The notes under the pieces are model-generated. The model had not been told where the DNA came from. It saw only the letters and a list, made by a program, of their open reading frames with translations, and ran no database searches. A stretch of 64,000 nt of DNA from a virus. The stretch lies in IMG/VR virus record IMGVR_UViG_3300044941_000276, positions 41,642 to 105,641 of that record; one strand, written 5' to 3'. This document shows positions 1 through 64,000 of this stretch, one piece after another. Numbering within the stretch: the first letter of the stretch is position 1; the number at the start of each line of letters is the position of its first letter. The position numbers and the translations under genes were made by a program.

Positions 1-21
1 ATACTGTAATTTTAAAGTCTC

Positions 22-381
22 TCATCGTTTTAACAAACAAACTCCGTTAATATCACATTGATTATCTGACAAATTATCTATAACAAACTTAGTCAATTTT
101 CCAAGTTGCAATAGTACCATAGGACATTTACAATCATTATACTCATCAACTAAGCGATTTATTTCTTTTGCGTAGTTATCCCTGATAATAATTTCACCTA
201 CTTCTATTTCAGCAATTTTAAGTTGATTATCGTATCGAGTTGTTTCTATTGGTACTAAAGGGATACCTTTGTCACCAATGTTATTCCTTTCTCTATGCAA
301 TACACCTGCAGTAATTATACCGCCAATCTCATATTTTCGTTTCAGTGTACTAGTAATATTTTTAAATACCAATCCCCCCAT
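22..381 (-). CDS. crAss-like virion cargo-type protein (GG...LH...KGIP...AEIE..E domain)
   Basis: YEIGGII.AGVLH...KGIPLV...IAEIEVGEII resembles a domain I recall from crAss-like virion proteins; lies in the cargo block. Confidence 0.5.
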   Translation of the reverse strand: MGGLVFKNITSTLKRKYEIGGIITAGVLHRERNNIGDKGIPLVPIETTRYDNQLKIAEIEVGEIIIRDNYAKEINRLVDEYNDCKCPMVLLQLGKLTKFVIDNLSDNQCDINGVCLLKR

Positions 382-403
382 TGCGAACTATAATGATTTT
401 TTA

Positions 404-411
404 TAAATTTG
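404..411 (+). promoter_or_regulatory. Bacteroidota sigma70-type -7 element TAnnTTTG (TAAATTTG)
   Basis: Exact consensus 28 nt upstream of ATG 439 of the two plus-strand genes. Confidence 0.55.
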
Positions 412-438
412 TATGTAATAATTAATCGACACAAATAT

Positions 439-684
439 ATGAAAACTTTAATTTTAACAACTATATTATTTATTTCTTCTTCAGTTATAGAATTATATTA
501 TAACGCTATTAATGTTTATCGTCTTTTAAATGATCAGAATGAACTATACTATGCTGAAAACATGGATACAAAAGGTATTGAGCCAATAGTAGCAGAAGAA
601 TTTGACATTGATGATCGCTATTTAAAAGATGCCGATAGCGTAAAGATAGTTTATGATTCTGTGTTTTATGTTTATTTGAAGTAA
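439..684 (+). CDS. hypothetical protein with N-terminal hydrophobic/signal segment
   Basis: ATG at 439 (MKTLILTTILFISSSVIEL); opposite strand to neighbours. Confidence 0.6.
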   Translation: MKTLILTTILFISSSVIELYYNAINVYRLLNDQNELYYAENMDTKGIEPIVAEEFDIDDRYLKDADSVKIVYDSVFYVYLK

Positions 685-685
685 T

Positions 686-1033
686 ATGAAAAAAATACTT
701 ATAGTTTTTGGATTCTTAATCTTTGCTTTGAAAGGTGTTGCGCAAACTTCTTTACCTGTAGAAGACTTAAAAAACACTTTATCTAAGTATGCAAAAGTAG
801 AATATAGCTATTCAGAAGACGACTTCTTTTCAGTAGATGAAAACAATTCTTATTTTTATAGTTTAAAGTTTCATTTAAACAGCCAAAAAGAAGTATATGA
901 ACAATATAAAAATAAGTTAGTGGAAATGACAAAACAATACAAAAAAATAAAAATCTACAACAGCAATAAAACACTAGTTGAACATAAATCAGAACCTTAT
1001 TACAGTTGGACACATTTTATGTTTTATAATTAA
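686..1033 (+). CDS. hypothetical secreted protein
   Basis: Signal peptide MKKILIVFGFLIFALKGVA-Q, Bacteroidota style with Q at +1. Confidence 0.7.
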   Translation: MKKILIVFGFLIFALKGVAQTSLPVEDLKNTLSKYAKVEYSYSEDDFFSVDENNSYFYSLKFHLNSQKEVYEQYKNKLVEMTKQYKKIKIYNSNKTLVEHKSEPYYSWTHFMFYN

Positions 1034-1058
1034 CTTCTCATCTTATAAATTATAAATA

Positions 1059-1095
1059 AAAAAATAAGCCTCTACTTGATAGAGGCTTATTTTTT
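1059..1095. terminator. bidirectional rho-independent terminator
   Basis: AAAAAATAAGCCTCTA-CTTGA-TAGAGGCTTATTTTTT between convergent genes. Confidence 0.85.
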
Positions 1096-2080
1096 ATTTA
1101 CCGTAGTTTTTTCCTGGTTGTATTTGCCCTTTGTTTACTTTTCTAAAATTATTTCCTGGACCTATACCTTCTTTTGTTTTTCCTTCCATTTCAGCAGAAT
1201 AAGGCGCTAATCGTTCGCTATTCAAAGTTTCATCAAATTCTGGAAGCCTAATTAGTTTACCAGTTTCTTCATCTTTGTAATATGCTTCTTTTACACCAGG
1301 ATAATTCTCAACACCCATGTAAGATCTACCTTTCCAAGTTAGTGGAATTCTGCGACTACCAGAATTTTTAATTACGAAATAGTTAGGTTTATATTGTTCA
1401 GTAGGTGGAGGTGGGGGCGGAGGCGGAACAATTTTTGGTTGTTGGTTAACTACTCCAAGATCATATTCCATATCTGAAGTTAAATTGTCAAAACCTCTGA
1501 AACTGCGATTTTTTTCTTTTGCTTTTTTTGCAAGATAGTTATTAAGTTCATCGCGATACGCTGTTATTGCACCGTTTTCTTTTAAATCAAACGTAATGCC
1601 AGTGACATCATCTTTATATTTTGGAGTTATTTTACCTTGTTGACCAAGCTCTCTTGCTCTTTCAATAGCAATTGCTTGTATCAATAGCTGAGCTTCATAC
1701 GGTTTAATTCTACCAGCATCGAGAAGATCTATTATCTGCTGTTGACTATTTACTTCTGGAAACCTTGATCTAATTGTAGCTAAAGCTTGATTGTTTTTAT
1801 TTACTTGCGCTTGAGTTTGAGCGCGTCCACGACGAACATAGTTGCTTTTTTTACCAACTATATCAACGGTATTAAGATTAAAGTTAACATCGTTTGTTGT
1901 TTGAGAACCAGTGTTTTGATTTTTTGGAACAGTACTTCCTCCTTGTTGATACATCATCGGGTTCATACCTCCATTTCTAAATGATGGAAGTACACCGCCA
2001 ACTTGAAAACTATATCCCAAAGCAGTTGGAGATTTTAGTATATCTATAGCGGGTCTCGGAATCAATCTTTTCTTTCTCAT
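1094..2080 (-). CDS. probable virion cargo protein (LIPR and [FY]xxGG motifs, poly-Pro linker)
   Basis: MRKKRLIPR..SFQVGG..FRNGG..YQQGG; poly-Pro run. Confidence 0.6.
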   Translation of the reverse strand: MRKKRLIPRPAIDILKSPTALGYSFQVGGVLPSFRNGGMNPMMYQQGGSTVPKNQNTGSQTTNDVNFNLNTVDIVGKKSNYVRRGRAQTQAQVNKNNQALATIRSRFPEVNSQQQIIDLLDAGRIKPYEAQLLIQAIAIERARELGQQGKITPKYKDDVTGITFDLKENGAITAYRDELNNYLAKKAKEKNRSFRGFDNLTSDMEYDLGVVNQQPKIVPPPPPPPPTEQYKPNYFVIKNSGSRRIPLTWKGRSYMGVENYPGVKEAYYKDEETGKLIRLPEFDETLNSERLAPYSAEMEGKTKEGIGPGNNFRKVNKGQIQPGKNYGK

Positions 2081-2256
2081 TTTCTACTTAATATTTGTAC
2101 GTACAAATTTTTATTGTTAGCTAATGTATTTAGTTTTATTTTTAAAAAAAATTCTTTTTAAATAAATATTGTATAATTATAATAATCGCGCGCTATTCTT
2201 ATATATTAATCGTCGTAAAACAAAATAAAATTATTTTTTTGTTTTATTTAAAATAA

Positions 2257-2297
2257 AAATTAAAAGAGTTTCTATTATACAGAAACTCTTTTAATTT
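2257..2297 (-). terminator. rho-independent terminator
   Basis: 17-bp inverted repeat AAATTAAAAGAGTTTCT/AGAAACTCTTTTAATTT just downstream of the 2319 ORF. Confidence 0.75.
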
Positions 2298-2318
2298 ATT
2301 GATTGTAAAAAACTATTA

Positions 2319-2786
2319 TTATCTATCTTGTTTGAATTTACCACCAGAAGCAATACTTTTTAATTTAGCGTACTGAGCGTCTGTTAGTTGACTCATTCCT
2401 TGAGGATTTGCTCCAATTGACTCTAAGTAATCTACTATAGCCATAAAGTTTGGATGATTTGGACCTATTTCCATGTCTTGTGAATGACGGGTATTGTTAC
2501 CATAAAGATTATTATAAGTCATTTTTTTTCCTGCTATTATACTTCTAATGCCTCTAGATCCATTTTGGATATGTACATAATTTTGTTCAACTTCAGGTAC
2601 TCCAACTCCTTGTTTATTAGTCCAAATGGAAGGTTTTCCAGTCTCGCCACGATACCTCAAATCTTCTTGTTGTCTTTGGCTAGGAGACATCGGAAACATG
2701 CCTCCGTCTTGATAAAAAGAAAGTCCCAACGGGGTAAATTCTGAAAGAATAGATCTTTTTCTTCTAGGTATAAGTTGTTTTTTCAT
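2319..2786 (-). CDS. probable virion cargo protein; N-terminus paralogous to 1094..2080
   Basis: MKKQLIPR...TPLGLSFYQDGG. Confidence 0.6.
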   Translation of the reverse strand: MKKQLIPRRKRSILSEFTPLGLSFYQDGGMFPMSPSQRQQEDLRYRGETGKPSIWTNKQGVGVPEVEQNYVHIQNGSRGIRSIIAGKKMTYNNLYGNNTRHSQDMEIGPNHPNFMAIVDYLESIGANPQGMSQLTDAQYAKLKSIASGGKFKQDR

Positions 2787-2851
2787 AATTTTAAAATAAA
2801 TTGTTTAAACGTTTATTTAGTTGAATTAAATAATTATTTATTATAACATAA

Positions 2852-2859
2852 CAAATGTA
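2852..2859 (-). promoter_or_regulatory. TAnnTTTG -7 element (TACATTTG)
   Basis: Consensus match in the intergenic gap upstream of ATG 2786. Confidence 0.45.
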
Positions 2860-2975
2860 CATTAAAGTAATAATATTAGAAATAATAAGTGTAATCAGTA
2901 AAGAAAAAATATTTCATCGTATTTTATTTTAAAAATTAAACTTGTCATCTAATATTTTACATACTTCACTCACAT

Positions 2976-3350
2976 TTATTTTCCAATTGACGCTAAGTAA
3001 TTATAATAATCAATATCTTTTTCTTGCGAACCAAAAAATTGATTTATTACCGTTCTGTTTTCTGGATCATCTTTTGCATAAAATAAAGATTCTTGTTCAG
3101 CCAATGACTTTAAATGCTGATGTTCTGGTTTAAAATCTACAGACAAACACCAAACTTGTTGGTAATTATATAAACGATTATCGTTTAATTCAAACACTAA
3201 CTCGTTTATTTTAGTGGCGTTCCAAAAAGACAGATGTCCAATTTCATCTCTTGGTACAGAATTTAAAACTTCTATAAAAGTTGAAATCTTATCCAATCCA
3301 AATACATAAATAGTTGGTGCTCTTTCTATTTGTTCAATCTCTTCACTCAT
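2976..3350 (-). CDS. hypothetical protein (possible tail-fibre accessory/chaperone)
   Basis: ORF track; directly follows putative fibre genes. Confidence 0.5.
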   Translation of the reverse strand: MSEEIEQIERAPTIYVFGLDKISTFIEVLNSVPRDEIGHLSFWNATKINELVFELNDNRLYNYQQVWCLSVDFKPEHQHLKSLAEQESLFYAKDDPENRTVINQFFGSQEKDIDYYNYLASIGK

Positions 3351-3368
3351 ATCGTTTAACTTATAATA

Positions 3369-4217
3369 TTACAAAGAATAAAAATCTGCGTATGTAGTGC
3401 CTGCTGTGTCTGGCGTTGTGTTGTTATACGGTGTAACAGTTAATTGTCTTGTGCTTGGGCGACAAATGGGTGCTTGCCCGTTCACACGGTTGAAGTCTAT
3501 ACTGATAAGATTCTTTAAGTCTGATATAGCTACTTTACCAGCTTGGTGAGCAGCGTAAATTGTTCCATAATTATGAATAGCACGTAACTCTTCTGATGAA
3601 CATTCTTTTTCTAACAAAATTTCAAAACTGCGGATATATCCTAAAAACGCGTTTTGTGCTTCTCTTGGCACAGGCCCTAACCTGCGATTTGGATAAGCTC
3701 CAATAGCGGCAAAATTACTTGTTGTATTTCTTCTTACATTAAAATTGTATTGCTGTGTGTATCGTCTACCGTTGAAAGTATTATTTGGATTTTCTACAAT
3801 CGGATTTGAATTATATGCAACAGAAAAAATAGAACGTCTGTTTGATGTATTAATATTTACTCCCACTGATTTTCGCCCTGTTAATACAGTAGATGGATGT
3901 AAAGCTAATGAAATTTGCGAAAGGAGTTCAGTCCCAGCATAAAGAATGTATAAATTTACTCTTCCTTCCCCTGATACCCAATCGCTCAGCCCCTGATTAA
4001 ATATTACGTTGCCGCCATCATTAAAGCTAACTGGCTCCGTCCTTTGATTAAAAAATGCTACCGAAACTGTTAAAGGTATCTGCAAAAACGGCAAAGTATC
4101 TGCGCCGTCGCCAAGCAATATCCACCTGTTTACGTTAAACAACATTGCATTGCCCGCCAATGCGCTGCGGTGAAATTGGTTATCTCTATCGCCTAAAACT
4201 TTAACTAATCTACTCAT
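3369..4217 (-). CDS. putative tail/receptor-binding protein (beta-rich, lectin-like)
   Basis: Asn/Thr/Gly-rich; FLGYIRSFEIL..ELRAIHN resembles a LamG/concanavalin C-terminus. Confidence 0.4.
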   Translation of the reverse strand: MSRLVKVLGDRDNQFHRSALAGNAMLFNVNRWILLGDGADTLPFLQIPLTVSVAFFNQRTEPVSFNDGGNVIFNQGLSDWVSGEGRVNLYILYAGTELLSQISLALHPSTVLTGRKSVGVNINTSNRRSIFSVAYNSNPIVENPNNTFNGRRYTQQYNFNVRRNTTSNFAAIGAYPNRRLGPVPREAQNAFLGYIRSFEILLEKECSSEELRAIHNYGTIYAAHQAGKVAISDLKNLISIDFNRVNGQAPICRPSTRQLTVTPYNNTTPDTAGTTYADFYSL

Positions 4218-5065
4218 ATTTTATTTACAACAAACGTTCCTATTGCACTAGTATTACTTCCTGAATAATTAACCCAAACTTGAACAGCATATGGTTGATT
4301 TGCAGGTACAGCATTAATCGCTGAGTTCAAAGCTGCTAAAGTTGTCAAATCCCCAACTGTAAAATCATTTACATCGTTATTTATTATCAAATTATAAACA
4401 AACGTACTACCATTATTGCTTGTGGCTGATACAAATTGATATTTTGCAGAACCATCAAAATATAAAACAACATCTTGTGAAATACCTTGAAAGTTATATT
4501 GAAAATTAGCAGGAAGAAAAGTTGATGCGTAGTTTAAACAGATACCACAATCTGTTCCTTGTGTGTAATCTTGTACAGTGATTCTAAGAGAATAAGGTAA
4601 AGAAGTTGTACCAAGAGCAGATATAAGTTGAGCTTGGGTTAATTGAGGAATACCCGTCCAGTTAGTTATACCTAATCCTGATGCTAATTGATATTGAATA
4701 CCTACACAAGAATTGAAAACATTTACAAATGATGGATTGTTTAATCTAACGTTAGATTCAAATACTAATGATTTACTTTGTCCTCTAAAATGAAAAGAAA
4801 CCCACTGTTCTATGAATAATTCAGGTAATATATCAATAATTTCTTTAGGACAAGATTCTCCGTTGTTATCTACGATCAGCCGCACTCTGATAGTTATTTC
4901 ACCTGTAACTTCGTTATCTGGTATATTAGCAGATATTGTTAGAGTATTAACAGTTTCAGTAAGAGTACTTGATCTTACAACATTACCTACTAAAACCTCT
5001 GCGGTTTTAGTAAAAGGTAAACCTGAAGAATTAGTAAAAGTATATGTTTTATTTAATACTGGCAT
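4214..5065 (-). CDS. putative structural beta-sandwich protein
   Basis: Thr/Asn/Val-rich; N-terminus similar to 6361..6582. Confidence 0.5.
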   Translation of the reverse strand: MPVLNKTYTFTNSSGLPFTKTAEVLVGNVVRSSTLTETVNTLTISANIPDNEVTGEITIRVRLIVDNNGESCPKEIIDILPELFIEQWVSFHFRGQSKSLVFESNVRLNNPSFVNVFNSCVGIQYQLASGLGITNWTGIPQLTQAQLISALGTTSLPYSLRITVQDYTQGTDCGICLNYASTFLPANFQYNFQGISQDVVLYFDGSAKYQFVSATSNNGSTFVYNLIINNDVNDFTVGDLTTLAALNSAINAVPANQPYAVQVWVNYSGSNTSAIGTFVVNKI

Positions 5066-5068
5066 CTA

Positions 5069-6361
5069 CTATGTTATAGTTAATCTTGGAAAACTTAAAA
5101 ACGGATTTTCTCCATATATATAAGGATAACTCGACACCATATCAAATTGACCTCTTATGTTTGTACTATTATTAAATAAGACTAAGGGTCTAGTACCTTC
5201 TGGTAAACTTAAATTACATGATATTAGAATAGGTCTTGTGTTATATCCGCCTGTTATAAAAGGAGATATATATTGATTATCGTGTAGTGTATTATAAGTA
5301 TGAGAAAATCTATTACCATAATTAAACTCTACGTGATTTGTAGCTGAATTAAAATTGAAAGTTAAAAGGTCAGATAGTTCTAATATTATGCTACCACAAG
5401 AAAGATTAAAAGGTCCCTCAAATGGAAGAAATGAATCGGTATATACACAAGTAGTTCTTTTTTTAATCTTATACCAAGCTCTAAACTTTGTGAAACGACT
5501 GTCAGGTAACATAGATACATTTAATTTTAGACCCGCGTATGTCATACTACCTATTTGCACATTATACGTTACAAACGCATCAAAAGAAGCATCCATTTCT
5601 TCCCTTGTTAATTCAAAAAGGTATCCATAAAATCCACAAAATGCATCTTCTTCGTTATAATTATTAGGGTTTGTTGGTACTCCCACAAAACGAGGAGTAC
5701 AATCATACCAGTTACATCTACGGTGTCCATGCTCAAGATATAACCACCAAGATTTAGTTAGATTTGAATTAAAAAATGCTACTAATAAACCTCCGTCTAA
5801 TGGAGGCACTCTTAATGTATTAGTTAAATTATCACTGACTGCATCAGTTCTAAGTCTATAATTTTCATCTGTATATATAATGTTTGGAAATCTAGCAAGA
5901 TAACTTTCTGGATTAAATGCGCAATTAGGATAACCGTGAAAAAAAGCACCTTGCCCCCATCCTATATGTTTAATATTTACTATTAAATTTCTTCCATAAA
6001 AATATGAGGCGTTTTCGGGACGAGAAGCATTTCTAAGCATAGATGATTGTCTACTAGAGCCACTGGTTAGACTCATATAAGGAAAATTAAATCGATATAA
6101 CCCAGATTCTTCTGAATAATATTGATTCATATTAAGGCTATTGTTACTATATTGTGTGTAACAAACAGCTGGTAAACCTAAACCTTCAAAATTATCTTCG
6201 TCTGTGTATCTCCTATTATTATCACTAGGAACAAAAAGCGCACCGCCACCGGCTACACCTTGCATTCTTATTCTTTCACTTGGCGATGAGAAATTGATTC
6301 TATTACTCTCCGAATAACTGATATTATCAGTTATTGTTTTATTACATTCAATACAAGCCAT
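5069..6361 (-). CDS. putative structural/tail-associated protein
   Basis: Long ORF; ATG overlaps the upstream TGA (TGATG). Confidence 0.55.
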   Translation of the reverse strand: MACIECNKTITDNISYSESNRINFSSPSERIRMQGVAGGGALFVPSDNNRRYTDEDNFEGLGLPAVCYTQYSNNSLNMNQYYSEESGLYRFNFPYMSLTSGSSRQSSMLRNASRPENASYFYGRNLIVNIKHIGWGQGAFFHGYPNCAFNPESYLARFPNIIYTDENYRLRTDAVSDNLTNTLRVPPLDGGLLVAFFNSNLTKSWWLYLEHGHRRCNWYDCTPRFVGVPTNPNNYNEEDAFCGFYGYLFELTREEMDASFDAFVTYNVQIGSMTYAGLKLNVSMLPDSRFTKFRAWYKIKKRTTCVYTDSFLPFEGPFNLSCGSIILELSDLLTFNFNSATNHVEFNYGNRFSHTYNTLHDNQYISPFITGGYNTRPILISCNLSLPEGTRPLVLFNNSTNIRGQFDMVSSYPYIYGENPFLSFPRLTIT

Positions 6362-6582
6362 CAGGGACAATAATCTATACTGTTTATACTAATCTTTATT
6401 TGATAATCACCAACATTCCCAATAGGAAGTGAGCCGCTACTAACTGTTATTGTTGTTGGAGTAGTAGTTACAATCAAAGGTATAACTGTAGATCCTTGAA
6501 CAAAATCAGCTGATATTATATAATCAGACAATTTAGATGGATCAGATATATTGAGATTATATGTTTTATTTACAATTGGCAT
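6361..6582 (-). CDS. small structural protein, paralogous to the N-terminus of 4214..5065
   Basis: MPIVNKTYNL vs MPVLNKTYTF. Confidence 0.55.
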   Translation of the reverse strand: MPIVNKTYNLNISDPSKLSDYIISADFVQGSTVIPLIVTTTPTTITVSSGSLPIGNVGDYQIKISINSIDYCP

Positions 6583-6587
6583 AATTT

Positions 6588-7301
6588 TTACCATTTAACG
6601 CGATCAGACCAGAACGCAGCACTCATTTTACCCTTTGCTATATTTTTAGCATGACGTGCTTTAAACGCTTCTCTTCTTTTACGATAACTTTCTGATTCAC
6701 CCTCTTTTTTAGGTGAACCTTTTACACCTTGTTGACCAAATCTAATCAGTTTTTGTTTTCCTCCTTCACAAGCCAATACAACATGGGACTTGGTTTTATG
6801 ATCAGGGGTACGCTTTGGAGTATTGCATTTTAATGCTCCACCTTGTTTAAAATATCCAACTCTTTTTTTAAAGTTTTCAATATCAGTGGATATGTTTTCT
6901 CTTTTAAATTGAGCTATTACATCATCGGTAATATCTCTTCTATTCTTTTTATCTCTAATTTTTCTTATGATATTAACGATACCATCAACCATAGCTTTAT
7001 CTTGTTTGTTTACAGTACCGCCGCTTTTCATTTTAGAATACAGATTTTTTCCATATTGCTTCATTCCAGAAATGTCATCTACTGGTCTAAGATAACCTCG
7101 TACAGAAGATTTATTGTCGCGACGTAGTTTACCGTTCACTAACTTGTATCCGTCTAAGGTGTGATCTCTATTAGTCTTGGTTCTTACAAATTCCATAGGT
7201 CTATCGCCTTGATTTAAAGTTCCTCCCTTTTTTAAAATCGCAGCAATCCAATTGGAACCATTGCAAGATTTTTTATTTTTTTTATACCTGATGCCTGCCA
7301 T
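6588..7301 (-). CDS. basic multi-module virion protein with GG-separated segments
   Basis: LKKGG, MKSGG, YFKQGG; C-terminal KSHVV...IRFGQQG...RR.AFKARH...SAAFWS..KW module common in aquatic phages. Confidence 0.65.
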   Translation of the reverse strand: MAGIRYKKNKKSCNGSNWIAAILKKGGTLNQGDRPMEFVRTKTNRDHTLDGYKLVNGKLRRDNKSSVRGYLRPVDDISGMKQYGKNLYSKMKSGGTVNKQDKAMVDGIVNIIRKIRDKKNRRDITDDVIAQFKRENISTDIENFKKRVGYFKQGGALKCNTPKRTPDHKTKSHVVLACEGGKQKLIRFGQQGVKGSPKKEGESESYRKRREAFKARHAKNIAKGKMSAAFWSDRVKW

Positions 7302-8109
7302 ATATTAATCCTCCATACTCTTTCTTTTCTTTATCCCATTGATCTTCACTGCCCCAATTATACACAAAAAGATCGGGATCGATATAACTAGTTTTAACTA
7401 CTTGAGGTGTGTTATTTAGTTTTTTTGAAACCATAGTACACACATATTTTACTGATTCTTTGTATGTTTTCTTATCGGTAGGTGTCGGCAAAGACATAAG
7501 ATACCTATATCCGTAAACGTTAGCTCTAAATGTTCTAAAATCTTTAGATGAGAAATATGGAGACGTTTCATCTTTAATAAATTTAGTAAGAGTATAATCA
7601 TCTATATTAAAAACAGGATCATATCCCGATTGATAAATAGATATAACATATTGACTAAGCTCTTTATCAAGAACAAAATGATTATCTACATGCTTTTTGC
7701 CAATAAAATCAAACGATACAATACCATTGGGAGATATTTTTATGTGATTTCGCTCCATAGTAGTAAGACCATAAGTCTTAGCAAGAACTCTCTTACCTTT
7801 TTCTTTGTATTCGGAATAGAAACCCTCAGCGCTATCTTCATTTCCTATTCTGATACCAGTTTTTAATATAATCAATGTTGCTACTGCACAATTATATCTT
7901 ATTGATGTTGGGATTGATTTACTGCTATTAATAATATTTCTTAGTTTATTAACAATTTCGGTATATCTGCTAGCAATCATAGCAACCCTGTTAAATTTTA
8001 CATCGGTTGACCCATTTACATTCCCGTAAAAACCTACTTCTCGTCCATCTATTAAAAAACGATGACTATATTTAACATCTCCTCCCTTTTTAAATCCTAT
8101 CATTTCCAA
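7282..8109 (-). CDS. DNA topoisomerase IB (catalytic domain)
   Basis: Catalytic pentad motifs: GIRIGNE (R), FDFIGKK (K), SKDFRT (R), LNNT (N, bacterial type), KTSYI (Y); also YGLTT. Confidence 0.9.
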   Translation of the reverse strand: MEMIGFKKGGDVKYSHRFLIDGREVGFYGNVNGSTDVKFNRVAMIASRYTEIVNKLRNIINSSKSIPTSIRYNCAVATLIILKTGIRIGNEDSAEGFYSEYKEKGKRVLAKTYGLTTMERNHIKISPNGIVSFDFIGKKHVDNHFVLDKELSQYVISIYQSGYDPVFNIDDYTLTKFIKDETSPYFSSKDFRTFRANVYGYRYLMSLPTPTDKKTYKESVKYVCTMVSKKLNNTPQVVKTSYIDPDLFVYNWGSEDQWDKEKKEYGGLIYGRHQV

Positions 8110-8345
8110 TTAACGTTTTTACCCATCGACTTTTTTCTTTTAATTGCTTCAAGTTTATTATTATCAGGACAATCAGATAGAGTTGGTCGGCATAATCTTT
8201 TCTTTCCAGCTCTATCTCCACCACACGGACCTCGTGATATACAATCTACCCAACCTTTTCCGCCATTTCTACTAAACCATCCACGCAGTCCTTGCTCTCT
8301 TTCTTTATCAAAGATACCGCCTTTTTTAAACTTTAATCCCTTCAT
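8100..8345 (-). CDS. small basic Cys-containing phage protein (GL..WF...WVD...PCG...CRP; DUF5872-like)
   Basis: Motif recalled from aquatic phage proteins; N-terminal FKKGG. Confidence 0.6.
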   Translation of the reverse strand: MKGLKFKKGGIFDKEREQGLRGWFSRNGGKGWVDCISRGPCGGDRAGKKRLCRPTLSDCPDNNKLEAIKRKKSMGKNVNWK

Positions 8346-8500
8346 GACTTTTTCTTTCTACATTTAGACATGTACCCAGAACGATAAGCGCTGGTTTTTG
8401 GACCATATATCTCTACAGCTTTGCGATAACAATCATCCTTAGTACCAGAACCTTTATATCGAGGTATCGATTTGCTCTTTTTAAACTTTAATCCTCCCAT
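8342..8500 (-). CDS. 52-aa basic protein missing from the ORF track (KDDCYRKA...SAY.SGYMSKCRK)
   Basis: Manual translation MGGLKFKKSKSIPRYKGSGTKDDCYRKAVEIYGPKTSAYRSGYMSKCRKKKS*; fills the gap exactly, overlapping both neighbours. Confidence 0.75.
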   Translation of the reverse strand: MGGLKFKKSKSIPRYKGSGTKDDCYRKAVEIYGPKTSAYRSGYMSKCRKKKS

Positions 8501-10305
8501 TATTTTTTAAATCCTTTTAAAGTCTTTGCCAAATTACAACGTTGTTTACTCTTAGTTGAAAGATTAGATTGCGCACAATATTCTGATATACTCATACCAG
8601 CACGTTTAGCCGATGCTGTTAAAGCACCAGGTTTCTTGATTGCATTTTTAATCCAGCCACCTTTTTTGAAAGACAATGGTTTCTTTTTTTTATTTTCTTG
8701 TGCTTGTTTATGTAATCCCAATCCTAATGTTGCTCCGACAACTGCTTTATGAATATTAGGATCATCCCAGTTCCATTTTGCAAGATGTTCACGAAATAGT
8801 GATTTTACATAATTTGGATAAAATGTTGCTATTTGAGGTTCTGCGTAGTTCAAATCATTAACAACAACTTTCATATTATCATATCCTTTTTTTATAGAAT
8901 CTTTAATAGATTTACTCATTGCTGTACTATTATATGGAGGAATAACATCTTTATTATTTGGTAGCAAAGATTCGTAATACTCTTGAACATTTCTTCTATT
9001 ATTATTTTTAGTTAGTAATGGGAATATAGTAGGAGAAAATTTTCTATTTTTTGGAAATGCAAAACGACTATAATCTTTCGCAACTTTTTTAAAAGGTGTT
9101 GTGAATATAGCTGGTTCTGGTGCAGTTATATCAATGTTAAATTCGTCACCATCTAATCTTTCAACCCCTGTACCATGATACTCTAAATTATCAGTTGCTT
9201 CTTTTAAACCTTTTCTGGCTTGTTCGGTTTTAGTTGATAACCATAAACCATCAGCTATTTGTTGATCAGATAATTTTGGATTTATTTTTTGAAAATAAGT
9301 ATTTGACTTTTCATCATAAATAGCGTTTCTTTTTTTCCAAAATGATTCGGCAGCTTCGCTTCTGAGATTATCTGATTGCAGTCCTTTACTAGAACTATAG
9401 TTGCTAATAATATTATTTAATCTATTATAAACTTCATTTGTAATTCCTTTTCTTTGATATTCTGGTTTTAGATTTGCCATTTTTATTTGGGAGGCTCCTT
9501 GCCCAACAAAATATTCTCCAACTCTACTTCCGTTTTTATCTTTTAATATTATAGAAAATTCACCGTCAGGTTGTTTTTTAATTTTTACTACAATGTCATC
9601 TTTAAAGTTAGAAAATTCTTTTATTAAATCTTCTTCTATATTATTTGTTGCAACGCTGTTATTAAAATCTTTATAATATTTTCTTGCTCCTGGTACTTCT
9701 TCCAATATTTGTTTGTACAGATTACTTTCTCTATTGACTTTTATTCCTTGTTCTTCTGCCTGTTTTATTATATCTAAAAACATTTCGGTGCTATTACGGT
9801 ATTCTTTTATTACTGGTTTAAACACTTTTGCAGCATCACCAGCAATACCTAACACAGGCAATATTGCAGCAATAGATATTGGACTAACTGTTCCTTTTGA
9901 TTTATATTCATTCCAAACATCATAAAGTCCTTTTATATCTCCAATACCAGGTATAAAATCAATACCTCCTGTTATAGTTTTACTCAGCCCTCGAGCATTG
10001 GTTGCTTCTTGTTTATTAGAATACCCTGTGTATCTTCTAACTGGTTTTCCATAACCAAATCCCCCATCATTTGTTGTTTGAGCAGTGGGTATAAAGCTAC
10101 TCTTGATTTCCACCTCTGGTAAAGTAGCTCCTTCGTATATACCATACTTATATTTTAATTCTTTTGCTTTTTCAGGATTCTTTTCTTGATATGATTTCCA
10201 CATCAATCTGCCTTGATTTGTACTTAAATCAAAAGGAAAACCTCTATCATATCCTACTATTTTTTTAGGACTAGGAATATTATTGCCTTTTTGAAATCGT
10301 AACAT
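8500..10305 (-). CDS. polyvalent effector: PT-TG-like + GNAT-like + ADP-ribosyltransferase (ART-PolyVal-like) + basic C-terminal module
   Basis: DFIPGIGDIKG...LPVLG; LKPEYQRKGI...SEAAESFWKK; YHGT...F...AIFTT....A..Y...IATFYPNYVKS; FKKGGWIKNAIKKPGAL. Confidence 0.7.
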   Translation of the reverse strand: MLRFQKGNNIPSPKKIVGYDRGFPFDLSTNQGRLMWKSYQEKNPEKAKELKYKYGIYEGATLPEVEIKSSFIPTAQTTNDGGFGYGKPVRRYTGYSNKQEATNARGLSKTITGGIDFIPGIGDIKGLYDVWNEYKSKGTVSPISIAAILPVLGIAGDAAKVFKPVIKEYRNSTEMFLDIIKQAEEQGIKVNRESNLYKQILEEVPGARKYYKDFNNSVATNNIEEDLIKEFSNFKDDIVVKIKKQPDGEFSIILKDKNGSRVGEYFVGQGASQIKMANLKPEYQRKGITNEVYNRLNNIISNYSSSKGLQSDNLRSEAAESFWKKRNAIYDEKSNTYFQKINPKLSDQQIADGLWLSTKTEQARKGLKEATDNLEYHGTGVERLDGDEFNIDITAPEPAIFTTPFKKVAKDYSRFAFPKNRKFSPTIFPLLTKNNNRRNVQEYYESLLPNNKDVIPPYNSTAMSKSIKDSIKKGYDNMKVVVNDLNYAEPQIATFYPNYVKSLFREHLAKWNWDDPNIHKAVVGATLGLGLHKQAQENKKKKPLSFKKGGWIKNAIKKPGALTASAKRAGMSISEYCAQSNLSTKSKQRCNLAKTLKGFKK

Positions 10306-10310
10306 TTTAA

Positions 10311-11321
10311 TTATTTTTTACTTTTTTCCCATTGTTTAATAAAATCAGCTACTCTTTTATCTATTGACATCACATAACTTCTAAGATTCATATTATCAGG
10401 CACGCTATATTTAAGTAGCATTTTTACTTTATTACTATAAGGTGTGTTTTCAGGTAAATTTATTCTCTTTAAAACTAAATTAAATAGTTTTTTATTCATT
10501 GCGTAAAATACATCGGTGTCAAGCCCGTCTTTATCCTTAGTGCAACCACATTTTGATTTTGGTATCATAGCTCCCTTTTTAGCATAAGTTCCAAAAGCAG
10601 GATTAAGAGCTACTCTTTGCAATCGATTAGCCTCTGCCATAGCTTCAGCTTTCTTTTGATTAAGTTGATTACTATAATCAAATCTATTCAAAGATGAAAT
10701 GTTTGCAAGATTGATCTTTCTGTTATTTATATCATCTTGTATTCCATATATTTTTCCAATAGGTGTACTTGCAAATATACTAGACGCTACATCTTTAGCG
10801 CTATGACCCTTGCCTATATTTTTTAAAGAATTAACAAAATCTTGTACATTACCAGCAAAAGATAAAGCATCGGCTTTATTTTTCTTTTTTAAACATTGAC
10901 CTGTTGTAGGATCTATCATAGGCTCTCCTGTAATAGGATCAAGGACGCAATCATCTTTTGCAAGAGCTGTTTCTCCTATGCTAATAAGATTACCTACCGT
11001 TTCTCCTACCATTCCTCCAAGAGGTCCAAAAGCTGCGTTACCTGCTGTACTTAATATTTGTTTTCTAGTACCTTGAACGAAATGAGCGGTTGGATTATTT
11101 TTATTAAAATCGGGATCGATTTTATTTTGAGCTTTAACAGTCAAGATATTTGCTAAATCCGATCCCATGCTCATAGCATCTTGTTTCAATAAATTTTTAC
11201 CAATATCTCCTTTATATTTTTCTAACCCGCCTAATCCACCGCTCATAAAATTTTCTAGAAAAGGTACAGATCCGATACCTGATTTTCCTTTTATATGTCT
11301 CTTTGTACGTTTTTTAAGCAT
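10311..11321 (-). CDS. probable ejection/cargo protein with Gly/Ala-rich hydrophobic segment
   Basis: AGNAAFGPLGGMVG; YAKKGA motif; follows the tail stabilisation gene as in crAss-like phages. Confidence 0.55.
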   Translation of the reverse strand: MLKKRTKRHIKGKSGIGSVPFLENFMSGGLGGLEKYKGDIGKNLLKQDAMSMGSDLANILTVKAQNKIDPDFNKNNPTAHFVQGTRKQILSTAGNAAFGPLGGMVGETVGNLISIGETALAKDDCVLDPITGEPMIDPTTGQCLKKKNKADALSFAGNVQDFVNSLKNIGKGHSAKDVASSIFASTPIGKIYGIQDDINNRKINLANISSLNRFDYSNQLNQKKAEAMAEANRLQRVALNPAFGTYAKKGAMIPKSKCGCTKDKDGLDTDVFYAMNKKLFNLVLKRINLPENTPYSNKVKMLLKYSVPDNMNLRSYVMSIDKRVADFIKQWEKSKK

Positions 11322-14300
11322 CGCTTCTTCTCATTAATGTTAATATATTTTTAATATACAAATATTGGTTAGTTTTATAAGTGATCCGTATTTTACAATA
11401 TTTGTCTCTAATTCTTCTGTTTATAAAGTTAGATAATTTTCTTGTATCGCTCTCATCTTTTATTACTGTTATATACATGCGATCTTCTTTATATACAGCA
11501 TCATAAGTAAATAAAGAATTGGCAGGATTTTGTAAAAAAGGTTTTGATCCATTATCTACTACGTTTCTGGGACGTATTGTTTGTATATAAGTACCACTGT
11601 CAGTAGTATATTCTATGGTATGAGGATATATATGATTGCCAATTATAATAAGATTGTCTATTATTACTTGTGTTTGAGCATCAAGAGATGCAACAAATTC
11701 AATTACTGTATCGTATTGATTACCATAATAATTGGAATGATCTTCTGACACATAATGTTGATATATCAGAGAGTCTTTGATACCATATATCTCATCTCTT
11801 ATATTAAACATTATATCGGGATATATAGGTTTAAAACTTAACCACCTACCTATCGGCATTTCATTATACAATAATGATTGCGATACACCATCAGCTAAAA
11901 ACGAAAACCATATATTTTGTTTAAATGTATCGTAAGTAGCTCTTATTTGTGTGGTTTGATATACATCGGGAACATCTATAAACTTTTCGCTTATTGATCT
12001 AAGATACTTTTGAACCCTAAGATCAGATATTAGTTCCAATTGATTTCCTCCTACTCTCCATATTTTACTTCTATCAATATCTACCCCATATACAGTATTA
12101 TCGCTAGCTACTACTGAAGCTTGCCAACGAGATCCATATCGTTCTGATAAATAATTAATTGCTCCTTCTGGTGGAAGAACTCCAGCTGATTGAAAAAACA
12201 CAGCGCCTGCGCTGTCTCCAGTTTGAGCAATGCGTTGATTTACAGGAATCATAGCTACCCCGTGAGAAAACACTACGATTAAACCTTGACCGTTATAAGG
12301 TCTTATAGCTACTATATCTCCTACGTGATTTGGATAATCTCTATAATTTAACCCAGAGAATCTTCTATATCCATTATCAAATGATTTTGAAACAAATAAC
12401 TCAGAATATTGTATACGTGTTGAAAAATCAGTTTGTATAAAAGGTATGCGATTTCCTAATGATTTATATATGGTATCGCCTTTTACTCTATTATAACCAG
12501 TATTGTAATTATCTGATTCTAAAAATTGATATTGTCTCCAAGTATTTTTATTACCAGTCCATTCTATCTGTTCATATGGAGGGTTGGGTTTAGTATAATA
12601 TGGAGCCCATTCTCTTATACCTTCTGCTACATCAAATATCTGTTGGTTTCTAATATTTATGTTTACATTACTATCTGAAGCAAATGATATCGTAGGTCCC
12701 AATCTAACATATCGAGATAAGTTGCCATCGTTCACAAGAGGATCGAGTTGATTTTTATATAATCTTCTAAAAGTAATCGATACAAAATTATCTCCATTGT
12801 AACCTTCTATTTTACCATTGGTAAGTACTTGACTACTAGCCGATCCTTGATTTTCAGAAATCGATTGTTGATTCCAATATGTCCAATGAGTTATTGGCAT
12901 ATAATCCTCTGCTTCTGGAAGATGGGTATCGATAAGAGCTTTACCATCAACTGGACCAAATCTTGGATATATATTAGCGTGGGCCGCTACTACTCTTCTT
13001 GTAGTTTTTACACTAGCTCCGAACATTTCATATTCTTCATTGGGTGTATCGCTTTTACTAGATATAAAAAATCCAGACTCAGCATTACCTACTCTTGATG
13101 AATAAAAACTGTTATTGTAACCATTAAAAGGAGATAATAAATTTTCATTACTAGTATCGATTGTTACACCTACATAATCATTATATGATAAAGGATGATA
13201 GCTGTAAGCACCTGATCGATCTCTATTTCCAGTAGCAAACATGACTTTATTGAAAGCTTGAAATAAAGCTCTACCTGTGAATCTATTTTTAGTAACAGTC
13301 GACGAATCTTTATCTATAAACTCAAGCTCTGCACTCTTAATAGTGAGAGTGCGTGTGTTAGTCGATACCTCTTTATACAGACTAAACATTGAAGGTAATG
13401 GTTCAAAATCTCCTCTTGATATACCACTTTCAAAATCTTCAAAGCTATCCATGTTTCTAGAACCGGCTATATTAGGTTGCGTCACACTATATACAAATTG
13501 ACTATTTTCATATACTAGCAAACCTTTATCTCTTCCACTTAATCTTTGAGAAAATATACCTTTTTCCCCCATAAAATCAGGGCTGATAAAAGCATATCTT
13601 TTATTAATATACAATGGTATAGAAGCGTTTTGAGGATAAGCTGCATTATTAAGATCTCTTACATAATTATTATTATTCATTAAAAACTTTACAGCTTCTA
13701 CCGAATAACTATATATCGTATCGGTTCTATTAATTTGTCTACCGTTATTTGATTGATTTGCTTTGTATATACCTGCCGATTCCAGTATGTATTCTGGTGC
13801 AGGTATAAACTTAGAATTTAATTCACTATATCCTCTTTTTGACTGATCGGGTATATTATTATAAGTAGTTAATTCTCCACCTCCGTCTCCGTTTCCCATT
13901 TTTTTATAAGAAGTATCAACATAATCGTTTTCTGGTATAATAAAAGTGTTTATTATTATACCTGATGATATCGCATCGCGTTTTCTTTCTTTTGCTCTGT
14001 GAATACGAAAACCCACAGTGTTTTCCTTTATATAATCAGAGACTTCGGGAATGTTAAATATCGGATGGATTATCCCAACACTTCCATTTTCAAGAATCTT
14101 ATTCAAATAACTTCTTAACGGAAATCGATATATACCTCTTACATTTTCGTAATTATTACGTTCATCATAATCAATATCTCCGCTAAGATCAGACATATTA
14201 TATGACGCATCGTTATATATATTATCGATACCTCTAATTGGAAATACAGGACTCAACGAACCATTTTTAAACATATATTGTATACCAAACATATAGGGTT

Positions 14301-15675
14301 CTCCTGGCCAATATCCAAGCCTGTCATGTACATTTCTTGGATTGGCATAACCCGATGGATAGCCATCAAATCCTGCTCCTGATGTTATGGGGTCATATAT
14401 ATCAGAGATCACATTGTCAAAAGTAGCACCCTTTACGCCCAATCGTTTTTGTGCATAATCTATTGTAACTTTATTAGAAAATTTTTTAAGTTCGTTATAA
14501 TCAAAACCTGCTGTTTTAATATTACCTACAAACAATCTACCTTGTAATTCTGCACCTGTACGATAAGTCAAAATGTTAGACGTTGTTAGTGAGAGATTGT
14601 TTATATTAATTTGATTCGCTATTTCTGTACCTCTATGAGTATAAGATACTTCGGTTTTACCATCTATTACTATTTCTTGTTGTACTTCAAATAATGATGG
14701 TTGAGGTTCTACATCTTGCCCCGATACATAAGTATAATATAACTTTAAAGCGTAATAATCAGGATCTATATTATGAAATACTAGTTGATTAGCTTTTGTT
14801 GTTAATTCATTTGGTACACCGCCTCTAATATCAGCTACAGTATTTCCAAAAAATACAGGAATTGAAAACGATTGACATATCACATCAGTAAGATTACCAT
14901 CTCTAGTGCTATATCGTATATAGTAAGTATATGTACCAACTGGCAATCTACCTGAGTTATCTTGTCCTAAAAACTCTATCCATCCCAATCGGTTAGATGT
15001 AATAATATGATTAAGATTGGAGTCAAAATCAGAAGCTTCATATCGATTATCATCGGTTGCGCCAATGCGATTTACCATAACATATCGATTGTTAGGCATA
15101 ACGGAAAACCCACTATTTATTAACCGAGGTTTATTGTAATTATCTGTGAATATAACATTAACTGACCCATCGTAGCTTGGTTGTATAGCTACTATCTCGC
15201 AATGGTTTGTTTCTTTAAAATTAAACAAGTCGGTATTAAAATCACCGTAACTTCCTATTTTATTATCTCCATCTTTATAATTTTTAAAAGGTTGATATCG
15301 ATTGACCATTTCTCCCAATCGCGAACAATTATCGACATCATTTCCTCCAATACACGATTCGAGAGTATAATTATCATAATCTGGACTAGGATAACTACCT
15401 ATCTCTCCTCTACCTGTAAACACACCATTGATACTCTCTGCTGAAATTATATAACATACGTTACCGTATGTTTTCCAAGCAATAGGATGATAATTTTGTT
15501 TTAATTCCGATCGCAATAGAGTACCTTTTTCATTTTGAAGTATAAGCTCGTTTCCATTATGAGAAACAAAAGTAACGTTCTCAGCATAAGTATATACGTT
15601 ATCAGGGGTAGCATATATTGCGCTATCGGTAGTTAACCCATCGTTAAATACATTATTTTTTACTTCTTTTGACAT
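11314..15675 (-). CDS. tail stabilisation/muzzle protein (crAss Tstab, P22 gp10-like)
   Basis: 1453 aa; N.F..GL.TD...TYAENVTF...NGNELILQNE.G; GRGEIGSYPSPDY; LGYWPGE.Y.FGI; C-terminal RIRDKY.KIRI.Y. Confidence 0.85.
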   Translation of the reverse strand: MSKEVKNNVFNDGLTTDSAIYATPDNVYTYAENVTFVSHNGNELILQNEKGTLLRSELKQNYHPIAWKTYGNVCYIISAESINGVFTGRGEIGSYPSPDYDNYTLESCIGGNDVDNCSRLGEMVNRYQPFKNYKDGDNKIGSYGDFNTDLFNFKETNHCEIVAIQPSYDGSVNVIFTDNYNKPRLINSGFSVMPNNRYVMVNRIGATDDNRYEASDFDSNLNHIITSNRLGWIEFLGQDNSGRLPVGTYTYYIRYSTRDGNLTDVICQSFSIPVFFGNTVADIRGGVPNELTTKANQLVFHNIDPDYYALKLYYTYVSGQDVEPQPSLFEVQQEIVIDGKTEVSYTHRGTEIANQININNLSLTTSNILTYRTGAELQGRLFVGNIKTAGFDYNELKKFSNKVTIDYAQKRLGVKGATFDNVISDIYDPITSGAGFDGYPSGYANPRNVHDRLGYWPGEPYMFGIQYMFKNGSLSPVFPIRGIDNIYNDASYNMSDLSGDIDYDERNNYENVRGIYRFPLRSYLNKILENGSVGIIHPIFNIPEVSDYIKENTVGFRIHRAKERKRDAISSGIIINTFIIPENDYVDTSYKKMGNGDGGGELTTYNNIPDQSKRGYSELNSKFIPAPEYILESAGIYKANQSNNGRQINRTDTIYSYSVEAVKFLMNNNNYVRDLNNAAYPQNASIPLYINKRYAFISPDFMGEKGIFSQRLSGRDKGLLVYENSQFVYSVTQPNIAGSRNMDSFEDFESGISRGDFEPLPSMFSLYKEVSTNTRTLTIKSAELEFIDKDSSTVTKNRFTGRALFQAFNKVMFATGNRDRSGAYSYHPLSYNDYVGVTIDTSNENLLSPFNGYNNSFYSSRVGNAESGFFISSKSDTPNEEYEMFGASVKTTRRVVAAHANIYPRFGPVDGKALIDTHLPEAEDYMPITHWTYWNQQSISENQGSASSQVLTNGKIEGYNGDNFVSITFRRLYKNQLDPLVNDGNLSRYVRLGPTISFASDSNVNINIRNQQIFDVAEGIREWAPYYTKPNPPYEQIEWTGNKNTWRQYQFLESDNYNTGYNRVKGDTIYKSLGNRIPFIQTDFSTRIQYSELFVSKSFDNGYRRFSGLNYRDYPNHVGDIVAIRPYNGQGLIVVFSHGVAMIPVNQRIAQTGDSAGAVFFQSAGVLPPEGAINYLSERYGSRWQASVVASDNTVYGVDIDRSKIWRVGGNQLELISDLRVQKYLRSISEKFIDVPDVYQTTQIRATYDTFKQNIWFSFLADGVSQSLLYNEMPIGRWLSFKPIYPDIMFNIRDEIYGIKDSLIYQHYVSEDHSNYYGNQYDTVIEFVASLDAQTQVIIDNLIIIGNHIYPHTIEYTTDSGTYIQTIRPRNVVDNGSKPFLQNPANSLFTYDAVYKEDRMYITVIKDESDTRKLSNFINRRIRDKYCKIRITYKTNQYLYIKNILTLMRRSDA

Positions 15676-15970
15676 CTCGATATAATTTTTCTAATTTACT
15701 ACTGTCAAGGTTTTCTCCTAAAACCGTTATAGGGGATTCTCTTAACTTTGTTAAAAAATCCCACATTGTGGAACGAGGTACTAATAAAAAATCTTCTTTT
15801 AATCGAGTTCCTATTTTTACTATAATACGATAAACTATTGCAAAAGATATAACAGTATCTACTGCAAATATTAATATTTTTGCTTGTTTACGAGTCATTC
15901 CTGGATAATATCCCATCATTATATCGTAGTAATCACTAGGTCTTTTAAAAAATAGCGACTTTTTTTTCAT
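15653..15970 (-). CDS. small conserved protein at the position of crAss IHF-like genes
   Basis: Synteny only. Confidence 0.4.
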   Translation of the reverse strand: MKKKSLFFKRPSDYYDIMMGYYPGMTRKQAKILIFAVDTVISFAIVYRIIVKIGTRLKEDFLLVPRSTMWDFLTKLRESPITVLGENLDSSKLEKLYRDVKRSKK

Positions 15971-16394
15971 CTATTGTTTTATCTAAACGGTCCATATATT
16001 CTTTTTTAAGTAATAATTCTGATCTGACATTACTTCTTATAAACAATATACAATACATCTTAAAATTTCTTTTAATTATATTACCTTTATAATAAGGCAT
16101 AAGTCTTTTAGCTGTTTTTTCGTGTCTAGCAGCTATCCTGATTTGATATCCGTTACCTCTATATATTTTACCTTCATCTATTACGTCTTCTATAACATGA
16201 CTCATGTATCGTCTAGCAAATTCGGAAAGAAATTCGCTATAAGTACTATACTTCCCCCATTTTCTTATACCTATTTTGGCAGAAGTTAATATTTTTAATT
16301 TTAATTTTGAAAACAATTGTATAAAACTTATAGACCCCAAATCAAGCAGAGCTATAAAAGTTTTAGCTGATCGTATACGGTTTATAAGGTACAT
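15945..16394 (-). CDS. basic protein, probably divergent IHF/HU-like (crAss IHF_54 position)
   Basis: Synteny; VIEDVIDEG motif; true start may be downstream. Confidence 0.4.
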   Translation of the reverse strand: MYLINRIRSAKTFIALLDLGSISFIQLFSKLKLKILTSAKIGIRKWGKYSTYSEFLSEFARRYMSHVIEDVIDEGKIYRGNGYQIRIAARHEKTAKRLMPYYKGNIIKRNFKMYCILFIRSNVRSELLLKKEYMDRLDKTIDEKKVAIF

Positions 16395-17067
16395 TGAATC
16401 TTTTTCTATTAGATGATGATAATACGTCTAGATATTGATTCATAAAGTTTTGACTAAATCCTTCACTTATATCTACTCGCGCTTGATTAACCGCCTTGTT
16501 TTTATCTTTTTCTACTAGTGGTAGTATACTCATAGCAAGTTGATTACCTTGATATAATTTTCTTCTAGTATCAATCCATTTCCACCAATAAGCACAAGCT
16601 TCAGCCTCCGATTCTGTGATCATCGGTAAACCTTCATCATCGTGTACAAAAGTTCTATATATCACTTGAAGATTAGTATTAGGAGTGGATATTATATGAT
16701 CTCCATAAAACTCATATCGATTATAAAATCCTCTACCGTGAAGGTTAGAACTATTTATCCACAAAGAATCCTCTATTCTATCAACAACTGTAGGTACAGT
16801 TACCGATTCTATTTTAAAAGCTCTGACAGGCAAACATAATTTACCCTGATTATCAGTTTTGCCGTTTATTGCTTCTATTCTAGGATACATATTACCTATT
16901 TGACGTAGACAATTTAATGCGTTGTCTAGATAATCATCTACCGAAGGATTATCGCCAAATAGATAATTTATTTTAGTCATTCCCATATAAATAGAATGAA
17001 GATCATATGATGAGTTGTTTTCTACAACCATCATAGGTCTGCTATGGTTTGGAAAATTATTACCCAT
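16363..17067 (-). CDS. tail ring/tubular protein (crAss Ttub-like)
   Basis: D.EGLP.ITE.EA.A.A; SQN.MN..LDVL.S.NRK.F...YKP typical of crAss ring proteins. Confidence 0.75.
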   Translation of the reverse strand: MGNNFPNHSRPMMVVENNSSYDLHSIYMGMTKINYLFGDNPSVDDYLDNALNCLRQIGNMYPRIEAINGKTDNQGKLCLPVRAFKIESVTVPTVVDRIEDSLWINSSNLHGRGFYNRYEFYGDHIISTPNTNLQVIYRTFVHDDEGLPMITESEAEACAYWWKWIDTRRKLYQGNQLAMSILPLVEKDKNKAVNQARVDISEGFSQNFMNQYLDVLSSSNRKRFNVPYKPYTIS

Positions 17068-17732
17068 TAGATTTGACTATTTGCGTTATACTTACTAAAT
17101 CTGTAATACCAATTTGCCCAATTACTTGTTATTTCATTTATTATCATATTAACCATCTCAGGAGATACTGGAAATCTGTCTGTTTCTGGATTTAACGGAC
17201 AGCAACCATATCGATTTACCTCAAATGGGTTTTCTAAAATCATAGAAGCCGATATATATTCAATATTAAAAGTTGGAGGGTTTATTAAAAATCCATGATT
17301 AACTCCGTCTTTTCTACGTAACCATACGTAGGGTCGATTTCTTAAAGCTTGATTCCTATACTGATGATAATTCCACATTTCATCAGTATATATTTTAAAT
17401 TCAATAGTTCTATGAGGAGTTCCTATAAAATCAAGCTCTAGATAATTGGGTAATATAAAATGAAGAGCTGTTTGCTTACTAGGATCACAACATAAACTTA
17501 ACGATTCACAATCAAGAGGAATGCAATTTATTTCTTGCATCATACCAAATTTATTCAATTGTCCGTTCAGTTTTTGTTTTTCGTATAACTCATTTCTTAC
17601 AGCGATAACAGTATGTTCCAACTGTTCTATACTAAAAGGATAACCATTGCTGGTTTTCATACCTGCTTCAAGGTTGTTTTGAACAGCCGATACAATTTTA
17701 GCTAATGTCCAAGTTCCTAAAAAATCACTCAT
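17067..17732 (-). CDS. tail ring/neck protein
   Basis: FSIEQLE..V..VR; QEINCIPLDC; ILENP. Confidence 0.7.
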   Translation of the reverse strand: MSDFLGTWTLAKIVSAVQNNLEAGMKTSNGYPFSIEQLEHTVIAVRNELYEKQKLNGQLNKFGMMQEINCIPLDCESLSLCCDPSKQTALHFILPNYLELDFIGTPHRTIEFKIYTDEMWNYHQYRNQALRNRPYVWLRRKDGVNHGFLINPPTFNIEYISASMILENPFEVNRYGCCPLNPETDRFPVSPEMVNMIINEITSNWANWYYRFSKYNANSQI

Positions 17733-17761
17733 ATTTTTTTAATTTGCCAATAAATATAAAT

Positions 17762-17794
17762 AAAAAAGTCGCTCTTTATGGGAGCGACTTTTTT
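17762..17794 (-). terminator. rho-independent terminator
   Basis: AAAAAAGTCGCTC-TTTATGG-GAGCGACTTTTTT after the 17809 ORF. Confidence 0.85.
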
Positions 17795-17808
17795 TAATTT
17801 AATTACTA

Positions 17809-18789
17809 TTAAGCGTTTGTCTTAAATTGTGCTACAGTAGCTGTATCTTTAACATATGTACCAGAAACCACAGCGCTAAATTGTGTACCTGGAACTTGAT
17901 TAAAGAAATCAGCAAGGTTATCGATCAATGGTTCACAAGAAGACTCCTTGATATACAATACCATAGTAGGACGATTGCTCAAACGAGATGATTTTGGATC
18001 AGGTCGGTTAGATACATCATATCCCCAATAGATTTCAGTATATAACTCGGTTTCATGAGGAATATCTGCAAAATCAAAACCATATGGTATATTGTTATTT
18101 CCTGTAACTTTTTCTCTAAATTCTACATCGCTACCATAACCAATACCTTCACTGCTATTTTGTATACGAGTAGGGTTAAAAATAGTTACATAATTACTAG
18201 GTGAACCGTTATCATTGGTTACACGGAAACTTTCAATATAGCTACCACGTTCCAGCAGTTCAATTTCTAACTCAGTTAATGTAGTAGCTACATCATTAGC
18301 ACTGATAGTACCAGCAGTACCAGAACCAGGTGCAATAAATAAATCACGATTTTTATCGTTACGTAGCGTTACAATTGAGTTGTACAATTTTGCTAAGAAG
18401 GTGTTAGCTGTTTCGCCAGTAGATAACATCACTGAGAAGGTGAAAGTACGACCAAATTCGTATTCTGGACGAGCAAGAGCCAGTGCTCTACGGCTACTTC
18501 TTACTACCATCTCTACGTGAACATAGGTATTATTTGGAATAGGACCAGAGATAGTAATCTCTGAGGGCGTAGCGGCGGTTAACGACCACTTTTCAGTTGT
18601 TGGAAATTGACCGCGAGTTAGACGAGCACCAAAAATGTTACTTAAACGGAAACGACCGTAACCTTGTATATCAAGTTGAGTAGCTGTAGCAGCTGCAGTC
18701 ACATTGTTGTTATTGTCTAAGAAACGGAAATTATATCTTGTTGGGCTGTTTATAATCCGGGTCTTATCTTCTAATCTAAATTCTGACAT
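17809..18789 (-). CDS. auxiliary capsid/structural protein (crAss gene-73-like)
   Basis: Synteny downstream of MCP; N-terminal F......IINS; EG.G.G motif; own terminator. Confidence 0.6.
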   Translation of the reverse strand: MSEFRLEDKTRIINSPTRYNFRFLDNNNNVTAAATATQLDIQGYGRFRLSNIFGARLTRGQFPTTEKWSLTAATPSEITISGPIPNNTYVHVEMVVRSSRRALALARPEYEFGRTFTFSVMLSTGETANTFLAKLYNSIVTLRNDKNRDLFIAPGSGTAGTISANDVATTLTELEIELLERGSYIESFRVTNDNGSPSNYVTIFNPTRIQNSSEGIGYGSDVEFREKVTGNNNIPYGFDFADIPHETELYTEIYWGYDVSNRPDPKSSRLSNRPTMVLYIKESSCEPLIDNLADFFNQVPGTQFSAVVSGTYVKDTATVAQFKTNA

Positions 18790-18815
18790 GGTTTTTTATA
18801 TTTTTATTTAAACTA

Positions 18816-19562
18816 TTATGTAGGTTGAGTTGGTGGTATTGTAGGTTGGACGGTGGTCAAAGAAGCATGAGTTGCATATCTTTGATCCATATTTCTTTCC
18901 ATCACTCTCCTAATTACCATCTTAAGTATATGATTACAACTTATTTCATCAAATTCTAATTCTTGAGATGTGTCGGTTCCTTCTTGTTCTACCTGATCAT
19001 ATGTAAGAGCTATGCGTTCTGGGGTTTTAATGTAATCAATATTAACTTCTACCAGTTCTACGGGAGCTCCACTTCCAACTAATCCTGTGTCAGGTCCAAG
19101 AAAGACTTCACATTCGTTACCAATAATACTATATTTTGGAGCAAAAAACCTAGGGCGTAAAAAGTAATTTCTTACCAATGAAGCTTCGAGATTTGGACTT
19201 TGAAGTTGTGCTCCAAAATGAATAATGCTAGGTGATGGTGGATAACAGCGATCCCTGATTTCTTTAACTACTCTTATTCCTACAATCACATTGCTCATGT
19301 GACGATAATCATCGGGTAAAGTAAATTTAAAAGATCTTTTTAAAGAAGGTCTAAACTCTTCTATTTTTTTATATCGTTTTACCGACTTTATAGTATCAAG
19401 AATTTTTTGATCCTGTTCTACTCTAAATGTCAATACTTGATTGTCAATCCATTCGTTTATAACTTGATTGACATAATGATTAAATTCTCTAAGGTGAAAG
19501 TGAGGTGATTCTTCTTTAATTACCTCAATTAACACACCTTCAAATAGTTCTCTTGCTGTCAT
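18816..19562 (-). CDS. ring protein (crAss gene-74-like)
   Basis: MTARE.FE.VLIE..KE.SP...L.EFN; LP.DY.H; NYF.RP; IDYIK.P..I.LT..Q....D.SQ.LEF. Confidence 0.75.
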   Translation of the reverse strand: MTARELFEGVLIEVIKEESPHFHLREFNHYVNQVINEWIDNQVLTFRVEQDQKILDTIKSVKRYKKIEEFRPSLKRSFKFTLPDDYRHMSNVIVGIRVVKEIRDRCYPPSPSIIHFGAQLQSPNLEASLVRNYFLRPRFFAPKYSIIGNECEVFLGPDTGLVGSGAPVELVEVNIDYIKTPERIALTYDQVEQEGTDTSQELEFDEISCNHILKMVIRRVMERNMDQRYATHASLTTVQPTIPPTQPT

Positions 19563-20371
19563 CGTTTATTTAATTCTTCATTAAGCATGTAAAGAAGGTC
19601 TTTATCTGCCTCATTAGCGTTTTCTCGAGAAGCTGTATCTAAGAATGTAATGAAGGCTTCTCTGCTAGGGAAAGATTTATCTTTAAATTTAATTTCACCT
19701 GTTTTGCTAACAACTTTAATTACACCTTTCTCTATTAACCTAGAGGCTAGATCTTTGAAATCTGCGTTTTTATCTGCCAATACATCTAGTATCGCTTTGG
19801 AATTACTAGTTGCAACTTCATAAAGCATTATGCGAATATCTCCTGGGTCTTTATCAGCTACATTAAGTCCTAACAATCGAGCGTATTTAGCAAGATATGC
19901 TTCTGGTAAACTAGCAACCGCATCCATAGCAGCACGATATGTTTCAAATTTAGTAAGCTGTGTTTTTTGAGCTGTTGTTTTATCATATATAAAATATTTT
20001 TTGTTAGGATCACTCTGTCCCTCTTCGTAAGATAATGCTAATTCGTCTGTTTCAACTAACCATTTTAAAATTAATCTGTTAGATTCATCGCTCAAATCCA
20101 TTCTAGAACCATGACTTATTGTATATCTACTAAGAGTGTTATTTTCATCAAATGGATCTACAAAAGGTTTTCCTGATTCTTTATATTCTCTGCTAACGCG
20201 ATCTACGCCTAAAAACCATCCTGATTTATCAGGCACAGGACACGCGCTCCAACCTTTATCTCCACGACGAGTGTGTCCATAATAAGAGTGAAATTCAATT
20301 TCACCCGATTTCATTTTCAATAATTGTTCTTTTAACGCTTTTCTTACACTTTCCATATTAATATATTTCAT
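19559..20371 (-). CDS. conserved protein downstream of MCP (crAss gene-75-like)
   Basis: Synteny; ARLLG motif. Confidence 0.6.
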   Translation of the reverse strand: MKYINMESVRKALKEQLLKMKSGEIEFHSYYGHTRRGDKGWSACPVPDKSGWFLGVDRVSREYKESGKPFVDPFDENNTLSRYTISHGSRMDLSDESNRLILKWLVETDELALSYEEGQSDPNKKYFIYDKTTAQKTQLTKFETYRAAMDAVASLPEAYLAKYARLLGLNVADKDPGDIRIMLYEVATSNSKAILDVLADKNADFKDLASRLIEKGVIKVVSKTGEIKFKDKSFPSREAFITFLDTASRENANEADKDLLYMLNEELNKR

Positions 20372-20414
20372 TATTTAAACTATTTCCCATTTAAATTATT
20401 TCCCTAATTAAAGG

Positions 20415-20437
20415 GAGGGAGAGATCCTCTCTCCCTC
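20415..20437 (-). terminator. hairpin after MCP (terminator or stabiliser)
   Basis: GAGGGAGAG-ATCCT-CTCTCCCTC; weak U-tract. Confidence 0.5.
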
Positions 20438-20451
20438 TTATTTTGTTTTAA

Positions 20452-21957
20452 TTATCGAGCTACGTTCTCTACCATGATAGTAGCAGCATATGGGTTCATT
20501 ACGCGTATACCGCGCCATCCTACCACTTCATAGCGAGATGCGTCCAAAGCTGTAGCTACAGGTCCATTGCTGCCGCCTGTTGCACCACCCATACCATAGA
20601 TATAGTTGGCTACAAGACTACGACTCTTCAAAGTCATCAAGCTAATAGCTGGAGTAGTACCACTATCAGTTTCATATATACCAGTATCAATAAAGATAGC
20701 GTATCCACGATCTTGATAGTAGTTGGTCAAGGCTTCATCGACTACAAATGTAATAGTGTTGCCTTCATATATATAAGAATTAAACGTTGCGCCTACTGTA
20801 ACTTCATTAGCCATTACTCTATTTGTCTTCTTGGCTTTAGTTATAGGATCGGTCATATTTAGACGATCTTTTGTAAAGAACCATGCACCGTAAGGGTTAA
20901 TGTTAAACACTTCTTGTTGCAAAGCGCGAGCTTTTTGACGAGAGAATCTACGATTACACAATACAGTGATATGGTTTCCAGTTGACATACCGCGACGTTC
21001 AGCTACGTTTTCAACAGCATCTTGGAACTGCTTAACTGTTAACGTATTATTGGTATAGTTAATATAGTGAGCATAACGCTCATATTGAGCAATAAGACCA
21101 TCGCCAGCAATTACATCTTGCATGTTTTCTGTTTGCAACATGCTACGACCATTTTCTTCGTTCATTGCGCTACGACCGAAAATAAGGGCCGCGTTAGCGC
21201 TACGAGTAAAATGTTCCATTACTTGTTGCTCAATAGAATTGAGAGAGTAGATGCGGTATTGACCACCATTAGCTCTCTCTGCTTTTTTCAAATCAGCCTC
21301 AGTCATGAAGAACTTATCTGACAACACGCGCAAATCAGAGCTATATTGTTGACCGGCTCTGATTTTCATCAGCCAGTTAATATGCTCTTCCATATTGTAC
21401 CATTGTTTGTTGGTACCATACTCAGAAAGTTCAGGTTGCAAGTTATATACATAACGAGCAGTTGAGTTGATTTGAGTAAACGCTGTGTTAAGACGTTCAG
21501 TTGGCTTGTTAGTTACTAATTTACACTCATACAAATATTCATTTCCTGAAATTCGTTGAGGTTCACTAATTACATACAACAACTGAGTGTTTTGCAACGC
21601 AAACACATCATATTTGCTGAAGAAACGGTCATCGAGATAAATGTTAAGAATCTCTCCGTTTGTTCCACTTTGAGTGCATGGACGTTTAAAACGCAGTGTT
21701 GGAATTTGACTAGTGTCAATGCGCCACTTGAAAGAGTAGCTATCGATTTCTGAAAGACGAGTAAAAGATTTTTCATCTTCCATATAAATGTTACCTACTA
21801 ACTCGGTGATAGTCAAAAGACCTAAGTCCTTTTGCTTGCTAAGACGCACGTAACCAGGAATCAATGCGGGTTGTTGACCCATAAGATTCATGAAACGTTC
21901 TACCGTATAGTCAGTGTTTGAAAATTTAGCAATTGTTTCTTTTTGTACTAAACGCAT
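20452..21957 (-). CDS. major capsid protein (crAss-like HK97 fold)
   Basis: 501 aa; F.W.I...IP; YF.KYD.F; PELSE.G..K; AGDGLIAQ.ER; VGATF.SY...GN.ITFVVD.AL; G..V.NPY. Confidence 0.9.
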   Translation of the reverse strand: MRLVQKETIAKFSNTDYTVERFMNLMGQQPALIPGYVRLSKQKDLGLLTITELVGNIYMEDEKSFTRLSEIDSYSFKWRIDTSQIPTLRFKRPCTQSGTNGEILNIYLDDRFFSKYDVFALQNTQLLYVISEPQRISGNEYLYECKLVTNKPTERLNTAFTQINSTARYVYNLQPELSEYGTNKQWYNMEEHINWLMKIRAGQQYSSDLRVLSDKFFMTEADLKKAERANGGQYRIYSLNSIEQQVMEHFTRSANAALIFGRSAMNEENGRSMLQTENMQDVIAGDGLIAQYERYAHYINYTNNTLTVKQFQDAVENVAERRGMSTGNHITVLCNRRFSRQKARALQQEVFNINPYGAWFFTKDRLNMTDPITKAKKTNRVMANEVTVGATFNSYIYEGNTITFVVDEALTNYYQDRGYAIFIDTGIYETDSGTTPAISLMTLKSRSLVANYIYGMGGATGGSNGPVATALDASRYEVVGWRGIRVMNPYAATIMVENVAR

Positions 21958-22003
21958 GGTTAATTTAATTAAATTTTAAATATTATTTCTCCTATTATTT
22001 TTT

Positions 22004-23017
22004 CTAAATATCTACTCCGAAAAAGAAATCGGATACATCTTCTACTTCTTCATCTAATTTACTATTATATCGCTGTTTGCTATTATAATTGTTTTTATCA
22101 TCTACAACAACTCTTTTCTTTTTTAATTCTGCAATTTCGTCAGTTAACTTATTTACATATCCAGCGATTTTAGGTAATATTGCATAAGCTGTAGCTATTT
22201 CGAGTAATCCTTCTCTTGTATCGAGTAGATCTATTAATTCTGATCTGCCATTGTTGCTAAATATAAGTTGCCTTACATTATTTTTTACATCATCATCTAC
22301 AATAAAATTATGGATGTGACTTATATTATCTATGAGCTCATCAACTACTTGATATTCTTCTCTAATTTTAGACATTTTGAGCTCATTAACTTCGTCTTCT
22401 TCCTCCCTAATTTTACGTTCAATCATATCAGATAACTCTCTTCTAGCCTGATTGAGTTTATATTCATAATTAGGAGACTCTTTTAATAATTCTATCTCCA
22501 TTGCTATTTGAGATTCATCAAAATCAGGATACATATCGGACAATTTCCAAAAAAGTACCTCATCATCGGTATATTCCTCATCGTATTCTCCAACATATCC
22601 TAAAAGTTTTTCAATAGTTTCAGTATCTCCAGAACGATAAGCGTTTATAAGATCTATTTCAAATGAATCAAGATCATCTTCGGAATCATAATCTTCAAAA
22701 TTATCGTTAGCTTCACTATATCTTAATACGTCTAGCAATTGTTTATTATTAAGATCTGATAACGGTATTTGAATAGGATCTTCATCTGTTCCACTGATAA
22801 TATACTCACTTCCTATTTTAGATCTTACATAACCAAGTAAGTTAGAATCGGGACCCATACCACCATAGGATTCTCTTGCTTTTCGATCTAATCTTTCTAT
22901 TGGATCTTCCTTAATAATGTTAAAAAAAGGATCAAGTTGATTATTGTTATCTACACTTATAGGTTCTTGATTAACATTTACAAGAACTTCATCATCATAA
23001 TTATCAAAATTTGTCAT
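22004..23017 (-). CDS. acidic scaffold-like protein (crAss gene-77-like)
   Basis: Very acidic, immediately upstream of MCP. Confidence 0.6.
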   Translation of the reverse strand: MTNFDNYDDEVLVNVNQEPISVDNNNQLDPFFNIIKEDPIERLDRKARESYGGMGPDSNLLGYVRSKIGSEYIISGTDEDPIQIPLSDLNNKQLLDVLRYSEANDNFEDYDSEDDLDSFEIDLINAYRSGDTETIEKLLGYVGEYDEEYTDDEVLFWKLSDMYPDFDESQIAMEIELLKESPNYEYKLNQARRELSDMIERKIREEEDEVNELKMSKIREEYQVVDELIDNISHIHNFIVDDDVKNNVRQLIFSNNGRSELIDLLDTREGLLEIATAYAILPKIAGYVNKLTDEIAELKKKRVVVDDKNNYNSKQRYNSKLDEEVEDVSDFFFGVDI

Positions 23018-23035
23018 AACGCTCGTTATATTTTA

Positions 23036-24208
23036 TCATAAACTAATTGTAATTGTATTTCCACTCATATTGGTTGTTATATCATCGCAATCTAGTGCTC
23101 TAATTCCTTCTATATATATAGTATAATCTCTATCTATGCAAGGTATTGTATAAACACCGCCTATATTTTTATTATTAAAAACTTGATTCCAAGTAACGTC
23201 GGATAAACCAGATTGTCCGTTCACTAAAAATTCTGTAATTTCATGTATATTATTTATACCTTGCCAAGCTATGTTTATTTGAGAACAATAAGTTCCAACT
23301 TGATTTATTCCTACTTGAAACTGTCCTAATATTTGAATATTTCCTGTAACATTTGGTCCTAGTTCTATTATAACAAGATACGGTAAGGTAGATACTGTTC
23401 TATTAATAGTAAATGAACCAGCACAATTTGAAACAGTCATTGTTATATTGTAACTAGTGTTTAAATTTAGTCCCGTAAAAGTAACAGTTCCTGTTGGTTC
23501 TACCAAATTTATAGTTTGACTACCCAATGTTATAGTACCAGTAGCTTGAGGATTTTGTAAAACGTAAGACAAAGTAATACTAGATGTAGTTACAGCAATC
23601 ACATCTAAAAAAGGAGGATTAACTGATGAATATTGACAACAATCAGGAGAATCGAGTTGAACTATTCTAGTATTAAATAAATTGGTGGCCCAAGGATCAG
23701 GTATACCCAAAGCTATTATATCAGCAATAGTTGCATTATAAGGTATATTTATTATAGATTCTACACCATCAATAACAGATCTAACTTTATATCTTATAAC
23801 ATCTCCTTGATAACAAGTATCAATATTGTACCATTGATAAGAAGTTGTTCCACATGTGGGTATAGAATTTTCAAATAAAGCAATCAATTCTCTAGATCGA
23901 GGGTTACTGCATATCAAAGGACAATCAATTAAAAACTTTGTCTTAGATTTTTCTATTTCTTCTTGTGTAAGACAAGATTTACCACAAACAAGCAAATGAT
24001 TATCAATATATTCTAACCACTCGACTAGTCTATAAAGTTCATAAAAATAATTATTAATAAGAGTTCTTAAATCTTTTTGATGATCTCCATATCGTTCATA
24101 GTGAACTATATCGTCGAAATAACTTAACATATAGGGTTCAAGTATACGATAGCCCTTTTCTATTAAGTTATTATATCGACTATGGTAAGGATAAGTATTA
24201 CACATCAA
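23036..24208 (-). CDS. structural protein with fibronectin type III-like domain
   Basis: VTTSSITLSY...TFTGLNLNTSYNITMTVSN.AG. Confidence 0.6.
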   Translation of the reverse strand: MMCNTYPYHSRYNNLIEKGYRILEPYMLSYFDDIVHYERYGDHQKDLRTLINNYFYELYRLVEWLEYIDNHLLVCGKSCLTQEEIEKSKTKFLIDCPLICSNPRSRELIALFENSIPTCGTTSYQWYNIDTCYQGDVIRYKVRSVIDGVESIINIPYNATIADIIALGIPDPWATNLFNTRIVQLDSPDCCQYSSVNPPFLDVIAVTTSSITLSYVLQNPQATGTITLGSQTINLVEPTGTVTFTGLNLNTSYNITMTVSNCAGSFTINRTVSTLPYLVIIELGPNVTGNIQILGQFQVGINQVGTYCSQINIAWQGINNIHEITEFLVNGQSGLSDVTWNQVFNNKNIGGVYTIPCIDRDYTIYIEGIRALDCDDITTNMSGNTITISL

Positions 24209-26037
24209 TTTAACGTTTTAGTTACTATAGTACCTACTGTAAAAGTACCTATTAATCTCCTGAACGCAAAGTCAGAGTTACCAAATATACGAGTAGATGT
24301 ATTATTTTTCACTTGTAATTGAGAACCCGATATACGACCTTGTAAATTAAAAGTGCCTTCTTGACTAACCAATGTAAAGTTTTGCCAGTTGGTTGTAAAC
24401 CCAAAACCTGAAAAAGAATTAGGATTGGGATTATACCCTGGTACATTATAAGGTGAAGGCGATATTCTCATATTCACTGTTGTTACTGATACAGTACCTC
24501 CTGAATATCTATTAAAGACACCTCCTGATATAGGAGGGCTGCTTGGAGACTTAGCGTTAAATTGAAATCCCGATAGAAGTAAATTTGTTGTTGGCGAAGG
24601 CCAAGTACTTTGTCCTCCTGATAATAGAGTGATTGTATAATCGGCACCAAATATAGGATTTAATTCTTGAGTGATGTATTGATTTAACGCTGCTTCTATT
24701 CCAGCAGTTGTAGTGGATGATAATTTAATATATACCTCGGTTGCAGGATCAAATGATCGAGGTGGTGTGGCTTCACTAGGAGAATTAACCGTGCCTATAG
24801 ATAATCTTCTTGGAGATACAAGTTGTCCTCTGTAGTTTGCAGTTAAAGCTATATGGGTAGCATAATTGATATTTGCTCCAGGAGAAGTTGCTGATATATT
24901 GCTAGTCGTATAATACACCTCTCTTTCTTCTGTAACGGTGACTTGATTCATTTCTACATTAGGTCCATTATCTACAACACAAGTAGAACCTTGTTGTATA
25001 TAACCTTGTGGACAAGATGATACACAAGTACCTGAGAAACAGAATAATCCAGAACAACAAACGCCTGATGTACAGCTACCACCTTGACCAATACATGGAT
25101 TTTCTGTACATTGTCCATTTCTACAAGTACGATTATTACCACAAGGTAATCCTTCTCTTATATTAACAGTGGTTGTTTCTGTAGAATCTACACATTGTCC
25201 TCCAACACATATCTGTCTAACCGACGATTGTATACAATCGTTAGGTTGTGGAGGGATCAATCTTTCTCTACATTCTGGATTACATGGTCGATCAATACAT
25301 ATACCGTTTTGACAAATCTGTCCCGATGGGCAAGATTTAGGTTGACATCTTCCATTTCTACATTCGGTACAAGGATCTTGACAAGAACCGTTAGGACAAT
25401 CGAGAGAACAAGGTGCGTTTTGACAATTTATTTTACATGAACCATTTACGCAGTTATAACCGGCTGGACATGAACCTTGAGGACAAGATGGACTACATGT
25501 CGTACAAGGTTGAACACATTTATTTCCATCGCAATTACCAGTACATACAAAATACGGTTCACTTGTATCAACACATTGACCGTTTACACAACGAGTATTT
25601 CTTCTAAATTCTCCACAAATGACTGTACTGACAACTCTATAGTCGGTACATCCAACACAAGACTGAGATGTACATGTACCAAGTTGATTAGCTGTAGCTT
25701 GAGCTATACGACGAAATTCTTCTTCTGCTTGTCTATTGGCATCCTCTTGAGATATCGACGATCTATATCTTCCAGCAGGAATATTAACTGTAACAAGCGA
25801 TCCTACTGCTGGAAAAACACATTCCTTTCTTACTTGTCTTGATATCGCTACGTTAAAATAAGTATTGCAACTTTCATCAGGTACAATGCGAGTATTTAAT
25901 AAATTTATAGCGTCTTCTAAACTTATATCGGGTATAAGTAAGGTTAATTCATAAGGTGTTATGTTTACAGGAACACTGTAAGTAGCTTTAGGTTTTCCAC
26001 AACATCCCCCCCATTCTATTGTTGTATATCTTATCAT
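24205..26037 (-). CDS. Cys-rich virion-associated protein with DUF5977-like domain
   Basis: GS.VTV.IPAG.Y.S.ISQ.DAN..A; about 41 Cys in a ~230-aa central block. Confidence 0.65.
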   Translation of the reverse strand: MIRYTTIEWGGCCGKPKATYSVPVNITPYELTLLIPDISLEDAINLLNTRIVPDESCNTYFNVAISRQVRKECVFPAVGSLVTVNIPAGRYRSSISQEDANRQAEEEFRRIAQATANQLGTCTSQSCVGCTDYRVVSTVICGEFRRNTRCVNGQCVDTSEPYFVCTGNCDGNKCVQPCTTCSPSCPQGSCPAGYNCVNGSCKINCQNAPCSLDCPNGSCQDPCTECRNGRCQPKSCPSGQICQNGICIDRPCNPECRERLIPPQPNDCIQSSVRQICVGGQCVDSTETTTVNIREGLPCGNNRTCRNGQCTENPCIGQGGSCTSGVCCSGLFCFSGTCVSSCPQGYIQQGSTCVVDNGPNVEMNQVTVTEEREVYYTTSNISATSPGANINYATHIALTANYRGQLVSPRRLSIGTVNSPSEATPPRSFDPATEVYIKLSSTTTAGIEAALNQYITQELNPIFGADYTITLLSGGQSTWPSPTTNLLLSGFQFNAKSPSSPPISGGVFNRYSGGTVSVTTVNMRISPSPYNVPGYNPNPNSFSGFGFTTNWQNFTLVSQEGTFNLQGRISGSQLQVKNNTSTRIFGNSDFAFRRLIGTFTVGTIVTKTLN

Positions 26038-28184
26038 ATGCAAGTACCGTTTGACCAATTAAAACATTTAGGACAATTTAGTCTACATACATCGCAATAT
26101 TTTAATAAAGCCTCTTTTAATTTATCCCACTCTGCAAAATCATCAAGCTGATTAGTGATGTCAATTGCAGTATATCTATAATTTGCACGTATGTTATAAT
26201 ATTCTAATTTATTTAAAAACAATTGATATATAGGTTGTATAGTAGCTAATCGACCATTCATCAGCTCTCTGTCATCACAACAACCACTGGTGGTGGTTTT
26301 ACACAATTGCTCTTTTAACAATTTATTGTAACACTCATTTATTTTGCAAAATATAGGAAGTATAACATTTTTATCTCCGTAAGTTATTATATAAATATTA
26401 TCTTCTTTAAATCGATGAGTTTGTTTGCTTAATGGATTTATAGTATAAGTTTGAATCGTTTGATTTGTTTTTGATAATTTTATATTAACTGTTTGAGGTG
26501 TAGTACAATTATTTATTATTTCATATACATCACATTCGCTACATTTTTCTATGCTTTTACACACAGGCCTTACTTGTAAACATTCACATATATCAAATTC
26601 TACTGTTTTTTCTACTGTATCACAACAGTTAGATAACTGAGCTACAACTTTATAAGGAGATAATTGTGTAGGAGTAAATCTAAATACAGCACTATTTGGG
26701 TTATTTGACACTATTATTGTACTATATTCTTCTTCAGGTATCCAAGAAGAAGTATCAATATCATAACGATAAGCTTGATAAGATATAGATTGATTTGTTT
26801 CAGAGAAAGTAGCAAAATGATTGGGATCAAAGTTTTGAGGATTAAAACCGCCAGTGAGGGTCAATTGTTCACATAAATCGTTATTTACTTCTACTATGCT
26901 AGGTAATATCGTTACAGTTTCTCCAAGATTTACACAACATGGAGGTTTAGTTAATTCTAATCGAGGGATATACTCTAATACTGTTATTGTATTATATACC
27001 CAAGAAGATAGTAATATTATTCTACTTGTTCCTCCACAATTTACTACTTGTCTAGCAATAAATCTTTTTCTTATATTATATTGACCTGGACCTAATGCAC
27101 AATTACTATAAGTAAATCTATTAGTTCTAGGTATCGATGCCATACGATACCATTCACCAGATATTTCTATTTCATATTCTACTCTACCTCTATTAGCGAG
27201 AGCGGGATTAAAAATATTGGTAGAATCAACAATTTCTATAATATCACTACAAGATTTTTGAACATATGAACTTATTTCAACAGCTACTGATTCTATATCA
27301 ACGCTACTAGACATAAATTGTAGCCCTCCAGTAGAAATCAACAAACCGTTGAAGAATATTTTAGAATAATATTGATATCCAAAGTTTATAGTGTAATAAC
27401 CCTCGGGTAGATTAGATATGGTCAGGGTTTTATTTGCGCTACTATATAATCCTATAACAGGAGTAATGCTTGATGAATGGTACTCAATAGTATATCCTTC
27501 CCCGTCATTTTTTAGCGTTAGTATAAAAGATTGATCTGGGAAAGTTGTAACGATTGAGTTATTAGCATAATATACACCTTCGGTAGAATCTACTGTGTAA
27601 TAGATATTACTTGATTGATATCCTCCAGGTGTAAGTATAAAGGTATCTCCGATAGCTTCCCATTCTATTGTTCCACTTGGAGCATATATTATACGACTTC
27701 TAAGAGTAACTGGCGCAGATGGTTTTACTAAAGCTGTACCAGTTACTTTAAAACTAGCATACGTTTCCCATACTCCAGGACTAACTTCTCGTTCAACTAT
27801 TACCGTCGAGTTTAATAAAATTGGATTTTGTAACCAACTAGTATTGCTTACTGAAACATCTGGGTGAGGATAGGTTTGTACACTTGTTACATCATATAAT
27901 AATATACCTTGAGTGTCAGGTAGTCGTTTGTATATTACTTTTGGAGAAACTACCTCGTAAAAATATTGCTGACTATCTGTACCAGAGGTAAGAGTAGCAG
28001 TTGCTATATAACCAGAGCTATTTATATCAGTGATCCCGTTTATTTGCAAAGAAGCGGGTTGATTTACTACTCCTGGTTGGTCAGATAAAAAATTTATAGT
28101 TCTATTAAATCCTCGCGATACTGTTATATAATTACTATTATAAAATAATCGGATATCACGAGGAGTAGTAATAAATATAGCCAT
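26034..28184 (-). CDS. large structural protein, Cys-rich C-terminus
   Basis: 716-aa beta-rich ORF inside the virion module. Confidence 0.6.
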   Translation of the reverse strand: MAIFITTPRDIRLFYNSNYITVSRGFNRTINFLSDQPGVVNQPASLQINGITDINSSGYIATATLTSGTDSQQYFYEVVSPKVIYKRLPDTQGILLYDVTSVQTYPHPDVSVSNTSWLQNPILLNSTVIVEREVSPGVWETYASFKVTGTALVKPSAPVTLRSRIIYAPSGTIEWEAIGDTFILTPGGYQSSNIYYTVDSTEGVYYANNSIVTTFPDQSFILTLKNDGEGYTIEYHSSSITPVIGLYSSANKTLTISNLPEGYYTINFGYQYYSKIFFNGLLISTGGLQFMSSSVDIESVAVEISSYVQKSCSDIIEIVDSTNIFNPALANRGRVEYEIEISGEWYRMASIPRTNRFTYSNCALGPGQYNIRKRFIARQVVNCGGTSRIILLSSWVYNTITVLEYIPRLELTKPPCCVNLGETVTILPSIVEVNNDLCEQLTLTGGFNPQNFDPNHFATFSETNQSISYQAYRYDIDTSSWIPEEEYSTIIVSNNPNSAVFRFTPTQLSPYKVVAQLSNCCDTVEKTVEFDICECLQVRPVCKSIEKCSECDVYEIINNCTTPQTVNIKLSKTNQTIQTYTINPLSKQTHRFKEDNIYIITYGDKNVILPIFCKINECYNKLLKEQLCKTTTSGCCDDRELMNGRLATIQPIYQLFLNKLEYYNIRANYRYTAIDITNQLDDFAEWDKLKEALLKYCDVCRLNCPKCFNWSNGTCI

Positions 28185-29602
28185 TATATAGACGTTGTTA
28201 ATTTAGTTGCCAATTCATTCACTCTATCTTGAAGGTTTTTAACTACACGTATCAAAGTATCAAGTTCGTTTTTATTAGCAAACCCCCAAGGAGACGTATT
28301 AGTTGTATCGGTGATAACAAAATCATTTGTACCAGTTAAAGCTGTAACAGTAATTGTGGTTAGAGCAGTGTTAACCATCGGACTAGTTGAAATAGCACTT
28401 AATTTGTTATCGTTAGCTACTGTAAATACACGATTATTAGTACCGTTAACATGATTGTCCACATTACGAGCAGCTACCAATTCAGTATTAATCTTACTTG
28501 CTGACCACAAATGGGTGATAGAAGTAGAAGAATCGTTAATCTGTCTATGAATAGTAGAGTCGGCAATGTGCGCATCTATCTGAGTATGGTTATTTATCCC
28601 TGCACCTGATAAACTTTGATGGGGTATATTTTCTGGTGATACTTGTATCGCAACATGATCAGGTTGATCTGAAACACTCAATGTTGTATTACCAGCTCTA
28701 ATTCTTTTAAATTGTAAATCTACACCTGATTTACCTGCAAAAATAATAGCACCTGTTCCAGCTAAATTACTACCAGTGTTAACTTCACCAATATCGGCAG
28801 ACCATTCCAATCCACTCAAAGTAGAACTATTAGCTTTAAGTACTTGACCATTAGATCCTGGCGTTAAAGATACATAGTTCACACCATCGTGTACGAGAAT
28901 ATGACCTTTTGCTGGTGTTAGTGATGCAGCTGAAACTACTTGATTAATTGTAGTACTGTGCGGGTTAATTGTAGATGCTATATGGGCATCTATTTGAGCG
29001 TGGGTGTTAGATCCCCTATTATTAATAAAATTGTGGTCTATGTCTGCTTGTGTAAAGTGAATAGAATTATTTGCTATATGTGTGTCTATTTGAGCATGAG
29101 TATTGGTACCGCGATTAATTATATTGTTGTGGTCAATTTGACTTTGAGTAAAGTGGATATTATTATTATCCAAGTGTACTCTAATCGCAGATACCTGAGT
29201 TTCATTAGGCGACCCTTGAGCTATCACTTGAACTTGAGAAGGGTTAGGTAAATTATCAATCAAGTTTTTCAACAATTGACCTTGAGCAGCAGACAATGGG
29301 CTATCAACCGAATTGGATAAAAGATTGTTTACCACATTGGCTCGTTTAAGTATAGTAGGATCGGCGTTTTCTTTTCCAGCAATTGCTGCAGACAATCCGC
29401 TAATCGATGCGATAGACAAACCATCGATTTTATTATAACTACTATCAACAAGATTTTGTATAACACTTTGTAATACTGTAAATATCTCGTTAACAGTACT
29501 TGGTATAATTAACGGAGAAGTATTATCCATCTTAGTATCAAGCTCGTTAGCTTTCCATGTACTAAGTTGGGTTGATATTTGAGACGAACTAAGTATAGCC
29601 AT
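28184..29602 (-). CDS. fibre protein (head or tail) with His-containing repeats
   Basis: VVNNL.S.S...PLSA.QG..LK fibre motif; repeated H.....IHFTQ..IDHN.I.NRG.NTHAQID.H; C-terminal coiled coil. Confidence 0.7.
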   Translation of the reverse strand: MAILSSSQISTQLSTWKANELDTKMDNTSPLIIPSTVNEIFTVLQSVIQNLVDSSYNKIDGLSIASISGLSAAIAGKENADPTILKRANVVNNLLSNSVDSPLSAAQGQLLKNLIDNLPNPSQVQVIAQGSPNETQVSAIRVHLDNNNIHFTQSQIDHNNIINRGTNTHAQIDTHIANNSIHFTQADIDHNFINNRGSNTHAQIDAHIASTINPHSTTINQVVSAASLTPAKGHILVHDGVNYVSLTPGSNGQVLKANSSTLSGLEWSADIGEVNTGSNLAGTGAIIFAGKSGVDLQFKRIRAGNTTLSVSDQPDHVAIQVSPENIPHQSLSGAGINNHTQIDAHIADSTIHRQINDSSTSITHLWSASKINTELVAARNVDNHVNGTNNRVFTVANDNKLSAISTSPMVNTALTTITVTALTGTNDFVITDTTNTSPWGFANKNELDTLIRVVKNLQDRVNELATKLTTSI

Positions 29603-29611
29603 ATATTAATA

Positions 29612-30037
29612 TTAAAAAGGATTCCAATAAAATTCACTAATTGGTTTTAAATGTAAGAGTTTTTTATAATTATCTAATAAGTTTTGTAGTTTCTCTTTTC
29701 CAAACTTATCAACCCATCGCGATTTAAATAATTGCCCCTCTCTTATAAAATAAACAGTGTGAGGATCTGATCGCACAGGTATCAATAATTCTTGATTGTT
29801 ATCTTTTTTTTCTACTTTTTGATTTTTTAGTAGAGTCGTATATCTAAGTCGAGTAATTCTAATAGTTTCTTCATCATATTGGTCACAATTATCCAATATT
29901 GATTTATATTCTTCTAGCTTTTTTAACTCGGCTGCTTTTTTTTCTTCTTTTTCTTGAAGCCTTCTTGTTTGATATCTTTTAGAATAAACGTTCCAACGTT
30001 CTCCATCAAACTTATATCTTTTTGTACGTTGAGCCAT
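29612..30037 (-). CDS. hypothetical basic protein
   Basis: ORF coupled to the portal stop. Confidence 0.6.
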   Translation of the reverse strand: MAQRTKRYKFDGERWNVYSKRYQTRRLQEKEEKKAAELKKLEEYKSILDNCDQYDEETIRITRLRYTTLLKNQKVEKKDNNQELLIPVRSDPHTVYFIREGQLFKSRWVDKFGKEKLQNLLDNYKKLLHLKPISEFYWNPF

Positions 30038-32412
30038 TATATCATGTTAAAATTAATACTATTATTATTAGGATTATTATCCTTAATCTGTAATTTTTCT
30101 ACATTGAGCGCCTCTTCTTTAATAGCTCTATTGTCATTAATCTGTTTGTTTTTAAGTTCAAGCTCTTTTAGTTTAGTTTCTTTTTCCAAATTTAACTTTT
30201 CGCGCTCAAGTTTAAGTTTTTCTTCTTGTATTAAAGCTTCTTTGCCTCCTAATTTTTGAATTGTTGCTTGCAACTCTTCAATTTGTTTTTGTAATTGTTC
30301 ATTTTCTTGTTGCATGTTAGCCAGTTGCGTCATAGCCGATTGTTCAATTGCCGCAACACCTTGATCAATAACTTGTTTCCTTCTACTTATAGATCGAGAC
30401 ATCAATGTATTAAATGCAGTTTGAAGATCTACTAAGTTGTTATCAAGCGCTCTCAATAATAACTCATCGGCTCTTTTTAATTTTTCTGTATCTTCAAGGT
30501 CATCGCTTATAAATACACCATAATCAGCTAAACTATATCGCTCTGCATCTATTGAAAATATTTTATGAGTATCTCCAACAGTAACACTACCTACCCAGTT
30601 ATCCATGACAGTTAATCTTGATAAGTTAACAACATTGGTCAAAGTTTGTTTGATTAACATTCCATTAAGATAATATAAATCTTTTGTAATAACTTCTCCT
30701 TGTTTTATTGCCATGGTAGTAGTAGATTTACCATCTTGTTCTTCTATTTGACCTAACAGTTGTCTATTTAAGCCAACAATATTCATTGCTTGTTCTCTTA
30801 GTATCTCAAGATAGTTCATATAAGCTTGAAGTAATCCTCCATCAAGGTTAGAAGGGTAACTTCCAAAGTTATTAAAAGCATATTGACCTTCCATGCCTTC
30901 TTGAGAAAGCGATACTATTTGATCCATTCCTGCTTTTTTATAAGCTGCGTTTTTAATAATTCTTTCGTGAACTTTATCTCCAAATTGTTTAGGTATGTGT
31001 TCAAGAGGTATGATTACTCCACCTGGACGAGCCATAGAAAATAAGTTATTTAATTGAAAATATGTGATATCGTACATATTTTGTATGTCTCTTGTTGCCC
31101 ATACTAAAGAATAGGGCTTGCTATTACGTCCGCGATATAATAACCCATTGTATGATAATTTACATTCATAGGGATTATCGTGTTCTCTATTAACATAAGC
31201 ACACTTACCATATCCAAAATATAAACCTCTTCCAATATCTATCTTATAACATTCATATCGATCTTTTCTTCTACGTTTTTTAGAATTGATATTATCTCTT
31301 CCTTTTGTATGAACCAAATCAAGAACGTCATTATCGGCTTCTACTTCATTAGGACTTATCCATTCTACGTGAAATACTGGAATGAGAGCTCTTCTCCATC
31401 TAGCTGTACCTGTAAAGTAAAGATGTTCTTGGTTAGACCGGTTTTCTGAATCAATTTGATTAATAAATACCTGTTCGTTTCTCCATCGACCGTAGTTATT
31501 ATAATAATCTACAAACATCATCTCTAATCGAGTTCTATCCTCCTCAGTAAGATAATGCCCGTATTCTGTTAATATGTCTCCCGATGTCATCCAGCGTCTA
31601 TGTACTACTCTTCTACAATCTTGTAACCACATTTTCTCTTCATTGTAATCAAAAAAAGTTTCTTCGGGATTACATAATTCTACTACTGGATCTTTTCCAA
31701 GTTCTTTTATATAGGTTCTTATATAGGCTTGTCCGGTAACACACAGATCTTGAAAAGCCATATTAAACTTTTGTTTAAGATTATATCGATCAATATAATA
31801 TTGTATATAATCTTGTGCAGCTACTTCGTAATCGGTTTTCCAATTGCTTCCGTATTTTTGACTTATTTTCCTTTTTAAGTCTTCGATCCAAAACATTTTC
31901 TTTTTACTTTCTCTTTCAAGCTCCTCTTTAATACTTTCTGCTTTTTTTGGATCGCGACTCATCAACTTTTGATACTCTTGAACCATTTGAAGGTGTTTGT
32001 TAAAAGTATTCATTACTTCTAGTGATATTTCCTCCAACATGAAGAAGCGTCTCTCATTTTGTTTAATCAAAAGAGCATCGGAGTTTTGACAAGTAACTTG
32101 ATAATCGAGATGATTTTGCAATTGAACGTTAGTTAATGCTTTTATCATTACTCCCATCAAAGGAACAAAAGGTATATCTTGTGGGTGAGATACTCCATAA
32201 TTGTCTACTAAGTGTTGAAATTCACTGTTATCTCTTATACCATTAAAAAAATCATAACATTTACGTTCGTAAATTTTATCTGTTACGAGATCGGCAATGT
32301 GTCTATCACAATTACCTATCAAGTACCGTTCTTTTGATTTATCTTCTTCTTTTACAAAGTCACTTAATTCGCTTATACGATTGTAACCTACTTCTTGAGA
32401 ACCATTAGTCAT
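30037..32412 (-). CDS. portal protein
   Basis: 791 aa after the terminase; YD.FNG.RD..EF..L..NYG...P....F.PL; PYSL...T..IQ..YD; C-terminal coiled coil. Confidence 0.9.
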   Translation of the reverse strand: MTNGSQEVGYNRISELSDFVKEEDKSKERYLIGNCDRHIADLVTDKIYERKCYDFFNGIRDNSEFQHLVDNYGVSHPQDIPFVPLMGVMIKALTNVQLQNHLDYQVTCQNSDALLIKQNERRFFMLEEISLEVMNTFNKHLQMVQEYQKLMSRDPKKAESIKEELERESKKKMFWIEDLKRKISQKYGSNWKTDYEVAAQDYIQYYIDRYNLKQKFNMAFQDLCVTGQAYIRTYIKELGKDPVVELCNPEETFFDYNEEKMWLQDCRRVVHRRWMTSGDILTEYGHYLTEEDRTRLEMMFVDYYNNYGRWRNEQVFINQIDSENRSNQEHLYFTGTARWRRALIPVFHVEWISPNEVEADNDVLDLVHTKGRDNINSKKRRRKDRYECYKIDIGRGLYFGYGKCAYVNREHDNPYECKLSYNGLLYRGRNSKPYSLVWATRDIQNMYDITYFQLNNLFSMARPGGVIIPLEHIPKQFGDKVHERIIKNAAYKKAGMDQIVSLSQEGMEGQYAFNNFGSYPSNLDGGLLQAYMNYLEILREQAMNIVGLNRQLLGQIEEQDGKSTTTMAIKQGEVITKDLYYLNGMLIKQTLTNVVNLSRLTVMDNWVGSVTVGDTHKIFSIDAERYSLADYGVFISDDLEDTEKLKRADELLLRALDNNLVDLQTAFNTLMSRSISRRKQVIDQGVAAIEQSAMTQLANMQQENEQLQKQIEELQATIQKLGGKEALIQEEKLKLEREKLNLEKETKLKELELKNKQINDNRAIKEEALNVEKLQIKDNNPNNNSINFNMI

Positions 32413-34612
32413 ATATCCAAGTTTTTGTTTTTACATTATATATACGTTCCTTTATCTGTTCTTGTACTATAAAATCATTATTGCGTCCAGGAACACCAAA
32501 ATGCTTAGCTCCATTGGGAAGTCGATACCATACGGGAAGCTCCAAAGTGTCTTTTGTAGATACTATCTCTTTTGCTATTTTATTTGAATACTCGGCTTCT
32601 AATATTTCTGTCATTCCCATTGCAGCTACTATGTCAAACTTTCCTTTTTCTTCTCTTGTGTAAGAAGTTAACTGTTTAACTTGAGCACTAAAATAAAGAT
32701 TCTCACCATAATCAGTAAGATATTGAGTTATTTTCTCAATATAAAAGTTAACAACTACATGGGTAGCTCTTATTCCATATTTATTTTTGTTAGCGCGATA
32801 ACTATTATCTGATCGAGATAAAGCGTCGGGTTCTTTAGAAAGGTATCTTAAAAATCCATTATCTCTAAAATAATCCAATATATTTATACGAGTATATTCT
32901 AGCAAAGCTATACCATTAAAGTACATCAAAGCATAAGCTATTTGTTTATATCCTTCTCTAACATCATCGGGGCGATGATTGTACAAACAAACATAAGTGT
33001 TGTTATAAACATCTCTAGGATTATTAGGATCGATGCGTTTTTTTATAACCATTGATAATTTGGAAGCTTTTCCTCCACTTTCTGAATCGACACCTCCCTG
33101 ATCTATACTATCAATACCCCCTATATATAGATGACTTATATTTTGATTAGATAATAACGATTCATACGCACCATAGGGCTGTTTTATGACCCACGATGGA
33201 TGATCCAATATATGTATCAGACCAGCGGGATCCTCTATAAATTTTATTCCTATTAACTGACCCTCTCTATTTCTTATTTCTGAGAAATAACCGCGTTGTA
33301 TATTAGGTTTTATAAGGCCAGTTTCCAAATCTACAAGCTGCCTAGCTAACTTATTAGAACTAAATACTCTACCTGTGGTTTTAATAAGAGCCTCTTCTAT
33401 TGTAAAAGGGTGATCGGCAATGTAAGCCATAGCATCTTGATCAGATTGACCAGAAAGAACTTTGGCTCTTCCTTGTTTTAATCTTCTTAATGACTCAGAT
33501 CTTAGTGGATTTCCGTCAACATCTCGCAAAGCGACATCATAAGCTGGAACAAACCATCCTACACCCGATCCTTTTTCATAATACTCGGGACTATTATGAT
33601 CAATTATTATAGATAAAGGATCGGTAGGTATTGATTCTATAAATTCCTCGGTTATTACTCCTTCAGGAGGGGCCCACACATTCCTAAATTTTACCATATT
33701 AAAACCATTGGGGTTATATATAATAGATTTTAACCCTTCGGCTGCTTGTTCTTCTACGTTGGATGTTCCCCACGCAATGATAGTTCCTATTACTTGAGTA
33801 CCACTGTTAAGTTCTACAAGAGGTCTAGAAATATTTATTTGATTTACAAGATTTTTATTAGTACCAGCTTCTTCATAATATAATTTATAACCGCGTTTAC
33901 CTCGTACTTTATCTACTTTATCTACAACTACACCTTCTATTACACCCGATGTTTTAGTACGAGTACCATCTTTTTTGATTATACCGCCTTGTCTTTTATA
34001 ATCGGCTACTTTATCTGCAATCTTGAAGTGCTTTTTAAATCTACCATCGGTGTGGTTATTGAGATAGTCCATAGCATTAAAAGCTTTTGTTATGATACCA
34101 TCGCCTCCGAGATATTGGTCATAACTAGCAAAATAAAAGCTATTTCTTTCTATTATTTCTTTTGATGATGGGTCATAATCGGTTATCATTATATCACGCG
34201 CTCCCATAGCTGCACACTTTTCGCTATAACCACACCCTCTAACTTTAACAGCTCCAAGATGAAGTCCATTTTTTTCACAATATTCTACTATACGAAAAAA
34301 TTGCCAATCGATAAACCAAAAATCAGGATGTCCTTGTACCCTATCGGGACTACCGTTGCGCATAATAATTTTAGGTATAGGATAATAATTAAGATAAAAA
34401 TAATGATATCCTGTTATTCTTACCTCGCCTACTTGGTAACCTTCTAAACATCTACGTTTTTCCTCATCCCAAAAAGCAGCCCAGGCTTTTGAGCCTGGGA
34501 CTTCCAATGTGTATCTGCCATGGGCTAACTTAAATTGGGCAGCTTTATTAAAATGATGGGTGTTTTTTATATACCCTCGATCATCAAAATAAGGAACATT
34601 CTTTTTACTCAT
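32405..34612 (-). CDS. terL: terminase large subunit
   Basis: RITGYHYFYLNY; Walker A-like KVRGCGYSE; Walker B YYEEAG; nuclease GGIDSIDQG and KFDIVAAMGM. Confidence 0.92.
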   Translation of the reverse strand: MSKKNVPYFDDRGYIKNTHHFNKAAQFKLAHGRYTLEVPGSKAWAAFWDEEKRRCLEGYQVGEVRITGYHYFYLNYYPIPKIIMRNGSPDRVQGHPDFWFIDWQFFRIVEYCEKNGLHLGAVKVRGCGYSEKCAAMGARDIMITDYDPSSKEIIERNSFYFASYDQYLGGDGIITKAFNAMDYLNNHTDGRFKKHFKIADKVADYKRQGGIIKKDGTRTKTSGVIEGVVVDKVDKVRGKRGYKLYYEEAGTNKNLVNQINISRPLVELNSGTQVIGTIIAWGTSNVEEQAAEGLKSIIYNPNGFNMVKFRNVWAPPEGVITEEFIESIPTDPLSIIIDHNSPEYYEKGSGVGWFVPAYDVALRDVDGNPLRSESLRRLKQGRAKVLSGQSDQDAMAYIADHPFTIEEALIKTTGRVFSSNKLARQLVDLETGLIKPNIQRGYFSEIRNREGQLIGIKFIEDPAGLIHILDHPSWVIKQPYGAYESLLSNQNISHLYIGGIDSIDQGGVDSESGGKASKLSMVIKKRIDPNNPRDVYNNTYVCLYNHRPDDVREGYKQIAYALMYFNGIALLEYTRINILDYFRDNGFLRYLSKEPDALSRSDNSYRANKNKYGIRATHVVVNFYIEKITQYLTDYGENLYFSAQVKQLTSYTREEKGKFDIVAAMGMTEILEAEYSNKIAKEIVSTKDTLELPVWYRLPNGAKHFGVPGRNNDFIVQEQIKERIYNVKTKTWIYD

Positions 34613-35177
34613 CGCCGATAATTAATTTTTCTTCCCATCCAAGATCAAGATCTCCTTTTGTAGCGGTTTCTTGTTTAAGTTCTTCAAGAGCTCTCTTTTC
34701 AAGACGTTTAATAGAATCAATAACAAACTCTGCTTGTTTCATAATAGCTATAAGTTCTTTAGGATCATGAAGAAGCGTGCCTTTTCTAGCACCACTATCT
34801 ACTTTTTCAATAAAATTGACTGTATCAAAATAATCTTCTAGTGATTTCATTCCCTTTTCCATTTTTTTAATCATTCTTAGTACTGGAGTGGAATATTTTA
34901 TACTATGATATTTTTCAGCAGCTATTTTTACATAATCGGGGACTTCTTTTAACGATATATCGGAAAGAGCTTGCGCTTCTGCTTCTACTCTTGTAAAATT
35001 CACATAGGGACTTTCTGGATCTTGAGTAAGGTATATATAGGTAAAGTATTTAAACGCTTGACCTTTATCTTTAGATTTATCATTATCTATTATTTTTTTA
35101 AATTCCTCTATTAAAAGTAACTCGGGTATATTAAGAGTTAATTTAAAATTATTATAACTAAATATCTTCAGTTTCAT
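34605..35177 (-). CDS. conserved protein upstream of terL (candidate small terminase)
   Basis: Position; LLI.EF..I...DKSKDK..A.K.F.YIY. Confidence 0.5.
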   Translation of the reverse strand: MKLKIFSYNNFKLTLNIPELLLIEEFKKIIDNDKSKDKGQAFKYFTYIYLTQDPESPYVNFTRVEAEAQALSDISLKEVPDYVKIAAEKYHSIKYSTPVLRMIKKMEKGMKSLEDYFDTVNFIEKVDSGARKGTLLHDPKELIAIMKQAEFVIDSIKRLEKRALEELKQETATKGDLDLGWEEKLIIGDE

Positions 35178-35493
35178 CTATTACTTCACAATTGTTTTCT
35201 TTACAATAATCAGCCAACATTTCAGACGCATATCTGACCCAAATTTGAGGAATATCAATCATACATTGATCCTCACCATCAATACCTCGATATATTCTAT
35301 TACCATCGGTAATTTCAAGAGTAAAATTACCTAATCGAGGGAATATTCTATATCCCAACCCGTTGGTAAAATTTCCTTGAGCCCAACCATTATACAAACC
35401 GTTACCTCCATATTGATCAGGAGATCGATAAAAGTTAGACAATATGCGTATTGTCTTAGCTATATCTTCTGGAGAAGAATATGTAGATTTCAT
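35158..35493 (-). CDS. hypothetical protein
   Basis: ORF track. Confidence 0.55.
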   Translation of the reverse strand: MKSTYSSPEDIAKTIRILSNFYRSPDQYGGNGLYNGWAQGNFTNGLGYRIFPRLGNFTLEITDGNRIYRGIDGEDQCMIDIPQIWVRYASEMLADYCKENNCEVIDETEDI

Positions 35494-35912
35494 GGATTAA
35501 GGGATAATAAATAAACATATCGAGCTATAAAACCTTCAAGCTCATCGAGTACATTTTTTATTGATCCAACAGTTTCAGGAAATTCCATAATATACTCTAA
35601 CATTGTTTGAAGAATAGTTATAGCTTCTTTTTTAGAATGATAATCGGTTAATTTATCAACTATCATTGGAGATATAGGTGATGAGGTAATACCTATGTAT
35701 ATCTCGGCTAAAGTATCGGCATACTTGGCAAATCCATCGACAATTTCATCATAATATTTATGCTCAGTAGAAGACTGAGTATTCCAATGATAAAATTTAA
35801 ACTGGGTTTCAAGAAATTTTAAATCGCTTATCAATTGTACGATAGGATCGACTTCTTGAACTTGTTCTTCTGCAGAACTTTTGCTATCATGAATTGATTC
35901 TATTAAGTTCAT
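35490..35912 (-). CDS. ferritin/Dps-like protein (DUF5856-like)
   Basis: K.YHWNT....EH...DE.......D.LAE; likely start MNLIESIH at 35912. Confidence 0.75.
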   Translation of the reverse strand: MNLIESIHDSKSSAEEQVQEVDPIVQLISDLKFLETQFKFYHWNTQSSTEHKYYDEIVDGFAKYADTLAEIYIGITSSPISPMIVDKLTDYHSKKEAITILQTMLEYIMEFPETVGSIKNVLDELEGFIARYVYLLSLNP

Positions 35913-36345
35913 CTTGTTTTTTAATATATTGTTCAAATAAAGTTTTATTCCATCGACCCATCGGGCAAGGTCCTGTTCCATCTTTCTTCTCAAGTTCTGA
36001 TTCTTCAAAATAATGATTGGGTTTATTAGGCGTGCCGTCAGCATTTAATATAGGACAACCACATCCTCTATAATATACTTTGTTATTATCAATTACTAAT
36101 CGAATAACACCAAAACTATCAGTAACGTTGATATATTTATCAGCGTTGATTATATCTATAGTATCTCCGTCTTCAGATTTTAATACATTGGGATCACATA
36201 CTCTATCATTTAATAAAGGACATGATTTGCATTGAGAAACCCTAAAAGATACAACATCAGGATCGGGTCGACCATTAATAAGAGTATTAAACTTGGTAGA
36301 TACCAAGTTTAATGCTCCTTTTACTAAGAATTTATTTTCCATCAA
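35887..36345 (-). CDS. Zn-binding protein (CxxCP...CGC...CP.G.W)
   Basis: Cys motif pattern. Confidence 0.55.
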   Translation of the reverse strand: MMENKFLVKGALNLVSTKFNTLINGRPDPDVVSFRVSQCKSCPLLNDRVCDPNVLKSEDGDTIDIINADKYINVTDSFGVIRLVIDNNKVYYRGCGCPILNADGTPNKPNHYFEESELEKKDGTGPCPMGRWNKTLFEQYIKKQDELNRINS

Positions 36346-36682
36346 AGTAATAAATAATATTATGGGTAATCATCATAATATACTCACCTCGATATTCTTT
36401 AAGATCAGCTACTTCAAACTTTTGGAAAGTGCTCATAGTTGACCAAAATACTAACATACCGGGCAAAATATCTTTATCGTTAGATGCAAGTACATAACCA
36501 CAAGGTAATTTATCTCCAACCATAGAAGGAGCTACATATATACCTTTTTCATTTTTCTCATTAATATCGATAGGTTTAACAATTACCTGACGAGTGTCGG
36601 TAATATTTGGAAATTTAGCAAGAGCAAAATAATCATATTCTGCTTGTGCTGGTTTTTTTGTTTTTATAGTTTCTAATTTCAT
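36332..36682 (-). CDS. co-chaperonin GroES-like protein
   Basis: RQVIVKP....EK.EKGIYV......G.VLA.....PG..V. Confidence 0.65.
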   Translation of the reverse strand: MKLETIKTKKPAQAEYDYFALAKFPNITDTRQVIVKPIDINEKNEKGIYVAPSMVGDKLPCGYVLASNDKDILPGMLVFWSTMSTFQKFEVADLKEYRGEYIMMITHNIIYYFDGK

Positions 36683-37083
36683 AACATTTCTAATATTTCA
36701 TTTATACGTTTAATTATTTCACTATTGCCATACAAAGCATCTTTTGCCAATTGTAAATAATATTCACCTGTACGACTTTCTTTTACAAGATCTCTTGAGT
36801 CAAAGTTTTTTTCAATGTATTCTCCTTCGGTTGTATGACCCATGGGATCGGTATACTTGGTATACCAACCACACTGGATACCTTTTAATACATTGTTTTC
36901 GACTTTTTCTCCGTTTTCTAATTCTACTACTCTCTTTTTAAGAGATCCATCAGGATTGGTGTCCCATATGATACCAGTAACTCTCATACTTGGAGATTGA
37001 TCGAAAGGAACTCCTTTCAATTTAACTGTATCGTTTATATGAAACATCACTTTTCTTTTTTTGTTGCTCTTATTGCTTTCCAT
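36679..37083 (-). CDS. DUF2158/YodC-like protein
   Basis: F...D.V.LK....P.M.V....CGWY....F...DL. Confidence 0.55.
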   Translation of the reverse strand: MESNKSNKKRKVMFHINDTVKLKGVPFDQSPSMRVTGIIWDTNPDGSLKKRVVELENGEKVENNVLKGIQCGWYTKYTDPMGHTTEGEYIEKNFDSRDLVKESRTGEYYLQLAKDALYGNSEIIKRINEILEML

Positions 37084-37508
37084 TCTTCGTAAATTGATTC
37101 TCCTATTATAATATAATTAACATTGACTATGTTGTAAGAAGCTTGTCCTTTATACGATAATCTATACAACAGCGCAAAGATATCGGGGTTTTCTTTACAA
37201 AACAAATAACAACTTAGATAACTTATAAAATGAGCTATAGTTCTATTTGAATAAAACACACCTCGATAATTAAAAGCTCCTTGATTATTATATATCCTTT
37301 TACCTACTTTAAGAGGTATAGTAAGATATACGTTTTCTTTATAATAATATCCAAAAGATATACCATCGACATTATATATACCGCGCGTATTATTTTCTAC
37401 TTTACCTGTAAATACTTCACCATAACATGATGATTTTACTACAGGTACCCACGGGTTATATAACGATAATACCTCGGTAACAATATCACTAGGAGTCGTT
37501 ACTTCCAT
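37047..37508 (-). CDS. hypothetical protein
   Basis: ORF track. Confidence 0.5.
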   Translation of the reverse strand: MEVTTPSDIVTEVLSLYNPWVPVVKSSCYGEVFTGKVENNTRGIYNVDGISFGYYYKENVYLTIPLKVGKRIYNNQGAFNYRGVFYSNRTIAHFISYLSCYLFCKENPDIFALLYRLSYKGQASYNIVNVNYIIIGESIYEEWKAIRATKKEK

Positions 37509-38245
37509 ATTACAGATACATCTATCTTATCAGCATCTACTATTGTAAATCGATCCCGATCTATGTGAATTAATTTTAATTCATCTACCTCATAACCGAC
37601 TTTCGTTAATATATGTCGATATATAGATAATTGTATAGAGTATCGGGAATGGTTCGTATTAGGAAGATAGTCAAAAGGAGGTCGCAATTTAAAATTGGTC
37701 TTTTTTTCTTTTCCTGTTTTTTTATCAATATAAGTATCTCTTAGTATAGGCTTTCCAGTTTTATAATCGAGCAAAGCAAGACGATTGGTTTCAAGATTGT
37801 AAGCAAGTACATCACATGTACCCGACACTCTGAGATCTGGATCGTACATGCGCAACTCGGAACATATAATCTTATATCGCCCAGCAAGATGTCTATACAA
37901 CGATATCAATGTTGATCGATACTCTTTTATATCAATACCTTTTACTGGTAAATTAAGGCTCTTATTTTCAAGATATTTATGAACCAATGAACCTTTCTCG
38001 GTAGCTATTTTTGACTTTTTATCCCATTCTTTGATAACTTCTTCTTGAGTCATATTATACTCATCGGCCTTCTTTTTAGACCAGTAATCACGGTCAAAAT
38101 TCTCATAGCGTTTTACTATACTAGTAGCAGATGTTAATTCTACATCGGGTTGAGTAGCTAAGTAATATTTATGATTAACTTCATCAAATATAAGATCCTT
38201 AAATAACTCTTCTATCTCTGCGCGCAGTTTCTTTTTATTTATCAT
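37499..38245 (-). CDS. PD-(D/E)XK exonuclease
   Basis: FDE..H.Y; KG..VH..LE; SE..M; SGT.D; LDYKT; Y..QLS.Y. Confidence 0.85.
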   Translation of the reverse strand: MINKKKLRAEIEELFKDLIFDEVNHKYYLATQPDVELTSATSIVKRYENFDRDYWSKKKADEYNMTQEEVIKEWDKKSKIATEKGSLVHKYLENKSLNLPVKGIDIKEYRSTLISLYRHLAGRYKIICSELRMYDPDLRVSGTCDVLAYNLETNRLALLDYKTGKPILRDTYIDKKTGKEKKTNFKLRPPFDYLPNTNHSRYSIQLSIYRHILTKVGYEVDELKLIHIDRDRFTIVDADKIDVSVIWK

Positions 38246-38423
38246 ATGTTACAGGAATAACTTCTTCAATTGTATAATCGTCATAATCGATACCCAAATC
38301 TTCAAATTTTTTTATAGCTTGTTCTTTCCCCCAAGCTTCTATCAACAAAGTCTCTGTTATAAATCGTCCACGATCATTAAAACGATAATACAGATAATAA
38401 AATATCTTATAAGTTTTCATCAT
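38235..38423 (-). CDS. hypothetical protein
   Basis: ORF track; IEA...E.A motif. Confidence 0.5.
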   Translation of the reverse strand: MMKTYKIFYYLYYRFNDRGRFITETLLIEAWGKEQAIKKFEDLGIDYDDYTIEEVIPVTYDK

Positions 38424-38580
38424 TTCTTGTAAAAGAATAAAGTAAAAATATAATAGAAACCATTAATAATGATAAATCAAGTATACTGATATTTAATCTC
38501 ATTATACTATAAGTAGTATTTATCACTACAAGTAAAAATATAATAGCAGCTAACCAAAATAAATATTTATTTTTCATCAT
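38407..38580 (-). CDS. 57-aa two-TM membrane protein missing from the ORF track
   Basis: Manual translation MMKNKYLFWLAAIIFLLVVINTTYSIMRLNISILDLSLLMVSIIFLLYSFTRNDENL*. Confidence 0.55.
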   Translation of the reverse strand: MMKNKYLFWLAAIIFLLVVINTTYSIMRLNISILDLSLLMVSIIFLLYSFTRNDENL

Positions 38581-38779
38581 CTTTATGTTTTAATCTTCCA
38601 AAACTAATATTGGGCAAAACTCTCATGTCTGTATGAGTCCATTGCCATATCTCGCCAGACTCTTGTATCACAGTATATAGAGTATCGGTCTCTGTTCCAT
38701 ACTCGGTTACTAACCATATCACACCTTCGCCCTTAGGTGTCAAAACATAAACCCTATTTTGAGGTTCAAATATTCTCAT
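38567..38779 (-). CDS. hypothetical protein (V.TPKG.G.......YG.E.D.....GE.W)
   Basis: ORF track; motif seen in small phage proteins. Confidence 0.55.
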   Translation of the reverse strand: MRIFEPQNRVYVLTPKGEGVIWLVTEYGTETDTLYTVIQESGEIWQWTHTDMRVLPNISFGRLKHKDDEK

Positions 38780-39231
38780 TGTATCTTATCTCTGTATTTC
38801 TTTATACGATTACCTTGAAAAAACATATCGGGATTTATCCAAAAAACATCTTTTATTACTGTTGGAGAAATAAATCCATATCGGATCAATTCATCTCTTG
38901 CTTTAGTGTAAGTGTTATAAGATAAATTTTGTTCTTTAAGATAGCGATCTTTATTAATATAAACCCAATCACAACCCTCATCTATTTCAAATATTAACCA
39001 AAGAAAAAGTCTTTGAGAACATGAGGATAGATCGTTTACAATCTTTCTACGTTCACTCGAAACAAATATTTTAGTAAAACGCGTAGCTTCCAACTCTATA
39101 ATCTCTTTTACTAAAACATCATCATCCATCACATAATTTTTTCCTTTTATTTTATTTACAGGAATGGATAAAGAGTTAACAAAAGGATTTTTACCTAATA
39201 AAGATTGATCTATTGATTTATTCTTTTTCAT
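38776..39231 (-). CDS. RepL-like replication/maintenance HTH protein
   Basis: FTKIF; S.NT......ELI..GFI......FWINP..FF.G.R. Confidence 0.7.
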   Translation of the reverse strand: MKKNKSIDQSLLGKNPFVNSLSIPVNKIKGKNYVMDDDVLVKEIIELEATRFTKIFVSSERRKIVNDLSSCSQRLFLWLIFEIDEGCDWVYINKDRYLKEQNLSYNTYTKARDELIRYGFISPTVIKDVFWINPDMFFQGNRIKKYRDKIQ

Positions 39232-39236
39232 TTGTG

Positions 39237-39244
39237 CAAAGCTA
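39237..39244 (-). promoter_or_regulatory. TAnnTTTG -7 element (TAGCTTTG), probably leaderless repL transcript
   Basis: Consensus ends 5 nt before ATG 39231. Confidence 0.6.
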
Positions 39245-39289
39245 ACACATATATGTATATTATCATATAGTTATCATATAGATATTATC

Positions 39290-39645
39290 AAAATTTTGTG
39301 AGTTTTATAAAATACTATACATCTCACAAATGAGCGGTCACAAAAAATAGGGTCACAAAAAATTGTGAAATCGAAAAAGTCAAAAAATTGCTTAATCAGA
39401 TATATGAGAGTAACAAAAAATGACAAAAAAAATTCAAAAAAGAACCGTCTTATAGCTTTAAGGGTATACTCGAGTAGGTCAATTTTTGGTCAAAAAACGA
39501 TTGATGAGCTATATAAAAGTAAACTTTTCTCTTTTTTTCTACTCACAAAAAATTGTGAGAAAAATGTGAGATGGGTTCTCTAATGTTGTTTAAAGTACAT
39601 CAAACGAATTTTTTTATTTTTTTATTTTTTTATTTTTTGTTTTTT
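39290..39645. repeat. TCACAA(AAAA)TTGTGA repeats plus T-tract; candidate replication origin at the strand switch
   Basis: Palindromes at 39353-39368 and 39542-39559, half-sites near 39296, 39323, 39338; long T-tract ~39609-39645. Confidence 0.55.
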
Positions 39646-39715
39646 GTTGAGGGAATATTTGGTCTGTACCCCCATCCTGCCCCGCTTGGGTTTGCAACTA
39701 AACACCATAAATTAT

Positions 39716-40006
39716 ATGAAATCTTACGAATTTGAATCCGGTGCTGAGTTCACCGGAGGCTCGCTCTTAGGGCGTATTGAAGTACAAGTTGAAACCTCGA
39801 CGAAAGGGTCAGGTCTTAACAAAGGCAAGTGGCGCAATACTATAAAGCCGGTTGAAGTAATCCTCACAAATAAGAAGACTGGGAAGAAAACGGCGTCTAT
39901 CCGTGAGGCGTTCAATTCAAAGACTAAATTGGACGCCGGCACCTACACAGTAGGTGTCTATGAAGCGGACATCAACAACAAATTGACAGCCTACCTGGCT
40001 TTGTAA
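39716..40006 (+). CDS. first early gene, hypothetical (96 aa)
   Basis: ATG 39716 with A/T-rich leader (MKSYEFESG...). Confidence 0.7.
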   Translation: MKSYEFESGAEFTGGSLLGRIEVQVETSTKGSGLNKGKWRNTIKPVEVILTNKKTGKKTASIREAFNSKTKLDAGTYTVGVYEADINNKLTAYLAL

Positions 40007-40357
40007 GTCGGGTAGGTCCCCCTTCGGGGGTAAGTGTGCCTCAATCATTAGCCACATGATGAGAGGCACAACCATACACTCGCCACACGGTGTATGGTAA
40101 GTAGCAAGTGTGGGCATATTTTCATTGTCTTGGTTGAAAATATGCTTCCCCAGATATCTGGGAGTGGGTTTTTTTAAAAAATCCAAGACATCCACCCCTC
40201 AGTCCGAGTGAGGGAGAGTGTGACCAAGTTGTTGTAACCATCCGACAACTTGGCACACGAGGTGGATTATGTAGGCAAATTGAAGACGCCTAATCTCGGA
40301 ACGGGGTAAGCCGAAAACTCATAAAAAGAGTAGGCGTAAATTGAAAACGACTAGTTT
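40007..40357 (+). ncRNA. structured non-coding segment (hairpins, pseudoknots, AAUUGAA loops)
   Basis: Back-to-back inverted repeats, e.g. CCCC-TTCG-GGGG, ACCATACAC/GTGTATGGT, GCATATTTTCA/TGAAAATATGC. Confidence 0.55.
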
Positions 40358-40615
40358 ATGACCAGGACTATCATATCGGAGGTGAACACAGCTCACCTTC
40401 ATATGATCAAAGAAAGATTTGATCATGAGTACCCGCTACCAAACGGAGGGTACGTACTATATTCGTTTTGCTCGTCGACATCAAAAGATATTGAAGCTTT
40501 AATCATTGTAGTAAAGAAAGAAAAGCTCATCAAATCGAGAGCTTTTCTTTTCACGGGGGAGGTTCTCCAATTGGAAAATTTCCTCGCTAAACATGGGATT
40601 GAAATATCCCTTTAG
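40358..40615 (+). CDS. early hypothetical protein
   Basis: ORF track; ATG follows an AAUUGAAA hairpin. Confidence 0.55.
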   Translation: MTRTIISEVNTAHLHMIKERFDHEYPLPNGGYVLYSFCSSTSKDIEALIIVVKKEKLIKSRAFLFTGEVLQLENFLAKHGIEISL

Positions 40616-40619
40616 CGAG

Positions 40620-41265
40620 GTCTCCCCTTTTTTCCCCTTGCTGCCATTTAATGGGTAAAACGGCAAGGGGGTTTTAAAGCCCTGTCAGGCGAAATTGAAG
40701 ATGACAGGGCATCTTTCTCCCTACCTTGGGTAAGTAGGGAGATATTTTATACCCATCGTCGAGAGAGGATTCGACCCGTGTAAGCGAAGTGCTCTGGCCG
40801 GTCGCAGCACGGGTTGTTATCCATTTTTTACTCCTCACCTTGAGCAAGTGAGGGTGGGTGTTTGCTCACGTCCCTCAATCGGACTGCAAATGTAACGTCG
40901 TTATTTGATGGTTACTCAAGCCGGTTCGATGAGGGACACTTATTTGACTAAGACGGGGTCAGATAAGTAAAAATTAAACCGTCTCTGCCGAAAAGCTCGC
41001 GACGCGTTTTGCTCGCTGAGCATTGGCAGATTCCCCGAAAGGGGAAATTAGCGCCCCTTAAGTGGGGCTTTAGCTTGTCCGTACCATACCGGACTTAAAC
41101 ATAGTATGGTAAGCCTTTGTACTAGGCTTTGATTGAGGGGTAAAACCCAAGAGAAGGTACAAAGACCGTCACCTAGCATCGCTTTTTATGGCTTTAATCA
41201 TGCTATAGGTAGAATCAGAAGACGGCGCGCACAGGGTTCTTTATGAGCTTCTTACCTGTGCAAAA
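40620..41265 (+). ncRNA. structured non-coding segment upstream of tRNA-Arg
   Basis: More than 10 consecutive stems, two H-type pseudoknots, no ORF. Confidence 0.55.
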
Positions 41266-41271
41266 TAAGTT

Positions 41272-41345
41272 ACTCCCATAGCTCAACTGGATAGAGCAAC
41301 TGCCTTCTAAGCAGTAGGTTGCAAGTTCGAATCTTGCTAGGGGTA
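41272..41345 (+). tRNA. tRNA-Arg (UCU)
   Basis: Cloverleaf; anticodon arm ACTGC-CTTCTAA-GCAGT; T arm GCAAG-TTCGAAT-CTTGC; one C-A mismatch in the acceptor; no encoded CCA. Confidence 0.92.
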
Positions 41346-41387
41346 CGATTAAAAAACCTAATCACAATTAAAAAAACAAAAAACGTT

Positions 41388-41804
41388 ATGAACAAGAACA
41401 CATTCGTTTTTGTGATCACCATGTTGGTGGTCACAATCTTTTTGGCTGCCGCTGCGGTAGCCAAGCCCCGCCCGAAATGGGTGCGGGTTAGCCACTCTAT
41501 CTTATCAACCGTTGACCGTATCGACCGAGATACGGTTGCAATTAAGCTCACCTTCGTCCGCTTTGACGGCGAAGGTCGTCCTACTATTGGTCAAAATTTG
41601 GGTCACTTTATTATAGAAGTGGCCTTCACAGTCGACCGCTCAGAGGCGGTACGCATTTTAAACGGCGGGCAGTTGTCCGCCAACGGGCATGTCCTCGCCC
41701 GTATAAGCGAGGGCACCAAAATAATTCGTGACCCTGAGGGTCGCGAAATCCGCCGTATGAAAGCGGCGGATATCTGCAAGATCCTTTATGGGTCTTCAGA
41801 GTAA
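41388..41804 (+). CDS. early secreted/membrane protein
   Basis: Likely start MNKNTFVFVITMLVVTIFLAAAAVA (signal peptide). Confidence 0.65.
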   Translation: MNKNTFVFVITMLVVTIFLAAAAVAKPRPKWVRVSHSILSTVDRIDRDTVAIKLTFVRFDGEGRPTIGQNLGHFIIEVAFTVDRSEAVRILNGGQLSANGHVLARISEGTKIIRDPEGREIRRMKAADICKILYGSSE

Positions 41805-41809
41805 AAAAG

Positions 41810-41843
41810 ACAAGGCGGTTTCTATGAAATCGCCTTGTTTTTT
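41810..41843 (+). terminator. rho-independent terminator
   Basis: ACAAGGCGGTTTC-TAT-GAAATCGCCTTGT-TTTTT. Confidence 0.85.
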
Positions 41844-41844
41844 A

Positions 41845-42941
41845 TCAGGGTGAGAATCCCTGACAAGCCTGTGGGGCTCATGTCTTGCTAAGGCATTGTT
41901 GCACTTGTATAGGGGAAGAGTAGTAAAGTCGAGTAATATTGCTGCGTTAGGTAATACTATAAGCATTATGAAAGAGGAATATCTATTTTGACTATATGGC
42001 GCAATGTCTGATCAAGCATTAGTGCGGACTCAAAAATCAGGCAGTGGTACAGCCTTAATCTGTACAAATCTTTGTTTATCAAAGATTAACAAGGAAATAA
42101 CCAATACCTTGTCCTAACTATGGGTAAAATAGTAGTCGTCCTTTTTTTAAATGTATTTTTTAAACCTGTACTATCGTCCCCGGATAGTACATCAATAGTG
42201 GCACAAGGAGGCCGCGAGGGGCGAAGACATATGGTCTTCAATGTTTAACAAATCGTGGTATTGAGCTAGACCACGTTGAAATAGTTAGCTCGCCTGTCCA
42301 CAAACACGGAGGTGTGACAGGTTCATGGGAGAAGAAGAGGCCGTCAATATTAAACGACGTGTCTCTAAAGAGAAAAGGGTTTCCGTGTTGCGACTGAATC
42401 TCATGTCGCACAAGTTAACGACTTGACCCGAGATATATGTAGCTCTATACATTAACAATAACTACGTCAACAATAGATGTAGGGAGTGGTGTATATCTAT
42501 ATATGTACGATTTGAGACTGGACAACTCAAATCAATATGTACAATGTCCAATAGCCGTACGCCACAACGGCTATGATATCTTAAGATATAGGTCGATATT
42601 AAAAGACCTTATCTTAGATATAATTATTTTAGTCAAGGGCATGAATCGGGGTTGACATCCCGATAAGGGTATGGAGTAAAGACCATACTTGAAAACGTCA
42701 GCGTCCGATAATCAAATCAACAATAGATTTGAGGAGGACGTTAAGGCGAATTGAAGTCGCCGTCATTTTTCTATCCTGTACGGATAGTTGTCAAAGTCGA
42801 CCATGGGACTAAGACGTAAAAACAGAAAGAAGCCTAAGTCGTGCGATGCTTCGCATCGATATGGTGAGCGCTCATGGTTATAGTAGGAGACTACGACAAT
42901 GTCGTATGTCGTTATTACTACTGAATAAGTCCGAAAGGACT
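41845..42941 (+). ncRNA. ~1.1-kb ORF-free structured region (candidate large ncRNA or ncRNA array)
   Basis: Dense hairpins, long-range stems (GCCTG/CAGGC, GACCATGGG/CTCATGGTT), pseudoknots; ends at a hammerhead. Confidence 0.5.
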
Positions 42942-42997
42942 CTGTCGTCTATGTGCGTGGCTGTGCATAGGCCTGATGAGGGGTTAACCCGAAACAG
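42942..42997 (+). ncRNA. type III hammerhead ribozyme
   Basis: CUG-UC | stem I 42947-56/42963-72 | CUGAUGA 42973-79 | stem II GGG..CCC | GAAA 42991-94 | CAG; GUC cleavage after 42946. Confidence 0.85.
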
Positions 42998-43087
42998 TAT
43001 TGCCCGCGTAAAATAAGACTGCGTTAAGGTCTTGTGAGTGATGCGTGCCCACTCAGAACGGCATTAATTTTTTATCCAAAATTGAAG

Positions 43088-44212
43088 ATGGATAGAAAAT
43101 TAATTAACGCCCTAGAATGCGAAAAGTATATACAGAAAAAACTTTTCGCGTTCAACGCCGGCAAGACGCTGGCTAGGGCGTGGAACGCGGGGGAAAATTG
43201 TCTTCTTACCGGACCTGGTGGGTACGGTAAGACGGACGGAGCTGCTTTGTTCTTTGAGTATCTCAAAGAACAAGGGGCTTTGTCTGACGAACGTCCATAC
43301 GTATTGGCGTTCGGACAGGGCATGACTGAGGAAAGGTTATTCGCTGGGTTGGATATCAAACGCTTTCAGAATGAAGGCGAATTGGTGTACAACCTGAAGA
43401 AGGCCTTCGTATCCTTCGAATATGTAATATTCGAGGAAATGTTCGACGCATTTCCTGGGGTATTGCTTATTCTGAAGGATGTTCTTCAGTCTAAGAGCGT
43501 ACGGTTAGGCGACACCGTATTTCCCTTGCGAACTAAATTTATAGTCGCCTGTACCAACCGTAGCAATGAGGAAGTCGCTACGGATAGAAGTACATGGGCT
43601 CTTTTAGAAAGATTCGTCTTTCAAAAAGAGGTAACCTGGACTTCGTGGGAAAAGTCCGACTACCTCTCGGCTTTCGAGGCAGCCACAGGCCAGAAAGCTG
43701 ATTCCGTAATGGAGGCTGTGGCAAGAATAGCTGCTGCCAGCAGCAAAGGTGAGATGAAGATCTCGCCTCGTACTGCTGGTAAAGGTCTTAAGGCAGTAAA
43801 ACAAAACGGTAACGACATTACCGTTTTGGAAGACATTCTCGGCTTCGATAAGAAGTCGGTAAGAGAAGTCTTCACTGCTATGGAAGGCATAGCAGCAGAC
43901 AAGGCTCAACGTGACCACGTAGCTGCGGTGGTCGCGTTATGTAAGCAGACAGCAGCTACTTCTTCGAATTCCGCCATTAAATTGGCGGTTGCCGCTAAAC
44001 GAGTTCACGTAGAACTCGAAAAACTTAGTGGAATTCAACGTCGTGATGCGAACGTTGAATTGTTCGAGGAAAGCATCATTGTCATAGAGAATCTGAGGGA
44101 GTCTCTATGGCAAAGAGCCAAGTCCCTTATTAACAAGCCACCAGTTGGCAGCTTGGCAGAGTTTATACAAAACTCTAGCACAAGCTCATTCGACTGGAGC
44201 TTGTTGAGATAA
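43088..44212 (+). CDS. MoxR/RavA-like AAA+ ATPase
   Basis: Walker A GPGGYGKT, Walker B VIFEE, ACTN, ALLERF, ISPR; likely start MDRK at 43088. Confidence 0.85.
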   Translation: MDRKLINALECEKYIQKKLFAFNAGKTLARAWNAGENCLLTGPGGYGKTDGAALFFEYLKEQGALSDERPYVLAFGQGMTEERLFAGLDIKRFQNEGELVYNLKKAFVSFEYVIFEEMFDAFPGVLLILKDVLQSKSVRLGDTVFPLRTKFIVACTNRSNEEVATDRSTWALLERFVFQKEVTWTSWEKSDYLSAFEAATGQKADSVMEAVARIAAASSKGEMKISPRTAGKGLKAVKQNGNDITVLEDILGFDKKSVREVFTAMEGIAADKAQRDHVAAVVALCKQTAATSSNSAIKLAVAAKRVHVELEKLSGIQRRDANVELFEESIIVIENLRESLWQRAKSLINKPPVGSLAEFIQNSSTSSFDWSLLR

Positions 44213-44290
44213 TCGTTAACCCAATCTCTTGGGTTTGACTTGCATATAAGGTTAATCGTAAAAGCAAGGTAGTTATAATTTTATGGGGTT

Positions 44291-45520
44291 ATGAAAAAAA
44301 GAACCATACCCCACCATCTGTACGTTGAGCCTACGCGGCGAGACGTACAAGAAAGATTTAAGGAGTTAGGTTTTGATAAAACCTACTCTTATGATCTCGT
44401 ACGGGATATTGCTAATGCGATGTCTCACGTACAGAATGGTGGGAAAGTCACTGACGCAATGACCAACGTCAGTGATTGGGTTCTTCCTTCTGACTATAAG
44501 TCAGAGAGGGAATATCAAAGAGCACTCTCGTATCACGAGAATGTTCAAAGATTTATTTCTTCTCTTGACTTTGACAAGTTCAGTGGCAATACTCCGCTTG
44601 CAAAAGCGGCAAGTGTTGTAGCTGCACTGTCTAGTCAAGAAGGGGGACAAGGCGAGGAGGGTGATGGTCAACCCTTGCCAATCTTCCGAGGTTCGTCAGA
44701 ATCTATGGAAGAAAAGGCTAAAAAGTTGGAAGAGGCAGTTGATCAAACTGTCGAGGCCAATAAAAGCCTTGCGAGGTACATCATCAATCCTGATGAGGCC
44801 TCCCCAGAGGTGGCTCTCGCGACCTTGAACAGCGAGAATCGGGACCTCTTAGCCAAGTTAGCGCTACTTGGTGACAGGGGTAAGATACGTTCACAGCGCA
44901 CTTCTCCCACAAACAAACTCACTCAAATGAGTGAGTATTCACAGGTGGGTCGTGTGAATAATATGAGTAGTATGTTTCTCCCAACTTTCGGGTATAAATT
45001 TGCGACCAAGCAATTGGTTGTGAAAGAACCCGAACAATCAACGAGACAAACCCTTGTCTTATTGATTGACAACAGCGGTTCTATGGACGAGACCGACAAA
45101 TTAAGTTGGGTCAAAGCCATAGTAGTTAACAGATTAGACGCTGTTAGTAAGGGAGAAGCTGAGTTGTATATCGGTTGGTTTGAATGTTCTCTTGATGAAG
45201 AGAACATTGTTAAAATTGCCAACAAAAAAGAAGCCATAGCTTTTTTACAAGAAGGCTTCTTGGGTAATTTTAACGGGGGAAAAACTGATATACAACGGGC
45301 CATTGAACAAGTTTGCGAGGGAATCAAACTTGGAAGGCTCGGTAATTATTCCCTCAACGGAGTTAAGCCTCAAATCGTTGTAATGAACGATGGGCAAGAC
45401 TTTGTTGATAGCAATTATAAACCCAGTGTTGTGACTCACGGGTTTATCTTAGGGCGTGACAATGACGGAATGAAGTCAATGATCGCCAATTGCGGAGGTC
45501 ACTATGAGAGATTTTTATAA
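44291..45520 (+). CDS. vWA-domain protein (ViaA-like partner)
   Basis: MIDAS LIDNSGSM, GG.TDI, MNDG. Confidence 0.85.
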   Translation: MKKRTIPHHLYVEPTRRDVQERFKELGFDKTYSYDLVRDIANAMSHVQNGGKVTDAMTNVSDWVLPSDYKSEREYQRALSYHENVQRFISSLDFDKFSGNTPLAKAASVVAALSSQEGGQGEEGDGQPLPIFRGSSESMEEKAKKLEEAVDQTVEANKSLARYIINPDEASPEVALATLNSENRDLLAKLALLGDRGKIRSQRTSPTNKLTQMSEYSQVGRVNNMSSMFLPTFGYKFATKQLVVKEPEQSTRQTLVLLIDNSGSMDETDKLSWVKAIVVNRLDAVSKGEAELYIGWFECSLDEENIVKIANKKEAIAFLQEGFLGNFNGGKTDIQRAIEQVCEGIKLGRLGNYSLNGVKPQIVVMNDGQDFVDSNYKPSVVTHGFILGRDNDGMKSMIANCGGHYERFL

Positions 45521-45727
45521 TCTTTCTTTTCCCTATGCTCTACTAATAGGGATGTAAAACGATAGTAGCTGGAAGAAAACTACCCTACCTCAGGGTTATG
45601 TGACTATAAGGGTTAATGGGTGCGCTACCATTAGAAATGTCACGCATATAAAAATCCTGCCATTGCAGGTTGAAGCACAAAACCTTACCCAGTTTTGTGT
45701 GTATATAACTCATGGGTAATAAAAGAC

Positions 45728-45973
45728 ATGGATAACTTTTTTCTTGAGTTATTTATTATAACTCAACAAGAAAGAATTCAATCCGAGGGATTATTTTCTA
45801 TCCTTTGCCGAATTGAAGAAGGCAAGGATATGAAGAAAATCCCTTTCCATTCTCAAAAAGAGATGGAAGATTTCCTCTGGTTAAACAGAGGGAATTATCT
45901 ATTCATCTCTTTGGAAGAGGCTGGGCTATTAGTGTCCACCTCTCCATTTGAGAATGGATTGGGAGTGAATTGA
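45728..45973 (+). CDS. small early hypothetical protein (start 45728 or 45830)
   Basis: ORF track; internal ATG at the foot of an AAUUGAAG hairpin. Confidence 0.45.
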   Translation: MDNFFLELFIITQQERIQSEGLFSILCRIEEGKDMKKIPFHSQKEMEDFLWLNRGNYLFISLEEAGLLVSTSPFENGLGVN

Positions 45974-46157
45974 TTGGGGACCACCTGCACTAATCATCGG
46001 TGGGATATAAATAGAGGATTTTTTCTAACCATTCCATTTTGTAATATTACAAATAAAGGTTGAATCTGCGACAGGCATAGGGATATGTGCGAGTAATAGC
46101 AGAAGAGGAAGCCGAAAAGCTAAGTGAGTAGGCAATAACTATCCAAAAAATTGAAGA

Positions 46158-46475
46158 ATGGATATGATCAAGTTTTTATTTCCTCAGGTAGCCAAGTCTA
46201 CCTTTGGAAAAAAGATGTTTAATCGCATAGCTCCTATCGTAGAAAGACTATGCGATGAAACATCGATGATCGCAATGCCCTCAATCGCGATGTTTCTTAC
46301 TTACCATCCCGGAGCTTCTGCTCCGCAGCAGATGGTATTTAATTATCTTGCAGAAGTCGCACTGCAAGGCAACTGGAGAGTATTTGTTGCGACGTATGGG
46401 GAACTCATTTCTCCTTCTGACCCATTGGCTGTATTGGGTCAAGACGGAAGAAAACAGTTCTTCCGACCAATGTGA
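46158..46475 (+). CDS. early hypothetical protein
   Basis: ORF track; ATG inside an AAUUGAAG hairpin. Confidence 0.65.
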   Translation: MDMIKFLFPQVAKSTFGKKMFNRIAPIVERLCDETSMIAMPSIAMFLTYHPGASAPQQMVFNYLAEVALQGNWRVFVATYGELISPSDPLAVLGQDGRKQFFRPM

Positions 46476-46822
46476 AGCTTTACGTCCTTAACTCTGCGGT
46501 AATGCCAGAAGATGGTTATTATCGCAGAGTTAAGATAAGTAGAGAGAAGGCTTCCGAGATACTCAATACAGCCACAGAAATTGTATCTTCTGTTGGGTAT
46601 CCGGAAGTTTGTCAAATATTACATGAAATATCAGGAGTTGTTGTTCCTCTTGATATTGAAAAGCGAGTAACAACATTTACTGAAGACGAGTGTACTATAT
46701 TAGTATGTAAACTTGTCTTCAGGGAAAAAGCAGAACGAAAAGGAGTTAATCGTCATACCGACATTAACGAATATGAGTTCTGCTTAGTTCATTATAAAAA
46801 AAATAACCCTTTTATCAAATAA
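46472..46822 (+). CDS. DUF1874 / STIV B116 / YddF family protein (AcrIII-1-like)
   Basis: LYVLNSA.MP..G.Y....IS.E.A..IL.....SSVGY....IL....G..VP...R......LV.KL..R; catalytic GH reads GY. Confidence 0.72.
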   Translation: MKLYVLNSAVMPEDGYYRRVKISREKASEILNTATEIVSSVGYPEVCQILHEISGVVVPLDIEKRVTTFTEDECTILVCKLVFREKAERKGVNRHTDINEYEFCLVHYKKNNPFIK

Positions 46823-46843
46823 ATAATAAAAGGGTTATTTTTT
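46798..46843 (+). terminator. rho-independent terminator
   Basis: AAAAAATAACCCTTTTAT ... ATAAAAGGGTTATTTTTT. Confidence 0.75.
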
Positions 46844-46876
46844 AATTCATTCAAATCATAATCGTTTATCATTCAT

Positions 46877-47071
46877 ATGGAATTATATCCTATAGTAGAA
46901 TGTTCAACAAAAGAAGGAGCGTCGCTTATTGTTTCTTTCTTTTGTGAAAAAGGTTTTGACTTCTACTTTGTATTTACAGGTAATAAGAAACCTTATCTTG
47001 TAGTTACAAATAAGGAAGGTCTAAAAGCTTTTGAGCAATGGAATCATTCATTAGCAACAATTGTTCATTAG
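46877..47071 (+). CDS. small hypothetical protein
   Basis: ORF track. Confidence 0.55.
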   Translation: MELYPIVECSTKEGASLIVSFFCEKGFDFYFVFTGNKKPYLVVTNKEGLKAFEQWNHSLATIVH

Positions 47072-47122
47072 CAGGTTTCATTAACAACTTATTCACTTTT
47101 CATTAGCAATTTTCATTAGCAA
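47047..47122 (+). repeat. five copies of TTCATTA(G/A)CA
   Basis: Direct repeats just upstream of ATG 47125. Confidence 0.7.
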
Positions 47123-47124
47123 TT

Positions 47125-47337
47125 ATGTATCAAGTCACAAAAAATATAAACGGAGTCTATGCTGAGGCTACGTTTAAAACAAGAGAAGAGGCCTTGCGCC
47201 AAGCCACACGTTGGTTCGATTCCATGAACACTGATATTTCAGATTTATGCGGATCGTTCATTAGCCGTATTGTTAGCGGTAAGAATATAACTTATAGATT
47301 TCAAAAAGCATCCTTAACAATAAGACATGAAAAATGA
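47125..47337 (+). CDS. small hypothetical protein
   Basis: ORF track; F.TREEA motif. Confidence 0.6.
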   Translation: MYQVTKNINGVYAEATFKTREEALRQATRWFDSMNTDISDLCGSFISRIVSGKNITYRFQKASLTIRHEK

Positions 47338-47557
47338 AATCTATGGGTCTTTTTCGTCAATGACATTGACGGAAGAGGGAAAGTTGATTATAAATTTTCT
47401 ATCGGACAATAACGAAAAGTTTATTGTTGAAATAGAATCTTTAATAAAAGAAGATGGTAGCGGAAGAAAATTTTTAATTAATCATAAACATGTAAACTCT
47501 ATTAGCGGCTATGTTGACTTTGCTACTAATAAAGGTTACATAAAAATTAAAAATTAA
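47327..47557 (+). CDS. small hypothetical protein (EDGSG..F motif)
   Basis: ORF track. Confidence 0.6.
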   Translation: MKNEIYGSFSSMTLTEEGKLIINFLSDNNEKFIVEIESLIKEDGSGRKFLINHKHVNSISGYVDFATNKGYIKIKN

Positions 47558-47562
47558 ATTTT

Positions 47563-47570
47563 TACTTTTG
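47563..47570 (+). promoter_or_regulatory. TAnnTTTG -7 element (TACTTTTG) upstream of the tRNA-like/tRNA cluster
   Basis: Consensus match in an intergenic region. Confidence 0.5.
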
Positions 47571-47687
47571 TTGTTATTATAACAGCAAAGGTTTATTTGC
47601 GAACTCTTAACTCAATAAGTTAAACTAATTGACTTATAAAGAGTTACAAGTTCGTCTTGTAGAGCTCACCATCAAAAATCAGATTTT

Positions 47688-47828
47688 AGAGGTGGCGCTG
47701 GATGCGCCTTGGATGCTGGCAGGCGCGCGACTGTGCAACATCGGTACTGGCAAGAAGCTGAACGACGGTTCAGTGGATGTTAGCAAAGGGCTGCTCCCTT
47801 GAGGCCGGTTCGATTCCGGCCACCTCTA
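47688..47828 (+). ncRNA. 141-nt tRNA-like RNA (acceptor and T arm, multi-branched core)
   Basis: AGAGGTG/CACCTCT-A; GCCGG-TTCGATT-CCGGC; no canonical anticodon arm. Confidence 0.7.
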
Positions 47829-47842
47829 CTTAAACAAACAAA

Positions 47843-47916
47843 GGGTCCATAGCTCAGCCGGTTAGAGCATCTGACTCATAATCAGGGGGTCGCAAGTTCG
47901 AGCCCTGCTGGACCCA
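47843..47916 (+). tRNA. tRNA with CAU anticodon (probably Ile2/lysidine; Met possible)
   Basis: GGGTCCA/TGGACCC; TCTGA-CTCATAA-TCAGG; TTCGAG T loop. Confidence 0.9.
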
Positions 47917-47957
47917 CAATCGTTCATTCACAAAAACCGCGACTGAGGTATCAGCAA

Positions 47958-48203
47958 ATGGATGAAAGTTCCTTTACAATTATGTATATGATAACGGTAG
48001 AAGTTTATGATTGTGAAAAAGGCACTAATCGCTATGCGATAAAAGCTGCCAACTTCGAAGAAGCTGTTGAAAGATATGAAGATATCAAATCACGCATCAC
48101 CGTAAACTGGACTCGCCATCCAGCAATCACCGAAGAAATTAAACACCTCGATTGTACATACGATTCTTTTAATGAAGGTTGTATAATCATGTCTCGTGTT
48201 TAA
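47958..48203 (+). CDS. small hypothetical protein
   Basis: ORF track. Confidence 0.55.
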   Translation: MDESSFTIMYMITVEVYDCEKGTNRYAIKAANFEEAVERYEDIKSRITVNWTRHPAITEEIKHLDCTYDSFNEGCIIMSRV

Positions 48204-48211
48204 AAATATTA

Positions 48212-48314
48212 CCATCTATCGTCTAAGTAAGACGATTTGACAATCGCTTATAACAAAAATTGAAGATTATAAGCAATTGTTAAATAAATACAGGTTCGTA
48301 TCCTGTTAGATGGT
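48212..48314 (+). ncRNA. tRNA scaffold whose anticodon arm is replaced by an 18-bp AAUUGAAGA hairpin
   Basis: CCATCTA/TAGATGG; D arm GTCT-AAGTA-AGAC; long arm 48235-48285; T arm ACAGG-TTCGTAT-CCTGT. Confidence 0.75.
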
Positions 48315-48433
48315 CAATTAATCACCTGAGTTTAAGAGATTCACCCTAAGGTAACTGACGTTAAACTTTTTGTCAGGAGAATAAGGTTATGACATAAGTC
48401 ATAGGTGATTTAAGATTTTAAATTATTTATCGT

Positions 48434-48655
48434 ATGAAAGTTTACGTTCATAGGTACCAATTTGAAGGAGTATTAATCGAATTAATATTGCCTCATAACA
48501 AGCCTATTGAAGTTGGTGATGCGATTTCAATTGAAGAAATTGAAATTGAACCAATAAGAATAGAGCACGCAATCTTAGATGCGGTTGTCGTATATTTTTC
48601 TTATAGAAGCAAAGAAAGAAGTGTAATCGTTGACAAATCAAATCTTGAAAAGTAA
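48434..48655 (+). CDS. hypothetical protein
   Basis: ORF track. Confidence 0.55.
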   Translation: MKVYVHRYQFEGVLIELILPHNKPIEVGDAISIEEIEIEPIRIEHAILDAVVVYFSYRSKERSVIVDKSNLEK

Positions 48656-48906
48656 TGGAAGAAATAATCTTGGCGTTGTTAGACACTTGTCTAATCAGAG
48701 AACGCGACCCGCGACAATTTCCAATATCAGAAGACACTATGTATCGGTATAATATGCCTGAGCAATTATGCGATACTATTGTATCTATTGGTAAATATGT
48801 TGAACCGCAAACAGAAGCAGATCGCTATCGTGAAGCTGCAATTGGTAAAACATATATCGTTGACATTTATCAATTATATAATACAATCATTTCTCATGGA
48901 ATTTAA
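48655..48906 (+). CDS. hypothetical protein
   Basis: ORF track; coupled TAATG. Confidence 0.55.
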   Translation: MEEIILALLDTCLIRERDPRQFPISEDTMYRYNMPEQLCDTIVSIGKYVEPQTEADRYREAAIGKTYIVDIYQLYNTIISHGI

Positions 48907-49303
48907 AGTTTTATTCACATCACCTAACGGTTACGCTGTCGATTTAAAAAAACAATCGTTTGGTTATAACCAATATGAGTTTGCCAAACGTTATGTAAAT
49001 CCAATGGAACTCGATCCCCGTGTGGTTTTAGATTACATAGATGAGTTTAAAACCGATATTATCATAGACGTATGTGTAAGTAAAATTAAAGGATGTCTTT
49101 CATCTGTATTTTATGACACTACGTTTGTAAAAGTAATAGTTCCATCAGGAACATTGCGTCGGTATGTAAGTCTCATCCCTGTTGTCGAAAAACATTATGA
49201 TCAAATAACCAGTATAACTTGGAGATACCAAATCAACGATGACAATATATTAGATTCATGGTCGTCAGATGGTTGTCCTTTATACTGGAATCCCATTAAA
49301 TAA
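48896..49303 (+). CDS. hypothetical protein
   Basis: Likely start MEFKVLF at 48896. Confidence 0.55.
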   Translation: MEFKVLFTSPNGYAVDLKKQSFGYNQYEFAKRYVNPMELDPRVVLDYIDEFKTDIIIDVCVSKIKGCLSSVFYDTTFVKVIVPSGTLRRYVSLIPVVEKHYDQITSITWRYQINDDNILDSWSSDGCPLYWNPIK

Positions 49304-49331
49304 TCATTCATTCACCTTAAATTTAAAAACC

Positions 49332-49931
49332 ATGTACAAGATCATCTCGGTCGTTTCAAAAAATTCCTTAATTGAAACAGATTATAGAAAAAACATAATC
49401 ACTAAAGAAATTAAAAAGAGAGAGTCGATCATTGCAAACGAAAACCCTTATTGGGTTAACGTATCGTTATATATGGTCGTCGCCAATCTTAAAAGTTATC
49501 CAAAGCGATGGTATTATGTTGTAGATGAAGAAGGTCGGTATAACATTGCTGTTGCTGACAACGTGTCTAAAGCAACTCCTAACATACCATCGTGGGTTAT
49601 TGACGTTTGGTTAAAAGATAACAATGTTCAATTTAATGTTACTTTTGATGAACTTGAACAATTAAACTATGAAGTAGCAAAAGAAGATAATGTTCAATCA
49701 TCAAATTGCTTGGAGGAGGTTGTAGTAACAAAAGAACATTTTGAAGTTATTCAATTAACTAAAAGTAATAACTTTATATTGAGACACATCAAAAAAGGAC
49801 TGATAGTTATACTTGAAAAAAAACATCATAAGAAGTTTTTTGAAGGTTTAAAATTTCAAGTAGAAAAAGAAACTTGGTCCCGATATGGTGATGTTTTTGT
49901 AGTAAGACCGTTCTCTGTTGTAATTTTGTAA
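49332..49931 (+). CDS. hypothetical protein
   Basis: Likely start MYKIIS at 49332. Confidence 0.6.
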   Translation: MYKIISVVSKNSLIETDYRKNIITKEIKKRESIIANENPYWVNVSLYMVVANLKSYPKRWYYVVDEEGRYNIAVADNVSKATPNIPSWVIDVWLKDNNVQFNVTFDELEQLNYEVAKEDNVQSSNCLEEVVVTKEHFEVIQLTKSNNFILRHIKKGLIVILEKKHHKKFFEGLKFQVEKETWSRYGDVFVVRPFSVVIL

Positions 49932-49935
49932 TATC

Positions 49936-49965
49936 AGTACGCCTCTTGAACAGAGGCGTACTTTA
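49936..49965 (+). terminator. hairpin/terminator
   Basis: AGTACGCCTCT-TGAAC-AGAGGCGTACT-TT. Confidence 0.65.
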
Positions 49966-49979
49966 AATCAGTCAAAAAA

Positions 49980-50690
49980 ATGAAAAAGATTCGTAAAAAC
50001 AAAGAACTTTTTGAATTATTTCAAAACAATAAATTCAAAAATAAAAATATAGATTATATTCAAATGCTCATTGATAGGTATCGGTCGATAGTTAATCCAG
50101 TATTCAAATTAGGTAGTTATGATTTTAATATAAATATATCATATCAGTTTTTAGACAGTCGAGATATTAGAACAATAAAATTATTAGTCGAATCATTTGA
50201 AAAAGAAATTAATCGAGTATATGATGATATTAAAAAAAGATATTATCAAGATATACTCGACTGGGGTAATCAATACAAATCGCCAAGATGGAATTTAGAA
50301 AATTTATACGCAATGGCTGATTATATATCAACTATATCTCAGGAAGAATTTAATATAAGCGCCCCTCTCAATTATGATATAAAACACATCAAAGATGTAA
50401 AAGTAAAAGATGTTATTGGTCATTGTGTAATAATCGATGATCAATTTAATTCTTTTCTTACTCAAAATAATTTTGATTTTCATCGATGGTGTGAAAACTT
50501 TACTGGTTTATCAATACACTGCCCAGAATGGATTTGGTGTTTTGGTTCACAATGGGCTAATACAGATAATACACCAATGGGCGCTGCTATAAGAATACTT
50601 TGGCTTATTGAGTGCGGTTTACCTAATAATTGGGAAGCACAAATGAACAATCAGGCACCTTTGTGTTACGAACAATTTTATGACATATGA
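49980..50690 (+). CDS. hypothetical protein; C-terminal domain paralogous to 50687..51097
   Basis: VIGHC...EW.WCF..QWA..DNTP.GAA.RI.WLI..GLP.NW. Confidence 0.65.
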   Translation: MKKIRKNKELFELFQNNKFKNKNIDYIQMLIDRYRSIVNPVFKLGSYDFNINISYQFLDSRDIRTIKLLVESFEKEINRVYDDIKKRYYQDILDWGNQYKSPRWNLENLYAMADYISTISQEEFNISAPLNYDIKHIKDVKVKDVIGHCVIIDDQFNSFLTQNNFDFHRWCENFTGLSIHCPEWIWCFGSQWANTDNTPMGAAIRILWLIECGLPNNWEAQMNNQAPLCYEQFYDI

Positions 50691-51097
50691 ATAAAAAAAA
50701 TCTTATTTCGATAGCTCGATACTTGCCTACAATAAGACAAGAAAATTTTGACATGTTAAAATTTAGGACTGGTGATAAATCATCTCATGAGTGCAATTCA
50801 ATAGGATGCGTCATTGGTCATTGTACAATATTAGATGACTACGAAAACATACCTCGTACACCTACAGGTCAAATAAATTTTCAATTATGGTCTGAAAAGT
50901 ACACGGGTTTACCTATCGATAGTGAAGAATGGGCTTGGTGCTTTTCTGAACAATGGGCTCATTGGGGAACAGATAATACTCCCATTGGTGCAGCCAAACG
51001 TATAATTTGGTTAATTACCGAAGGACTACCTGAAAATTGGAGAGAACAAATTACAGGTGAAGATCCTTTGTGTTATACGAACATCGAAATATTTTAA
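50687..51097 (+). CDS. hypothetical protein (C...GCVIGHC)
   Basis: Paralog of the previous gene. Confidence 0.7.
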   Translation: MNKKNLISIARYLPTIRQENFDMLKFRTGDKSSHECNSIGCVIGHCTILDDYENIPRTPTGQINFQLWSEKYTGLPIDSEEWAWCFSEQWAHWGTDNTPIGAAKRIIWLITEGLPENWREQITGEDPLCYTNIEIF

Positions 51098-51105
51098 ATA
51101 TCACT

Positions 51106-51414
51106 ATGTATACAATTTATTTAGAATTAAAAGACGGTAGTAAAAGCAAACACACCGTCGAATCAAAACAAGATTTTGCAAATTGGTCGCTTAAAAACAT
51201 TAGAAAATTCGATACTATGGGAGTATTTTTAGTTTATCCTGAACATTATTTGTCAATCGATTCTCCTAATAGTTTTTTCGTAACGCCTTTCTTTGTTGAA
51301 GTTATCGACTGGTTTAAAGACATAAATCTTTCTCCTAAAATATACATAAAAATATTTGAAAGAAATGATTACTTAGGAGTAGTAGATTATTTATATAATT
51401 TTTATAAAAAATAA
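51106..51414 (+). CDS. hypothetical protein
   Basis: Likely start MYTIYL. Confidence 0.55.
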   Translation: MYTIYLELKDGSKSKHTVESKQDFANWSLKNIRKFDTMGVFLVYPEHYLSIDSPNSFFVTPFFVEVIDWFKDINLSPKIYIKIFERNDYLGVVDYLYNFYKK

Positions 51415-51437
51415 CCAGTTGATTTTGTAGTAACTGT

Positions 51438-51481
51438 ACCCGTGTTGCATCCCGTCAGATCTGCTCGCGGGTCTTTTTTTT
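51438..51481 (+). terminator. rho-independent terminator
   Basis: ACCCGTG...CGCGGGT followed by a T-tract. Confidence 0.6.
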
Positions 51482-51591
51482 ATTTAAATATCAATACACA
51501 TGAACGATACTCAATTGGTAACTGTGATAATACTTTTATCATTTACCCTATTTAAAATATTAAAAAGAATAATTTTTAATTCACTTGAGAA

Positions 51592-51963
51592 ATGAGAAAG
51601 CAAGCGTTTTATATCATCATGATTATCATAACTATTTTTATGGCGGTTATTAGTTATGCGTCGGTTCCTCGATGGAATCTTAAATCTACTACTATTATCA
51701 ATAATCACGACTCTATTGTGACATATAAAACGGTGTATGAAAATAAATCAACCGATAACGATACAGTAATTACTGTAGTATTTCAATTACCTCTTGGTAT
51801 CAATCCAGTAAATGGATTACCCGATCATAAATTTTCAGCTGTATATGTTAAATTTACTGTTCAAGGAGTAGTAACAATATATAGAAAAAAATTTAACGAT
51901 CGATACAGAATCATTTCTTTTAGAAAAATGTCAGTAGACGATTTAAAATTATTAATGAACTGA
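51592..51963 (+). CDS. secreted/membrane hypothetical protein
   Basis: N-terminal hydrophobic signal. Confidence 0.6.
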   Translation: MRKQAFYIIMIIITIFMAVISYASVPRWNLKSTTIINNHDSIVTYKTVYENKSTDNDTVITVVFQLPLGINPVNGLPDHKFSAVYVKFTVQGVVTIYRKKFNDRYRIISFRKMSVDDLKLLMN

Positions 51964-51976
51964 ATCACAAAAAAAC

Positions 51977-52357
51977 ATGAAAAAAGGAGATTATGTAAAA
52001 ACCAGTAAAAATAAAACTGGTATAATAAAATCAATAAAATTTATTGTTTACTCTTCTACCGATCCCGATGGAGAAGTTGATGTAAAAGAGATTAGATGTT
52101 TTGAAAACGAAACAGAAGGTTATACTTATATAACAAACCTTGAAAACGATAACCAAGATAGTAATATCTACTACCATATAAAAAAATCTATTATGGTCCA
52201 ACTTGGTAGTAATGAATATGAAATTGGAGAAAACCAATTAAGAACTATCGATTGGTTAACCATCACTATCCCATCGAGTTTTACTCTTGATATAAATAAT
52301 GCTCGAGAGGTACTTGATATGTTATCAAGATATAGAATATATCACACAATCGATTAA
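51977..52357 (+). CDS. hypothetical protein with KOW/SH3-like N-terminus
   Basis: KKGDYVK.....GIIK.I. Confidence 0.5.
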   Translation: MKKGDYVKTSKNKTGIIKSIKFIVYSSTDPDGEVDVKEIRCFENETEGYTYITNLENDNQDSNIYYHIKKSIMVQLGSNEYEIGENQLRTIDWLTITIPSSFTLDINNAREVLDMLSRYRIYHTID

Positions 52358-52394
52358 TTATCAAATCGTTCATTCACCTTTTATTTACACAAAA

Positions 52395-52661
52395 ATGAGA
52401 GTAGCACACGTTTATCATCCAACAAAAGATCCCCAAGGCATGTATGAAATCAATAAAAAGCAAATATCGGGTACACGTAAAGTAAAATTATCCGAGGCTT
52501 ACGTTGATTGGTACACTGTTACTGTTCATAAAGCTCAACTTATGGATCAAGATCTTGTAAGATTGTTCTTTTACATTGGAAACCAAGAACAATCTTGCGT
52601 AGCGTTAAGCGATGAGTACTTGAGATTAAAATCAACCGACGATGCAACTATAACAAACTAG
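52395..52661 (+). CDS. hypothetical protein
   Basis: Likely start MRVAHV at 52395. Confidence 0.55.
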   Translation: MRVAHVYHPTKDPQGMYEINKKQISGTRKVKLSEAYVDWYTVTVHKAQLMDQDLVRLFFYIGNQEQSCVALSDEYLRLKSTDDATITN

Positions 52662-52664
52662 ACT

Positions 52665-53033
52665 ATGAAAAAGCTGATTTTATTATTAATGTTAGCGATA
52701 AGTTTTTCAACTTATGCGCAAACCCAAGACGTTTTGAAAGACAAGATGTATGAAATGAAGATAGAAGATACTACTATAACTTGTTACAAAGTTATACGTA
52801 AGTATACTATCGCAAATGATTACCGTCCTGTTTACATATACGTTTGGGCATTTGTTCCTGTATCGGCAGCAGAGACTATGAATAGTTATGATCTGTGGCC
52901 TTTTTCATTTGACATGAAAATACAATATTGGTATGGTGTCAAAGTAAAAAATCGTTGGGTAGAAGTTCCTATGGGTAATGTAAAAGACACTGATTGGATA
53001 GATGTTAACCATTACTATCACGGAGAAAGATAA
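52665..53033 (+). CDS. secreted hypothetical protein
   Basis: MKKLILLLMLAISFSTYA-Q signal peptide. Confidence 0.7.
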   Translation: MKKLILLLMLAISFSTYAQTQDVLKDKMYEMKIEDTTITCYKVIRKYTIANDYRPVYIYVWAFVPVSAAETMNSYDLWPFSFDMKIQYWYGVKVKNRWVEVPMGNVKDTDWIDVNHYYHGER

Positions 53034-53636
53034 ATGACAAAGTCACAAATCATCTTAGAGGTTGAAACGAGTGATTTTCAACCTCGTTTTTCATTCACAG
53101 ACGATATCGATTCTGTTGTAGATGATATTAATCGCCCGCATGAAGATTATTTTCTTGGATTCAATGATAAAGTTAAAGAAATAATCCAACGTGAAATCGA
53201 GTACGCTCAGTCAGTTGATAATTATTCTATACTTTTTGCTGATGTCTGCAATTGGCAAAAAGAATTGTTTGAGTACAAAAAAGAAAAAATATATCAACTG
53301 CAAAATAATAGTGATGACAAACTCAAAGAAAAAGCAATCGGGTTGCCAAATCAACATATTAACCTCGGTCTTAGACAAGTTAGTGTAAAAGTTGGTCGAT
53401 GGACACCACCTGGGCCTATCTTTCTTGAAGAGTTAAAGTCAATGAACTTCCCTATTTCAGTTGAGATTGTAAAGTCTTTGTGTGATTCTGACGAAGATGT
53501 AAGACTTTATCTTACTGATTGGTATAAAATCTTTCAAACTATTCACATGTTTGAAGATTTCAATGGACGATTAGGAGGTATAGTAATTAACATACTGTCC
53601 TATATCGTAAACGGTCACTACCTTATTAGACTATGA
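53034..53636 (+). CDS. Fic/Doc-family protein with degenerate motif
   Basis: LRQVSVKVG..PP; FQTIHMFEDFNGRLGG vs HPFxDGNGRxxR. Confidence 0.75.
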   Translation: MTKSQIILEVETSDFQPRFSFTDDIDSVVDDINRPHEDYFLGFNDKVKEIIQREIEYAQSVDNYSILFADVCNWQKELFEYKKEKIYQLQNNSDDKLKEKAIGLPNQHINLGLRQVSVKVGRWTPPGPIFLEELKSMNFPISVEIVKSLCDSDEDVRLYLTDWYKIFQTIHMFEDFNGRLGGIVINILSYIVNGHYLIRL

Positions 53637-53995
53637 GTATCAATGAAGAACAACTGAAACAAGTAGTACCTCATATGAATGAGGTACTACAGCGTTGGTC
53701 AGTACCGTATAACATGAAGAATGTAAACGATACTATGAAAAGTTTTATTCTTGCATGTATTTATTATAATGACCGAAAGGAACATTATATAGCTAAAAGA
53801 TTAAAAAAATCTTTTGATGTAAACTTAGATTTGACCTTTGATGGTAAAATCAAACAAGTTAATATCGTAAATCATTTGAAACCATTTGAGCTAGGTACTG
53901 CTTATGAAAATATAATTGATGCTTTACAAACCTTCTTTTCTTTTAAGATAGAAGAGCTTGATTATGAAAAAATTAATAGTATAACATTTCCATAA
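53633..53995 (+). CDS. hypothetical protein
   Basis: ORF track. Confidence 0.55.
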   Translation: MSINEEQLKQVVPHMNEVLQRWSVPYNMKNVNDTMKSFILACIYYNDRKEHYIAKRLKKSFDVNLDLTFDGKIKQVNIVNHLKPFELGTAYENIIDALQTFFSFKIEELDYEKINSITFP

Positions 53996-54001
53996 ACCAT
54001 T

Positions 54002-54385
54002 ATGACAGAAGAAAAAAAGTTTTATGATGCTTTAGCCAAGTTAGATGCTATTATGAAAGGAACACTTAATCGTAAAGATAAAGTAAGATCCGACTCATTA
54101 AATAGCATTGTTGATCAATTGATCGCGGAACAACAACAAGCTGTAGCTGAAAAGGTAAAAGAACATCTTAGACAACTTGTAAAAGCAAAAGCAGACTTTG
54201 ACAGAGTAATGAAAGAAGAAGAAGACAAGTTGAAAGCTCTAAGAGAAAAGAAAATGAAGGAGTTTGTTTCATCTGTTCAAAAGCTTCAATCTATGATAGA
54301 AGATGTTTCAAAAGTAGAAGACAGTTATAAAAGTACTGTAGAAGCTATTTCAAAAGAACAACCAGAAGATAATACTGAAAACTAA
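54002..54385 (+). CDS. coiled-coil protein
   Basis: K/E-rich heptads. Confidence 0.6.
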   Translation: MTEEKKFYDALAKLDAIMKGTLNRKDKVRSDSLNSIVDQLIAEQQQAVAEKVKEHLRQLVKAKADFDRVMKEEEDKLKALREKKMKEFVSSVQKLQSMIEDVSKVEDSYKSTVEAISKEQPEDNTEN

Positions 54386-54405
54386 TCACTTAAAAAATTA
54401 ATCAC

Positions 54406-54609
54406 ATGGAATTATTAATAATAGGAGCAATAGTATTAATATTAGCATTATTGTTCGTAGATGCAAGAGACATTCTTTATTGGATAAGAGTAACAGCTTT
54501 TATCGCATTGTTATTATTTCTCGTAGCAGACATTAGCAATTTTATCATATATGTTATTTTATTTGGTACGGTTATTTACGTATCTACTATTTTATTAAAA
54601 ACAGTATAA
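54406..54609 (+). CDS. small membrane protein
   Basis: Almost entirely hydrophobic. Confidence 0.6.
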   Translation: MELLIIGAIVLILALLFVDARDILYWIRVTAFIALLLFLVADISNFIIYVILFGTVIYVSTILLKTV

Positions 54610-54612
54610 ACG

Positions 54613-54831
54613 ATGATAGTTGTAGAATGGGAAGTGTTATCAAAAGAAAAAGAATGTCGTAGTTTTTATTCATGGGTGTCAGCTTGGGCGTACTTCCGTT
54701 CATTATTTAATCGATGGAGCGAAATAGTTCCATCGATTAAATATATCATTAATGATGATGCTATTTTCATTATGTATCAAGATGGTTATATATCGTTAAA
54801 ATTAAATCATAACGAAAAAGCATTAACATGA
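54613..54831 (+). CDS. hypothetical protein
   Basis: ORF track. Confidence 0.5.
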   Translation: MIVVEWEVLSKEKECRSFYSWVSAWAYFRSLFNRWSEIVPSIKYIINDDAIFIMYQDGYISLKLNHNEKALT

Positions 54832-54998
54832 TAAAGTTTATCCAGGAATACAATCAACGCTTATACCAAAGTAAAGTCAACGATCAGAGGTTGGATCGAA
54901 AACAGTTATATCAATTATAAACTTGTTTTAATCTACGGTGAGGGCTAGTTGGTTTAGTAACCAAGTAAAATAATTATCCACAAAAAAAAACAATCTGT

Positions 54999-55529
54999 AT
55001 GAATAATTTAGAAGTAGCTGTATTACTAAAAATATTAAAAGCTATAAAATCAAATATCGATCCTCTTGATATTATAAAAGAGATGTGTTTAAAAATGGCT
55101 AAGTTTTATGCTCTGGTCAGAGACATTGAAGACAGTAACGATATTGTTTTACCAAAAGAATATATTGAGTTAATGTATGTTATGTATAAAATAAAAGAAA
55201 ATCTCGACTTGCCATGTTTTGACACATCTCCTGAGGCTTGTGATGATAATCCTCCTAGACTATTATCTGATAGTATGATTAGATTTGGGGGTATATTGCT
55301 ATTACAACAACAAGAAGAAGAACAACAACAAGAAGAAGACAAAAGCGTTGATAATCAATATCAAAAATATATTGATGCTGCTTTAAAAGTACAATTTATG
55401 AATTTGATATGCGCTGTCGATTCTAATAGCATTAGTACCGATACTATTACAAACATTATGATACAAGTAAGAACTTTCAAATCCATGGGATTTTCTCGGT
55501 TAATGTATACAAAAGAACTGTTTGAATAA
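54999..55529 (+). CDS. hypothetical protein
   Basis: ORF track; short Q/E repeat. Confidence 0.55.
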   Translation: MNNLEVAVLLKILKAIKSNIDPLDIIKEMCLKMAKFYALVRDIEDSNDIVLPKEYIELMYVMYKIKENLDLPCFDTSPEACDDNPPRLLSDSMIRFGGILLLQQQEEEQQQEEDKSVDNQYQKYIDAALKVQFMNLICAVDSNSISTDTITNIMIQVRTFKSMGFSRLMYTKELFE

Positions 55530-55751
55530 ATGATTGAAGCAATACTTGATATTAAATTAAAACTTGGTATAGCTTACGCATATATCATTTATTTAGAAGA
55601 AGATGAAATTAAAACATGGTTAATTGAAGAGTATTCTAATAAAGATAGAGATGTCTCATCCGACTGCATGATCTTGTTTACTAAAGAATATACTCAATTA
55701 TCTTATAATGTTTTGCTATCAAATCAAATCTTTAATTTTAAAACTTTATAA
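55530..55751 (+). CDS. hypothetical protein
   Basis: ORF track. Confidence 0.45.
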   Translation: MIEAILDIKLKLGIAYAYIIYLEEDEIKTWLIEEYSNKDRDVSSDCMILFTKEYTQLSYNVLLSNQIFNFKTL

Positions 55752-55753
55752 TA

Positions 55754-56920
55754 ATGACAAAGATAAATCTCACAGAACTACAAAATTATTTTAATGAACG
55801 CATGTATGGTTTTGATGCCAAAATATTTGGTATTGCTTGGAATAGTAATCAAAATGTATTACTGACAGGTCCAGGTGGATATGGTAAAACATACAGCGCT
55901 CAATTATTTTATGATTTTTTAGTACATAAAGGTATATTTCCAGAAGGTAGTAAACCTTTCGTTCAATCATTAAATCCCGATACTACCACTGAAAAGATCT
56001 TTGGCGGTACTAACATTAAAGAATTTACCGAAAACGGAGCTATGGTTTATAATTGCCATAATAGCTTTGCTAACGCGCCTTTTGTTATCTTTGAGGAGTT
56101 TCTTGACGCACCATCATCTTCTTTGATGGCTCTTAAAGATGCTCTTACTTCTGGATATGTCAGAGATGGTCTTTATACCTATGAGGTAAAAACAAAGATG
56201 ATAATTGCTTGTACTAATCTTTCAGCAGATGAATTTGCGGAAGATGATGCTACACAAGCTTTATTAGAGCGTTTTAGATTTCAAATGGTTGTACGATGGA
56301 ACAGTCATACAGAAGACGATTATATAAAGTCCTATGAAATAGCAACTGGTAATAAAGGAGACAATATCATTGTTAAAGCAGTAGCCAATGCGGCAGCTGC
56401 TTCTTACGGTGTAGGTGGAGATCGTCCAGTAAGTCCTCGTACTTATATGACAGCGGTTGAAGCTTGTAAAGGATGTGATAAAGATATAGATCCTTTGACT
56501 CCGTTGTATTATATGGATTATCCTGGTGGGTTCAAACCAGCAGCTGTTAAAACTGCTAGCGCTAATCTTGCAGCTTTAAGAAAAGTTATGGAAGATCTTG
56601 AAAGATTAGCCAATTATCAAAGCATGTGGGATACTTATAAAGAGAACTTTAAGACTACGGCTAAAAATATTAACGAAGAAAACTTAATCAAGTTATATAA
56701 TATGGCCGCTAAACTTAAAGAAACTTTAAGCGAGGTCTCGCTTATTAAAGTTACAGATAACGCTTTACCTAACTATCGTAAACTTCTTAGTAGCTATAAA
56801 AGTTTATATACTAGTTGGTATGAGTTTATCGCAAATAAAGTCAAAGAAGACCCATCAATTACTAACGAAAATCTTTTAAAATTATCCAATAGTAGTGTTG
56901 AAAGATATGAATTCAATTGA
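55754..56920 (+). CDS. MoxR/RavA-like AAA+ ATPase (paralog 2)
   Basis: GPGGYGKT; VIFEE; IACTN; ALLERF; VSPR. Confidence 0.85.
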   Translation: MTKINLTELQNYFNERMYGFDAKIFGIAWNSNQNVLLTGPGGYGKTYSAQLFYDFLVHKGIFPEGSKPFVQSLNPDTTTEKIFGGTNIKEFTENGAMVYNCHNSFANAPFVIFEEFLDAPSSSLMALKDALTSGYVRDGLYTYEVKTKMIIACTNLSADEFAEDDATQALLERFRFQMVVRWNSHTEDDYIKSYEIATGNKGDNIIVKAVANAAAASYGVGGDRPVSPRTYMTAVEACKGCDKDIDPLTPLYYMDYPGGFKPAAVKTASANLAALRKVMEDLERLANYQSMWDTYKENFKTTAKNINEENLIKLYNMAAKLKETLSEVSLIKVTDNALPNYRKLLSSYKSLYTSWYEFIANKVKEDPSITNENLLKLSNSSVERYEFN

Positions 56921-58280
56921 GCCTAGAGTGATTAAACACAGCTCATATGATTATCTTTCCGATAGCTTAATCAACGCCCGCTTTGATGGAGTGGGCGTTG
57001 TTGAAGCTAAAAGAGAGAAAATGAGCTACGATCTAATAAGAGATCTTGCATATTATCACAGTTACTTTTTCATGGGGGAAGACCCTAAAAAAGCATTGAT
57101 AGATGCACATACTGCTTATAAAAGAGAAGACTTCAATAGCGATGAAGAGTATTGGGAGCGTATAGCTTATCACAATAATATTATCAATTTTATAAGAGAT
57201 ATAAATATCAACATATTTACAGGTAATACTCCAGCCCAAAAAGCGGCATCGGTAATGTTGTCTATTTTAGCAATGGATAATGAAAAAGATAATAGTGAAA
57301 AAAATGGCGCTATGATGGACTTCTTTAAACCTACCGATGAAGAAATTGATAAAGCTAAAGAAGGAAAGCTAAACAATGGCAGAGAAATCCCTACAGAAAC
57401 AAAGAAGAATAATAAAGAAAGTGTCAATGGTAGTGTTGCTGGTGGACAAGGAAGGGCTGATAGGGTTACTTTACTTGAAGACTATGTTCACACTACAATC
57501 AATTATGCTATCGATAGTCCTATTGCAAGTGAATATTTTAATACCACTACTACTAATGGAGAATTGGCTTTATTTAATATGACTAATGAACAAAAAATAT
57601 TAATAAACCAACTTTCCATTGTTTCTTCTATGGGAAAACTCAATACTAGAAAAAAGAGACCTGGTAAATGCTATGGTTTAATGAATGACATAGGTGATAT
57701 AGTACACGCTTCTCCACGATCTCAGTTATTATCTCCTATACTTCCTATAAAATTAATAGAGAAGACTCTTACCACTAGTAAATCAAAACAAGGAGGAAAG
57801 CAAATACTTATATATCTTATTGATGATAGTGGATCAATGAGCGTTATAGAAAAAGTACGTTGGGTTAAAACTTTGATGATTAATCGTCTTGATGCTGTAG
57901 CAAAGAATAAAGCAGAATTATATGTAGCTTGGTATATAGAAGATATTATACCTAAGTCAATTATTCATATTAAGAATAAAGCACAAGCAATAGAATTTTC
58001 TAAAAAACAATTCTTTGGCAATTTTAACGGAGGTGGTACTAATATAGCAAGAGCTATTGAAAGTACTGTTAATAGCATCAAAAGTAATAACTTTTACGGT
58101 AACCCTATTAAAGGTGTAAATCCTCAAATAGTTTTGATTAACGATGGTCAAGATTTTATAGATAAAAATTACGAAGTAGGTAAGGGAATTACACTTAATA
58201 GTTTTATTTTAGGGGGTGATAATAAAAACTTAGAAATTGTTACACGAAGATCTGGAGGGACTTATGTTAGATTCTTATAG
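56907..58280 (+). CDS. vWA-domain protein (paralog 2)
   Basis: LIDDSGSM; GGGTNI; INDG; NRLDAV shared with 44291. Confidence 0.85.
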   Translation: MNSIEPRVIKHSSYDYLSDSLINARFDGVGVVEAKREKMSYDLIRDLAYYHSYFFMGEDPKKALIDAHTAYKREDFNSDEEYWERIAYHNNIINFIRDININIFTGNTPAQKAASVMLSILAMDNEKDNSEKNGAMMDFFKPTDEEIDKAKEGKLNNGREIPTETKKNNKESVNGSVAGGQGRADRVTLLEDYVHTTINYAIDSPIASEYFNTTTTNGELALFNMTNEQKILINQLSIVSSMGKLNTRKKRPGKCYGLMNDIGDIVHASPRSQLLSPILPIKLIEKTLTTSKSKQGGKQILIYLIDDSGSMSVIEKVRWVKTLMINRLDAVAKNKAELYVAWYIEDIIPKSIIHIKNKAQAIEFSKKQFFGNFNGGGTNIARAIESTVNSIKSNNFYGNPIKGVNPQIVLINDGQDFIDKNYEVGKGITLNSFILGGDNKNLEIVTRRSGGTYVRFL

Positions 58281-58602
58281 CGATTACGTTACTCCTAAAA
58301 TATTAGAACAAGTAAATATACTTACTGCTCTTTTAAAGATATTAAGTAATCAATATTATTCTATTATATCTAAAAGAGTTTATCACGATAATGAAGAAAC
58401 GTATGAAACAGTAATATATTTTTCATCTAAAGATGATTTCGATGTATATATAGCTTCCCATACTGGAATATACGCAGCTGCATTTCGTGATAAAAGTGGT
58501 ATACTTGTTATTAATAAAGCTGATTATTATCAAGTTTTAGATTTTAAAACTGTCAGTACCAAATCATTTCGTTCTTTGTTTGAAACTATAATATTAAACT
58601 AA
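58264..58602 (+). CDS. hypothetical protein
   Basis: ORF track; start uncertain. Confidence 0.5.
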   Translation: MLDSYSDYVTPKILEQVNILTALLKILSNQYYSIISKRVYHDNEETYETVIYFSSKDDFDVYIASHTGIYAAAFRDKSGILVINKADYYQVLDFKTVSTKSFRSLFETIILN

Positions 58603-58645
58603 GAACAGATTAAATTAAATATTCACATCTTAAAAAAATAAAACA

Positions 58646-59746
58646 GTGGCATACTTTATTAAAACCGAAGATGAGTTAAAAAAATCAGGAGCATGGAATT
58701 ATTCTACTAATGTTCCTGTTGGATTTCCAAAAGATGGAAGTAAAAATTCGATGATTGGTAGTGTTTTACCTACTCATTTAATTCCAAAGTGTAAATCTGG
58801 AAAACCATTTACTTATAATAAAGTAAAACTTTCACCAAAACATTTAAAACAGGTAAACATGAAATATAGATTTATAACTGAAAAAGAGCTAGTAACCGAG
58901 TTCAAGTATAAAATCATATATCGTGTACCAATTCCAGCATTTAAATGTAAACATGCTTTTTACAATGATGGAAGTAATCATAAATATTTTGGGGCTTTTT
59001 GTACCGAAGATGTTAATAAACAAATTGAAAAAGGTAACTCGATAATAGTTATTGATAATTACGAGTGGAGTAATGTATTTTTCAAACCAATAGCCGATGG
59101 TGAATTACCTATGGCTAGAAATAAAACACTTCAAGAACTCATAAGAGATGGGGCTACAATTACTGGACCTAATCTTACTTATTTAGATAAAACCATTTTA
59201 ATCGATAGCTATTATAAAATTTCAGGTAGATGTCCTGCAGAAACTCATCAAGACATACAAGATAAATTTTACAAATTGGGAGAGACCGATTGGTTGACTA
59301 ACCGTAGCATATTTGACGTTGTCAATAAGCCTATTGAAACAGGTGATTTTGTTAAGGTAACATCAGGACCTAATGCTGGAAAAGTTATACAAGTAAAAAA
59401 AGCTAACGATTTAATTTATTTTAACGTTGAAAATGATGAATATTATAGTTTCGCTGATATAACACACGTGTCAGACGAAGAAAAAGAATCAATACTTAAA
59501 ACGATTCAAGATGAAGTTAATCTTGTTGAAAACACTCAAGGTATTCATTATGTAAAATGTGTTGATACTTTTGTAAAAGGCAATGTTGTGTTTACAAAAA
59601 GCATAATCTATCCCATACTTGATATATATCCTGAAACAGAATCTAATCAAGAAGAATATCTTATCAGTAATGGAAAAGATACACTATTAATATCATCATT
59701 ACATCCAAAGTTTGAGGATTTTTATCGTTACGATATATTTGAATAG
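58646..59746 (+). CDS. hypothetical protein with KOW motif
   Basis: GDFVKVTSGPNAGKV. Confidence 0.6.
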   Translation: MAYFIKTEDELKKSGAWNYSTNVPVGFPKDGSKNSMIGSVLPTHLIPKCKSGKPFTYNKVKLSPKHLKQVNMKYRFITEKELVTEFKYKIIYRVPIPAFKCKHAFYNDGSNHKYFGAFCTEDVNKQIEKGNSIIVIDNYEWSNVFFKPIADGELPMARNKTLQELIRDGATITGPNLTYLDKTILIDSYYKISGRCPAETHQDIQDKFYKLGETDWLTNRSIFDVVNKPIETGDFVKVTSGPNAGKVIQVKKANDLIYFNVENDEYYSFADITHVSDEEKESILKTIQDEVNLVENTQGIHYVKCVDTFVKGNVVFTKSIIYPILDIYPETESNQEEYLISNGKDTLLISSLHPKFEDFYRYDIFE

Positions 59747-59748
59747 TT

Positions 59749-59934
59749 ATGACTAAAGCTAATCGAGAATTATTAGAAAGAAAAAAGAACATTATAAGAC
59801 ACGTATCTCAATATGAAACTTTTGATTCAATTCCTCGAGACGTATTAAATAATGTAAAATTTACTTACAATGTTAGTACCGATTATGTTAAAACTTTGTT
59901 TGTAAGCTATAAAAGAGGAGAGATATTGTTGTAA
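59749..59934 (+). CDS. small hypothetical protein
   Basis: ORF track. Confidence 0.5.
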   Translation: MTKANRELLERKKNIIRHVSQYETFDSIPRDVLNNVKFTYNVSTDYVKTLFVSYKRGEILL

Positions 59935-59949
59935 TTAAATTGTTGTGTA

Positions 59950-60120
59950 ATGAAAGCTTGTGAAGGAGTTGATTGTCCAATTAAAGACACATGTCAATTA
60001 TATATGACATACAAAAAATTAAATTACTTTTCAAAACCTACGAAAATAATCTTACCTCCATATGACAAAAAATCAAGAAAGTGTAGCGCCTATGTATTGT
60101 TTCGTAAACCACGTAGCTAA
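59950..60120 (+). CDS. 56-aa Cys-motif protein missing from the ORF track
   Basis: Manual translation MKACEGVDCPIKDTCQLY...PPY......C..Y. Confidence 0.55.
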   Translation: MKACEGVDCPIKDTCQLYMTYKKLNYFSKPTKIILPPYDKKSRKCSAYVLFRKPRS

Positions 60121-60505
60121 TATTGGCAACGTTATATTTTCATCTGATCATGAGTTATATCATGTAATGGATGTGCGTAAAGATTGTGTTTTAGCTAAAC
60201 CTTTAACAAACAATCACAACGAAATATACATATCAAATTATAAAGTAATAGCCAGAGTAGAATTAATTAAACCTCAGGTTGTTAATGTTTATGATACATT
60301 TCTTGTCCCTGATTTTCCATATCCTTTCGATATGCTTTATTTTGTAGAGTTTAAAGATTACATGGGTAAATATAAATGTACCAATTTGGAAAAAGAAATA
60401 TGGGGTATTGATGAAGATATTGTGTTATCTTACGCTTGTAACTATACAAAGAAGCTTTCTGAAATGGATATTTTAGAACTTAAGCGTATAATTTCCGAGT
60501 GGTAA
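60062..60505 (+). CDS. hypothetical protein
   Basis: ORF track. Confidence 0.5.
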   Translation: MTKNQESVAPMYCFVNHVANIGNVIFSSDHELYHVMDVRKDCVLAKPLTNNHNEIYISNYKVIARVELIKPQVVNVYDTFLVPDFPYPFDMLYFVEFKDYMGKYKCTNLEKEIWGIDEDIVLSYACNYTKKLSEMDILELKRIISEW

Positions 60506-60573
60506 GTTGTATATTTGCCTATTGTTTATACCCTATGGGTATAAACAATTTTAGTGCAACTAATAAAACCAAT

Positions 60574-60996
60574 ATGAAATACATCATGACAATTGTCTTA
60601 TTATTTATTTCAACAACTATTCAAAATAAACCTTGGTTATATCCCGAATTAAAAGTTGTTGATAAAATAGAAGACATAATAATGCCAGATATTATGAATA
60701 AAATAGCATATCAAGAGTCAAGAAATAACTGGTATGCTATTAATCATAATACCAATGGTACAATAGACTTGGGGCGATATCAAATTAATACTGTGGCTTT
60801 TAAAGAACTAAACAATGTGTATAATATGGAAATTCCTGATAAGGATACTTTTTTATCCGACACTTTGTTACAAAAAAAATACGCTCTTGTATTATATGAA
60901 CATAATATTATGATTTTAAAGCGAAGAAAAATACCAGTCAATGATCTGACTATATTATTAGCCTGGAAACACTCTGGTTATAATGTTAATTGGTAA
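60574..60996 (+). CDS. lysozyme-like/SLT transglycosylase with N-terminal hydrophobic anchor
   Basis: IAYQES....AIN.NTNGT.D.G.YQIN. Confidence 0.8.
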   Translation: MKYIMTIVLLFISTTIQNKPWLYPELKVVDKIEDIIMPDIMNKIAYQESRNNWYAINHNTNGTIDLGRYQINTVAFKELNNVYNMEIPDKDTFLSDTLLQKKYALVLYEHNIMILKRRKIPVNDLTILLAWKHSGYNVNW

Positions 60997-61082
60997 AAAC
61001 ACCGATAATTTTTGATTATAATATTAAACAATTTCGTCCCAAGTATCGTAAAATATTTTATTAACACTATAAAATAAATTAT

Positions 61083-61706
61083 ATGTCTATACAAAAAGTT
61101 ATAGAACGTATTAGGATAGCTTCAAGCTTTTGGGTACCAGTATTTGTCTTTTTGTTACCTTTGGGTTTGATGGTTTTATCTGGAATACTAAATCACAATT
61201 ATGCTACAAGAGTAGCTACTGAACTTGGTCTTGATAGTACTCGTATAAAAGCGGCAGGTTTCTTTATATTGGCTACAGGTTCTTTATTATTTTCTTATCC
61301 TTTTGTATTATCTCATTTTAAAATGGATAATACTCTTGATCCCGCCGAAAAAAAGATGTTATCTATTTTATTATTAGTAGCAATTACTCCTTATAGCGTA
61401 TTAATTTTATTTGATGCTTTCAATAAATATAAACAAGGTACATTATCTAATGTGTCCACTTTATTTGATATAGCTCAAGTAGTAATAGCTATGGGATTTG
61501 AATATGCTGCTGGTATATTGGCATTACCTATTAGAAAATTAATGTTTAGCGATGTAGCTAATAAAGGAGGTGGTGGAAGCTCATCATCTAAAAGTGTTGG
61601 TATCGATGCAAATAAAACCTATGGAGGAGGTAGCGGCTCTAATTCTGGACAAGGAGGAGATAATAAGCAAAATCCTCCTGTTGCTCCAAAATCAGGGCCT
61701 ACTTAA
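61083..61706 (+). CDS. multi-pass membrane protein with Gly/Ser-rich tail
   Basis: About 4 hydrophobic segments. Confidence 0.65.
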   Translation: MSIQKVIERIRIASSFWVPVFVFLLPLGLMVLSGILNHNYATRVATELGLDSTRIKAAGFFILATGSLLFSYPFVLSHFKMDNTLDPAEKKMLSILLLVAITPYSVLILFDAFNKYKQGTLSNVSTLFDIAQVVIAMGFEYAAGILALPIRKLMFSDVANKGGGGSSSSKSVGIDANKTYGGGSGSNSGQGGDNKQNPPVAPKSGPT

Positions 61707-61727
61707 ACATCAGGTAATACCGATATA

Positions 61728-62513
61728 ATGAAAAAAATCAACGAAAGAGATCCTAATTTAAAAGTGGGTCGTCAATTATCCATAGGATATCAATCAAATA
61801 ATTATAGAAAGCTTATGCGATTGGTAAATGATAAATCAATTCCTGACAAATCTATTGAAGAGTTAACTCTTGAGATTGAGATGGTTATGAATATGGGAGA
61901 AGTTGACGACCCCGATCAGGATTTCCAAGCTGAATATAGAGAGTTAAAAGTAACAGCTATTGATAGATTACAAAAAATAATCGATTCTAAAAAAAGAGTA
62001 AATACTCCTTTAGTATTACCAAATACTGATTATTTTAAAGAAGATTTATTTGATAGAGCAGGTAAAGTATCTAAACTGTTAAAAATAAATTATACACGTT
62101 TAGTACAAAAAATAGAAAATGACATAGGTTTGACTATGGAATTTATAAAACTAGCTGATAATTATATAGGAAATACTACTAGTATAATAGCTAGAACCGA
62201 CTTGATTAAATTTTTAGGTACTATTGGAATATCTCAATCTACAAGTGATAATTTACAATCGGAATTTATCAATACTGTTTGTTTTTTACTTATCGATTAC
62301 ATTACTTATGAACTTGGGGTGGTAGAAGAAAATAGCTACAAAGAAGCAAGATTATTACTCGAGGATGCTTTTACAATACCTGGCTTTGAAGATACTGTCA
62401 GAGATGCTTATTACAACTTATCAGGTGAAGAATTAATAAATCAATTTATAAAAATATTAATTCACTTTGATGTAGTTAAACCAAACATTTACGATTATAT
62501 AAAAGATGAATAA
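61728..62513 (+). CDS. hypothetical protein
   Basis: ORF track. Confidence 0.6.
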   Translation: MKKINERDPNLKVGRQLSIGYQSNNYRKLMRLVNDKSIPDKSIEELTLEIEMVMNMGEVDDPDQDFQAEYRELKVTAIDRLQKIIDSKKRVNTPLVLPNTDYFKEDLFDRAGKVSKLLKINYTRLVQKIENDIGLTMEFIKLADNYIGNTTSIIARTDLIKFLGTIGISQSTSDNLQSEFINTVCFLLIDYITYELGVVEENSYKEARLLLEDAFTIPGFEDTVRDAYYNLSGEELINQFIKILIHFDVVKPNIYDYIKDE

Positions 62514-62988
62514 ATCTTCTTTAGATTTGATATATGAAAATTTATTAAACAACTCGTTTTCTAACATAATTAAAGAATCAAAACCTGGTTCATTTCCTAA
62601 AAGAAAGCCTGGACATATTGATCTTGGTGTAGTAATATACAATATATTAAGAGAGAGATTTGATAAGAATAATCCCGATGCAACAAGTACAGTCAGAAAA
62701 AGTTTTTATTGTCATCTTAAAAACTTTTTATTAGAACTTGATGGAAATAATCAAGTACCTTGTGAACCTGTTATAGATGTCATAGAAGCTCATAGTTACA
62801 GTAGCTCTAGAAGAAATCAAGACTCTATTAATATATCGGTGTATACTAGCGACAAGTACAAAAGAGTATATTATCCCGATCCTAATTTTAAAATTAGTAA
62901 CGGTAGTGATAATAGTGTTATGATTGGAAGAAAGTTAGTAAACGATGGTTATAAAAACATAATGACAAGTGTTGATGTGTGCGTATAA
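62506..62988 (+). CDS. hypothetical protein
   Basis: ORF track. Confidence 0.55.
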   Translation: MNKSSLDLIYENLLNNSFSNIIKESKPGSFPKRKPGHIDLGVVIYNILRERFDKNNPDATSTVRKSFYCHLKNFLLELDGNNQVPCEPVIDVIEAHSYSSSRRNQDSINISVYTSDKYKRVYYPDPNFKISNGSDNSVMIGRKLVNDGYKNIMTSVDVCV

Positions 62989-63001
62989 TAAGTTAAACAT
63001 T

Positions 63002-63586
63002 ATGTCTGGAGAGTCAATAAACAAGACTATGAAAAATAAATTGAAAATAGGTATCATTAAATTTACTCCATCGGCGACAAATCCTGATGGAAAATTAGCA
63101 CACGTAGAATGCGTTAATATTCATACTATGAAACGATTTACCAAAAAACTATCCAATATGTATAGACAAGGGTCTATAGGAGAAAAGGTAGAATATAATG
63201 GTCGAGTCGTAGTAATAACTGGTGTAAGATATCACGATGGTGTTAATTATTACACCGTAGCTGATCTTGAAAATTTAGATCATACTTTTGAGGTAACCAA
63301 TGTAAAATGGTTATCTAAAAAAGCAACTATTAATGAAGGCGATCTCTGGTACGTTGAAGAAGTAGGAGACTATGTTTATCTTGTTAAAAAATCAAAATCC
63401 AAGTTAGTGAAAGAACGTTGGCAAAGTAAAAGTCCATCGTTACGAGTAGCATGTTTAGAAGAACATCCTCATCTTTCTTTTGTATCAGAAAATGATGTTG
63501 TGGTAGCAGGTGGAGAGAGTATACCGTTATATACTTTACTTGCAAATGCCAATAAAAATAAAAATATTAACTATCCAAGAAAGTAA
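63002..63586 (+). CDS. hypothetical protein
   Basis: ORF track; start uncertain. Confidence 0.55.
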   Translation: MSGESINKTMKNKLKIGIIKFTPSATNPDGKLAHVECVNIHTMKRFTKKLSNMYRQGSIGEKVEYNGRVVVITGVRYHDGVNYYTVADLENLDHTFEVTNVKWLSKKATINEGDLWYVEEVGDYVYLVKKSKSKLVKERWQSKSPSLRVACLEEHPHLSFVSENDVVVAGGESIPLYTLLANANKNKNINYPRK

Positions 63587-64000
63587 AAACAATCAGGGTG
63601 GTAAAGTAAAAATATTATTTCCTGCTCGTATAGAAGCAATAGAAGCTACTAATAACCCCAATGTGTTATCAGTAAAATTATCTTGCGAAGTATATACTTT
63701 TTATGAAGGATATAATCGTAATGATTACGGATGGACTCTGCAAAAAGAACATCTACGATCTATAGGCATACCAGAACCATATGTTAATTGGATTACTTAC
63801 GAACCAGAAGTAAGATATGCTACCGATAACATATCAAAATTTATTGCTAGACGATTAGATCTTGAAGAAGGTATGTATATTGATGGAACGTTTATAGATA
63901 AATTAAAATTAAAAGATCCTCCTTTTGACGGATGTCCTCAGGTTATATATTTTAAAGTCGATGATCAAATTTATCATACTGTTAATCGTACAGGTATAAA
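63546..64000 (+). CDS. hypothetical protein, truncated by the window end
   Basis: Open frame from ATG 63546 (MPIKIKILTIQESKNNQGG...) to the end of the window. Confidence 0.6.
   Translation, partial: MPIKIKILTIQESKNNQGGKVKILFPARIEAIEATNNPNVLSVKLSCEVYTFYEGYNRNDYGWTLQKEHLRSIGIPEPYVNWITYEPEVRYATDNISKFIARRLDLEEGMYIDGTFIDKLKLKDPPFDGCPQVIYFKVDDQIYHTVNRTGI

Follow-up and report, generated by a model that had tools for sequence, protein, structure and literature searches.

Hairpins with a shared loop and unrelated stems in the early region of a crAss-like phage: probably a new recognition tag for early viral messages

Several known hairpin systems are each recognised by a defining feature. CsrA/Rsm sites contain GGA, boxB carries a GNRA-like pentaloop, N4 promoter hairpins have 3-nt loops, and the RNA anti-CRISPRs known so far reproduce entire repeats, in which the handle follows the hairpin on its 3' side. 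Among ribonucleases, RNase E prefers a U two bases past its cut, and RNase G generates the 5' terminus of E. coli 16S rRNA. In the crAss-like phages, to which our source phage belongs, the virion RNA polymerase of phi14:2 transcribes denatured DNA in vitro, and the early transcripts of that phage show no common upstream motif (bioRxiv 10.1101/2020.03.07.982082).

For the window, i.e., the whole 64,000-nt stretch of DNA that was analysed, a preliminary description listed eight sequences as one hairpin family with unrelated stems and a conserved AAUUGAA(G/A) loop, and considered membership in the four hairpin systems named above. All eight are present on the + strand at the positions in Table 1. 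Seven of them are solid and have the loop AAUUGAAGA in common, while their stems are unrelated. The eighth, hairpin B, is doubtful because it contains an internal G-A mismatch, reads GAAA instead of GAAG, and has no stem in the sister phage L001 (96% identical), where AAATTGAAAA is retained. The loop is indeed shared, but its minimal conserved core is AUUGAAG, beyond which hairpin D has nothing; the usual form is AAAUUGAAGA. All four memberships are poorly supported, as each misses a defining feature. The core is devoid of GGA, and what persists of the CsrA/Rsm option is its logic alone, namely operator loops at start codons and non-coding decoy copies. Loops of 7-14 nt are neither pentaloops nor close to 3 nt, and the motif sits in the loop on unrelated stems, whereas a repeat mimic would have it 3' of the hairpin. 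No Rfam family matches the hairpin family.

Table 1. Hairpins, neighbouring RNA elements and genes of the early block, in window coordinates. R1 is the covariance model introduced in the text.
Feature	Position	Strand	Description
Hairpin A	40272..40292	+	TAGGC / AAATTGAAGAC / GCCTA; first copy; R1 seed, 30.7 bits
DUF805b motif copy 1	40301..40336	+	Rfam RF02914, 36.1 bits (gathering 35.6); between hairpins A and B
Hairpin B (doubtful)	40331..40353	+	TAGGCGT / AAATTGAAA / ACGACTA; G-A mismatch; -4.7 kcal/mol
Hairpin C	40679..40710	+	9-bp GC-rich stem, loop GGCGAAATTGAAGA; -16.7 kcal/mol, z -3.5; R1 non-seed, 16.6 bits
Hatchet ribozyme	41841..42042	+	Rfam RF02678, 70.3 bits (gathering 51); long insertion in variable arm
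Hairpin D	42745..42761	+	GGCGA / ATTGAAG / TCGCC; minimal 7-nt core; same in L001
Candidate type III hammerhead ribozyme	42942..42997	+	66 nt 5' of hairpin E; predicted cleavage after C42946
Hairpin E	43063..43104	+	16-bp A/U-rich stem, loop AAATTGAAGA; -17.6 kcal/mol, z -5.3; R1 non-seed, 21.6 bits
MoxR-like AAA+ ATPase	43088-44212	+	Pfam bpMoxR/AAA_5; first start codon of operon within hairpin E
vWA protein	44291-45520	+	Pfam VWA_2; same conserved operon as MoxR-like ATPase (43088..45520)
Hairpin F	45799..45830	+	bulged 10-bp stem, loop GAATTGAAGAA; -15.6 kcal/mol, z -4.4
DUF805b-like motif copy 2	46102..46134	+	Rfam RF02914, 32.1 bits, below gathering 35.6, E 3e-6; just 5' of hairpin G
Hairpin G	46140..46164	+	TATCCA / AAAAATTGAAGAA / TGGATA; R1 non-seed, 19.7 bits; kept in L001
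tRNA-like cloverleaf	48211..48314	+	hairpin H replaces anticodon arm; 7/8-bp acceptor stem, D-like arm
Hairpin H	48235..48285	+	18-bp stem, one C-A mismatch, loop CAAAAATTGAAGA; -15.3 kcal/mol, z -5.9; R1 non-seed, 18.1 bits

The proposed enrichment of the motif in loops was borne out. ATTGAAR occurs 14 times on the + strand of positions 40000-48600, and nine of these occurrences are enclosed by a stem of at least 5 bp; 1000 dinucleotide shuffles yielded 3.0 +/- 1.7 occurrences and 0.76 +/- 0.90 hairpin-borne ones, and the observed values were reached in 0/1000. The - strand of the same interval holds two occurrences, none of them hairpin-borne. In the remaining 55 kb of the window we counted 20 (+) and 17 (-), of which 3 and 4, respectively, lie in weak stems. 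Within the window, the element is confined to one 8-kb early block, and in the sister phage, whose entire 64-kb record was scanned, all seven matches fall inside the equivalent block. As the motif was found at none of the other gene starts of the window, the element is not a general ribosome-binding site.

In the minimum free energy folds, each copy presents the motif in its apical loop. Hairpins C, E, F and H fold strongly (z -3.5 to -5.9); A, D and G are weak in isolation (-4 to -8 kcal/mol, z about -0.4 to -1.3), and taken together with the hairpins of relatives they cover the same energies at z about -0.4 to -1.8. Hairpins C, E, G and H were kept out of the seed of a covariance model, R1. 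When the whole window was scanned on both strands, these four hairpins were the top four non-seed matches (21.6-16.6 bits), noise began at 16.4 bits, and hairpin B was not recovered. Stem covariation in relatives, predicted for a genuine RNA family, was observed: in a set some of whose members were chosen for forming hairpins, and one of whose seed rows (L208 13867) is probably coding sequence, 95% of the stem cells are paired and 7/7 pairs changed on both sides, a result obtained in 0/500 shuffles. Sliding the stem registers reduces the paired cells to 27-47%.

Orthologous hairpins were reached via protein homology, not via hairpin search. In nine contigs (L197, L199-L202, L206-L208) with MoxR proteins 41-54% identical to ours, the MoxR ATG belongs to the 3' arm of a hairpin whose loop is AAAUAGAAGA(C/A), one base off the loop found here. 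Their stems (tctcata/tatgaga, atccata/tatggat, tccataa/ttatgga, versus tatcca/tggata here) all still pair. The order MoxR-vWA-small ORF-B116-like is kept in L197, L201, L202 and L208. The homologues of the ORF around hairpin F contain an internal hairpin with a AUAGAAGA loop at the aligned position in L208 and L202, while the homologue in L201 begins at a AUAGAAGA-type hairpin. Nine loop positions are invariant across these phages and one shifts in concert, being U in every copy of our lineage and A in every copy of the other; this rule covers two orthologous sites. The same loop variant in every copy of a lineage suggests a putative trans-acting reader, though uniformity within a genome could partly stem from recent duplication. 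Neither Pfam nor PHROG revealed an RNA-binding domain among the early and neighbouring ORFs. Its retention in relatives makes the element a probable new recognition tag through which early viral messages are controlled.

Judging from its sequence context, the element most probably works at the RNA level. In both lineages, the MoxR hairpin is closely preceded by a self-cleaving ribozyme. The relatives have a compact hatchet 30 nt 5' of the start-codon hairpin (scanned or read in L197, L201, L202, L207 and L208; the upstream sequences of L199, L200 and L206 match those of the hatchet-bearing relatives), and our phage has the candidate hammerhead. Read by hand, the latter has a complete core (CUGAUGA, GAA, A15.1-U16.1, GUC) and stems I, II and III of 10, 3 and 4 bp; the Rfam scan gave a weak permuted match alone (16.5 bits, E 0.6). 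Hairpin H constitutes the long arm of the tRNA-like cloverleaf, whose T-like arm reads ACAGG TTCGTAT CCTGT and whose fold (-35.1 kcal/mol, z -7.25) was equalled in 0/200 shuffles; it was called neither by ARAGORN nor by the Rfam tRNA model. Hairpin F and its orthologues are located inside a conserved ORF, which the preliminary description had left out: the 81-codon ORF 45728-45973 reads the loop as AUU GAA GAA (Ile-Glu-Glu) and has an in-frame ATG at the 3' foot of the hairpin (45830). G-U pairs in the stems, as noted earlier, are tolerated (6 G-U versus 1 A-C cells). Finally, three sister-phage substitutions are compatible with + strand pairing. Two create G-U pairs, an A-to-G change giving a U-G wobble in the stem of hairpin E and a C-to-T change in the D stem of the tRNA-like RNA, which thereby keeps its stem; the third, G-to-A, converts a U-G of hammerhead stem I to U-A. 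In the same phage, the stem of hairpin A reaches 7 bp (TATAGGC/GCCTATA), and hairpin C is kept with a loop change from GGCGAA to AGCAGA.

A clear gene starts within just two copies, E and G. The MoxR-like ATPase ATG begins at the final loop base of hairpin E and extends into the 3' arm, and the ATG of ORF 46158-46475 lies at the loop/3'-arm junction of hairpin G. Hairpins A, D and H are without an ORF, D being located in a non-coding stretch of about 900 nt with the hatchet on one side and the hammerhead on the other. The 3' arm of hairpin C contains an ATG that opens a mere 10-codon frame.

Tentatively, we regard the hairpins as a protein-recognised operator tag of early mRNAs and non-coding RNAs in one crAss-like clade. 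A stem of arbitrary sequence would present the single-stranded loop A-A-U-(U/A)-G-A-A-G-A to a putative sequence-specific trans-acting protein of phage or host. Where the AUG is part of the 3' arm (MoxR-vWA operon, ORF 46158), protein binding and the stem would block initiation, comparable to the coat-protein operator of RNA phages. The non-coding copies A, C, D and, on its tRNA-like scaffold, H may compete for the factor or be handled by it. As only E and G sit on clear gene starts, the term operator fits a minority of copies. Of the single-stranded protein-recognition site suggested in the preliminary description, the RNA recognition signal stands, based on orthologous covariation, concerted loop variants and RNA context; we infer in addition a protein partner, which would repress and not activate or protect.

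The RNA-level evidence fits equally with a loop cut by a sequence-specific endoribonuclease, be it RNase E/G-like from the host or a phage enzyme in the manner of T4 RegB; we consider this reading somewhat unlikely. A cut in the loop would strip the 5' arm and leave the start codon accessible behind a short leader, resulting in activation, or would destroy the initiation region and cause early shut-off; the non-coding RNAs would also be trimmed. The region is geared to RNA processing (hatchet, hammerhead, two tRNAs, tRNA-like RNAs), copies in leaders, within an ORF and in non-coding RNA suit a cleavage tag better than an operator, and the AUG of E, G and F would end up 1-15 nt from the new 5' end. 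AA|AUU and AA|AUA agree with the RNase E preference, and the loop 10-mer AAAUUGAAGA is identical to the 5' terminus annotated for E. coli 16S rRNA; however, the host presumably belongs to the Bacteroidota, and the relatives' loop deviates from that sequence. Moreover, no nuclease gene was recognised among the window ORFs, and cutting hairpin H in its loop would break apart an elaborately constructed tRNA-like RNA. Less probable still is a translation start without any factor, where the stem would hold an A/purine-rich stretch open before the AUG for ribosomes of a Shine-Dalgarno-poor host (Bacteroidota) amid structured early RNA. Shine-Dalgarno sequences are in fact absent at the gene starts of this phage, and Bacteroidota phages set other small structured elements at a fixed distance before start codons, two DUF805b copies adjoining hairpins here. 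Yet an open A-rich site would need neither nine invariant loop positions nor a concerted change, the distance from GAAGA to AUG varies from -1 to +11 nt, and the AUG of hairpin E is paired in a 16-bp stem. Three or four copies lack an ORF, one is intragenic, and just 2 to 4 of roughly 60 genes would use the device.

The N4-style option, in which extruded hairpins would serve as promoters for a virion-packaged RNA polymerase and yield nearly leaderless early mRNAs, appears improbable. The phi14:2 results leave room for such promoters, the copies are confined to the early block and the transcribed strand, hairpin C follows two terminator-like hairpins, and the rightward region opens with A. Against this, hairpin H is an internal arm of the tRNA-like fold and needs transcription through it; the MoxR hairpin lies 30-66 nt 3' of a ribozyme with its cleavage site at the 5' end, which leaves it attached to the downstream RNA and requires co-transcription; and in relatives the hairpin 5' of the hatchet abuts the cleavage site. 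F-type copies reside within a conserved ORF, the template strand would have A-C mismatches in place of the G-U pairs, and the copy number in relatives is only one to three per 10-20 kb. We give very little credence to boxB-like antitermination, by which an arginine-rich peptide would let polymerase pass the terminator-like hairpins that are dense in this region. The loop includes GAAGA, and 42 nt 3' of hairpin D a 26-codon ORF encodes a very basic peptide (start MGLRRKNRKKPK). This ORF is backed by one synonymous difference alone, no counterpart was found in relatives, a boxA-like partner was not seen, and, besides the loop size, a set of seven copies, several of them at start codons and one intragenic, does not suit such a signal. 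Equally remote are decoys for host defence systems that read RNA loops, mimicking either the crRNA 5' handle (an RNA anti-CRISPR) or an anticodon loop targeted by an anticodon nuclease. AUUGAAG is similar to the 8-nt handle found in some type I-B/III crRNAs, U-NGA-A could be taken for a Ser anticodon loop whose wobble position is filled by the variable base, and one copy is borne by a tRNA-like scaffold; but loops of 10-13 nt are not the 7 of an anticodon loop, and placement on start codons and within an ORF would go unexplained.

DUF805b motifs are placed 19-23 nt before start codons in about 100 viral loci. In our phage, copy 1 begins 8 nt downstream of hairpin A, which no ORF follows, and hairpin B corresponds to the A-rich spacer that is the usual sequel of this motif, between DUF805b and the ATG at 40358; hairpin G starts 5 nt downstream of copy 2.

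All eight hairpins listed in the preliminary description were found on the + strand of the window, and its proposal that an AUUGAAG-type motif is concentrated in hairpin loops of the early region was borne out by counting. The + strand of 40000-48600 contains 14 ATTGAAR motifs, nine of which lie within stems of at least 5 bp, compared with 3.0 ± 1.7 motifs and 0.76 ± 0.90 motifs in stems after dinucleotide shuffling (n=1000), where the observed counts were never reached. The − strand of the same stretch holds two copies, neither of them in a hairpin.

In minimum free energy folds the motif is apical in every copy. Strong folds were obtained for C, E, F, and H (-15 to -18 kcal/mol, z -3.5 to -5.9) and weak folds for A, D, and G. 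When a covariance model of the family (R1) was built from nine seed hairpins, with C, E, G, and H left out, its best four non-seed matches on both strands of the whole window were exactly these four. Hairpin B, in contrast, is probably spurious: its stem contains a G-A mismatch and is lost in the sister phage, its loop reads GAAA, and the element represents an A-rich spacer of the type generally found after DUF805b motifs (Rfam RF02914). Thus, seven solid copies remain. Their loops measure 7 nt (D) to 14 nt (C) around a conserved core of 9 nt, with the invariant columns A A U. G A A G A, and no common flanking box appears in an anchored alignment. No Rfam model matches any of the hairpins at E <= 1 in 38000-50000, where hatchet, tRNAs, and DUF805b were recovered along with weak chance-level matches elsewhere; at E <= 10 in 42880-43110, hairpin E is covered just by chance-level matches to Rota_CRE (16 bits), mir-95, and LPR69. 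Full-text literature searches revealed no link between hairpin signals and the early genes of crAss-like phages, or between these phages and hatchet ribozymes.

Coordinates of the hairpins and of associated features (window numbering unless a contig is named)
Feature	Position	Strand	Remark
Hairpin A	40272-40292	+	no ORF
Hairpin B	40331-40353	+	doubtful
Hairpin C	40679-40710	+	
Hairpin D	42745-42761	+	no ORF
Hairpin E	43063-43104	+	contains MoxR start codon (43088)
Hairpin F	45799-45830	+	intragenic
Hairpin G	46140-46164	+	contains start codon of ORF 46158-46475
Hairpin H	48235-48285	+	no ORF
Terminator-DUF805b cassette	L089 6000-7160; L001 6990-7030, 7620-7665; window 40301-40336, 46102-46134		
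Hatchet ribozyme	41841-42042		
Candidate type III hammerhead	42942-42997	+	full catalytic core and three stems, read by hand; short stem III
MoxR-vWA operon	43088-45520		
Second MoxR-like ATPase and vWA pair	55754-58280		diverged
Small ORF next to MoxR-vWA	46502-46822		
Basic-peptide ORF	42803-42883		26 codons
ORF-poor stretch	40007-43060		
Palindromic sites	39340-39370; 39540-39562		TCACAAAAAATTGTGA-like, repeated
tRNA-like RNA	47688-47831		144 nt

The window covers the 64 kb at the right end of a virus record of 105.6 kb, for which CheckV estimates 71% completeness. The assignment to the crAss-like phages is based on a 1453-aa protein matching the Crassvirus muzzle family. The window also encodes a P22-type portal. 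Leftward structural genes extend to approximately 39.2 kb and rightward genes start near 39.7 kb; the divergent intergenic region between the structural and the early genes carries palindromes resembling the operators of a DNA-binding regulator. Gene starts of this phage are devoid of Shine-Dalgarno sequences, as a Bacteroidota host would predict, and no host promoters of the Bacteroidota type (TTTG...TAnnTTTG) were detected in 39-49 kb. The ORF-poor stretch of about 3 kb contains two plausible ORFs only, many stable hairpins, and a G+C content above that of the rest of the phage. It can be likened to the non-coding early regions with high transcription reported for phage phi14:2 (bioRxiv 10.1101/2020.03.07.982082).

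The distribution of the hairpins was followed in the sister phage (L001/G001, 96% identical) and in nine metagenome contigs found by homology of their MoxR-like ATPase (41-54% identity); the closest MoxR homologues (P0002-P0005) have 59-77% identity. All seven hairpins are kept in the sister phage, and in its 64-kb record motif hairpins are again confined to the corresponding 8.5 kb. At the nucleotide level, only part of the hatchet ribozyme aligns between the nine contigs and the window. In all eight contigs examined upstream of MoxR (L197, L199-L202, L206-L208), the MoxR ATG belongs to the 3' arm of a hairpin that combines the loop AAAUAGAAGA(C/A) with a stem of tctcata/tatgaga, atccata/tatggat, or tccataa/ttatgga, compared with tatcca/tggata and the loop AAAUUGAAGA in this phage. 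Since these hairpins were reached through protein homology, they are no artefact of hairpin searching. A second gene of L201 likewise begins in such a hairpin, and the small ORF following vWA has an internal motif hairpin at aligned Ile-Glu-Glu codons in the window (F), L208, and L202, built on three different stems. In relatives, the 5' edge of the hatchet is also directly adjoined by a hairpin whose loop includes GAUAGAAGAG; its stem measures 12 bp in L206 and L208 and is shorter or imperfect in L197 and L199.

In the covariation set, some rows of which were selected for folding and one seed row of which (L208 13867) is probably plain coding sequence, 95% of the cells are paired and seven of seven pairs are changed on both sides; none of 500 shuffles was as good, and slid registers were paired in 27-47% of the cells. 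R1 gave no match in 80 loci of phages with a MoxR of 24-43% identity, and the MoxR starts of these phages are not within such hairpins. The element is thus confined to one small clade. Nothing closer was found in GTDB genomes, megablast and tblastn against GenBank phages gave no close relative, and a hatchet-derived 17-mer had one chance match only in IMG/VR. The second MoxR-like gene of the window, which shows 34-42% identity to the MoxR of the relatives, starts without a motif hairpin.

Several independent points favour an element that acts as RNA rather than as DNA. In both lineages, the MoxR hairpin is closely preceded by a self-cleaving ribozyme. The more distant relatives (L197, L201, L202, L207, and L208) carry a compact 75-nt hatchet 30 nt before the MoxR start and its hairpin (Rfam 51-56 bits). 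The hatchet of the window scores 70 bits and has an insertion of approximately 130 nt in its variable arm; the sister phage lacks this stretch, 41840 being joined to 42154. The candidate hammerhead has a weak Rfam score (16.5 bits), and a sister-phage substitution converts a U-G pair of its stem I to U-A. A hammerhead here and a hatchet in the relatives looks like a non-homologous ribozyme swap before the same operon. Ribozymes of both classes cut near their own 5' end, so that cleavage would free the MoxR message from a longer precursor and retain the ribozyme as its leader, and a message released in this way needs no promoter at the hairpin. A cloverleaf fold (-35.1 kcal/mol, z -7.25) that also has acceptor, D-like, and T-like arms includes hairpin H as its long arm, and the sole sister-phage difference in it preserves a G-U pair. 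Copies of the F type are situated within a conserved ORF. Finally, the stem cells include six G-U against one A-C, and a sister-phage change in hairpin E creates a U-G wobble.

The loop sequence itself argues for a common reader. Nine loop positions are invariant across both lineages. At the tenth position, all seven copies of the window and the sister phage have U, whereas the other lineage has A throughout, also at two orthologous sites (the start of MoxR and the site inside the small ORF that follows vWA). Such uniformity within a genome, together with a concerted difference between lineages, is predicted by co-evolution with one reader; recent duplication could be a partial cause of the uniformity. 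The antisense complement CTTCAAT (CTTCTAT in relatives) is displayed in no loop or non-coding RNA, and one copy, at 42236, is buried in a stem. As no antisense partner was found, a protein is the likelier reader. Searches of thirty early and middle ORFs against Pfam and PHROGs gave no RNA-binding or nuclease domain. The small ORF next to MoxR-vWA is a neighbour of this pair in all relatives (about 40% identity) and has a sub-threshold match to the STIV B116-like family, which binds nucleic acid; on the basis of this match it is the sole conserved neighbour with a hint of nucleic-acid binding. The basic-peptide ORF, 42 nt after hairpin D, encodes a very basic peptide (MGLRRKNRKKPK...) and differs from L001 by a single, synonymous substitution. 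It could specify an arginine-rich RNA-binding peptide or be merely part of a structured RNA.

Two DUF805b copies adjoin hairpins A/B and G. Like our hairpins, DUF805b is small, with a covarying stem (of 4 bp, with covariation in about 100 viral loci), a purine-rich conserved loop, and a location near starts in Bacteroidota phages. It differs in the loop GGAAGCCGAAAA and the tail AGAGUAGGC, neither of which is present in the hairpins, and in a fixed distance of 19-23 nt to a downstream AUG, never inside the element, in about 100 viral loci; moreover, it is widespread, in contrast to the AAUWGAAGA hairpin of one small clade. Membership of the hairpins in this family was rejected, as they lie outside both matches and have another loop and tail; they are neighbours. 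The DUF805b copies belong to cassettes composed of a strong terminator hairpin with a U-run, DUF805b at once, an A/T-rich spacer of about 20 nt, and the ATG. Abutted by a terminator, DUF805b either overlaps a promoter or sits in read-through RNA.

Among known systems, the coat-protein operators of RNA phages (MS2, PP7, Qbeta replicase) share a short hairpin with the start codon in its 3' arm, identity that resides in few single-stranded loop bases, and a free stem sequence; there, binding of one protein stops translation. These operators are single copies with loops of 4-6 nt and a known binder, whereas here a dsDNA phage has seven copies with loops of 7-14 nt, some of them carried by non-coding RNA or a tRNA-like scaffold or embedded in an ORF. 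An internal start codon, a specific loop, and a free stem coincide in E, G, the MoxR hairpins of the relatives, and the second L201 gene, but not in A, D, and H, which have no ORF, or in the intragenic F. CsrA/RsmE with CsrB/RsmZ likewise use one loop motif on many hairpins, some at initiation regions, with other copies on non-coding RNAs that could titrate the reader. However, a CsrA/Rsm-like operator as previously suggested is contradicted by the loop core, from which GGA (A(N)GGA) is absent; CsrA, a global regulator of host cells, occurs mostly outside Bacteroidota, and the copies here are scattered rather than gathered on a multi-hairpin sponge RNA. T4 RegB targets resemble the hairpins by a purine-rich tetramer (GGAG there, GAAG here) in initiation regions of some early messages, and such a tag could time early-message shut-off; RegB sites are Shine-Dalgarno sequences themselves and require no flanking stem, and no RegB-like gene was found here. 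Two further candidates were rejected: a generic ribosome-binding site, as the motif occurs at none of the other approximately 45 listed + strand gene starts, and loop-loop kissing via AAUU, as the AAUAG of the relatives is not palindromic.

We tentatively read the hairpins as a putative protein-recognised tag on early RNAs, presumably with a repressive effect. In E, G, and the MoxR and L201 genes of the relatives, tag and stem would cover the start codon in the manner of the MS2 and PP7 replicase operators. Copies A, C, and D and the tRNA-like H on non-coding early RNA could compete for the reader, which would amount to CsrA-with-CsrB logic minus the GGA defining CsrA sites. The closest rival, which we hold to be somewhat unlikely, takes the reader to be an endonuclease. 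It would suit a region crowded with RNA-processing devices and a tag shared by leaders, non-coding RNA, and an ORF. With cleavage in the loop, the inhibitory 5' arm would be lost and the AUG would lie 1-15 nt from the new end. AA|AUU and AA|AUA resemble RNase E/G sites. The loop 10-mer AAAUUGAAGA is also identical to the first ten bases of annotated E. coli 16S rRNA, a match that concerns E. coli and may not extend to the host, presumably a member of the Bacteroidota. A loop that mimics the 16S rRNA 5' terminus is very improbable. By such mimicry the phage would tag early messages and decoy RNAs, including the tRNA-like scaffold, for a host nuclease of 16S 5'-end maturation or a small-subunit assembly factor; either cleavage would expose the start codons, or the copies would sequester the factor and so disturb host ribosome production. 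If true, this would be a new viral route into ribosome biogenesis and would provide crAss-like phages with a ribozyme-plus-tag system programming early expression.

Compared with the endonuclease, a factor-free landing loop for ribosomes appears less probable still. Bacteroidota phages habitually place small structures such as DUF805b ahead of start codons, but a mere landing site accounts neither for the invariant sequence and its concerted variant nor for the variable spacing and the ORF-less copies. A hairpin promoter for the virion RNA polymerase, the N4-style option of the preliminary description, is improbable. In its favour, early transcripts of phi14:2 share no common motif and the phi14:2 polymerase is active on denatured DNA (bioRxiv 10.1101/2020.03.07.982082). 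N4 promoters too are free-stem hairpins in the early region of a phage injecting its own RNA polymerase. However, they have 3-nt loops on stems of 5-7 bp, conserved flanks, and a fixed start site downstream, and act as extruded DNA, whereas here the loops are longer, the excess of G-U over A-C favours RNA, and the ribozyme-downstream, tRNA-like, and intragenic contexts conflict with a promoter. BoxB-like antitermination and defence decoys, also put forward earlier, are the least credible, each to about the same degree. Lambda boxB is likewise an early phage RNA hairpin, read by a peptide, and GAAGA occurs within our loop; yet boxB presents a five-base GNRA-like loop (GAAGA or GAAAA) on a stem of about 5 bp, once per early operon, promoter-proximal, next to boxA, and never over start codons, as opposed to seven larger loops in 8 kb, with E and G on start codons, F intragenic, and no boxA-like flank. 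As RNA anti-CRISPRs mimicking a crRNA handle, the hairpins would be expected to resemble an entire host CRISPR repeat; they have just the loop in common, their stems are unrelated, and the motif is apical rather than 3' of a repeat hairpin.

The hairpins bear on the control of the earliest genes of crAss-like phages, for which phi14:2 is the single case studied. One short, mutable RNA tag links the conserved early MoxR-vWA operon, self-cleaving ribozymes, and non-coding and tRNA-like early RNAs, with hatchet and hammerhead apparently exchanged at the same spot across lineages. The 9-nt loop with its natural U/A variant offers a defined starting point for identifying any protein or nuclease that reads it, and the system permits tests of whether early translation in hosts without Shine-Dalgarno initiation is timed by ribozyme cleavage and the opening of the hairpins. 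The element enlarges the set of small structured elements at gene starts of Bacteroidota phages; as a merely local operator, it would be a modest addition to known RNA motifs.

Directly upstream of tRNA-Met, the window encodes a further GC-rich tRNA-like RNA, whose acceptor stem comprises 8 bp and whose T arm (GGCCGGTTCGATTCCGGCC) is canonical, but which contains an insertion of about 70 nt. It has a weak Rfam match to tmRNA (19.9 bits) and was not called by ARAGORN. In the sister phage L001, a third tRNA match (35.8 bits) is located approximately 170 nt upstream of tRNA-Met, roughly at the position expected for this element.

Follow-up and report, generated by a model that had tools for sequence, protein, structure and literature searches.

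A candidate type III hammerhead ribozyme in the leader of a phage MoxR-vWA operon, in the position held by Hatchet ribozymes in homologous operons

It is still an open question which role self-cleaving ribozymes play in bacteria and phages. Hammerheads have been known at phage gene boundaries since 2011 and flank genes in prophages (PMC3088659). Unrelated ribozyme classes, namely hammerhead, twister, twister-sister and pistol as well as hatchet, share gene contexts (PMC6765202), and these shared contexts were used to discover Hatchet (PMC6765202, PMC4604424), while the reason for the shared gene associations was described as unknown in a 2019 review (PMC6765202). The phage locus analyzed here offers a compact, testable case. 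It raises the question of whether a hammerhead-like motif between a long structured RNA and a MoxR-vWA operon is a true ribozyme, and it bears on whether cleavage acts on the stability or translation of the mRNA or on how a large phage non-coding RNA matures. Our analysis suggests that positions 42942-42997 probably form a genuine type III hammerhead, which would lie in a long early plus-strand transcript and part the structured RNA from the MoxR-vWA mRNA.

The window, that is, the whole stretch of DNA analyzed in this study, takes up the final 64 kb of one virus contig, which is 105,641 bp long and has a GC content of 32.5%. The contig contained genes encoding the portal and large terminase proteins, both on the minus strand, as well as tRNAs and a DUF805b RNA (Rfam), and its early region on the plus strand is rich in non-coding DNA. 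All sequencing runs with this DNA are hot-spring or microbial-mat metagenomes, in which it was present on DNA contigs. A stretch of 1.28 kb (41805-43087) with a local GC content of 41% was free of ORFs of at least 60 aa and is bordered on its 5' side by a small ORF that ends at 41804. On its 3' side, two genes follow on the plus strand: one encoding a MoxR-type AAA+ ATPase (43088-44212; PF20030 bpMoxR, E 1.7e-7, and PF07728), the N-terminus of which aligns with homologues, and one encoding a vWA-domain protein (44291-45520; PF13519 VWA_2, E 1.6e-6). The PF20030 and PF13519 matches bear out the downstream MoxR-vWA operon that the first-pass annotation had named, and the AUG-containing hairpin that it had placed at the start of moxR was found as a 16-bp hairpin (43063-78 paired with 43089-104) enclosing AAAUUGAAG and the MoxR AUG. 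The leader from the ribozyme to the AUG (42998-43087, plus strand) includes the 5' arm of this hairpin. No sigma-70-like site was found on the plus strand of 42998-43087, and the host promoter type may differ from sigma-70.

A second bpMoxR paralogue was identified at 55754-56920 on the plus strand (PF20030, E 4e-9), followed by a 461-aa ORF without a Pfam match. This paralogue is packed directly behind an ORF and has neither a leader nor a ribozyme. The sequence AAAUUGAAG recurs on the plus strand at 40278, 40693, 42749, 45811, 46149, 48258, 48529, and 55622.

Read base by base on the plus strand, 42942-42997 contains the parts of a hammerhead in the order stem III 5' strand, cleavage site, stem I hairpin, core, stem II hairpin, GAAA, and stem III 3' strand. 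This is the type III topology, with stems I and II closed by loops and stem III open. The first part (42942-42946) consists of CUGU (42942-45) and C17 (42946), and the GUC triplet (42944-46) puts the predicted scissile bond at 42946/42947. The stem I hairpin (42947-42972) is formed by 10 pairs between 42947-56 and 42963-72, three of them G-U, with the loop GUGGCU (42957-62). It is followed by the core positions C3-A9, CUGAUGA (42973-42979), and by the stem II hairpin (42980-42990), in which GGG (42980-82) and CCC (42988-90) form three pairs around the loop GUUAA. The last part (42991-42997) contains G12, A13, and A14 of the core and the 3' strand of stem III; GAAA occupies 42991-94, and ACAG (42994-97) forms four pairs with CUGU (42942-45). 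All of the invariant core positions are present (C3 U4 G5 A6 N7 G8 A9; G12 A13 A14; C at position 17), as are the conserved pairs A15.1-U16.1 (A42994-U42945) and G10.1-C11.1 (G42980-C42990). The complete core, the GUC triplet, the 10-bp stem I, and the 3-bp stem II reported in the first-pass annotation were all found in place, and the stem III that it had called short has 4 bp (ACAG/CUGU).

The motif has the same catalytic core and three-helix junction as the natural hammerheads of bacteria, prophages, and phages (PMC3088659; Rfam clan CL00010). Its short stems II and III are in keeping with that group (PMC3088659), since in natural hammerheads stem II often has only 2 bp and a weak stem III is common (Perreault 2011, PMC3088659). 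It differs from them in that, as a type III motif, it has an unusually long and regular stem I (10 bp) and no visible loop-loop pseudoknot (PMC3088659), and in that it scores below every Rfam hammerhead model and is paired with a Hatchet instead of other hammerheads. Stems I and II were folded as described by ViennaRNA, and the CUG at 42942-44 has a rival for the CAG at 42995-97 in the minimum-free-energy fold, namely the CUG of the core. By inspection, loops I and II (GUGGCU and GUUAA) share no Watson-Crick complementarity, and no obvious tertiary contact was seen. Because no tertiary contact or pseudoknot is visible and stems I and II have 10 and 3 bp, this might be a slow 'minimal' hammerhead.

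Two further candidates in this region were rejected: a pseudoknot of loop I with 43004-07, the geometry of which is implausible, and a 56-aa ORF across the ribozyme (42846-43016), the frame of which is broken by a 1-nt insertion in a sibling phage (L001). Additionally, the minimum-free-energy fold of 42860-43110 (z -4.5) contains a helix between 42863-42878 and approximately 43040-43056 that encloses the whole hammerhead. If real, this long-range helix would hold both cleavage products together.

A descriptor scan on both strands of the 105,641-bp contig returned 42942-42997 as its single match. The same descriptor in its loose form gave 0.07 matches per genome in 300 first-order Markov genomes and 11 matches in 20,000 random 1.3-kb regions of local composition, and a strict form near the observed quality (at least 8, 3, and 4 pairs in stems I, II, and III, respectively) gave none in either set. 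Chance is excluded as the source of the motif.

Infernal with the Rfam hammerhead models, the check named in the first-pass annotation, failed to recover the motif: no match reached the gathering score, and the best model was Hammerhead_II with 16.5 bits against 37. No Rfam hammerhead was found by cmscan at gathering score in the window, the rest of the genome, L001, or the loci L004-L019 and L023-L031, and none at E<=10 in 41700-43200 (1.5 kb) or in L011 700-1060; RF00008 had no match at E<=10 in the whole genome. On the 91 nt of 42925-43015, cmscan reported only Hammerhead_II (E 0.24), in another register. This register would be a type II hammerhead (RF02276) at 42929-42989 that uses the upstream GAAA of a UCC-GAAA-GGA hairpin, and it is the only Rfam hammerhead alignment obtained. 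In addition to its score far below the gathering score, its stem III would need GGACUCUG (42937-44), which allows no pairing beyond A-U, and its stem II would have only 2-3 trans pairs, whereas the downstream GAAA, the closed stem II, and the 4-bp stem III make a complete type III fold. The type II register was rejected on the score and because stem III cannot form, and we regard it as exceedingly improbable.

The failure of the Rfam models to recognize the motif is also in line with a hammerhead-like relic or a chance look-alike that does not cut in vivo, the stems of which would act as a protein-binding or stabilizing hairpin. The lack of an evident tertiary contact and of covariation points in the same direction, and tests have shown certain hammerhead-like RNAs to be inactive despite good cores (Perreault 2011, PMC3088659). 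However, the Rfam negative is uninformative here and weighs little, because canonical phage type I hammerheads are also missed. Canonical-looking type I hammerheads, found in IMG/VR contigs by pattern scan (L026 975-998, L027 405-428, L029 2236-2259, and L031 709-732), likewise scored below the Rfam gathering score. These results point to a sensitivity gap, with the Rfam hammerhead models under-calling phage hammerheads. Given that all invariant core positions are intact, that the motif is not produced by chance, and that bona fide Hatchets occupy the same slot in relatives, we consider a non-cutting relic quite unlikely and continue with the type III hammerhead.

One sibling phage (L001), with a MoxR protein that is 95% identical, was found in IMG/VR. 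Its hammerhead has 1 change in 56 bases, G42971A, by which the stem I pair U42948-G42971 becomes U-A, and run X7, which comes from the same mats, contains this variant on a contig. The hammerhead comparison rests on this one relative sequence type (L001 and the X7 contig), and its single, one-sided change is no real covariation. Nucleotide identity between the window and L001 was 75% in the upstream ORF, 89% in moxR, 96% in both the structured RNA (42120-42941) and the vWA gene, 98% in the hammerhead, and 99% in the leader. The higher identity of the hammerhead and leader compared with moxR and the upstream ORF fits a constraint on the RNA, and the high identity to L001 could come partly from recent recombination or phage mosaicism, as the vWA gene is also 96% identical. 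A blastn search of 41800-43100 against 50,697 phage records gave no match; scans of IMG/VR with the MoxR protein and alignment found nothing beyond the L001 contig, and a MoxR scan of GTDB genome contigs had no match. Exact and degenerate hammerhead patterns recovered the L001 contig from IMG/VR, along with unrelated hammerheads, mostly of type I. In four sequencing runs, only the L001-like variant was recovered, with none in run X9.

More distant MoxR operons provided a second line of comparison. Protein search identified 47 MoxR homologues, including P0002-P0006 with 53-77% identity. Leaders were compared in 16 distant loci (MoxR amino acid identity 41-54%) from an alignment-based scan of JGI metagenomes; the leaders of P0002-P0006 lie outside this comparison. 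A Hatchet (RF02678, 51-56 bits) was identified on the MoxR strand in 8 of the 16 loci, which represent five lineages by moxR identity: L004 (1329-1402), L006 (1216-1289), L007 (2226-2299), L008 (2869-2943), L010 (1397-1471), L017 (2802-2875), L018 (1378-1451), and L019 (2872-2945). The Hatchet-bearing loci are marine and sediment metagenome contigs. The distance from the Hatchet end to the MoxR AUG was 49 nt in L004 and 51 nt in L010, the two loci in which it was measured. The Hatchets are 85-100% alike, compared with 67-83% for moxR, and have compensatory changes in the variable hairpin, which indicates that they are under selection. In two lineages (L005 and L009/L011-13), no known ribozyme was found upstream of MoxR with Rfam. 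A literature search that excluded the gene list of Weinberg 2015 found no link between self-cleaving ribozymes and MoxR. The placement upstream of MoxR ties the Hatchet class to a specific gene. The predicted hammerhead of the window fills the slot that Hatchet holds in homologous operons, and this position is the strongest evidence for it. With a complete core and topology, an occurrence beyond chance, retention in the sibling, and Hatchets in the same slot, the type III hammerhead that the first-pass annotation had proposed for the MoxR-vWA leader stands as a well-supported candidate.

Long ORF-free stretches were recorded in three of the Hatchet-bearing loci (L007 1-2349, L008 410-2932, and L010 1-1460).

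The window and its relatives also share the order of leader elements, first a hairpin with the loop CAACAAUAG, then one with the word found before the AUG, and after these the ribozyme, followed by the AUG. In the window, this leader module spans 42713-42761 on the plus strand and is followed by the hammerhead. It contains a hairpin with the loop CAACAAUAG (42713-42731; second copy at 42462-42482) and a hairpin with the loop AAUUGAAG (42745-42761), the same word that precedes the MoxR AUG. In the relatives, the word preceding the AUG is AUAGAAGA, and each of the two words also appears in a leader hairpin loop. In the relatives, the CAACAAUAG loop motif precedes the Hatchets by approximately 75 nt, and the predicted CAACAAUAG-loop hairpin is a conserved RNA signal. 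In an nhmmer comparison of the intergenic region with L004-L019, only the Hatchet part matched.

The CAACAAUAG motif starts at 1252 in L004, 2786 in L008, 2494 and 2724 in L017, and 2564 and 2794 in L019. The hairpins that carry it have unrelated stems and occur on the plus strand only, in non-coding stretches upstream of MoxR genes whose products are 41-54% identical.

Compared with the MoxR Hatchets (L004, L006-L008, L010, and L017-L019), the candidate hammerhead has the same slot, strand, and neighboring leader modules. The cut, which in the window is a predicted one, is at the 5' edge in both cases, with the ribozyme on the downstream mRNA and the 5'-OH at the foot of a helix, and a hairpin is located just 5' of the cut in both (P0 there and UCC-GAAA-GGA, 42930-39, here). 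In contrast, their folds and cores are unrelated, and the hammerhead is 90 nt from the AUG, whereas the Hatchets are approximately 50 nt from it.

The first-pass annotation had further suggested that cleavage may be switchable, with UACUG (42919-23) pairing with CAGUA (42995-99), blocking stem III, and keeping the ribozyme off until a signal arrives. The two segments, TACTG and CAGTA in the DNA, exist and are complementary, and a competitor could win against a stem III of only 4 bp. The proposed pairing itself is unsupported: it has no comparative backing, and the predicted fold places the upstream segment in a local helix (42914-22 with 42881-86). Within 80 nt, chance would be expected to give a 5-bp match, neither arm varies in L001, the sole relative compared, no ligand-binding or other sensor element was found by Rfam in 41700-43200, and no analogous competitor was seen in the Hatchet leaders of the relatives. 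Such a regulated switch is therefore very unlikely in our judgment.

Hammerhead cleavage leaves ends with a 2',3'-cyclic phosphate and a 5'-OH, and Hatchet cleaves at its 5' edge and remains part of the RNA downstream. With stems I and II and the short stem III in place, self-cleavage between C42946 and G42947 is predicted from hammerhead chemistry. The upstream product would be the ORF-free structured RNA, with ...CUGUC and a 2',3'-cyclic phosphate at its 3' end; as only the 4-bp stem III would hold this product, it could leave. The downstream product, the MoxR-vWA mRNA, would carry its 5'-OH on G42947, where the 10-bp stem I begins, and would retain the rest of the ribozyme. In this way, the ribozyme would uncouple the structured RNA from the mRNA and leave the mRNA with a hairpin-capped 5'-OH end, which should be a poor substrate for 5'-monophosphate-dependent RNases. 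The intergenic position in a phage transcript fits the proposal made for natural hammerheads that cleavage turns long phage RNAs into mRNAs of operon length (PMC3088659).

As the Hatchets in the same slot also cut at their 5' edge, the comparison suggests that the cut and the type of end are selected rather than the ribozyme class. The interchange of ribozyme classes at one gene context, with the implication that cleavage is selected, has a parallel in the shared contexts described previously (PMC6765202). Here, the exchange falls within one homologous operon leader and the gene is named (MoxR-vWA). A stronger version of this reading is that, to be expressed, the MoxR-vWA operons in this group of phages depend on a 5' end made by a ribozyme, with a 5'-OH flush with a hairpin. 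We put this forward only tentatively and regard it as doubtful. If true, this requirement would explain the replacement between Hatchet and type III hammerhead at one slot, and it would be the first concrete biological role for Hatchet and phage hammerheads, namely an mRNA 5'-end device that acts on stability or translation. To our knowledge, nothing comparable to ribozyme-enabled translation initiation has been shown for bacterial translation. In RNA viruses of fungi and plants, diverse ribozyme classes are found in the 5'-UTR just upstream of an ORF, and self-cleavage makes the 5' end of the translated RNA (Lopez-Galiano 2026, PMC13725137). Those systems are eukaryotic and cap-independent, and the likeness to the phage locus is an analogy only (PMC13725137).

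The intergenic region of the window also contains a Hatchet of its own, 0.9 kb upstream of the hammerhead, which is the only other ribozyme signal on the contig (Rfam). It was identified at 41841-42042 on the plus strand as a full-length match to RF02678, including the conserved core and P1-P4 (70.3 bits, E 2e-12; the gathering score is 51), with an insert of approximately 130 nt in the variable hairpin. The first-pass annotation had not named this element. A P0 hairpin has been described for approximately 90% of hatchets (Li 2015, PMC4604424), and a P0-like hairpin is found directly 5' of the window Hatchet (41810-41838, plus strand); a U run follows it, so it is also terminator-like. L001 lacks the Hatchet and approximately 80 nt after it, and the X7 contig skips 41840-42154, a segment with CCTTGT on either flank. 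Because the Hatchet is absent and the hammerhead is kept in L001 and X7, the upstream Hatchet is dispensable.

Between the two ribozymes, 42043-42941 on the plus strand contains no ORF of at least 60 aa, is 96% identical in L001 from approximately 42120 on, and had no Rfam match at E<=10. The 3' part of this RNA folds far better than shuffled sequences (z -4.5), and ORF-free stretches of 1-2.5 kb are also found upstream of the Hatchets in relatives. The stretch could represent either one large non-coding RNA of the phage or several RNA modules. It is conceivable that the main job of the ribozymes is to shape this RNA. Hatchet would supply the 5'-OH end, and the 3' end with its 2',3'-cyclic phosphate would come from the hammerhead. 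An RNA of approximately 1.1 kb would be freed, and a host RtcB-type ligase might circularize it. The ORF-free RNA lies between two ribozymes of the same strand, and the cut sites leave almost no hammerhead sequence on it. The conservation, the stable 3' fold, and the comparable stretches in relatives would also fit this reading. RtcB joins 5'-OH and 2',3'-cyclic-phosphate ends, which are the two end chemistries expected here. Against it, the variant of L001 and X7 has no Hatchet, yet the RNA and the hammerhead are kept, so that neither a 5' end made by a ribozyme nor, in consequence, the forming of a circle is indispensable. In addition, no RtcB gene (PF01139) was found on the contig, although hosts often have RtcB. 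We consider it unlikely that shaping the upstream RNA is the main job of the pair. This reading is nevertheless compatible with release of the mRNA by the type III hammerhead, and the Hatchet-hammerhead pair might additionally set free the 1.1-kb structured RNA as a well-defined and perhaps circular molecule. A non-coding RNA bracketed by two ribozymes that would leave 5'-OH and 2',3'-cyclic-phosphate ends is reminiscent of viroid-like RNAs and retrozymes (PMC7761336). The present case differs from these in that it concerns a DNA phage and two different ribozyme classes, the sibling does without the 5' ribozyme, and the circle is hypothetical.

Relative to previously known phage hammerheads, the locus adds a candidate hammerhead missed by Rfam and a swap between the Hatchet and hammerhead classes within one homologous operon leader. 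It also adds a Hatchet and a hammerhead that bracket a conserved large RNA of no known family, and variants with and without the second ribozyme coexist in the same hot-spring mats.

Follow-up and report, generated by a model that had tools for sequence, protein, structure and literature searches.

How is translation initiated, or held back, when a start codon is folded into a hairpin? This question is raised by the 64,000-nt window of viral DNA analysed here, in which the initial annotation had placed several start codons inside or at the foot of stem-loops. The DNA belongs to a distant crAss-like phage, a dsDNA tailed phage with a terminase ~27% identical to those of Crassvirales, and its start regions are A/T-rich and lack a Shine-Dalgarno sequence. 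Between 40.2 and 48.4 kb of the window, the + strand carries eight hairpins (W1–W8) with one A-rich loop on unrelated stems. The exact sequence AATTGAAG occurs seven times on the + strand of this 8.2-kb island and seven times in the other ~203 kb (both strands), and perfect flanking stems of at least 5 bp were found at seven of the eight ATTGAAG sites of the island compared to 10 of 272 relaxed-motif sites elsewhere (105.6-kb genome; Fisher p = 2e-7). The hairpin family is real and beyond chance, and every copy lies on the transcribed strand and is confined to the 8-kb island.

The loops are 7–14 nt long and A-rich, and the stems, of 5–19 bp, have no common base among W1–W8 and the hairpins of relatives; in this phage all eight copies display UUGAA(G/A). 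Strong folds (-15 to -17 kcal/mol) were obtained only for W5, W3, W6, and W8, and the stems of W1, W2, W4, and W7, half of the family, are marginal (-4 to -7 kcal/mol). Spacing between motif and ATG ranges from 0 to 15 nt across the copies, and a folding asymmetry between the strands is clear for W5 only. No family among the Rfam covariance models covered any hairpin above chance level; DUF805b RNAs, a Hatchet ribozyme, and tRNAs flank the hairpins without covering their loops, and DUF805b reaches only 6 nt into the 5' arm of W2. Several catalogued identities were tried and rejected. An intrinsic (Rho-independent) terminator has a G+C-rich stem, a short loop, and a 3' U-tract, and W4 was the sole copy detected in a terminator scan, the remaining copies being long-looped and without a T-run. 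Host-type -7 promoter boxes (TAnnTTTG), sought before the hairpins, were present only before W4, and a search of the phage for a partner site complementary to the loop gave no convincing candidate. A Shine-Dalgarno-like reading of GAAG/AAGG was discarded because these bases lie 0–3 nt from the AUG and, Bacteroidia ribosomes are reported to sequester their anti-Shine-Dalgarno sequence.

The moxR gene (43088..44212, + strand; 374 aa) encodes an AAA+ ATPase of the bpMoxR type, homologues of which carry PF20030 and PF07728. Its start at 43088 agrees with the N-termini of 19 homologues (alignment A1) and lies within W5 (43063..43104, + strand), a stem of 16 pairs (15 Watson-Crick and one G-U) with the loop AAATTGAAGA and a folding energy of -15.3 kcal/mol. 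The loop ends with A43088 and the stem resumes with T43089-G43090, which confirms the annotated position of this ATG across the boundary between loop and 3' arm. To unfold the moxR start region would cost 12.6 kcal/mol; the median over 89 genes of the phage is 4.9 kcal/mol. Owing to its G-U pairs, one here and two in L009, the single close relative found in IMG/VR (95% identity), W5 folds better on the + strand than on the complement (-14.7 versus -8.5 kcal/mol in L009). In Bacteroidia, mRNA structure and upstream adenines tune initiation (PMC6847099). A gene next to moxR, here as in relatives, encodes a vWA partner protein (44291..45520, + strand; 409 aa; Pfam VWA_2), modelled with a helical N-terminal part of ~190 residues (well modelled to ~residue 117) and a C-terminal vWA domain (mean pLDDT 65).

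The same arrangement was found at W7 (46140..46164, + strand; TATCCA / AAAAATTGAAGAA / TGGATA; -4.0 kcal/mol), in which A46158 lies in the loop and the following TG in the stem, again as annotated, while a second in-frame ATG (46164) begins at the last stem base. The 105-aa gene starting at 46158 is real, as judged from its third-position substitution bias relative to L009 (2, 5, 24), and its start context is retained there; a STIV_B116-like gene (46502-46822), with a match below the Pfam cut-off, lies downstream. ATG 40358, said to lie just after a stem, indeed follows the end of W2 (40331..40353, + strand; TAGGCGT / AAATTGAAA / ACGACTA, with one internal mismatch) by 5 nt. Its 85-aa gene is likewise supported by third-position bias relative to L009 (8, 5, 28) and a retained start context, and in L009 the W2 loop motif is kept while the 3' arm is lost.

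The two other proposed starts fared less well. ATG 45830 does overlap the last stem base (A45830) of W6 (45799..45830, + strand; TATCC(T)TTGCC / GAATTGAAGAA / GGCAAGGATA), but the homologues of this region in three relatives (L014, L010, and L021), 81–83 aa long, align end to end with an 81-aa reading from ATG 45728 (alignment A2), which places W6 inside that ORF (45728-45973), and ATG 45830 is probably an internal methionine codon. A degenerate hairpin copy, CATG-GGTAATAAAAGA-CATG, precedes ATG 45728, and in L009 the inner stem of W6 is weakened by a G-to-A change. At W3 (40679..40710, + strand; 9-bp stem, loop GGCGAAATTGAAGA), GAAG-ATG opens a 10-codon ORF at 40701 as described, but this ORF is not conserved and is replaced by 33 unrelated codons in L009; stem and 9-nt motif of W3 are retained there, though the surrounding stretch is only 81% identical. 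The possibility that the true starts lie elsewhere probably holds for 45830, and those at moxR, 46158, and 40358 are upheld. As to the expectation that a stem over the start codon should block initiation, it agrees with the opening cost of W5, but W7 and the hairpins of relatives are weak (-4 to -6 kcal/mol) and would modulate initiation without blocking it. The further inference that these genes stay off until their loop is bound or cut found no support.

No start codon lies near W1, W4, or W8, three of the eight copies, so that start-codon occlusion cannot be the function of the whole family. W1 (40272..40292, + strand; TAGGC / AAATTGAAGAC / GCCTA) ends 8 nt before a DUF805b RNA, and changes on both sides extend its stem to 7 bp in L009 (TATAGGC/GCCTATA). 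W4 (42745..42761, + strand; GGCGA / ATTGAAG / TCGCC) is followed by a T-run. W8 (core 48246-48274, loop CAAAAATTGAAGA) forms the long arm, in the place of the anticodon arm, of a tRNA-like cloverleaf (48211..48314, + strand; -35.1 kcal/mol, z = -7.25) in which ARAGORN called no tRNA; its stem, loop, and near flanks are identical in L009.

Counterparts of W5 with covarying stems occur at the moxR loci of L010, L014, L016, L017, L021, and L025. At 41–54% protein identity, these moxR relatives likewise pair their ATG in a hairpin, and the covariation reaches into codon 2: the start stem TGGATA/TATCCA here corresponds to ATGAGA/TCTCAT, ATGGAT/ATCCAT, ATGGA/TCCAT, and TGTATAT/ATATACA in distant relatives. 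Covariation was judged pair by pair rather than from a covariance model, since RNAalifold gave no structure, differences in loop length shifting the stems out of register in the MAFFT alignment. These comparisons support the view that selection maintains a paired start codon at moxR. In relatives, one or two copies were seen per 9–17 kb analysed. Each genome uses a single loop, which changes from lineage to lineage (UUGAAGA in this phage, UAGAAGAC in two copies of L014, and UUAAAGGU in group B), a pattern expected for a motif that is read in trans. A search of a phage collection for close DNA relatives returned tRNA matches only, and the moxR profile matched no GTDB genome; moxR homologues P0002–P0006 share 53–77% identity.

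The island is rich in further RNA elements, several of them directly upstream of hairpins. A DUF805b RNA, a host-type leader motif (40301..40336, + strand; Rfam RF02914, 36.1 bits versus a gathering score of 35.6), lies between W1 and W2, and a second DUF805b-like RNA (46102..46134, + strand; 32.1 bits, just below the gathering score) ends 5 nt before W7; in Bacteroidota chromosomes, DUF805b stands 9–26 nt ahead of the first ATG. A candidate hammerhead-like self-cleaving core (42942..42997, + strand), read from the sequence as CUG-UC, helix I, CUGAUGA, GGGGUUAACCC, and GAAA-CAG, lies ~65 nt 5' of W5; Rfam scores it as type II at 16.5 bits, and one change in L009 converts a G-U to an A-U pair in its helix I. 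The island also harbours two tRNAs and a Hatchet ribozyme (41841..42042, + strand; RF02678, 70.3 bits versus a gathering score of 51). Hatchet ribozymes are placed ahead of moxR genes in relatives as well, and at five distant moxR loci the Hatchet 3' end lies ~31 nt before the moxR start hairpin. With RNA elements immediately 5' of several copies, the whole hairpin is very probably transcribed, and these elements, together with the copy that caps the cloverleaf, point to an action in RNA rather than to a DNA promoter.

The moxR start hairpin most likely represents a previously uncatalogued RNA signal with an effect on translation. For the family we tentatively favour, at somewhat less than an even chance, that the hairpins are loop-recognised RNA operators, two of which occlude start codons. 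Each hairpin would act in RNA by displaying a single-stranded A/purine-rich loop (core AAU-W-R-AAR; UUGAAGA here), to be read by a factor in trans, and its stem could be of any sequence. At moxR and the 105-aa ORF, and more loosely at the 85-aa ORF, the AUG held by or abutting the 3' arm would create a translational operator, and the folded, or folded and bound, hairpin would lower initiation on ribosomes requiring an unstructured A-rich leader. Copies without a start codon (W1, W3, W4, and W8 on its tRNA-like scaffold) would serve as further targets of, or competitors for, the same factor. We infer the folding of the hairpins in vivo, the existence of a loop-reading factor, and the direction of the translational effect.

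Several observations weigh against loop-read operators. In the genome, of which the record holds ~71%, CsrA (PF02599) gave no match while its control matched, and neither did RegB and RegA (PF10715/PF01818), a weak result as their controls also matched nowhere. Pfam and PHROGs named none of the small island ORFs as RNA-binding. The idea of a Ro60-like RNA binder, based on the vWA partner and the tRNA-like W8, was rejected, as a TROVE (PF05731) search was empty with a matching control and the protein model contains no TROVE ring. Half of the stems are marginal and those of W2 and W6 have decayed in L009, the distance from motif to ATG varies, and few copies were seen in the stretches analysed from relatives.

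The RNA elements upstream of the hairpins could also belong to a self-contained start-region clamp or insulator that needs no trans-acting factor, in which the stem keeps an A-rich landing pad single-stranded and shields it from strongly folding neighbour RNAs, similar to RiboJ with its upstream ribozyme. This is unlikely, although the ribozyme or leader motif immediately 5' of the hairpin and the weak stems of relatives, with an opening cost of 5.7–7.4 kcal/mol, agree with it, and the group A loop places adenines at -3, -6, and -10 to -13, where they have a positive effect in F. johnsoniae (PMC6847099). The loop-AUG register of this phage breaks the A-3/A-6 rule (U at -6 in W5, G at -3 in W7), and neither the identical 8–9 nt loop in copies without a start codon or on the tRNA-like scaffold nor its uniformity per genome and difference between lineages is explained by a clamp. 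The exact group A 19-mer (loop plus ATG) also occurs at chromosomal start codons in Bacteroidota MAGs (eight GTDB matches, six of them in Bacteroidota, mostly at gene starts), yet with ~8 matches expected from base composition by our estimate, stems that end at the searched bases, and no enrichment of the 10-mer in five host genomes, we read these only as resembling a host start region. In IMG/VR, the 19-mer gave two chance matches inside coding sequence, and the motif was not enriched in those records. Quite unlikely, too, is a processing signal, in which an endoribonuclease (host RNase E/G-type or phage-encoded) would cut the loop, set 5' ends before the AUG, free the AUG from the 5' arm, and dissect a long early precursor together with the ribozymes and tRNAs. 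RNase E prefers to cut at RN|WUU, which the loop AAAUU fits, the hairpins stand at the heads of units, and the island is dense in cutting or processed RNAs; the group A loop AAAUAG, however, is a poorer match, cleavage of W8 would break the tRNA-like RNA in two, and searches with Pfam and for RegB identified no nuclease gene.

All copies are co-oriented with the genes at the head of a rightward block of a crAss-like genome, as would suit hairpin-form early promoters for a virion RNA polymerase, with initiation in or near the single-stranded loop giving leaderless or short-leader mRNAs. In phi14:2, the virion RNA polymerase uses single-stranded DNA as its template, and no motif is shared by its early promoters (bioRxiv 10.1101/2020.03.07.982082). 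The present phage may well encode a polymerase of this kind. The candidate is a protein of 1881 aa with the motif GGDYDVDK; it had no match in PDB, Pfam, or PHROG, and its nearest Pfam-bearing Atlas cluster is an RdRP (PF05183, 0.81), a weak lead to the RdRP/QDE-1 type only. W3 is preceded by two apparent terminator-like hairpins with T-runs, which were read by eye and not listed by the terminator scan. We nevertheless consider such promoters improbable, as the RNA motifs directly 5' imply read-through transcripts, one copy sits within a tRNA-like RNA, no such hairpin precedes the first gene on the + strand (39716), 7–14 nt loops on 5-bp stems are poor candidates for cruciform extrusion, and the early region of phi14:2 contained no comparable hairpin family. 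In phage N4, the virion polymerase is a T7-like single-subunit enzyme. Its promoters are alike in their co-oriented hairpins, conserved loop bases, and early region, but each has a 5–7 bp stem and a loop of 3 nt, set in a GC-rich heptamer whose centre is at -11; some stem bases are conserved, and transcription begins 3' of the hairpin (PMC4496689). In the present family, the loops are long and A-rich and no stem base is conserved, and as the moxR ATG bridges the loop and the 3' arm, an N4-like start would remove it. A repeat family serving mainly recombination or module shuffling, as proposed by analogy with T4-type promoter-early stem-loops (PeSL), with no regulatory role of its own, is highly improbable: differences between the window and L009 do fall at repeated RNA motifs, with a ~600-bp L009 insertion bounded by two DUF805b copies and the Hatchet ribozyme absent from L009, but these indels are bounded by DUF805b and not by hairpins, recombination requires shared sequence where the copies share only 8–10 nt, and the stems are maintained by compensatory change over large distances.

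Loop-recognised operators, if confirmed, could be part of a wider, phage-borne post-transcriptional regulon, a doubtful proposition in which one loop-specific reader (a phage or host protein or a nuclease) would control several early genes via start-codon hairpins, noncoding copies, one of them on a stable tRNA-like scaffold, would titrate the reader, and both would be coupled to ribozyme-made 5' ends. Little is understood of how crAss-like and other Bacteroidota phages schedule early expression in hosts that ignore Shine-Dalgarno sequences, and no motif is known for the early promoters of the virion polymerase. The island offers a compact, testable signal, whose 8–10 nt loop is carried by interchangeable stems. 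It is associated with a validated start codon, self-cleaving ribozymes, and a host-type leader motif, and kept by compensatory change across distant marine and freshwater relatives. A reader, if found, would define a new post-transcriptional control element and suggest a natural role for Hatchet ribozymes before genes.

Among known systems, the boxB hairpin of the lambda nut site, which the N protein reads, is similar in its short stem, its purine-rich loop with GAAGA at the end, and its position near the heads of early transcripts. Its 5-bp stem carries a pentaloop that adopts a GNRA-like fold, in contrast to the 7–14 nt loops found here. T4 RegA has an AU-rich operator and T4 RegB cuts at GGAG, and the loops contain neither GGAG nor GGA. 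In RiboJ-type synthetic insulators, a self-cleaving ribozyme and then a hairpin precede the ribosome-binding site. A ribozyme retained at the message 5' end (Hatchet in relatives, hammerhead-like here), a short spacer, and a start-region hairpin resemble this design, but the present element is natural, its AUG is paired where RiboJ exposes the site, and its loop sequence is conserved. The MS2/R17 coat operator at the replicase start and the T4 gp43 and RegA operators share with W5, W7, and the moxR hairpins of relatives a small hairpin that holds or abuts the start codon, a conserved loop as the likely recognition surface, and a free stem sequence. The MS2 operator differs in its 4-nt loop and in the bulged A of its 7-bp stem, bound by the levivirus coat protein, whereas the hairpins of this dsDNA crAss-like phage have no conserved bulge, occur in about eight copies, some away from starts, and carry A/purine-rich loops of 7–14 nt. 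CsrA/RsmA with its GGA loops and sponge RNAs and the eukaryotic IRE/IRP system differ in loop sequence (GGA or CAGUGN) and in having a reader, which here is hypothetical. They are alike in presenting one loop on variable stems, some at start regions and others in non-coding RNA able to compete, and a regulon of the kind outlined above would give a crAss-like phage, in hosts without Shine-Dalgarno-guided initiation, a circuit similar to CsrA/CsrB or IRE.

Eight hairpins with a common A-rich loop form a genuine family on the plus strand of this crAss-like phage. Eleven exact copies of AATTGAAG are present in the window compared with 5.4 expected, and seven of these, together with one AATTGAAA variant, lie between 40272 and 48274 (the island), each in a hairpin loop. 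The stems (W1–W8) are mutually unrelated, comprise 5–19 pairs and have fold energies of −4 to −17 kcal/mol. Of the eight island ATTGAAG sites, seven are flanked by perfect stems of 5 bp or more; among relaxed-motif sites in the rest of the genome the figure is 10 of 272 (Fisher p = 2e-7). A whole-genome scan revealed no member of the family outside the island. The family matches no Rfam entry, and no start codon lies close to W1, W4 or W8. The string TCAACAATAGAT(G/T)T..GGAG is repeated at 42467–42485 and 42717–42735, the second copy containing a TAGATTTG box of the host −7 type 21 nt upstream of W4.

The initial annotation had placed five ATGs (43088, 46158, 45830, 40358 and 40701) inside or at the foot of these hairpins, and this geometry is correct on the sequence. 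As a claim that genes start within these hairpins, it stands for 43088 and 46158, is nearly right for 40358 and doubtful for 45830, and fails for the mini-ORF at 40701, whose 10 codons are replaced by 33 unrelated codons in the 95%-identical relative L009. The moxR ATG (43088), covered by W5 (43063–43104), aligns with the N-termini of 19 homologues (357–396 aa) and is the true start of this gene. The genes at 40358 (85 aa, preceded by W2) and 46158 (105 aa, with its ATG in W7, 46140–46164) show a strong third-position substitution bias compared with L009, in which both start contexts are retained. Homologues of 81–83 aa in three distant loci match over its full length the frame opened by ATG 45728, which is preceded by a degenerate motif copy, CATG-GGTAATAAAAGA-CATG, so that W6 falls within this ORF; ATG 45830 thereby appears doubtful as a gene start. 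Another hairpin (45747–45775), located within the 81-aa ORF or upstream of it, differs between the window and L009 by a compensatory change, A-T to G-C.

A profile of moxR homologues gathered 16 metagenome loci with 41–54% identity. In group A (L010, L012, L013, L014, L016, L021, L024 and L025), a 5–7 bp hairpin with the loop AAAUAGAAGAC (AAAUAGAAGAA in L014) has the moxR ATG in its 3′ arm, and in group B (L015, L017, L018 and L019) the loop is AAAUUAAAGGUA. Stems covary with codon 2, being TGGATA/TATCCA here and ATGAGA/TCTCAT, ATGGAT/ATCCAT, ATGGA/TCCAT or TGTATAT/ATATACA in the others. L011 has a plain A-rich moxR leader in place of the hairpin, and L014 a second same-loop copy upstream of its homologue of the 81-aa gene. 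The loop is thus constant inside a genome and drifts from lineage to lineage, as would be expected if the motif were recognised in trans. The window holds a second moxR-vWA pair (55754–58280; 388 and 457 aa; 28–43% identity to the relatives' pair), whose leader is plain A/T-rich sequence and lacks a hairpin. The exact 19-mer CATAAAATAGAAGACTATG occurs at apparent chromosomal starts in six Bacteroidota MAG contigs (L037, L039, L040, L042, L043 and L044), including that of a 158-aa purE-like gene in three Marinilabiliales MAGs; at these sites the stems stop at the searched bases.

In Flavobacterium johnsoniae, both mRNA structure and adenines at −3, −6 and −11 to −14 modulate initiation (PMC6847099). 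Opening the region from −12 to +12 around the moxR AUG would cost 12.6 kcal/mol compared with a genome median of 4.9, the fourth highest value among 89 starts scored, with the doubtful internal ATG 45830 among the three above it. At the relatives' moxR starts the cost is 5.7–7.4 kcal/mol and the AUG is paired in nearly the whole ensemble. Judged by these modelled costs and the F. johnsoniae rules, strong repression of moxR by W5 is plausible in this phage, and mild tuning is the more likely effect of W7 and of the relatives' hairpins. The most structured start region in the genome (46470–46540, ~28 kcal/mol to open) is that of the STIV_B116-like (AcrIII-1-like) gene at 46502, and the loop motif is absent from it.

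Other RNA elements accompany the hairpins. A Hatchet ribozyme at 41841–42042 (70.3 bits) has a large insertion in its variable stem, and in L009 ~30 nt stand in place of this stretch; in five group A loci a compact form lies directly upstream of moxR, ending ~31 nt before the hairpin (51–56 bits; gathering score 51). The moxR leader in the window also contains a complete candidate type III hammerhead-like core (42942–42997), ~65 nt before W5, which reaches only 16.5 bits in Rfam, as type II; one L009 change, G-U to A-U in its helix I, is compatible with the helix. DUF805b RNAs lie directly upstream of W2 (40301–40336, 36.1 bits) and W7 (46102–46134, 32.1 bits), and at 2991–3027 and 3623–3661 in L009. 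Because DUF805b is found 9–26 nt before start codons on Bacteroidota chromosomes, it is a leader element, and the phage has acquired this Bacteroidota motif. The stretch at 48211–48314 is predicted to fold as a tRNA-like cloverleaf (fold z = −7.25) that has D, T and acceptor arms and for which ARAGORN made no tRNA call; W8 makes up its long "anticodon" arm, a helix of 19 pairs ending in the family loop.

The 105.6-kb virus record, of which the window covers bases 41642–105641, has an estimated completeness of ~71%. Its large terminase shares ~27% identity with those of Crassvirales phages, and portal and terminase match PHROG head-and-packaging families. Gene orientation switches from minus (up to ~39.2 kb of the window) to plus (39.7 kb onwards); start regions are A/T-rich genome-wide and lack a Shine-Dalgarno signal, consistent with a Bacteroidota host. 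Outside the window, a minus-strand gene (genome 10344–15989; L008) encodes an 1881-aa protein with a GGDYDVDK motif, adjoining proteins of 3041 and 1691 aa. The one pointer to its family comes from a weak Atlas neighbour with the RdRP/QDE-1 Pfam family (0.81), and since no match was found in PDB sequences, Pfam or PHROGs, its identity as a candidate crAss-type virion RNA polymerase stays at plausible.

That the hairpins are N4-like promoters for a virion polymerase remains somewhat attractive, since phi14:2 has a virion polymerase that favours single-stranded DNA, and early promoters in that phage have no known motif (bioRxiv 10.1101/2020.03.07.982082). However, in N4 promoters the 3-nt loop sits within a GC-rich heptamer and transcription begins on the 3′ side of the hairpin (PMC4496689), and no hairpin family of this kind was found in the phi14:2 early region. 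The upstream Hatchet, hammerhead-like and DUF805b elements, the cloverleaf, the G-U pairs of W5, which are A-C mismatches on the opposite strand, and the first plus-strand gene (39716), which has no family hairpin upstream, all place the hairpins inside transcripts, which counts against such promoters and makes them improbable.

We tentatively favour the reading that the hairpins are RNA operators recognised through their loop, two of which occlude start codons. A factor-free, RiboJ-like clamp of the start region is unlikely, and a processing site is somewhat less likely again. A ~600-bp insertion in L009, missing from the window and bracketed by two DUF805b copies, suggests recombination at that repeated motif; that the hairpins are themselves recombination repeats seems very improbable.

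The initial annotation had suggested that the loop is bound or cut, for example by a RegB-like endonuclease or an activator. No RegA or RegB homologues were found, weak answers given that the positive controls also gave no match. Searches for CsrA and TROVE homologues were likewise negative, none of the small island ORFs is named RNA-binding by Pfam or PHROGs, and no loop-complementary site stands out. The vWA protein neighbouring moxR was rejected as a Ro60-like ring protein, as its predicted fold, a helical N-terminal part and a vWA domain in the structure model, differs. The shape of the cloverleaf is reminiscent of YrlA-type RNAs, but no TROVE gene is present in the phage.

What the first reader, a model, noticed from the sequence alone, without database searches (positions are those of the whole stretch)
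48212..48314. tRNA scaffold displaying the AAUUGAAGA hairpin in place of an anticodon arm
Seen: acceptor CCATCTA/TAGATGG, D arm GTCT-AAGTA-AGAC and T arm ACAGG-TTCGTAT-CCTGT in tRNA spacing. The anticodon arm is instead 10 bp + mismatch + 8 bp, capped by CAAAAATTGAAGA. It cannot decode, and its loop is the motif found at seven other sites. Inference: a natural version of the engineered tRNA-scaffold trick, in which host RNase P and 3' trimming release a stable, abundant decoy RNA that titrates whatever binds the motif. This favours an RNA-level role for the motif.
Basis: partly seen in the sequence, partly recalled or inferred. Interest (0 to 1): 0.9.

Follow-up and report, generated by a model that had tools for sequence, protein, structure and literature searches.

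The report
Anticodon-less tRNA look-alike displaying phage loop motif
An uncultured crAss-like phage of Bacteroidota encodes a tRNA-shaped RNA that cannot read codons and instead shows, on a very long arm, the same nine-base loop that caps hairpins over the start codons of its early genes. This gives a testable lead on the long-unexplained tRNA look-alikes of phages, but its job is not yet shown.

Summary
Window 48212-48314 (+) folds as described: a 7-bp acceptor stem, a D arm, a T arm, and a 19-position arm (10 bp, one C.A mismatch, 8 bp) capped by CAAAAAUUGAAGA (dG -33.5, z -6.8).

ARAGORN and Rfam do not call it a tRNA, and removing an insert does not restore a normal anticodon loop. It therefore almost certainly cannot decode.

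AAUUGAAGA is a real, strand-specific signal. There are 10 copies against 1.9 expected, and 6 exact copies plus 2 variants cap hairpins with unrelated stems in the early region. Two of these hairpins hold the start codons of moxR and orf46158. Every wobble or wobble-creating change pairs only on the + strand, which favours an RNA-level role.

New here: the same loop, in a hairpin, rides on two unrelated phage tRNA frames (L091/L132, L318/L336). A reversed-motif control scan found no tRNA-like context.

The decoy mechanism, RNase P processing and stability are all untested. No orthologue was found outside a 96%-identical sister contig.

Verdict: a real, non-decoding tRNA-like RNA carrying a portable loop module. 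It is a new variant of the known but unexplained phage tRNA-like stable RNAs. This scan has noted similar tRNA scaffolds in other genomes.

The parts
48212..48314 (+). tRNA-shaped, non-decoding RNA gene (acceptor, D arm, elongated arm, T arm, discriminator U; no encoded CCA)
   Evidence: fold, z -6.8; not called as a tRNA; pseudo-type call only with relaxed settings.
48235..48285 (+). Elongated 'anticodon' arm: 10 bp, a C.A mismatch, then 8 bp, capped by the 13-nt loop CAAAAAUUGAAGA (48254-66)
48290..48306 (+). T arm ACAGG-UUCGUAU-CCUGU
48221..48233 (+). D arm GUCU-AAGUA-AGAC. The sister contig has C48223>U, which turns a C-G pair into U.G.
40272..40292 (+). Motif hairpin UAGGC-AAAUUGAAGAC-GCCUA, directly 5' of DUF805b
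40331..40353 (+). Variant AAAUUGAAA in a weak hairpin. The 3' arm is not kept in the sister contig.
40679..40710 (+). Motif hairpin with a 9-bp stem. The 9-mer and stem are kept in the sister contig while the 5 nt before the motif change at 4 positions.
42745..42761 (+). Variant hairpin GGCGA-AUUGAAG-UCGCC
43063..43104 (+). 16-bp motif hairpin. The moxR start codon (ATG 43088) spans the junction between the loop and the 3' stem.
45799..45830 (+). Motif hairpin downstream of the vWA gene
   Evidence: A relative (L168) has a motif hairpin 13 nt after its vWA stop codon.
46140..46164 (+). Motif hairpin. ATG 46158 of the 105-aa ORF follows the 9-mer directly. DUF805b-like leader lies at 46102-34.
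47687..47829 (+). Second tRNA-shaped RNA (acceptor and T arm, with a ~85-nt branched insert), 13 nt 5' of tRNA-Met
47843..47917 (+). Genuine tRNA-Met(CAU), 295 nt upstream of the element
48315..48433 (+). Non-coding stretch between the element and ORF 48434-48655. Identical in the sister contig up to 48422. The predicted fold is weak (z -1.8).

Best explanation
This is a real gene for a small, non-decoding, tRNA-shaped RNA. It lies in the early, + strand transcription unit of a crAss-like phage whose host is a member of Bacteroidota. The tRNA body (acceptor stem, T arm, reduced D arm) serves as a carrier. The body probably lets the host's tRNA-processing enzymes cut the RNA out of the polycistronic early transcript (inferred). 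The elongated arm holds out the loop AAUUGAAGA. In this phage the same loop caps hairpins that enclose the start codons of early genes (moxR, orf46158), and it also caps several hairpins in the non-coding RNA island at 40-43 kb. The loop is therefore most likely the docking site of one trans-acting factor, either a protein or an RNase, phage or host encoded. On the mRNAs that factor would control translation or stability. The tRNA-shaped RNA would present the same site without any message, and so would compete for the factor as a decoy or buffer. Shown: the fold, the inability to decode, the shared loop, the start-codon overlap, the RNA strand bias, and the recurrence of the loop on other phage tRNA frames. 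Inferred: processing, stability, the existence of the factor and the direction of regulation.
For: The cloverleaf has z -6.8. A covariance model of it finds nothing comparable in 572 kb of related phage DNA except the sister copy and a true tRNA. The loop 9-mer occurs 10 times against 1.9 expected, all on the sense strand. Six of the 10 exact copies lie in loops of 5-16 bp stems, against 13 of 90 one-mismatch sites under the same permissive test, and the stems are unrelated. ATG follows the 9-mer at offset -1, 0 or +1 at 40693, 43080 and 46149, and in relative L168. Two of these open real ORFs: MoxR AAA+ (Pfam) and a 105-aa ORF. In the 81-84% identical stretch of the sister contig, the 9-mer and stem of hairpin 40679 are intact while 4 of the 5 preceding loop bases differ. 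Relatives with 50% TerL identity (L005) and 59% vWA identity (L168) have motif hairpins with new stems. The one G.U and one U.G pair in the stems, and the two sister-contig changes that create wobble pairs, pair only on the + strand. The same loop sits in a hairpin on unrelated phage tRNA frames. L091/L132 is a canonical tRNA body with a ~30-nt insert in the anticodon loop. L318/L336 is a tRNA-Trp(CCA)-like gene with encoded CCA and a 40-nt extra arm. The two share the 14-mer GUGAAAUUGAAGAU. A reversed-motif control scan gave 33 hits, none of them tRNA-like. The element sits in a small RNA gene cluster with tRNA-Met and a second tRNA-like RNA. The phage's true tRNAs also lack an encoded CCA. 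In the crAss-like phage phi14:2, long early intergenic regions are transcribed more highly than most genes (bioRxiv 10.1101/2020.03.07.982082, read).
Against: There is no expression, processing or binding evidence of any kind. No orthologue of the element was found beyond one 96%-identical contig. Selection on the cloverleaf therefore rests on a single wobble-preserving change. The low divergence of 48206-48422 is not exceptional, because 10% of 217-nt windows are equally conserved. The elbow is non-canonical: there is no G18G19, and position 58 is U. One decoy copy set against about seven other sites is a poor sponge unless it is much more abundant. A 19-bp helix may be cut by RNase III. No candidate RNA-binding protein was found nearby. 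The cross-phage recurrence rests on a search pattern that itself required a T loop, on small numbers (2 clean and 2 looser cases against 0), and on a single control scan.
Confidence: 0.4

Rival explanations
1. It is a cis-acting processing signal. The tRNA-like fold only recruits RNase P/Z to cut the early polycistronic RNA between ORF 47958-48203 and ORF 48434-48655, as in tRNA punctuation. Its hairpin is one more copy of the regulatory hairpin, acting in cis on the flanking genes. The excised piece has no role of its own.
For: The element starts 9 nt after the stop codon of the upstream ORF and lies 120 nt before the next ATG. No + strand terminator-like site was found between 47600 and 49500. 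The downstream 108 nt are also unchanged in the sister contig. This phage uses several RNA-cutting devices in the same region, for example the Hatchet ribozyme at 41841-42042.
Against: It does not explain why the arm carries the exact loop module, nor why that module also rides on tRNA frames of unrelated phages. The true tRNA-Met 295 nt upstream already supplies a processing site.
Confidence: 0.2
2. It is a decayed tRNA gene. A tRNA gene acquired a hairpin insert or duplication in its anticodon arm and now drifts. The motif in the loop reflects local sequence habit, not function.
For: Rfam tRNA gives 13 bits and ARAGORN gives only a pseudo-type call. The D and T loops are degenerate. No orthologue was found in more distant relatives. 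The conservation is not exceptional.
Against: All 16 pairs of the acceptor, D and T stems and 18 of the 19 positions of the long arm are intact in a 31% GC genome (z -6.8). The only substitution keeps pairing. The loop holds the exact 9-mer that is over-represented five-fold. Two other phage lineages show the same combination.
Confidence: 0.15
3. It is a tRNA carrying a small removable insert (a mini-intron or mobile hairpin module). The AAUUGAAGA hairpin would mark an insert that an unknown endonuclease and ligase remove to give a working tRNA.
For: ARAGORN models the analogues as intron-bearing tRNAs (L091/L132 i(31,30); L318/L336 i(39,27)). Phage tRNAs do carry short presence/absence inserts. 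L100 tRNA-Arg(UCU) has a precise 26-nt insert between nt 36 and 37 that the L122 allele lacks, and this insert also extends the anticodon stem.
Against: No excision restores a canonical loop here. The best L100-like parse gives ACAAUGU, which has C33 in place of the near-universal U33 and an AAU anticodon that bacteria do not use (sequence). No RtcB was found in the record. The motif hairpins elsewhere in the phage are not in tRNAs.
Confidence: 0.1
4. It is an anti-defence decoy. The loops mimic the substrate or antitoxin of a host endoribonuclease, for example a ToxN-like enzyme cutting at AA/AU or an anticodon nuclease. UUGAAGA resembles an anticodon loop of the form U33-GAA-R37. The tRNA body would make the mimic a better bait.
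For: The loop contains AAAU and a 7-mer of anticodon-loop form lying flush with the 3' stem in 3 of the 6 exact sites. The variant at 40339 changes only the 'position 37' purine from G to A. The early RNA island is dense in structured RNA. Phage RNA mimics of ToxI are known, from established knowledge of phage PhiTE and ToxIN.
Against: In L005 and three window sites, 1-3 nt separate the motif from the stem. No defence or nuclease partner was identified. The overlap with start codons points to gene regulation rather than bait.
Confidence: 0.1
5. It is a DNA-level signal. The hairpins would extrude in DNA and serve as promoters for the virion RNA polymerase (as in phage N4) or as an origin, and the tRNA shape would be incidental.
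For: The crAss-like virion RNAP gp66 prefers single-stranded templates (10.1101/2020.03.07.982082). The hairpins cluster at the start of the early block.
Against: The stem imperfections pair only on the + strand as G.U. The start codons lie inside the hairpins, so a transcript started after the hairpin would lack them. For phi14:2 early transcripts the same paper reports no common upstream motif. A DNA signal gives no reason for acceptor, D and T arms.
Confidence: 0.05

Closest known systems
Phage T4 RNAC/RNAD (species 1 and 2 RNAs) and phage T5 RNA1-3: small stable tRNA-like RNAs in phage tRNA clusters
   Same: Phage-encoded. Lies beside true tRNA genes. Has a tRNA-like acceptor and T arm. 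Has no usable anticodon. Function unknown.
   Different: Here the replaced arm carries a short loop that recurs on mRNA hairpins of the same phage and on tRNA frames of other phages, which gives a concrete hypothesis. The phage is crAss-like and infects Bacteroidota, not an enterobacterial myovirus or siphovirus.
Engineered tRNA scaffolds for RNA expression (Ponchon and Dardel 2007)
   Same: The anticodon arm is replaced by a hairpin of interest, while the acceptor, D and T arms are kept.
   Different: That is a laboratory design with a canonical elbow and proven processing. Here the elbow is degenerate and processing is unproven.
YrlA / Y RNAs with Ro60 (Rfam RF02553)
   Same: Non-coding RNA with a tRNA-like module that serves as a protein handle. 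Known in phages.
   Different: In YrlA the RNA ends lie in the Ro-binding stem and the acceptor-like stem is closed by a loop, which is the reverse of the topology here. No Rfam hit falls on the element. No TROVE gene is present. The neighbouring vWA protein shows no Ro60 fold.
CsrB/RsmZ-type sponge RNAs with CsrA
   Same: The same short loop motif sits on mRNA hairpins that overlap translation starts and on non-coding RNAs that could compete for the binder.
   Different: The motif is different (AAUUGAAGA, not GGA). No binder is known. The host phylum is not known for using CsrA. There is one loop per tRNA-like RNA, not many.
E. coli thrS operator (tRNA-Thr anticodon-arm mimic bound by ThrRS)
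   Same: A hairpin with an anticodon-loop-like sequence at a translation start could act as an operator.
   Different: The loops here are 10-14 nt, not 7. No synthetase link was tested. The resemblance rests on a 7-mer only.

Membership tests
Canonical tRNA (Rfam RF00005) | Score at or above the family threshold, or a call by a tRNA finder | tested here: not met
   13 bits against a gathering score of 29. Not called by ARAGORN at default settings.
Canonical tRNA (Rfam RF00005) | 7-bp acceptor stem, 4-bp D stem and 5-bp T stem in tRNA spacing | tested here: met
Canonical tRNA (Rfam RF00005) | 5-bp anticodon stem with a 7-nt loop (U33, R37) | tested here: not met
   The arm has 19 positions and a 13-nt loop.
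Canonical tRNA (Rfam RF00005) | Elbow signature: G18G19 in the D loop, and a T loop UUCRA with A58 | tested here: not met
   The D loop is AAGUA and the T loop is UUCGUAU, with U at position 58.
Intron-containing tRNA | Removing the insert restores a canonical anticodon stem-loop | tested here: not met
   ARAGORN's relaxed model is poor. The best parse gives ACAAUGU with C33 (sequence). Compare L100 against L122, where removing the 26-nt insert restores CUUCUAA.
YrlA / Y RNA (RF02553) | Match to the family model, and a Ro60/TROVE gene in the genome | tested here: not met
   No YrlA match on the element at E up to 10. TROVE is absent from the 105.6-kb record, which is 71% complete.
tmRNA | tRNA-like domain plus a tag reading frame | tested here: not met
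   ARAGORN finds no tmRNA. No Rfam tmRNA hit falls on 48212-48314.
Phage tRNA-like stable RNAs (T4 RNAC/RNAD, T5 RNA1-3) | Encoded among phage tRNA genes, with tRNA-like ends and no anticodon | tested here: met
   tRNA-Met lies 295 nt upstream and a second tRNA-like RNA lies at 47687-47829. Fold.
Phage tRNA-like stable RNAs (T4 RNAC/RNAD, T5 RNA1-3) | Accumulates as a discrete stable RNA processed by RNase P | not testable with these tools
Sponge or decoy RNA for a loop-binding regulator (CsrB-like logic) | The same motif occurs on target mRNAs at translation starts and on the non-coding RNA | tested here: met
Sponge or decoy RNA for a loop-binding regulator (CsrB-like logic) | An identified binder, and competition shown | not testable with these tools
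   No candidate emerged from Pfam, PHROGs, the protein atlas or the fold search.

The most novel reading that the evidence does not exclude
The AAUUGAAGA hairpin is a portable RNA 'handle' recognised by a conserved, still unknown factor. Unrelated phages graft it onto tRNA bodies: in place of the anticodon arm, inside the anticodon loop, or as an extra arm on a decoding tRNA-Trp. This phage also places it over the start codons of early genes. That would define a new class of tRNA-borne regulatory or anti-defence module, and would give a first mechanistic lead on the non-decoding tRNA look-alikes of phages.
Probability: 0.3. Interest if true: 0.8.

Novelty: new variant of a known kind. Interest (0 to 1): 0.6.

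Why it matters
Phages have been known for about 50 years to encode small stable tRNA-like RNAs with no anticodon, such as T4 RNAC/RNAD and the T5 RNAs, and their function is still unknown.

Here the part that replaces the anticodon is not arbitrary. It is a nine-base loop that the same phage places over the start codons of early genes, and that other phages attach to their tRNAs. That turns 'function unknown' into specific experiments: pull down the loop binder, mutate the loop, and supply the RNA in trans.

The finding also adds a candidate layer of post-transcriptional control to crAss-like phages. Their early non-coding regions are highly transcribed but unexplained.

Tried and rejected
1. 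Orthologues. An exact T-arm/acceptor scan of viral contigs found only the sister contig. Covariance model R1 found nothing credible over 29 related loci or over 5 whole related records. Loci found through TerL and vWA alignments in viral and metagenome contigs gave few relatives.

3. Mimicry of the 16S rRNA 5' end. AAAUUGAAGA equals the first 10 nt of E. coli 16S rRNA (from memory). The host, however, is a member of Bacteroidota, and flavobacterial 16S genes read ACGAUGAAGAG or ACAAUGAAGAG. This idea is not supported.

4. The motif as the 3' part of DUF805b. A composite pattern hits 105 sites, mostly in Bacteroidota. But AATTGAA was forced by the pattern, its spacing varies from 0 to 25 nt, and GA rarely follows. 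The result supports the host phylum only.

5. Ro60/Y-RNA pairing. No TROVE gene was found. The fold search on the vWA protein model matches only VWA domains, and no Ro60 is among the listed hits.

6. K-turn or K-loop reading. It fits hairpin 40679 only, so it was rejected as a general rule.

7. A lambda boxB-like GAAGA pentaloop. The closing pairs do not fit.

8. Kissing through the palindromic AAUU, or pairing with an antisense partner. The pairing is too weak, and no complement of the motif exists on the transcribed strands.

9. Conservation as evidence of selection. There is 1 difference in 217 nt, but 10% of windows are as conserved, so it was not used as support.

10. Neighbouring small proteins. 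They have no family and no lead.

11. Literature. The motif string returns only unrelated siRNA papers. DUF805b is not discussed in the papers held.

Full report
**Setting.** The window is bases 41642-105641 of a 105.6-kb IMG/VR virus record that CheckV estimates to be 71% complete. GC content is about 31%. Genes lie on the - strand up to about 40 kb and on the + strand after that.

The large terminase and portal match phage families. The terminase is 27-30% identical to proteins on many ~97-kb contigs and 35-84% identical to a handful of uncultured relatives. I read this as a divergent crAss-like phage.

No gene has a Shine-Dalgarno sequence, and the upstream regions are A/U-rich. The Rfam motif DUF805b occurs twice. 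A composite DUF805b pattern hits 105 places in prokaryote genomes, nearly all in Bacteroidota, mostly a few bases before an ATG. The host is therefore most likely a member of Bacteroidota.

**The observation.**
- RNAfold gives the cloverleaf as both MFE and centroid, at -33.5 kcal/mol against -13.7 +/- 2.9 for shuffles, z -6.8.
- The 'anticodon' arm is 10 bp (one G.U), a C.A mismatch and 8 bp, closed by the 13-nt loop CAAAAAUUGAAGA.
- ARAGORN and Rfam at normal thresholds call only tRNA-Arg(UCU) at 41272-41346 and tRNA-Met(CAU) at 47843-47917.
- The element scores 13 bits on the tRNA model.
- It gets only a pseudo-type 'Tyr(ata) with intron' call when ARAGORN is relaxed.
- The D loop (AAGUA) lacks G18G19, and the T loop (UUCGUAU) has U where A58 should be.

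With a 19-position arm and a 13-nt loop it cannot span the distance a decoding tRNA must span. That follows from established tRNA geometry and is an inference, not a test.

I tried to read it as an intron-bearing tRNA. The best parse is modelled on a real case found in passing. In that case, L100 tRNA-Arg carries a precise 26-nt insert between nt 36 and 37 that its near-identical L122 allele lacks. Applied here, the parse leaves the loop ACAAUGU, with C33 and an AAU anticodon. That is not a credible tRNA.

**The motif.** AATTGAAGA occurs 10 times against 1.9 expected, always on the sense strand of the local genes. Six exact copies (40278, 40693, 43080, 45811, 46149, 48258) and two variants (40339, 42749) lie in hairpin loops whose stems share no sequence.
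- Under the same permissive hairpin test, only 13 of the 90 one-mismatch sites in the genome score. Their stems are 5-7 bp, against 5-16 bp for the exact copies.
- The 9-mer lies at the 3' side of the loop, flush with or 1 nt from the 3' arm.
- ATG follows at offset -1 or 0 at 40693, 43080 and 46149. The latter two open MoxR (AAA+, Pfam) and a 105-aa ORF.
- The long arm of the element holds one G.U pair and hairpin 43063-104 holds one U.G pair. Two sister-contig changes create wobble pairs: 48223 C>U in the D stem, and A>G in the 3' arm of hairpin 43063-104.
- All four would be C.A mismatches on the other strand. The structure therefore belongs to the + strand, that is, to RNA.
- One sister-contig change breaks a pair, a G>A in hairpin 45799.

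**Relatives.** A second contig, IMGVR_UViG_3300044940_000357, is 96-97% identical over most of the region and 81-84% identical over 40300-41840. All eight loops keep the 9-mer. In hairpin 40679 the stem and the 9-mer are intact while four of the five loop bases before the 9-mer differ.

Within 48206-48422 there is a single difference. However, 10% of 217-nt windows in a 12.8-kb comparison are equally conserved, so I do not count this as selection.

A contig with 50% TerL identity (L005) has CAACGGCA-AAAUUGAAGACUA-UGCCGUUG at its very end, in the expected orientation. A fragment with 59% vWA identity (L168) has GGUCGACUA-AAAUUGAAGAG-UAGUCGACC 13 nt after the vWA stop codon, and also AAAAUUGAAGAcAUG further on. 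More distant relatives (TerL 31-38%; records of 130 kb and 153 kb) show no enrichment.

The tRNA-like element itself was found only in the sister contig.

**The same loop on other phage tRNA frames.** I scanned viral contigs for the 10-mer AAATTGAAGA followed within 16-40 nt by a T-loop signature. The total number of hits was near chance, but several are tRNA genes with abnormal arms.
- **L091/L132.** A 100-nt gene with a fully canonical acceptor, D and T arm. A ~30-nt insert in the anticodon loop folds as AGCGGU-GAAAUUGAAG-AUCGCU.
- **L318/L336.** A 112-nt tRNA-Trp(CCA)-like gene with G73 and an encoded CCA, an intact anticodon arm, and a 40-nt extra arm holding GUGAA-AUUGAAGA-UUUAC.
- These two share the 14-mer GUGAAAUUGAAGAU, although their tRNA bodies are unrelated.
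- **L100/L122 (170 nt) and L090 (130 nt).** These tRNA-likes carry the motif outside a terminal loop.
- The same scan with the motif reversed gave 33 hits and no tRNA-like context.

The numbers are small, the pattern itself required a T loop, and there was only one control scan. I therefore treat this as suggestive. It is still the strongest new argument that a tRNA body is used to carry this loop.

**Surroundings.** The element starts 9 nt after the stop codon of an 81-aa ORF and ends 120 nt before a 73-aa ORF. Neither ORF has a family. No + strand terminator-like site lies nearby.

A second tRNA-shaped RNA, with an acceptor, a T arm and a ~85-nt branched insert, lies at 47687-47829, just before tRNA-Met. 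This is therefore a small RNA gene cluster.

The true tRNA-Met also lacks an encoded CCA, and its 3' trailer begins CAAU, like that of the element. In the crAss-like phage phi14:2, long early intergenic regions are transcribed at higher levels than most genes, and early transcripts share no detected promoter motif (bioRxiv 10.1101/2020.03.07.982082).

**Mechanism.** The most economical reading is that AAUUGAAGA in a hairpin loop is the docking site of one trans-acting factor.
- On moxR and orf46158 the hairpin encloses the start codon. In a host that initiates on unstructured A-rich leaders, this should make initiation depend on whatever binds or opens the hairpin.
- The non-coding island at 40-43 kb and the tRNA-like RNA present the same site without a message.
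- A tRNA body would provide processing from the polycistron and protection of the ends.
- This matches the logic of CsrB-type sponges and of engineered tRNA scaffolds. It is an analogy in how the thing may work, not a claim of family membership.

I put 0.4 on this reading. The rivals are a purely cis processing element (0.2), a decayed tRNA (0.15), a removable insert (0.1), a decoy for a host RNase or anticodon nuclease (0.1) and a DNA-level hairpin (0.05).

**Leads tested and dropped.**
- A Ro60/Y-RNA pairing was suggested by earlier notes of this scan on other genomes. There is no TROVE gene, the fold search on the vWA protein model matches only VWA domains with no Ro60 among the listed hits, and YrlA does not match the element.
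- Mimicry of the 16S 5' end was not supported.
- A K-turn, a boxB-like pentaloop and AAUU loop kissing were rejected on the sequences.

**Verdict.** The inference that it cannot decode and that the motif acts at the RNA level is supported. The decoy mechanism is plausible and now has cross-phage support for its 'scaffold' half, but nothing about expression, processing, stability or binding has been shown.

The class, phage tRNA-like RNAs without an anticodon, is known. Examples are T4 RNAC/RNAD and the T5 RNAs, and this scan has noted many such scaffolds in other genomes. What I found described nowhere is the link to a loop shared with translation-start hairpins and with other phages' tRNAs. 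I rate it a new variant of a known kind, with interest 0.6.

Noticed in passing
window 47687-47829 (+): A second tRNA-shaped RNA: an 8-bp acceptor, a D-like hairpin, a canonical T arm (GGCCGG-UUCGAUU-CCGGCC) and a ~85-nt branched insert where the anticodon arm should be. It gives a weak Rfam tmRNA hit (19.9 bits) and lies 13 nt 5' of tRNA-Met.
   Followed up: partly
window 40000-43060 (+): About 3 kb at 44-46% GC in a 31% GC genome with few credible ORFs. It is dense in hairpins (many with GUAA loops) and holds a Hatchet ribozyme (41841-42042, 70 bits), tRNA-Arg(UCU), DUF805b and four motif hairpins. It may be one or more large structured early RNAs.
   Followed up: partly
window 40300-41840 against L003 5823-7833: The sister contig is only 81-84% identical here, against 96-97% elsewhere, and carries a ~600-bp insertion after the first motif hairpin. 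This looks like a hot spot of divergence inside the RNA island.
   Followed up: no
window 40301-40336 and 46102-46134 (+): Two DUF805b (RF02914) copies, at 36.1 and 32.1 bits, each next to a motif hairpin. In prokaryote genomes the DUF805b core is widespread in Bacteroidota, a few nt upstream of ATGs that open signal-peptide-like ORFs (105 hits for a composite pattern). It looks like a general Bacteroidota leader element that the phage also uses.
   Followed up: partly
L100:6602-6703 (-) against L122:2705-2780 (+): A phage tRNA-Arg(UCU) with a precise 26-nt insert between nt 36 and 37. The insert pairs with the anticodon and extends the stem. The otherwise near-identical allele in a related contig lacks it. 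This is a presence/absence mini-insert in a phage tRNA anticodon loop.
   Followed up: partly
L336:240-351 (+), L318:9584-9695 (-), L132:5873-5972 (+): Phage tRNA genes from ~47% GC contigs that carry the AAAUUGAAGA loop in a hairpin. In L318/L336 it is an extra arm on a tRNA-Trp(CCA)-like gene. In L132 it is an insert in the anticodon loop. They share the 14-mer GUGAAAUUGAAGAU.
   Followed up: partly
window 43034-45520 and 55754-58280 (+): Two MoxR-like AAA+ / vWA gene pairs in one phage. The vWA paralogues are 31% identical. The first pair is bracketed by motif hairpins, one at its start codon and one after its stop codon.
   Followed up: partly
window 48315-48422 (+): Non-coding stretch after the element, identical in the sister contig. 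The predicted multibranch fold, closed by AUCACCU/AGGUGAU, is not significant (z -1.8), and there is no Rfam match.
   Followed up: partly
L088:7010-7097 (-): In an unrelated tRNA-rich phage contig, AAUUGAAGAAUGGAUA follows directly after the encoded CCA of a tRNA-Gln. It matches 16 nt of the window's hairpin at 46149 (AAUUGAAGAAUGGAUA). Its meaning is unknown.
   Followed up: no
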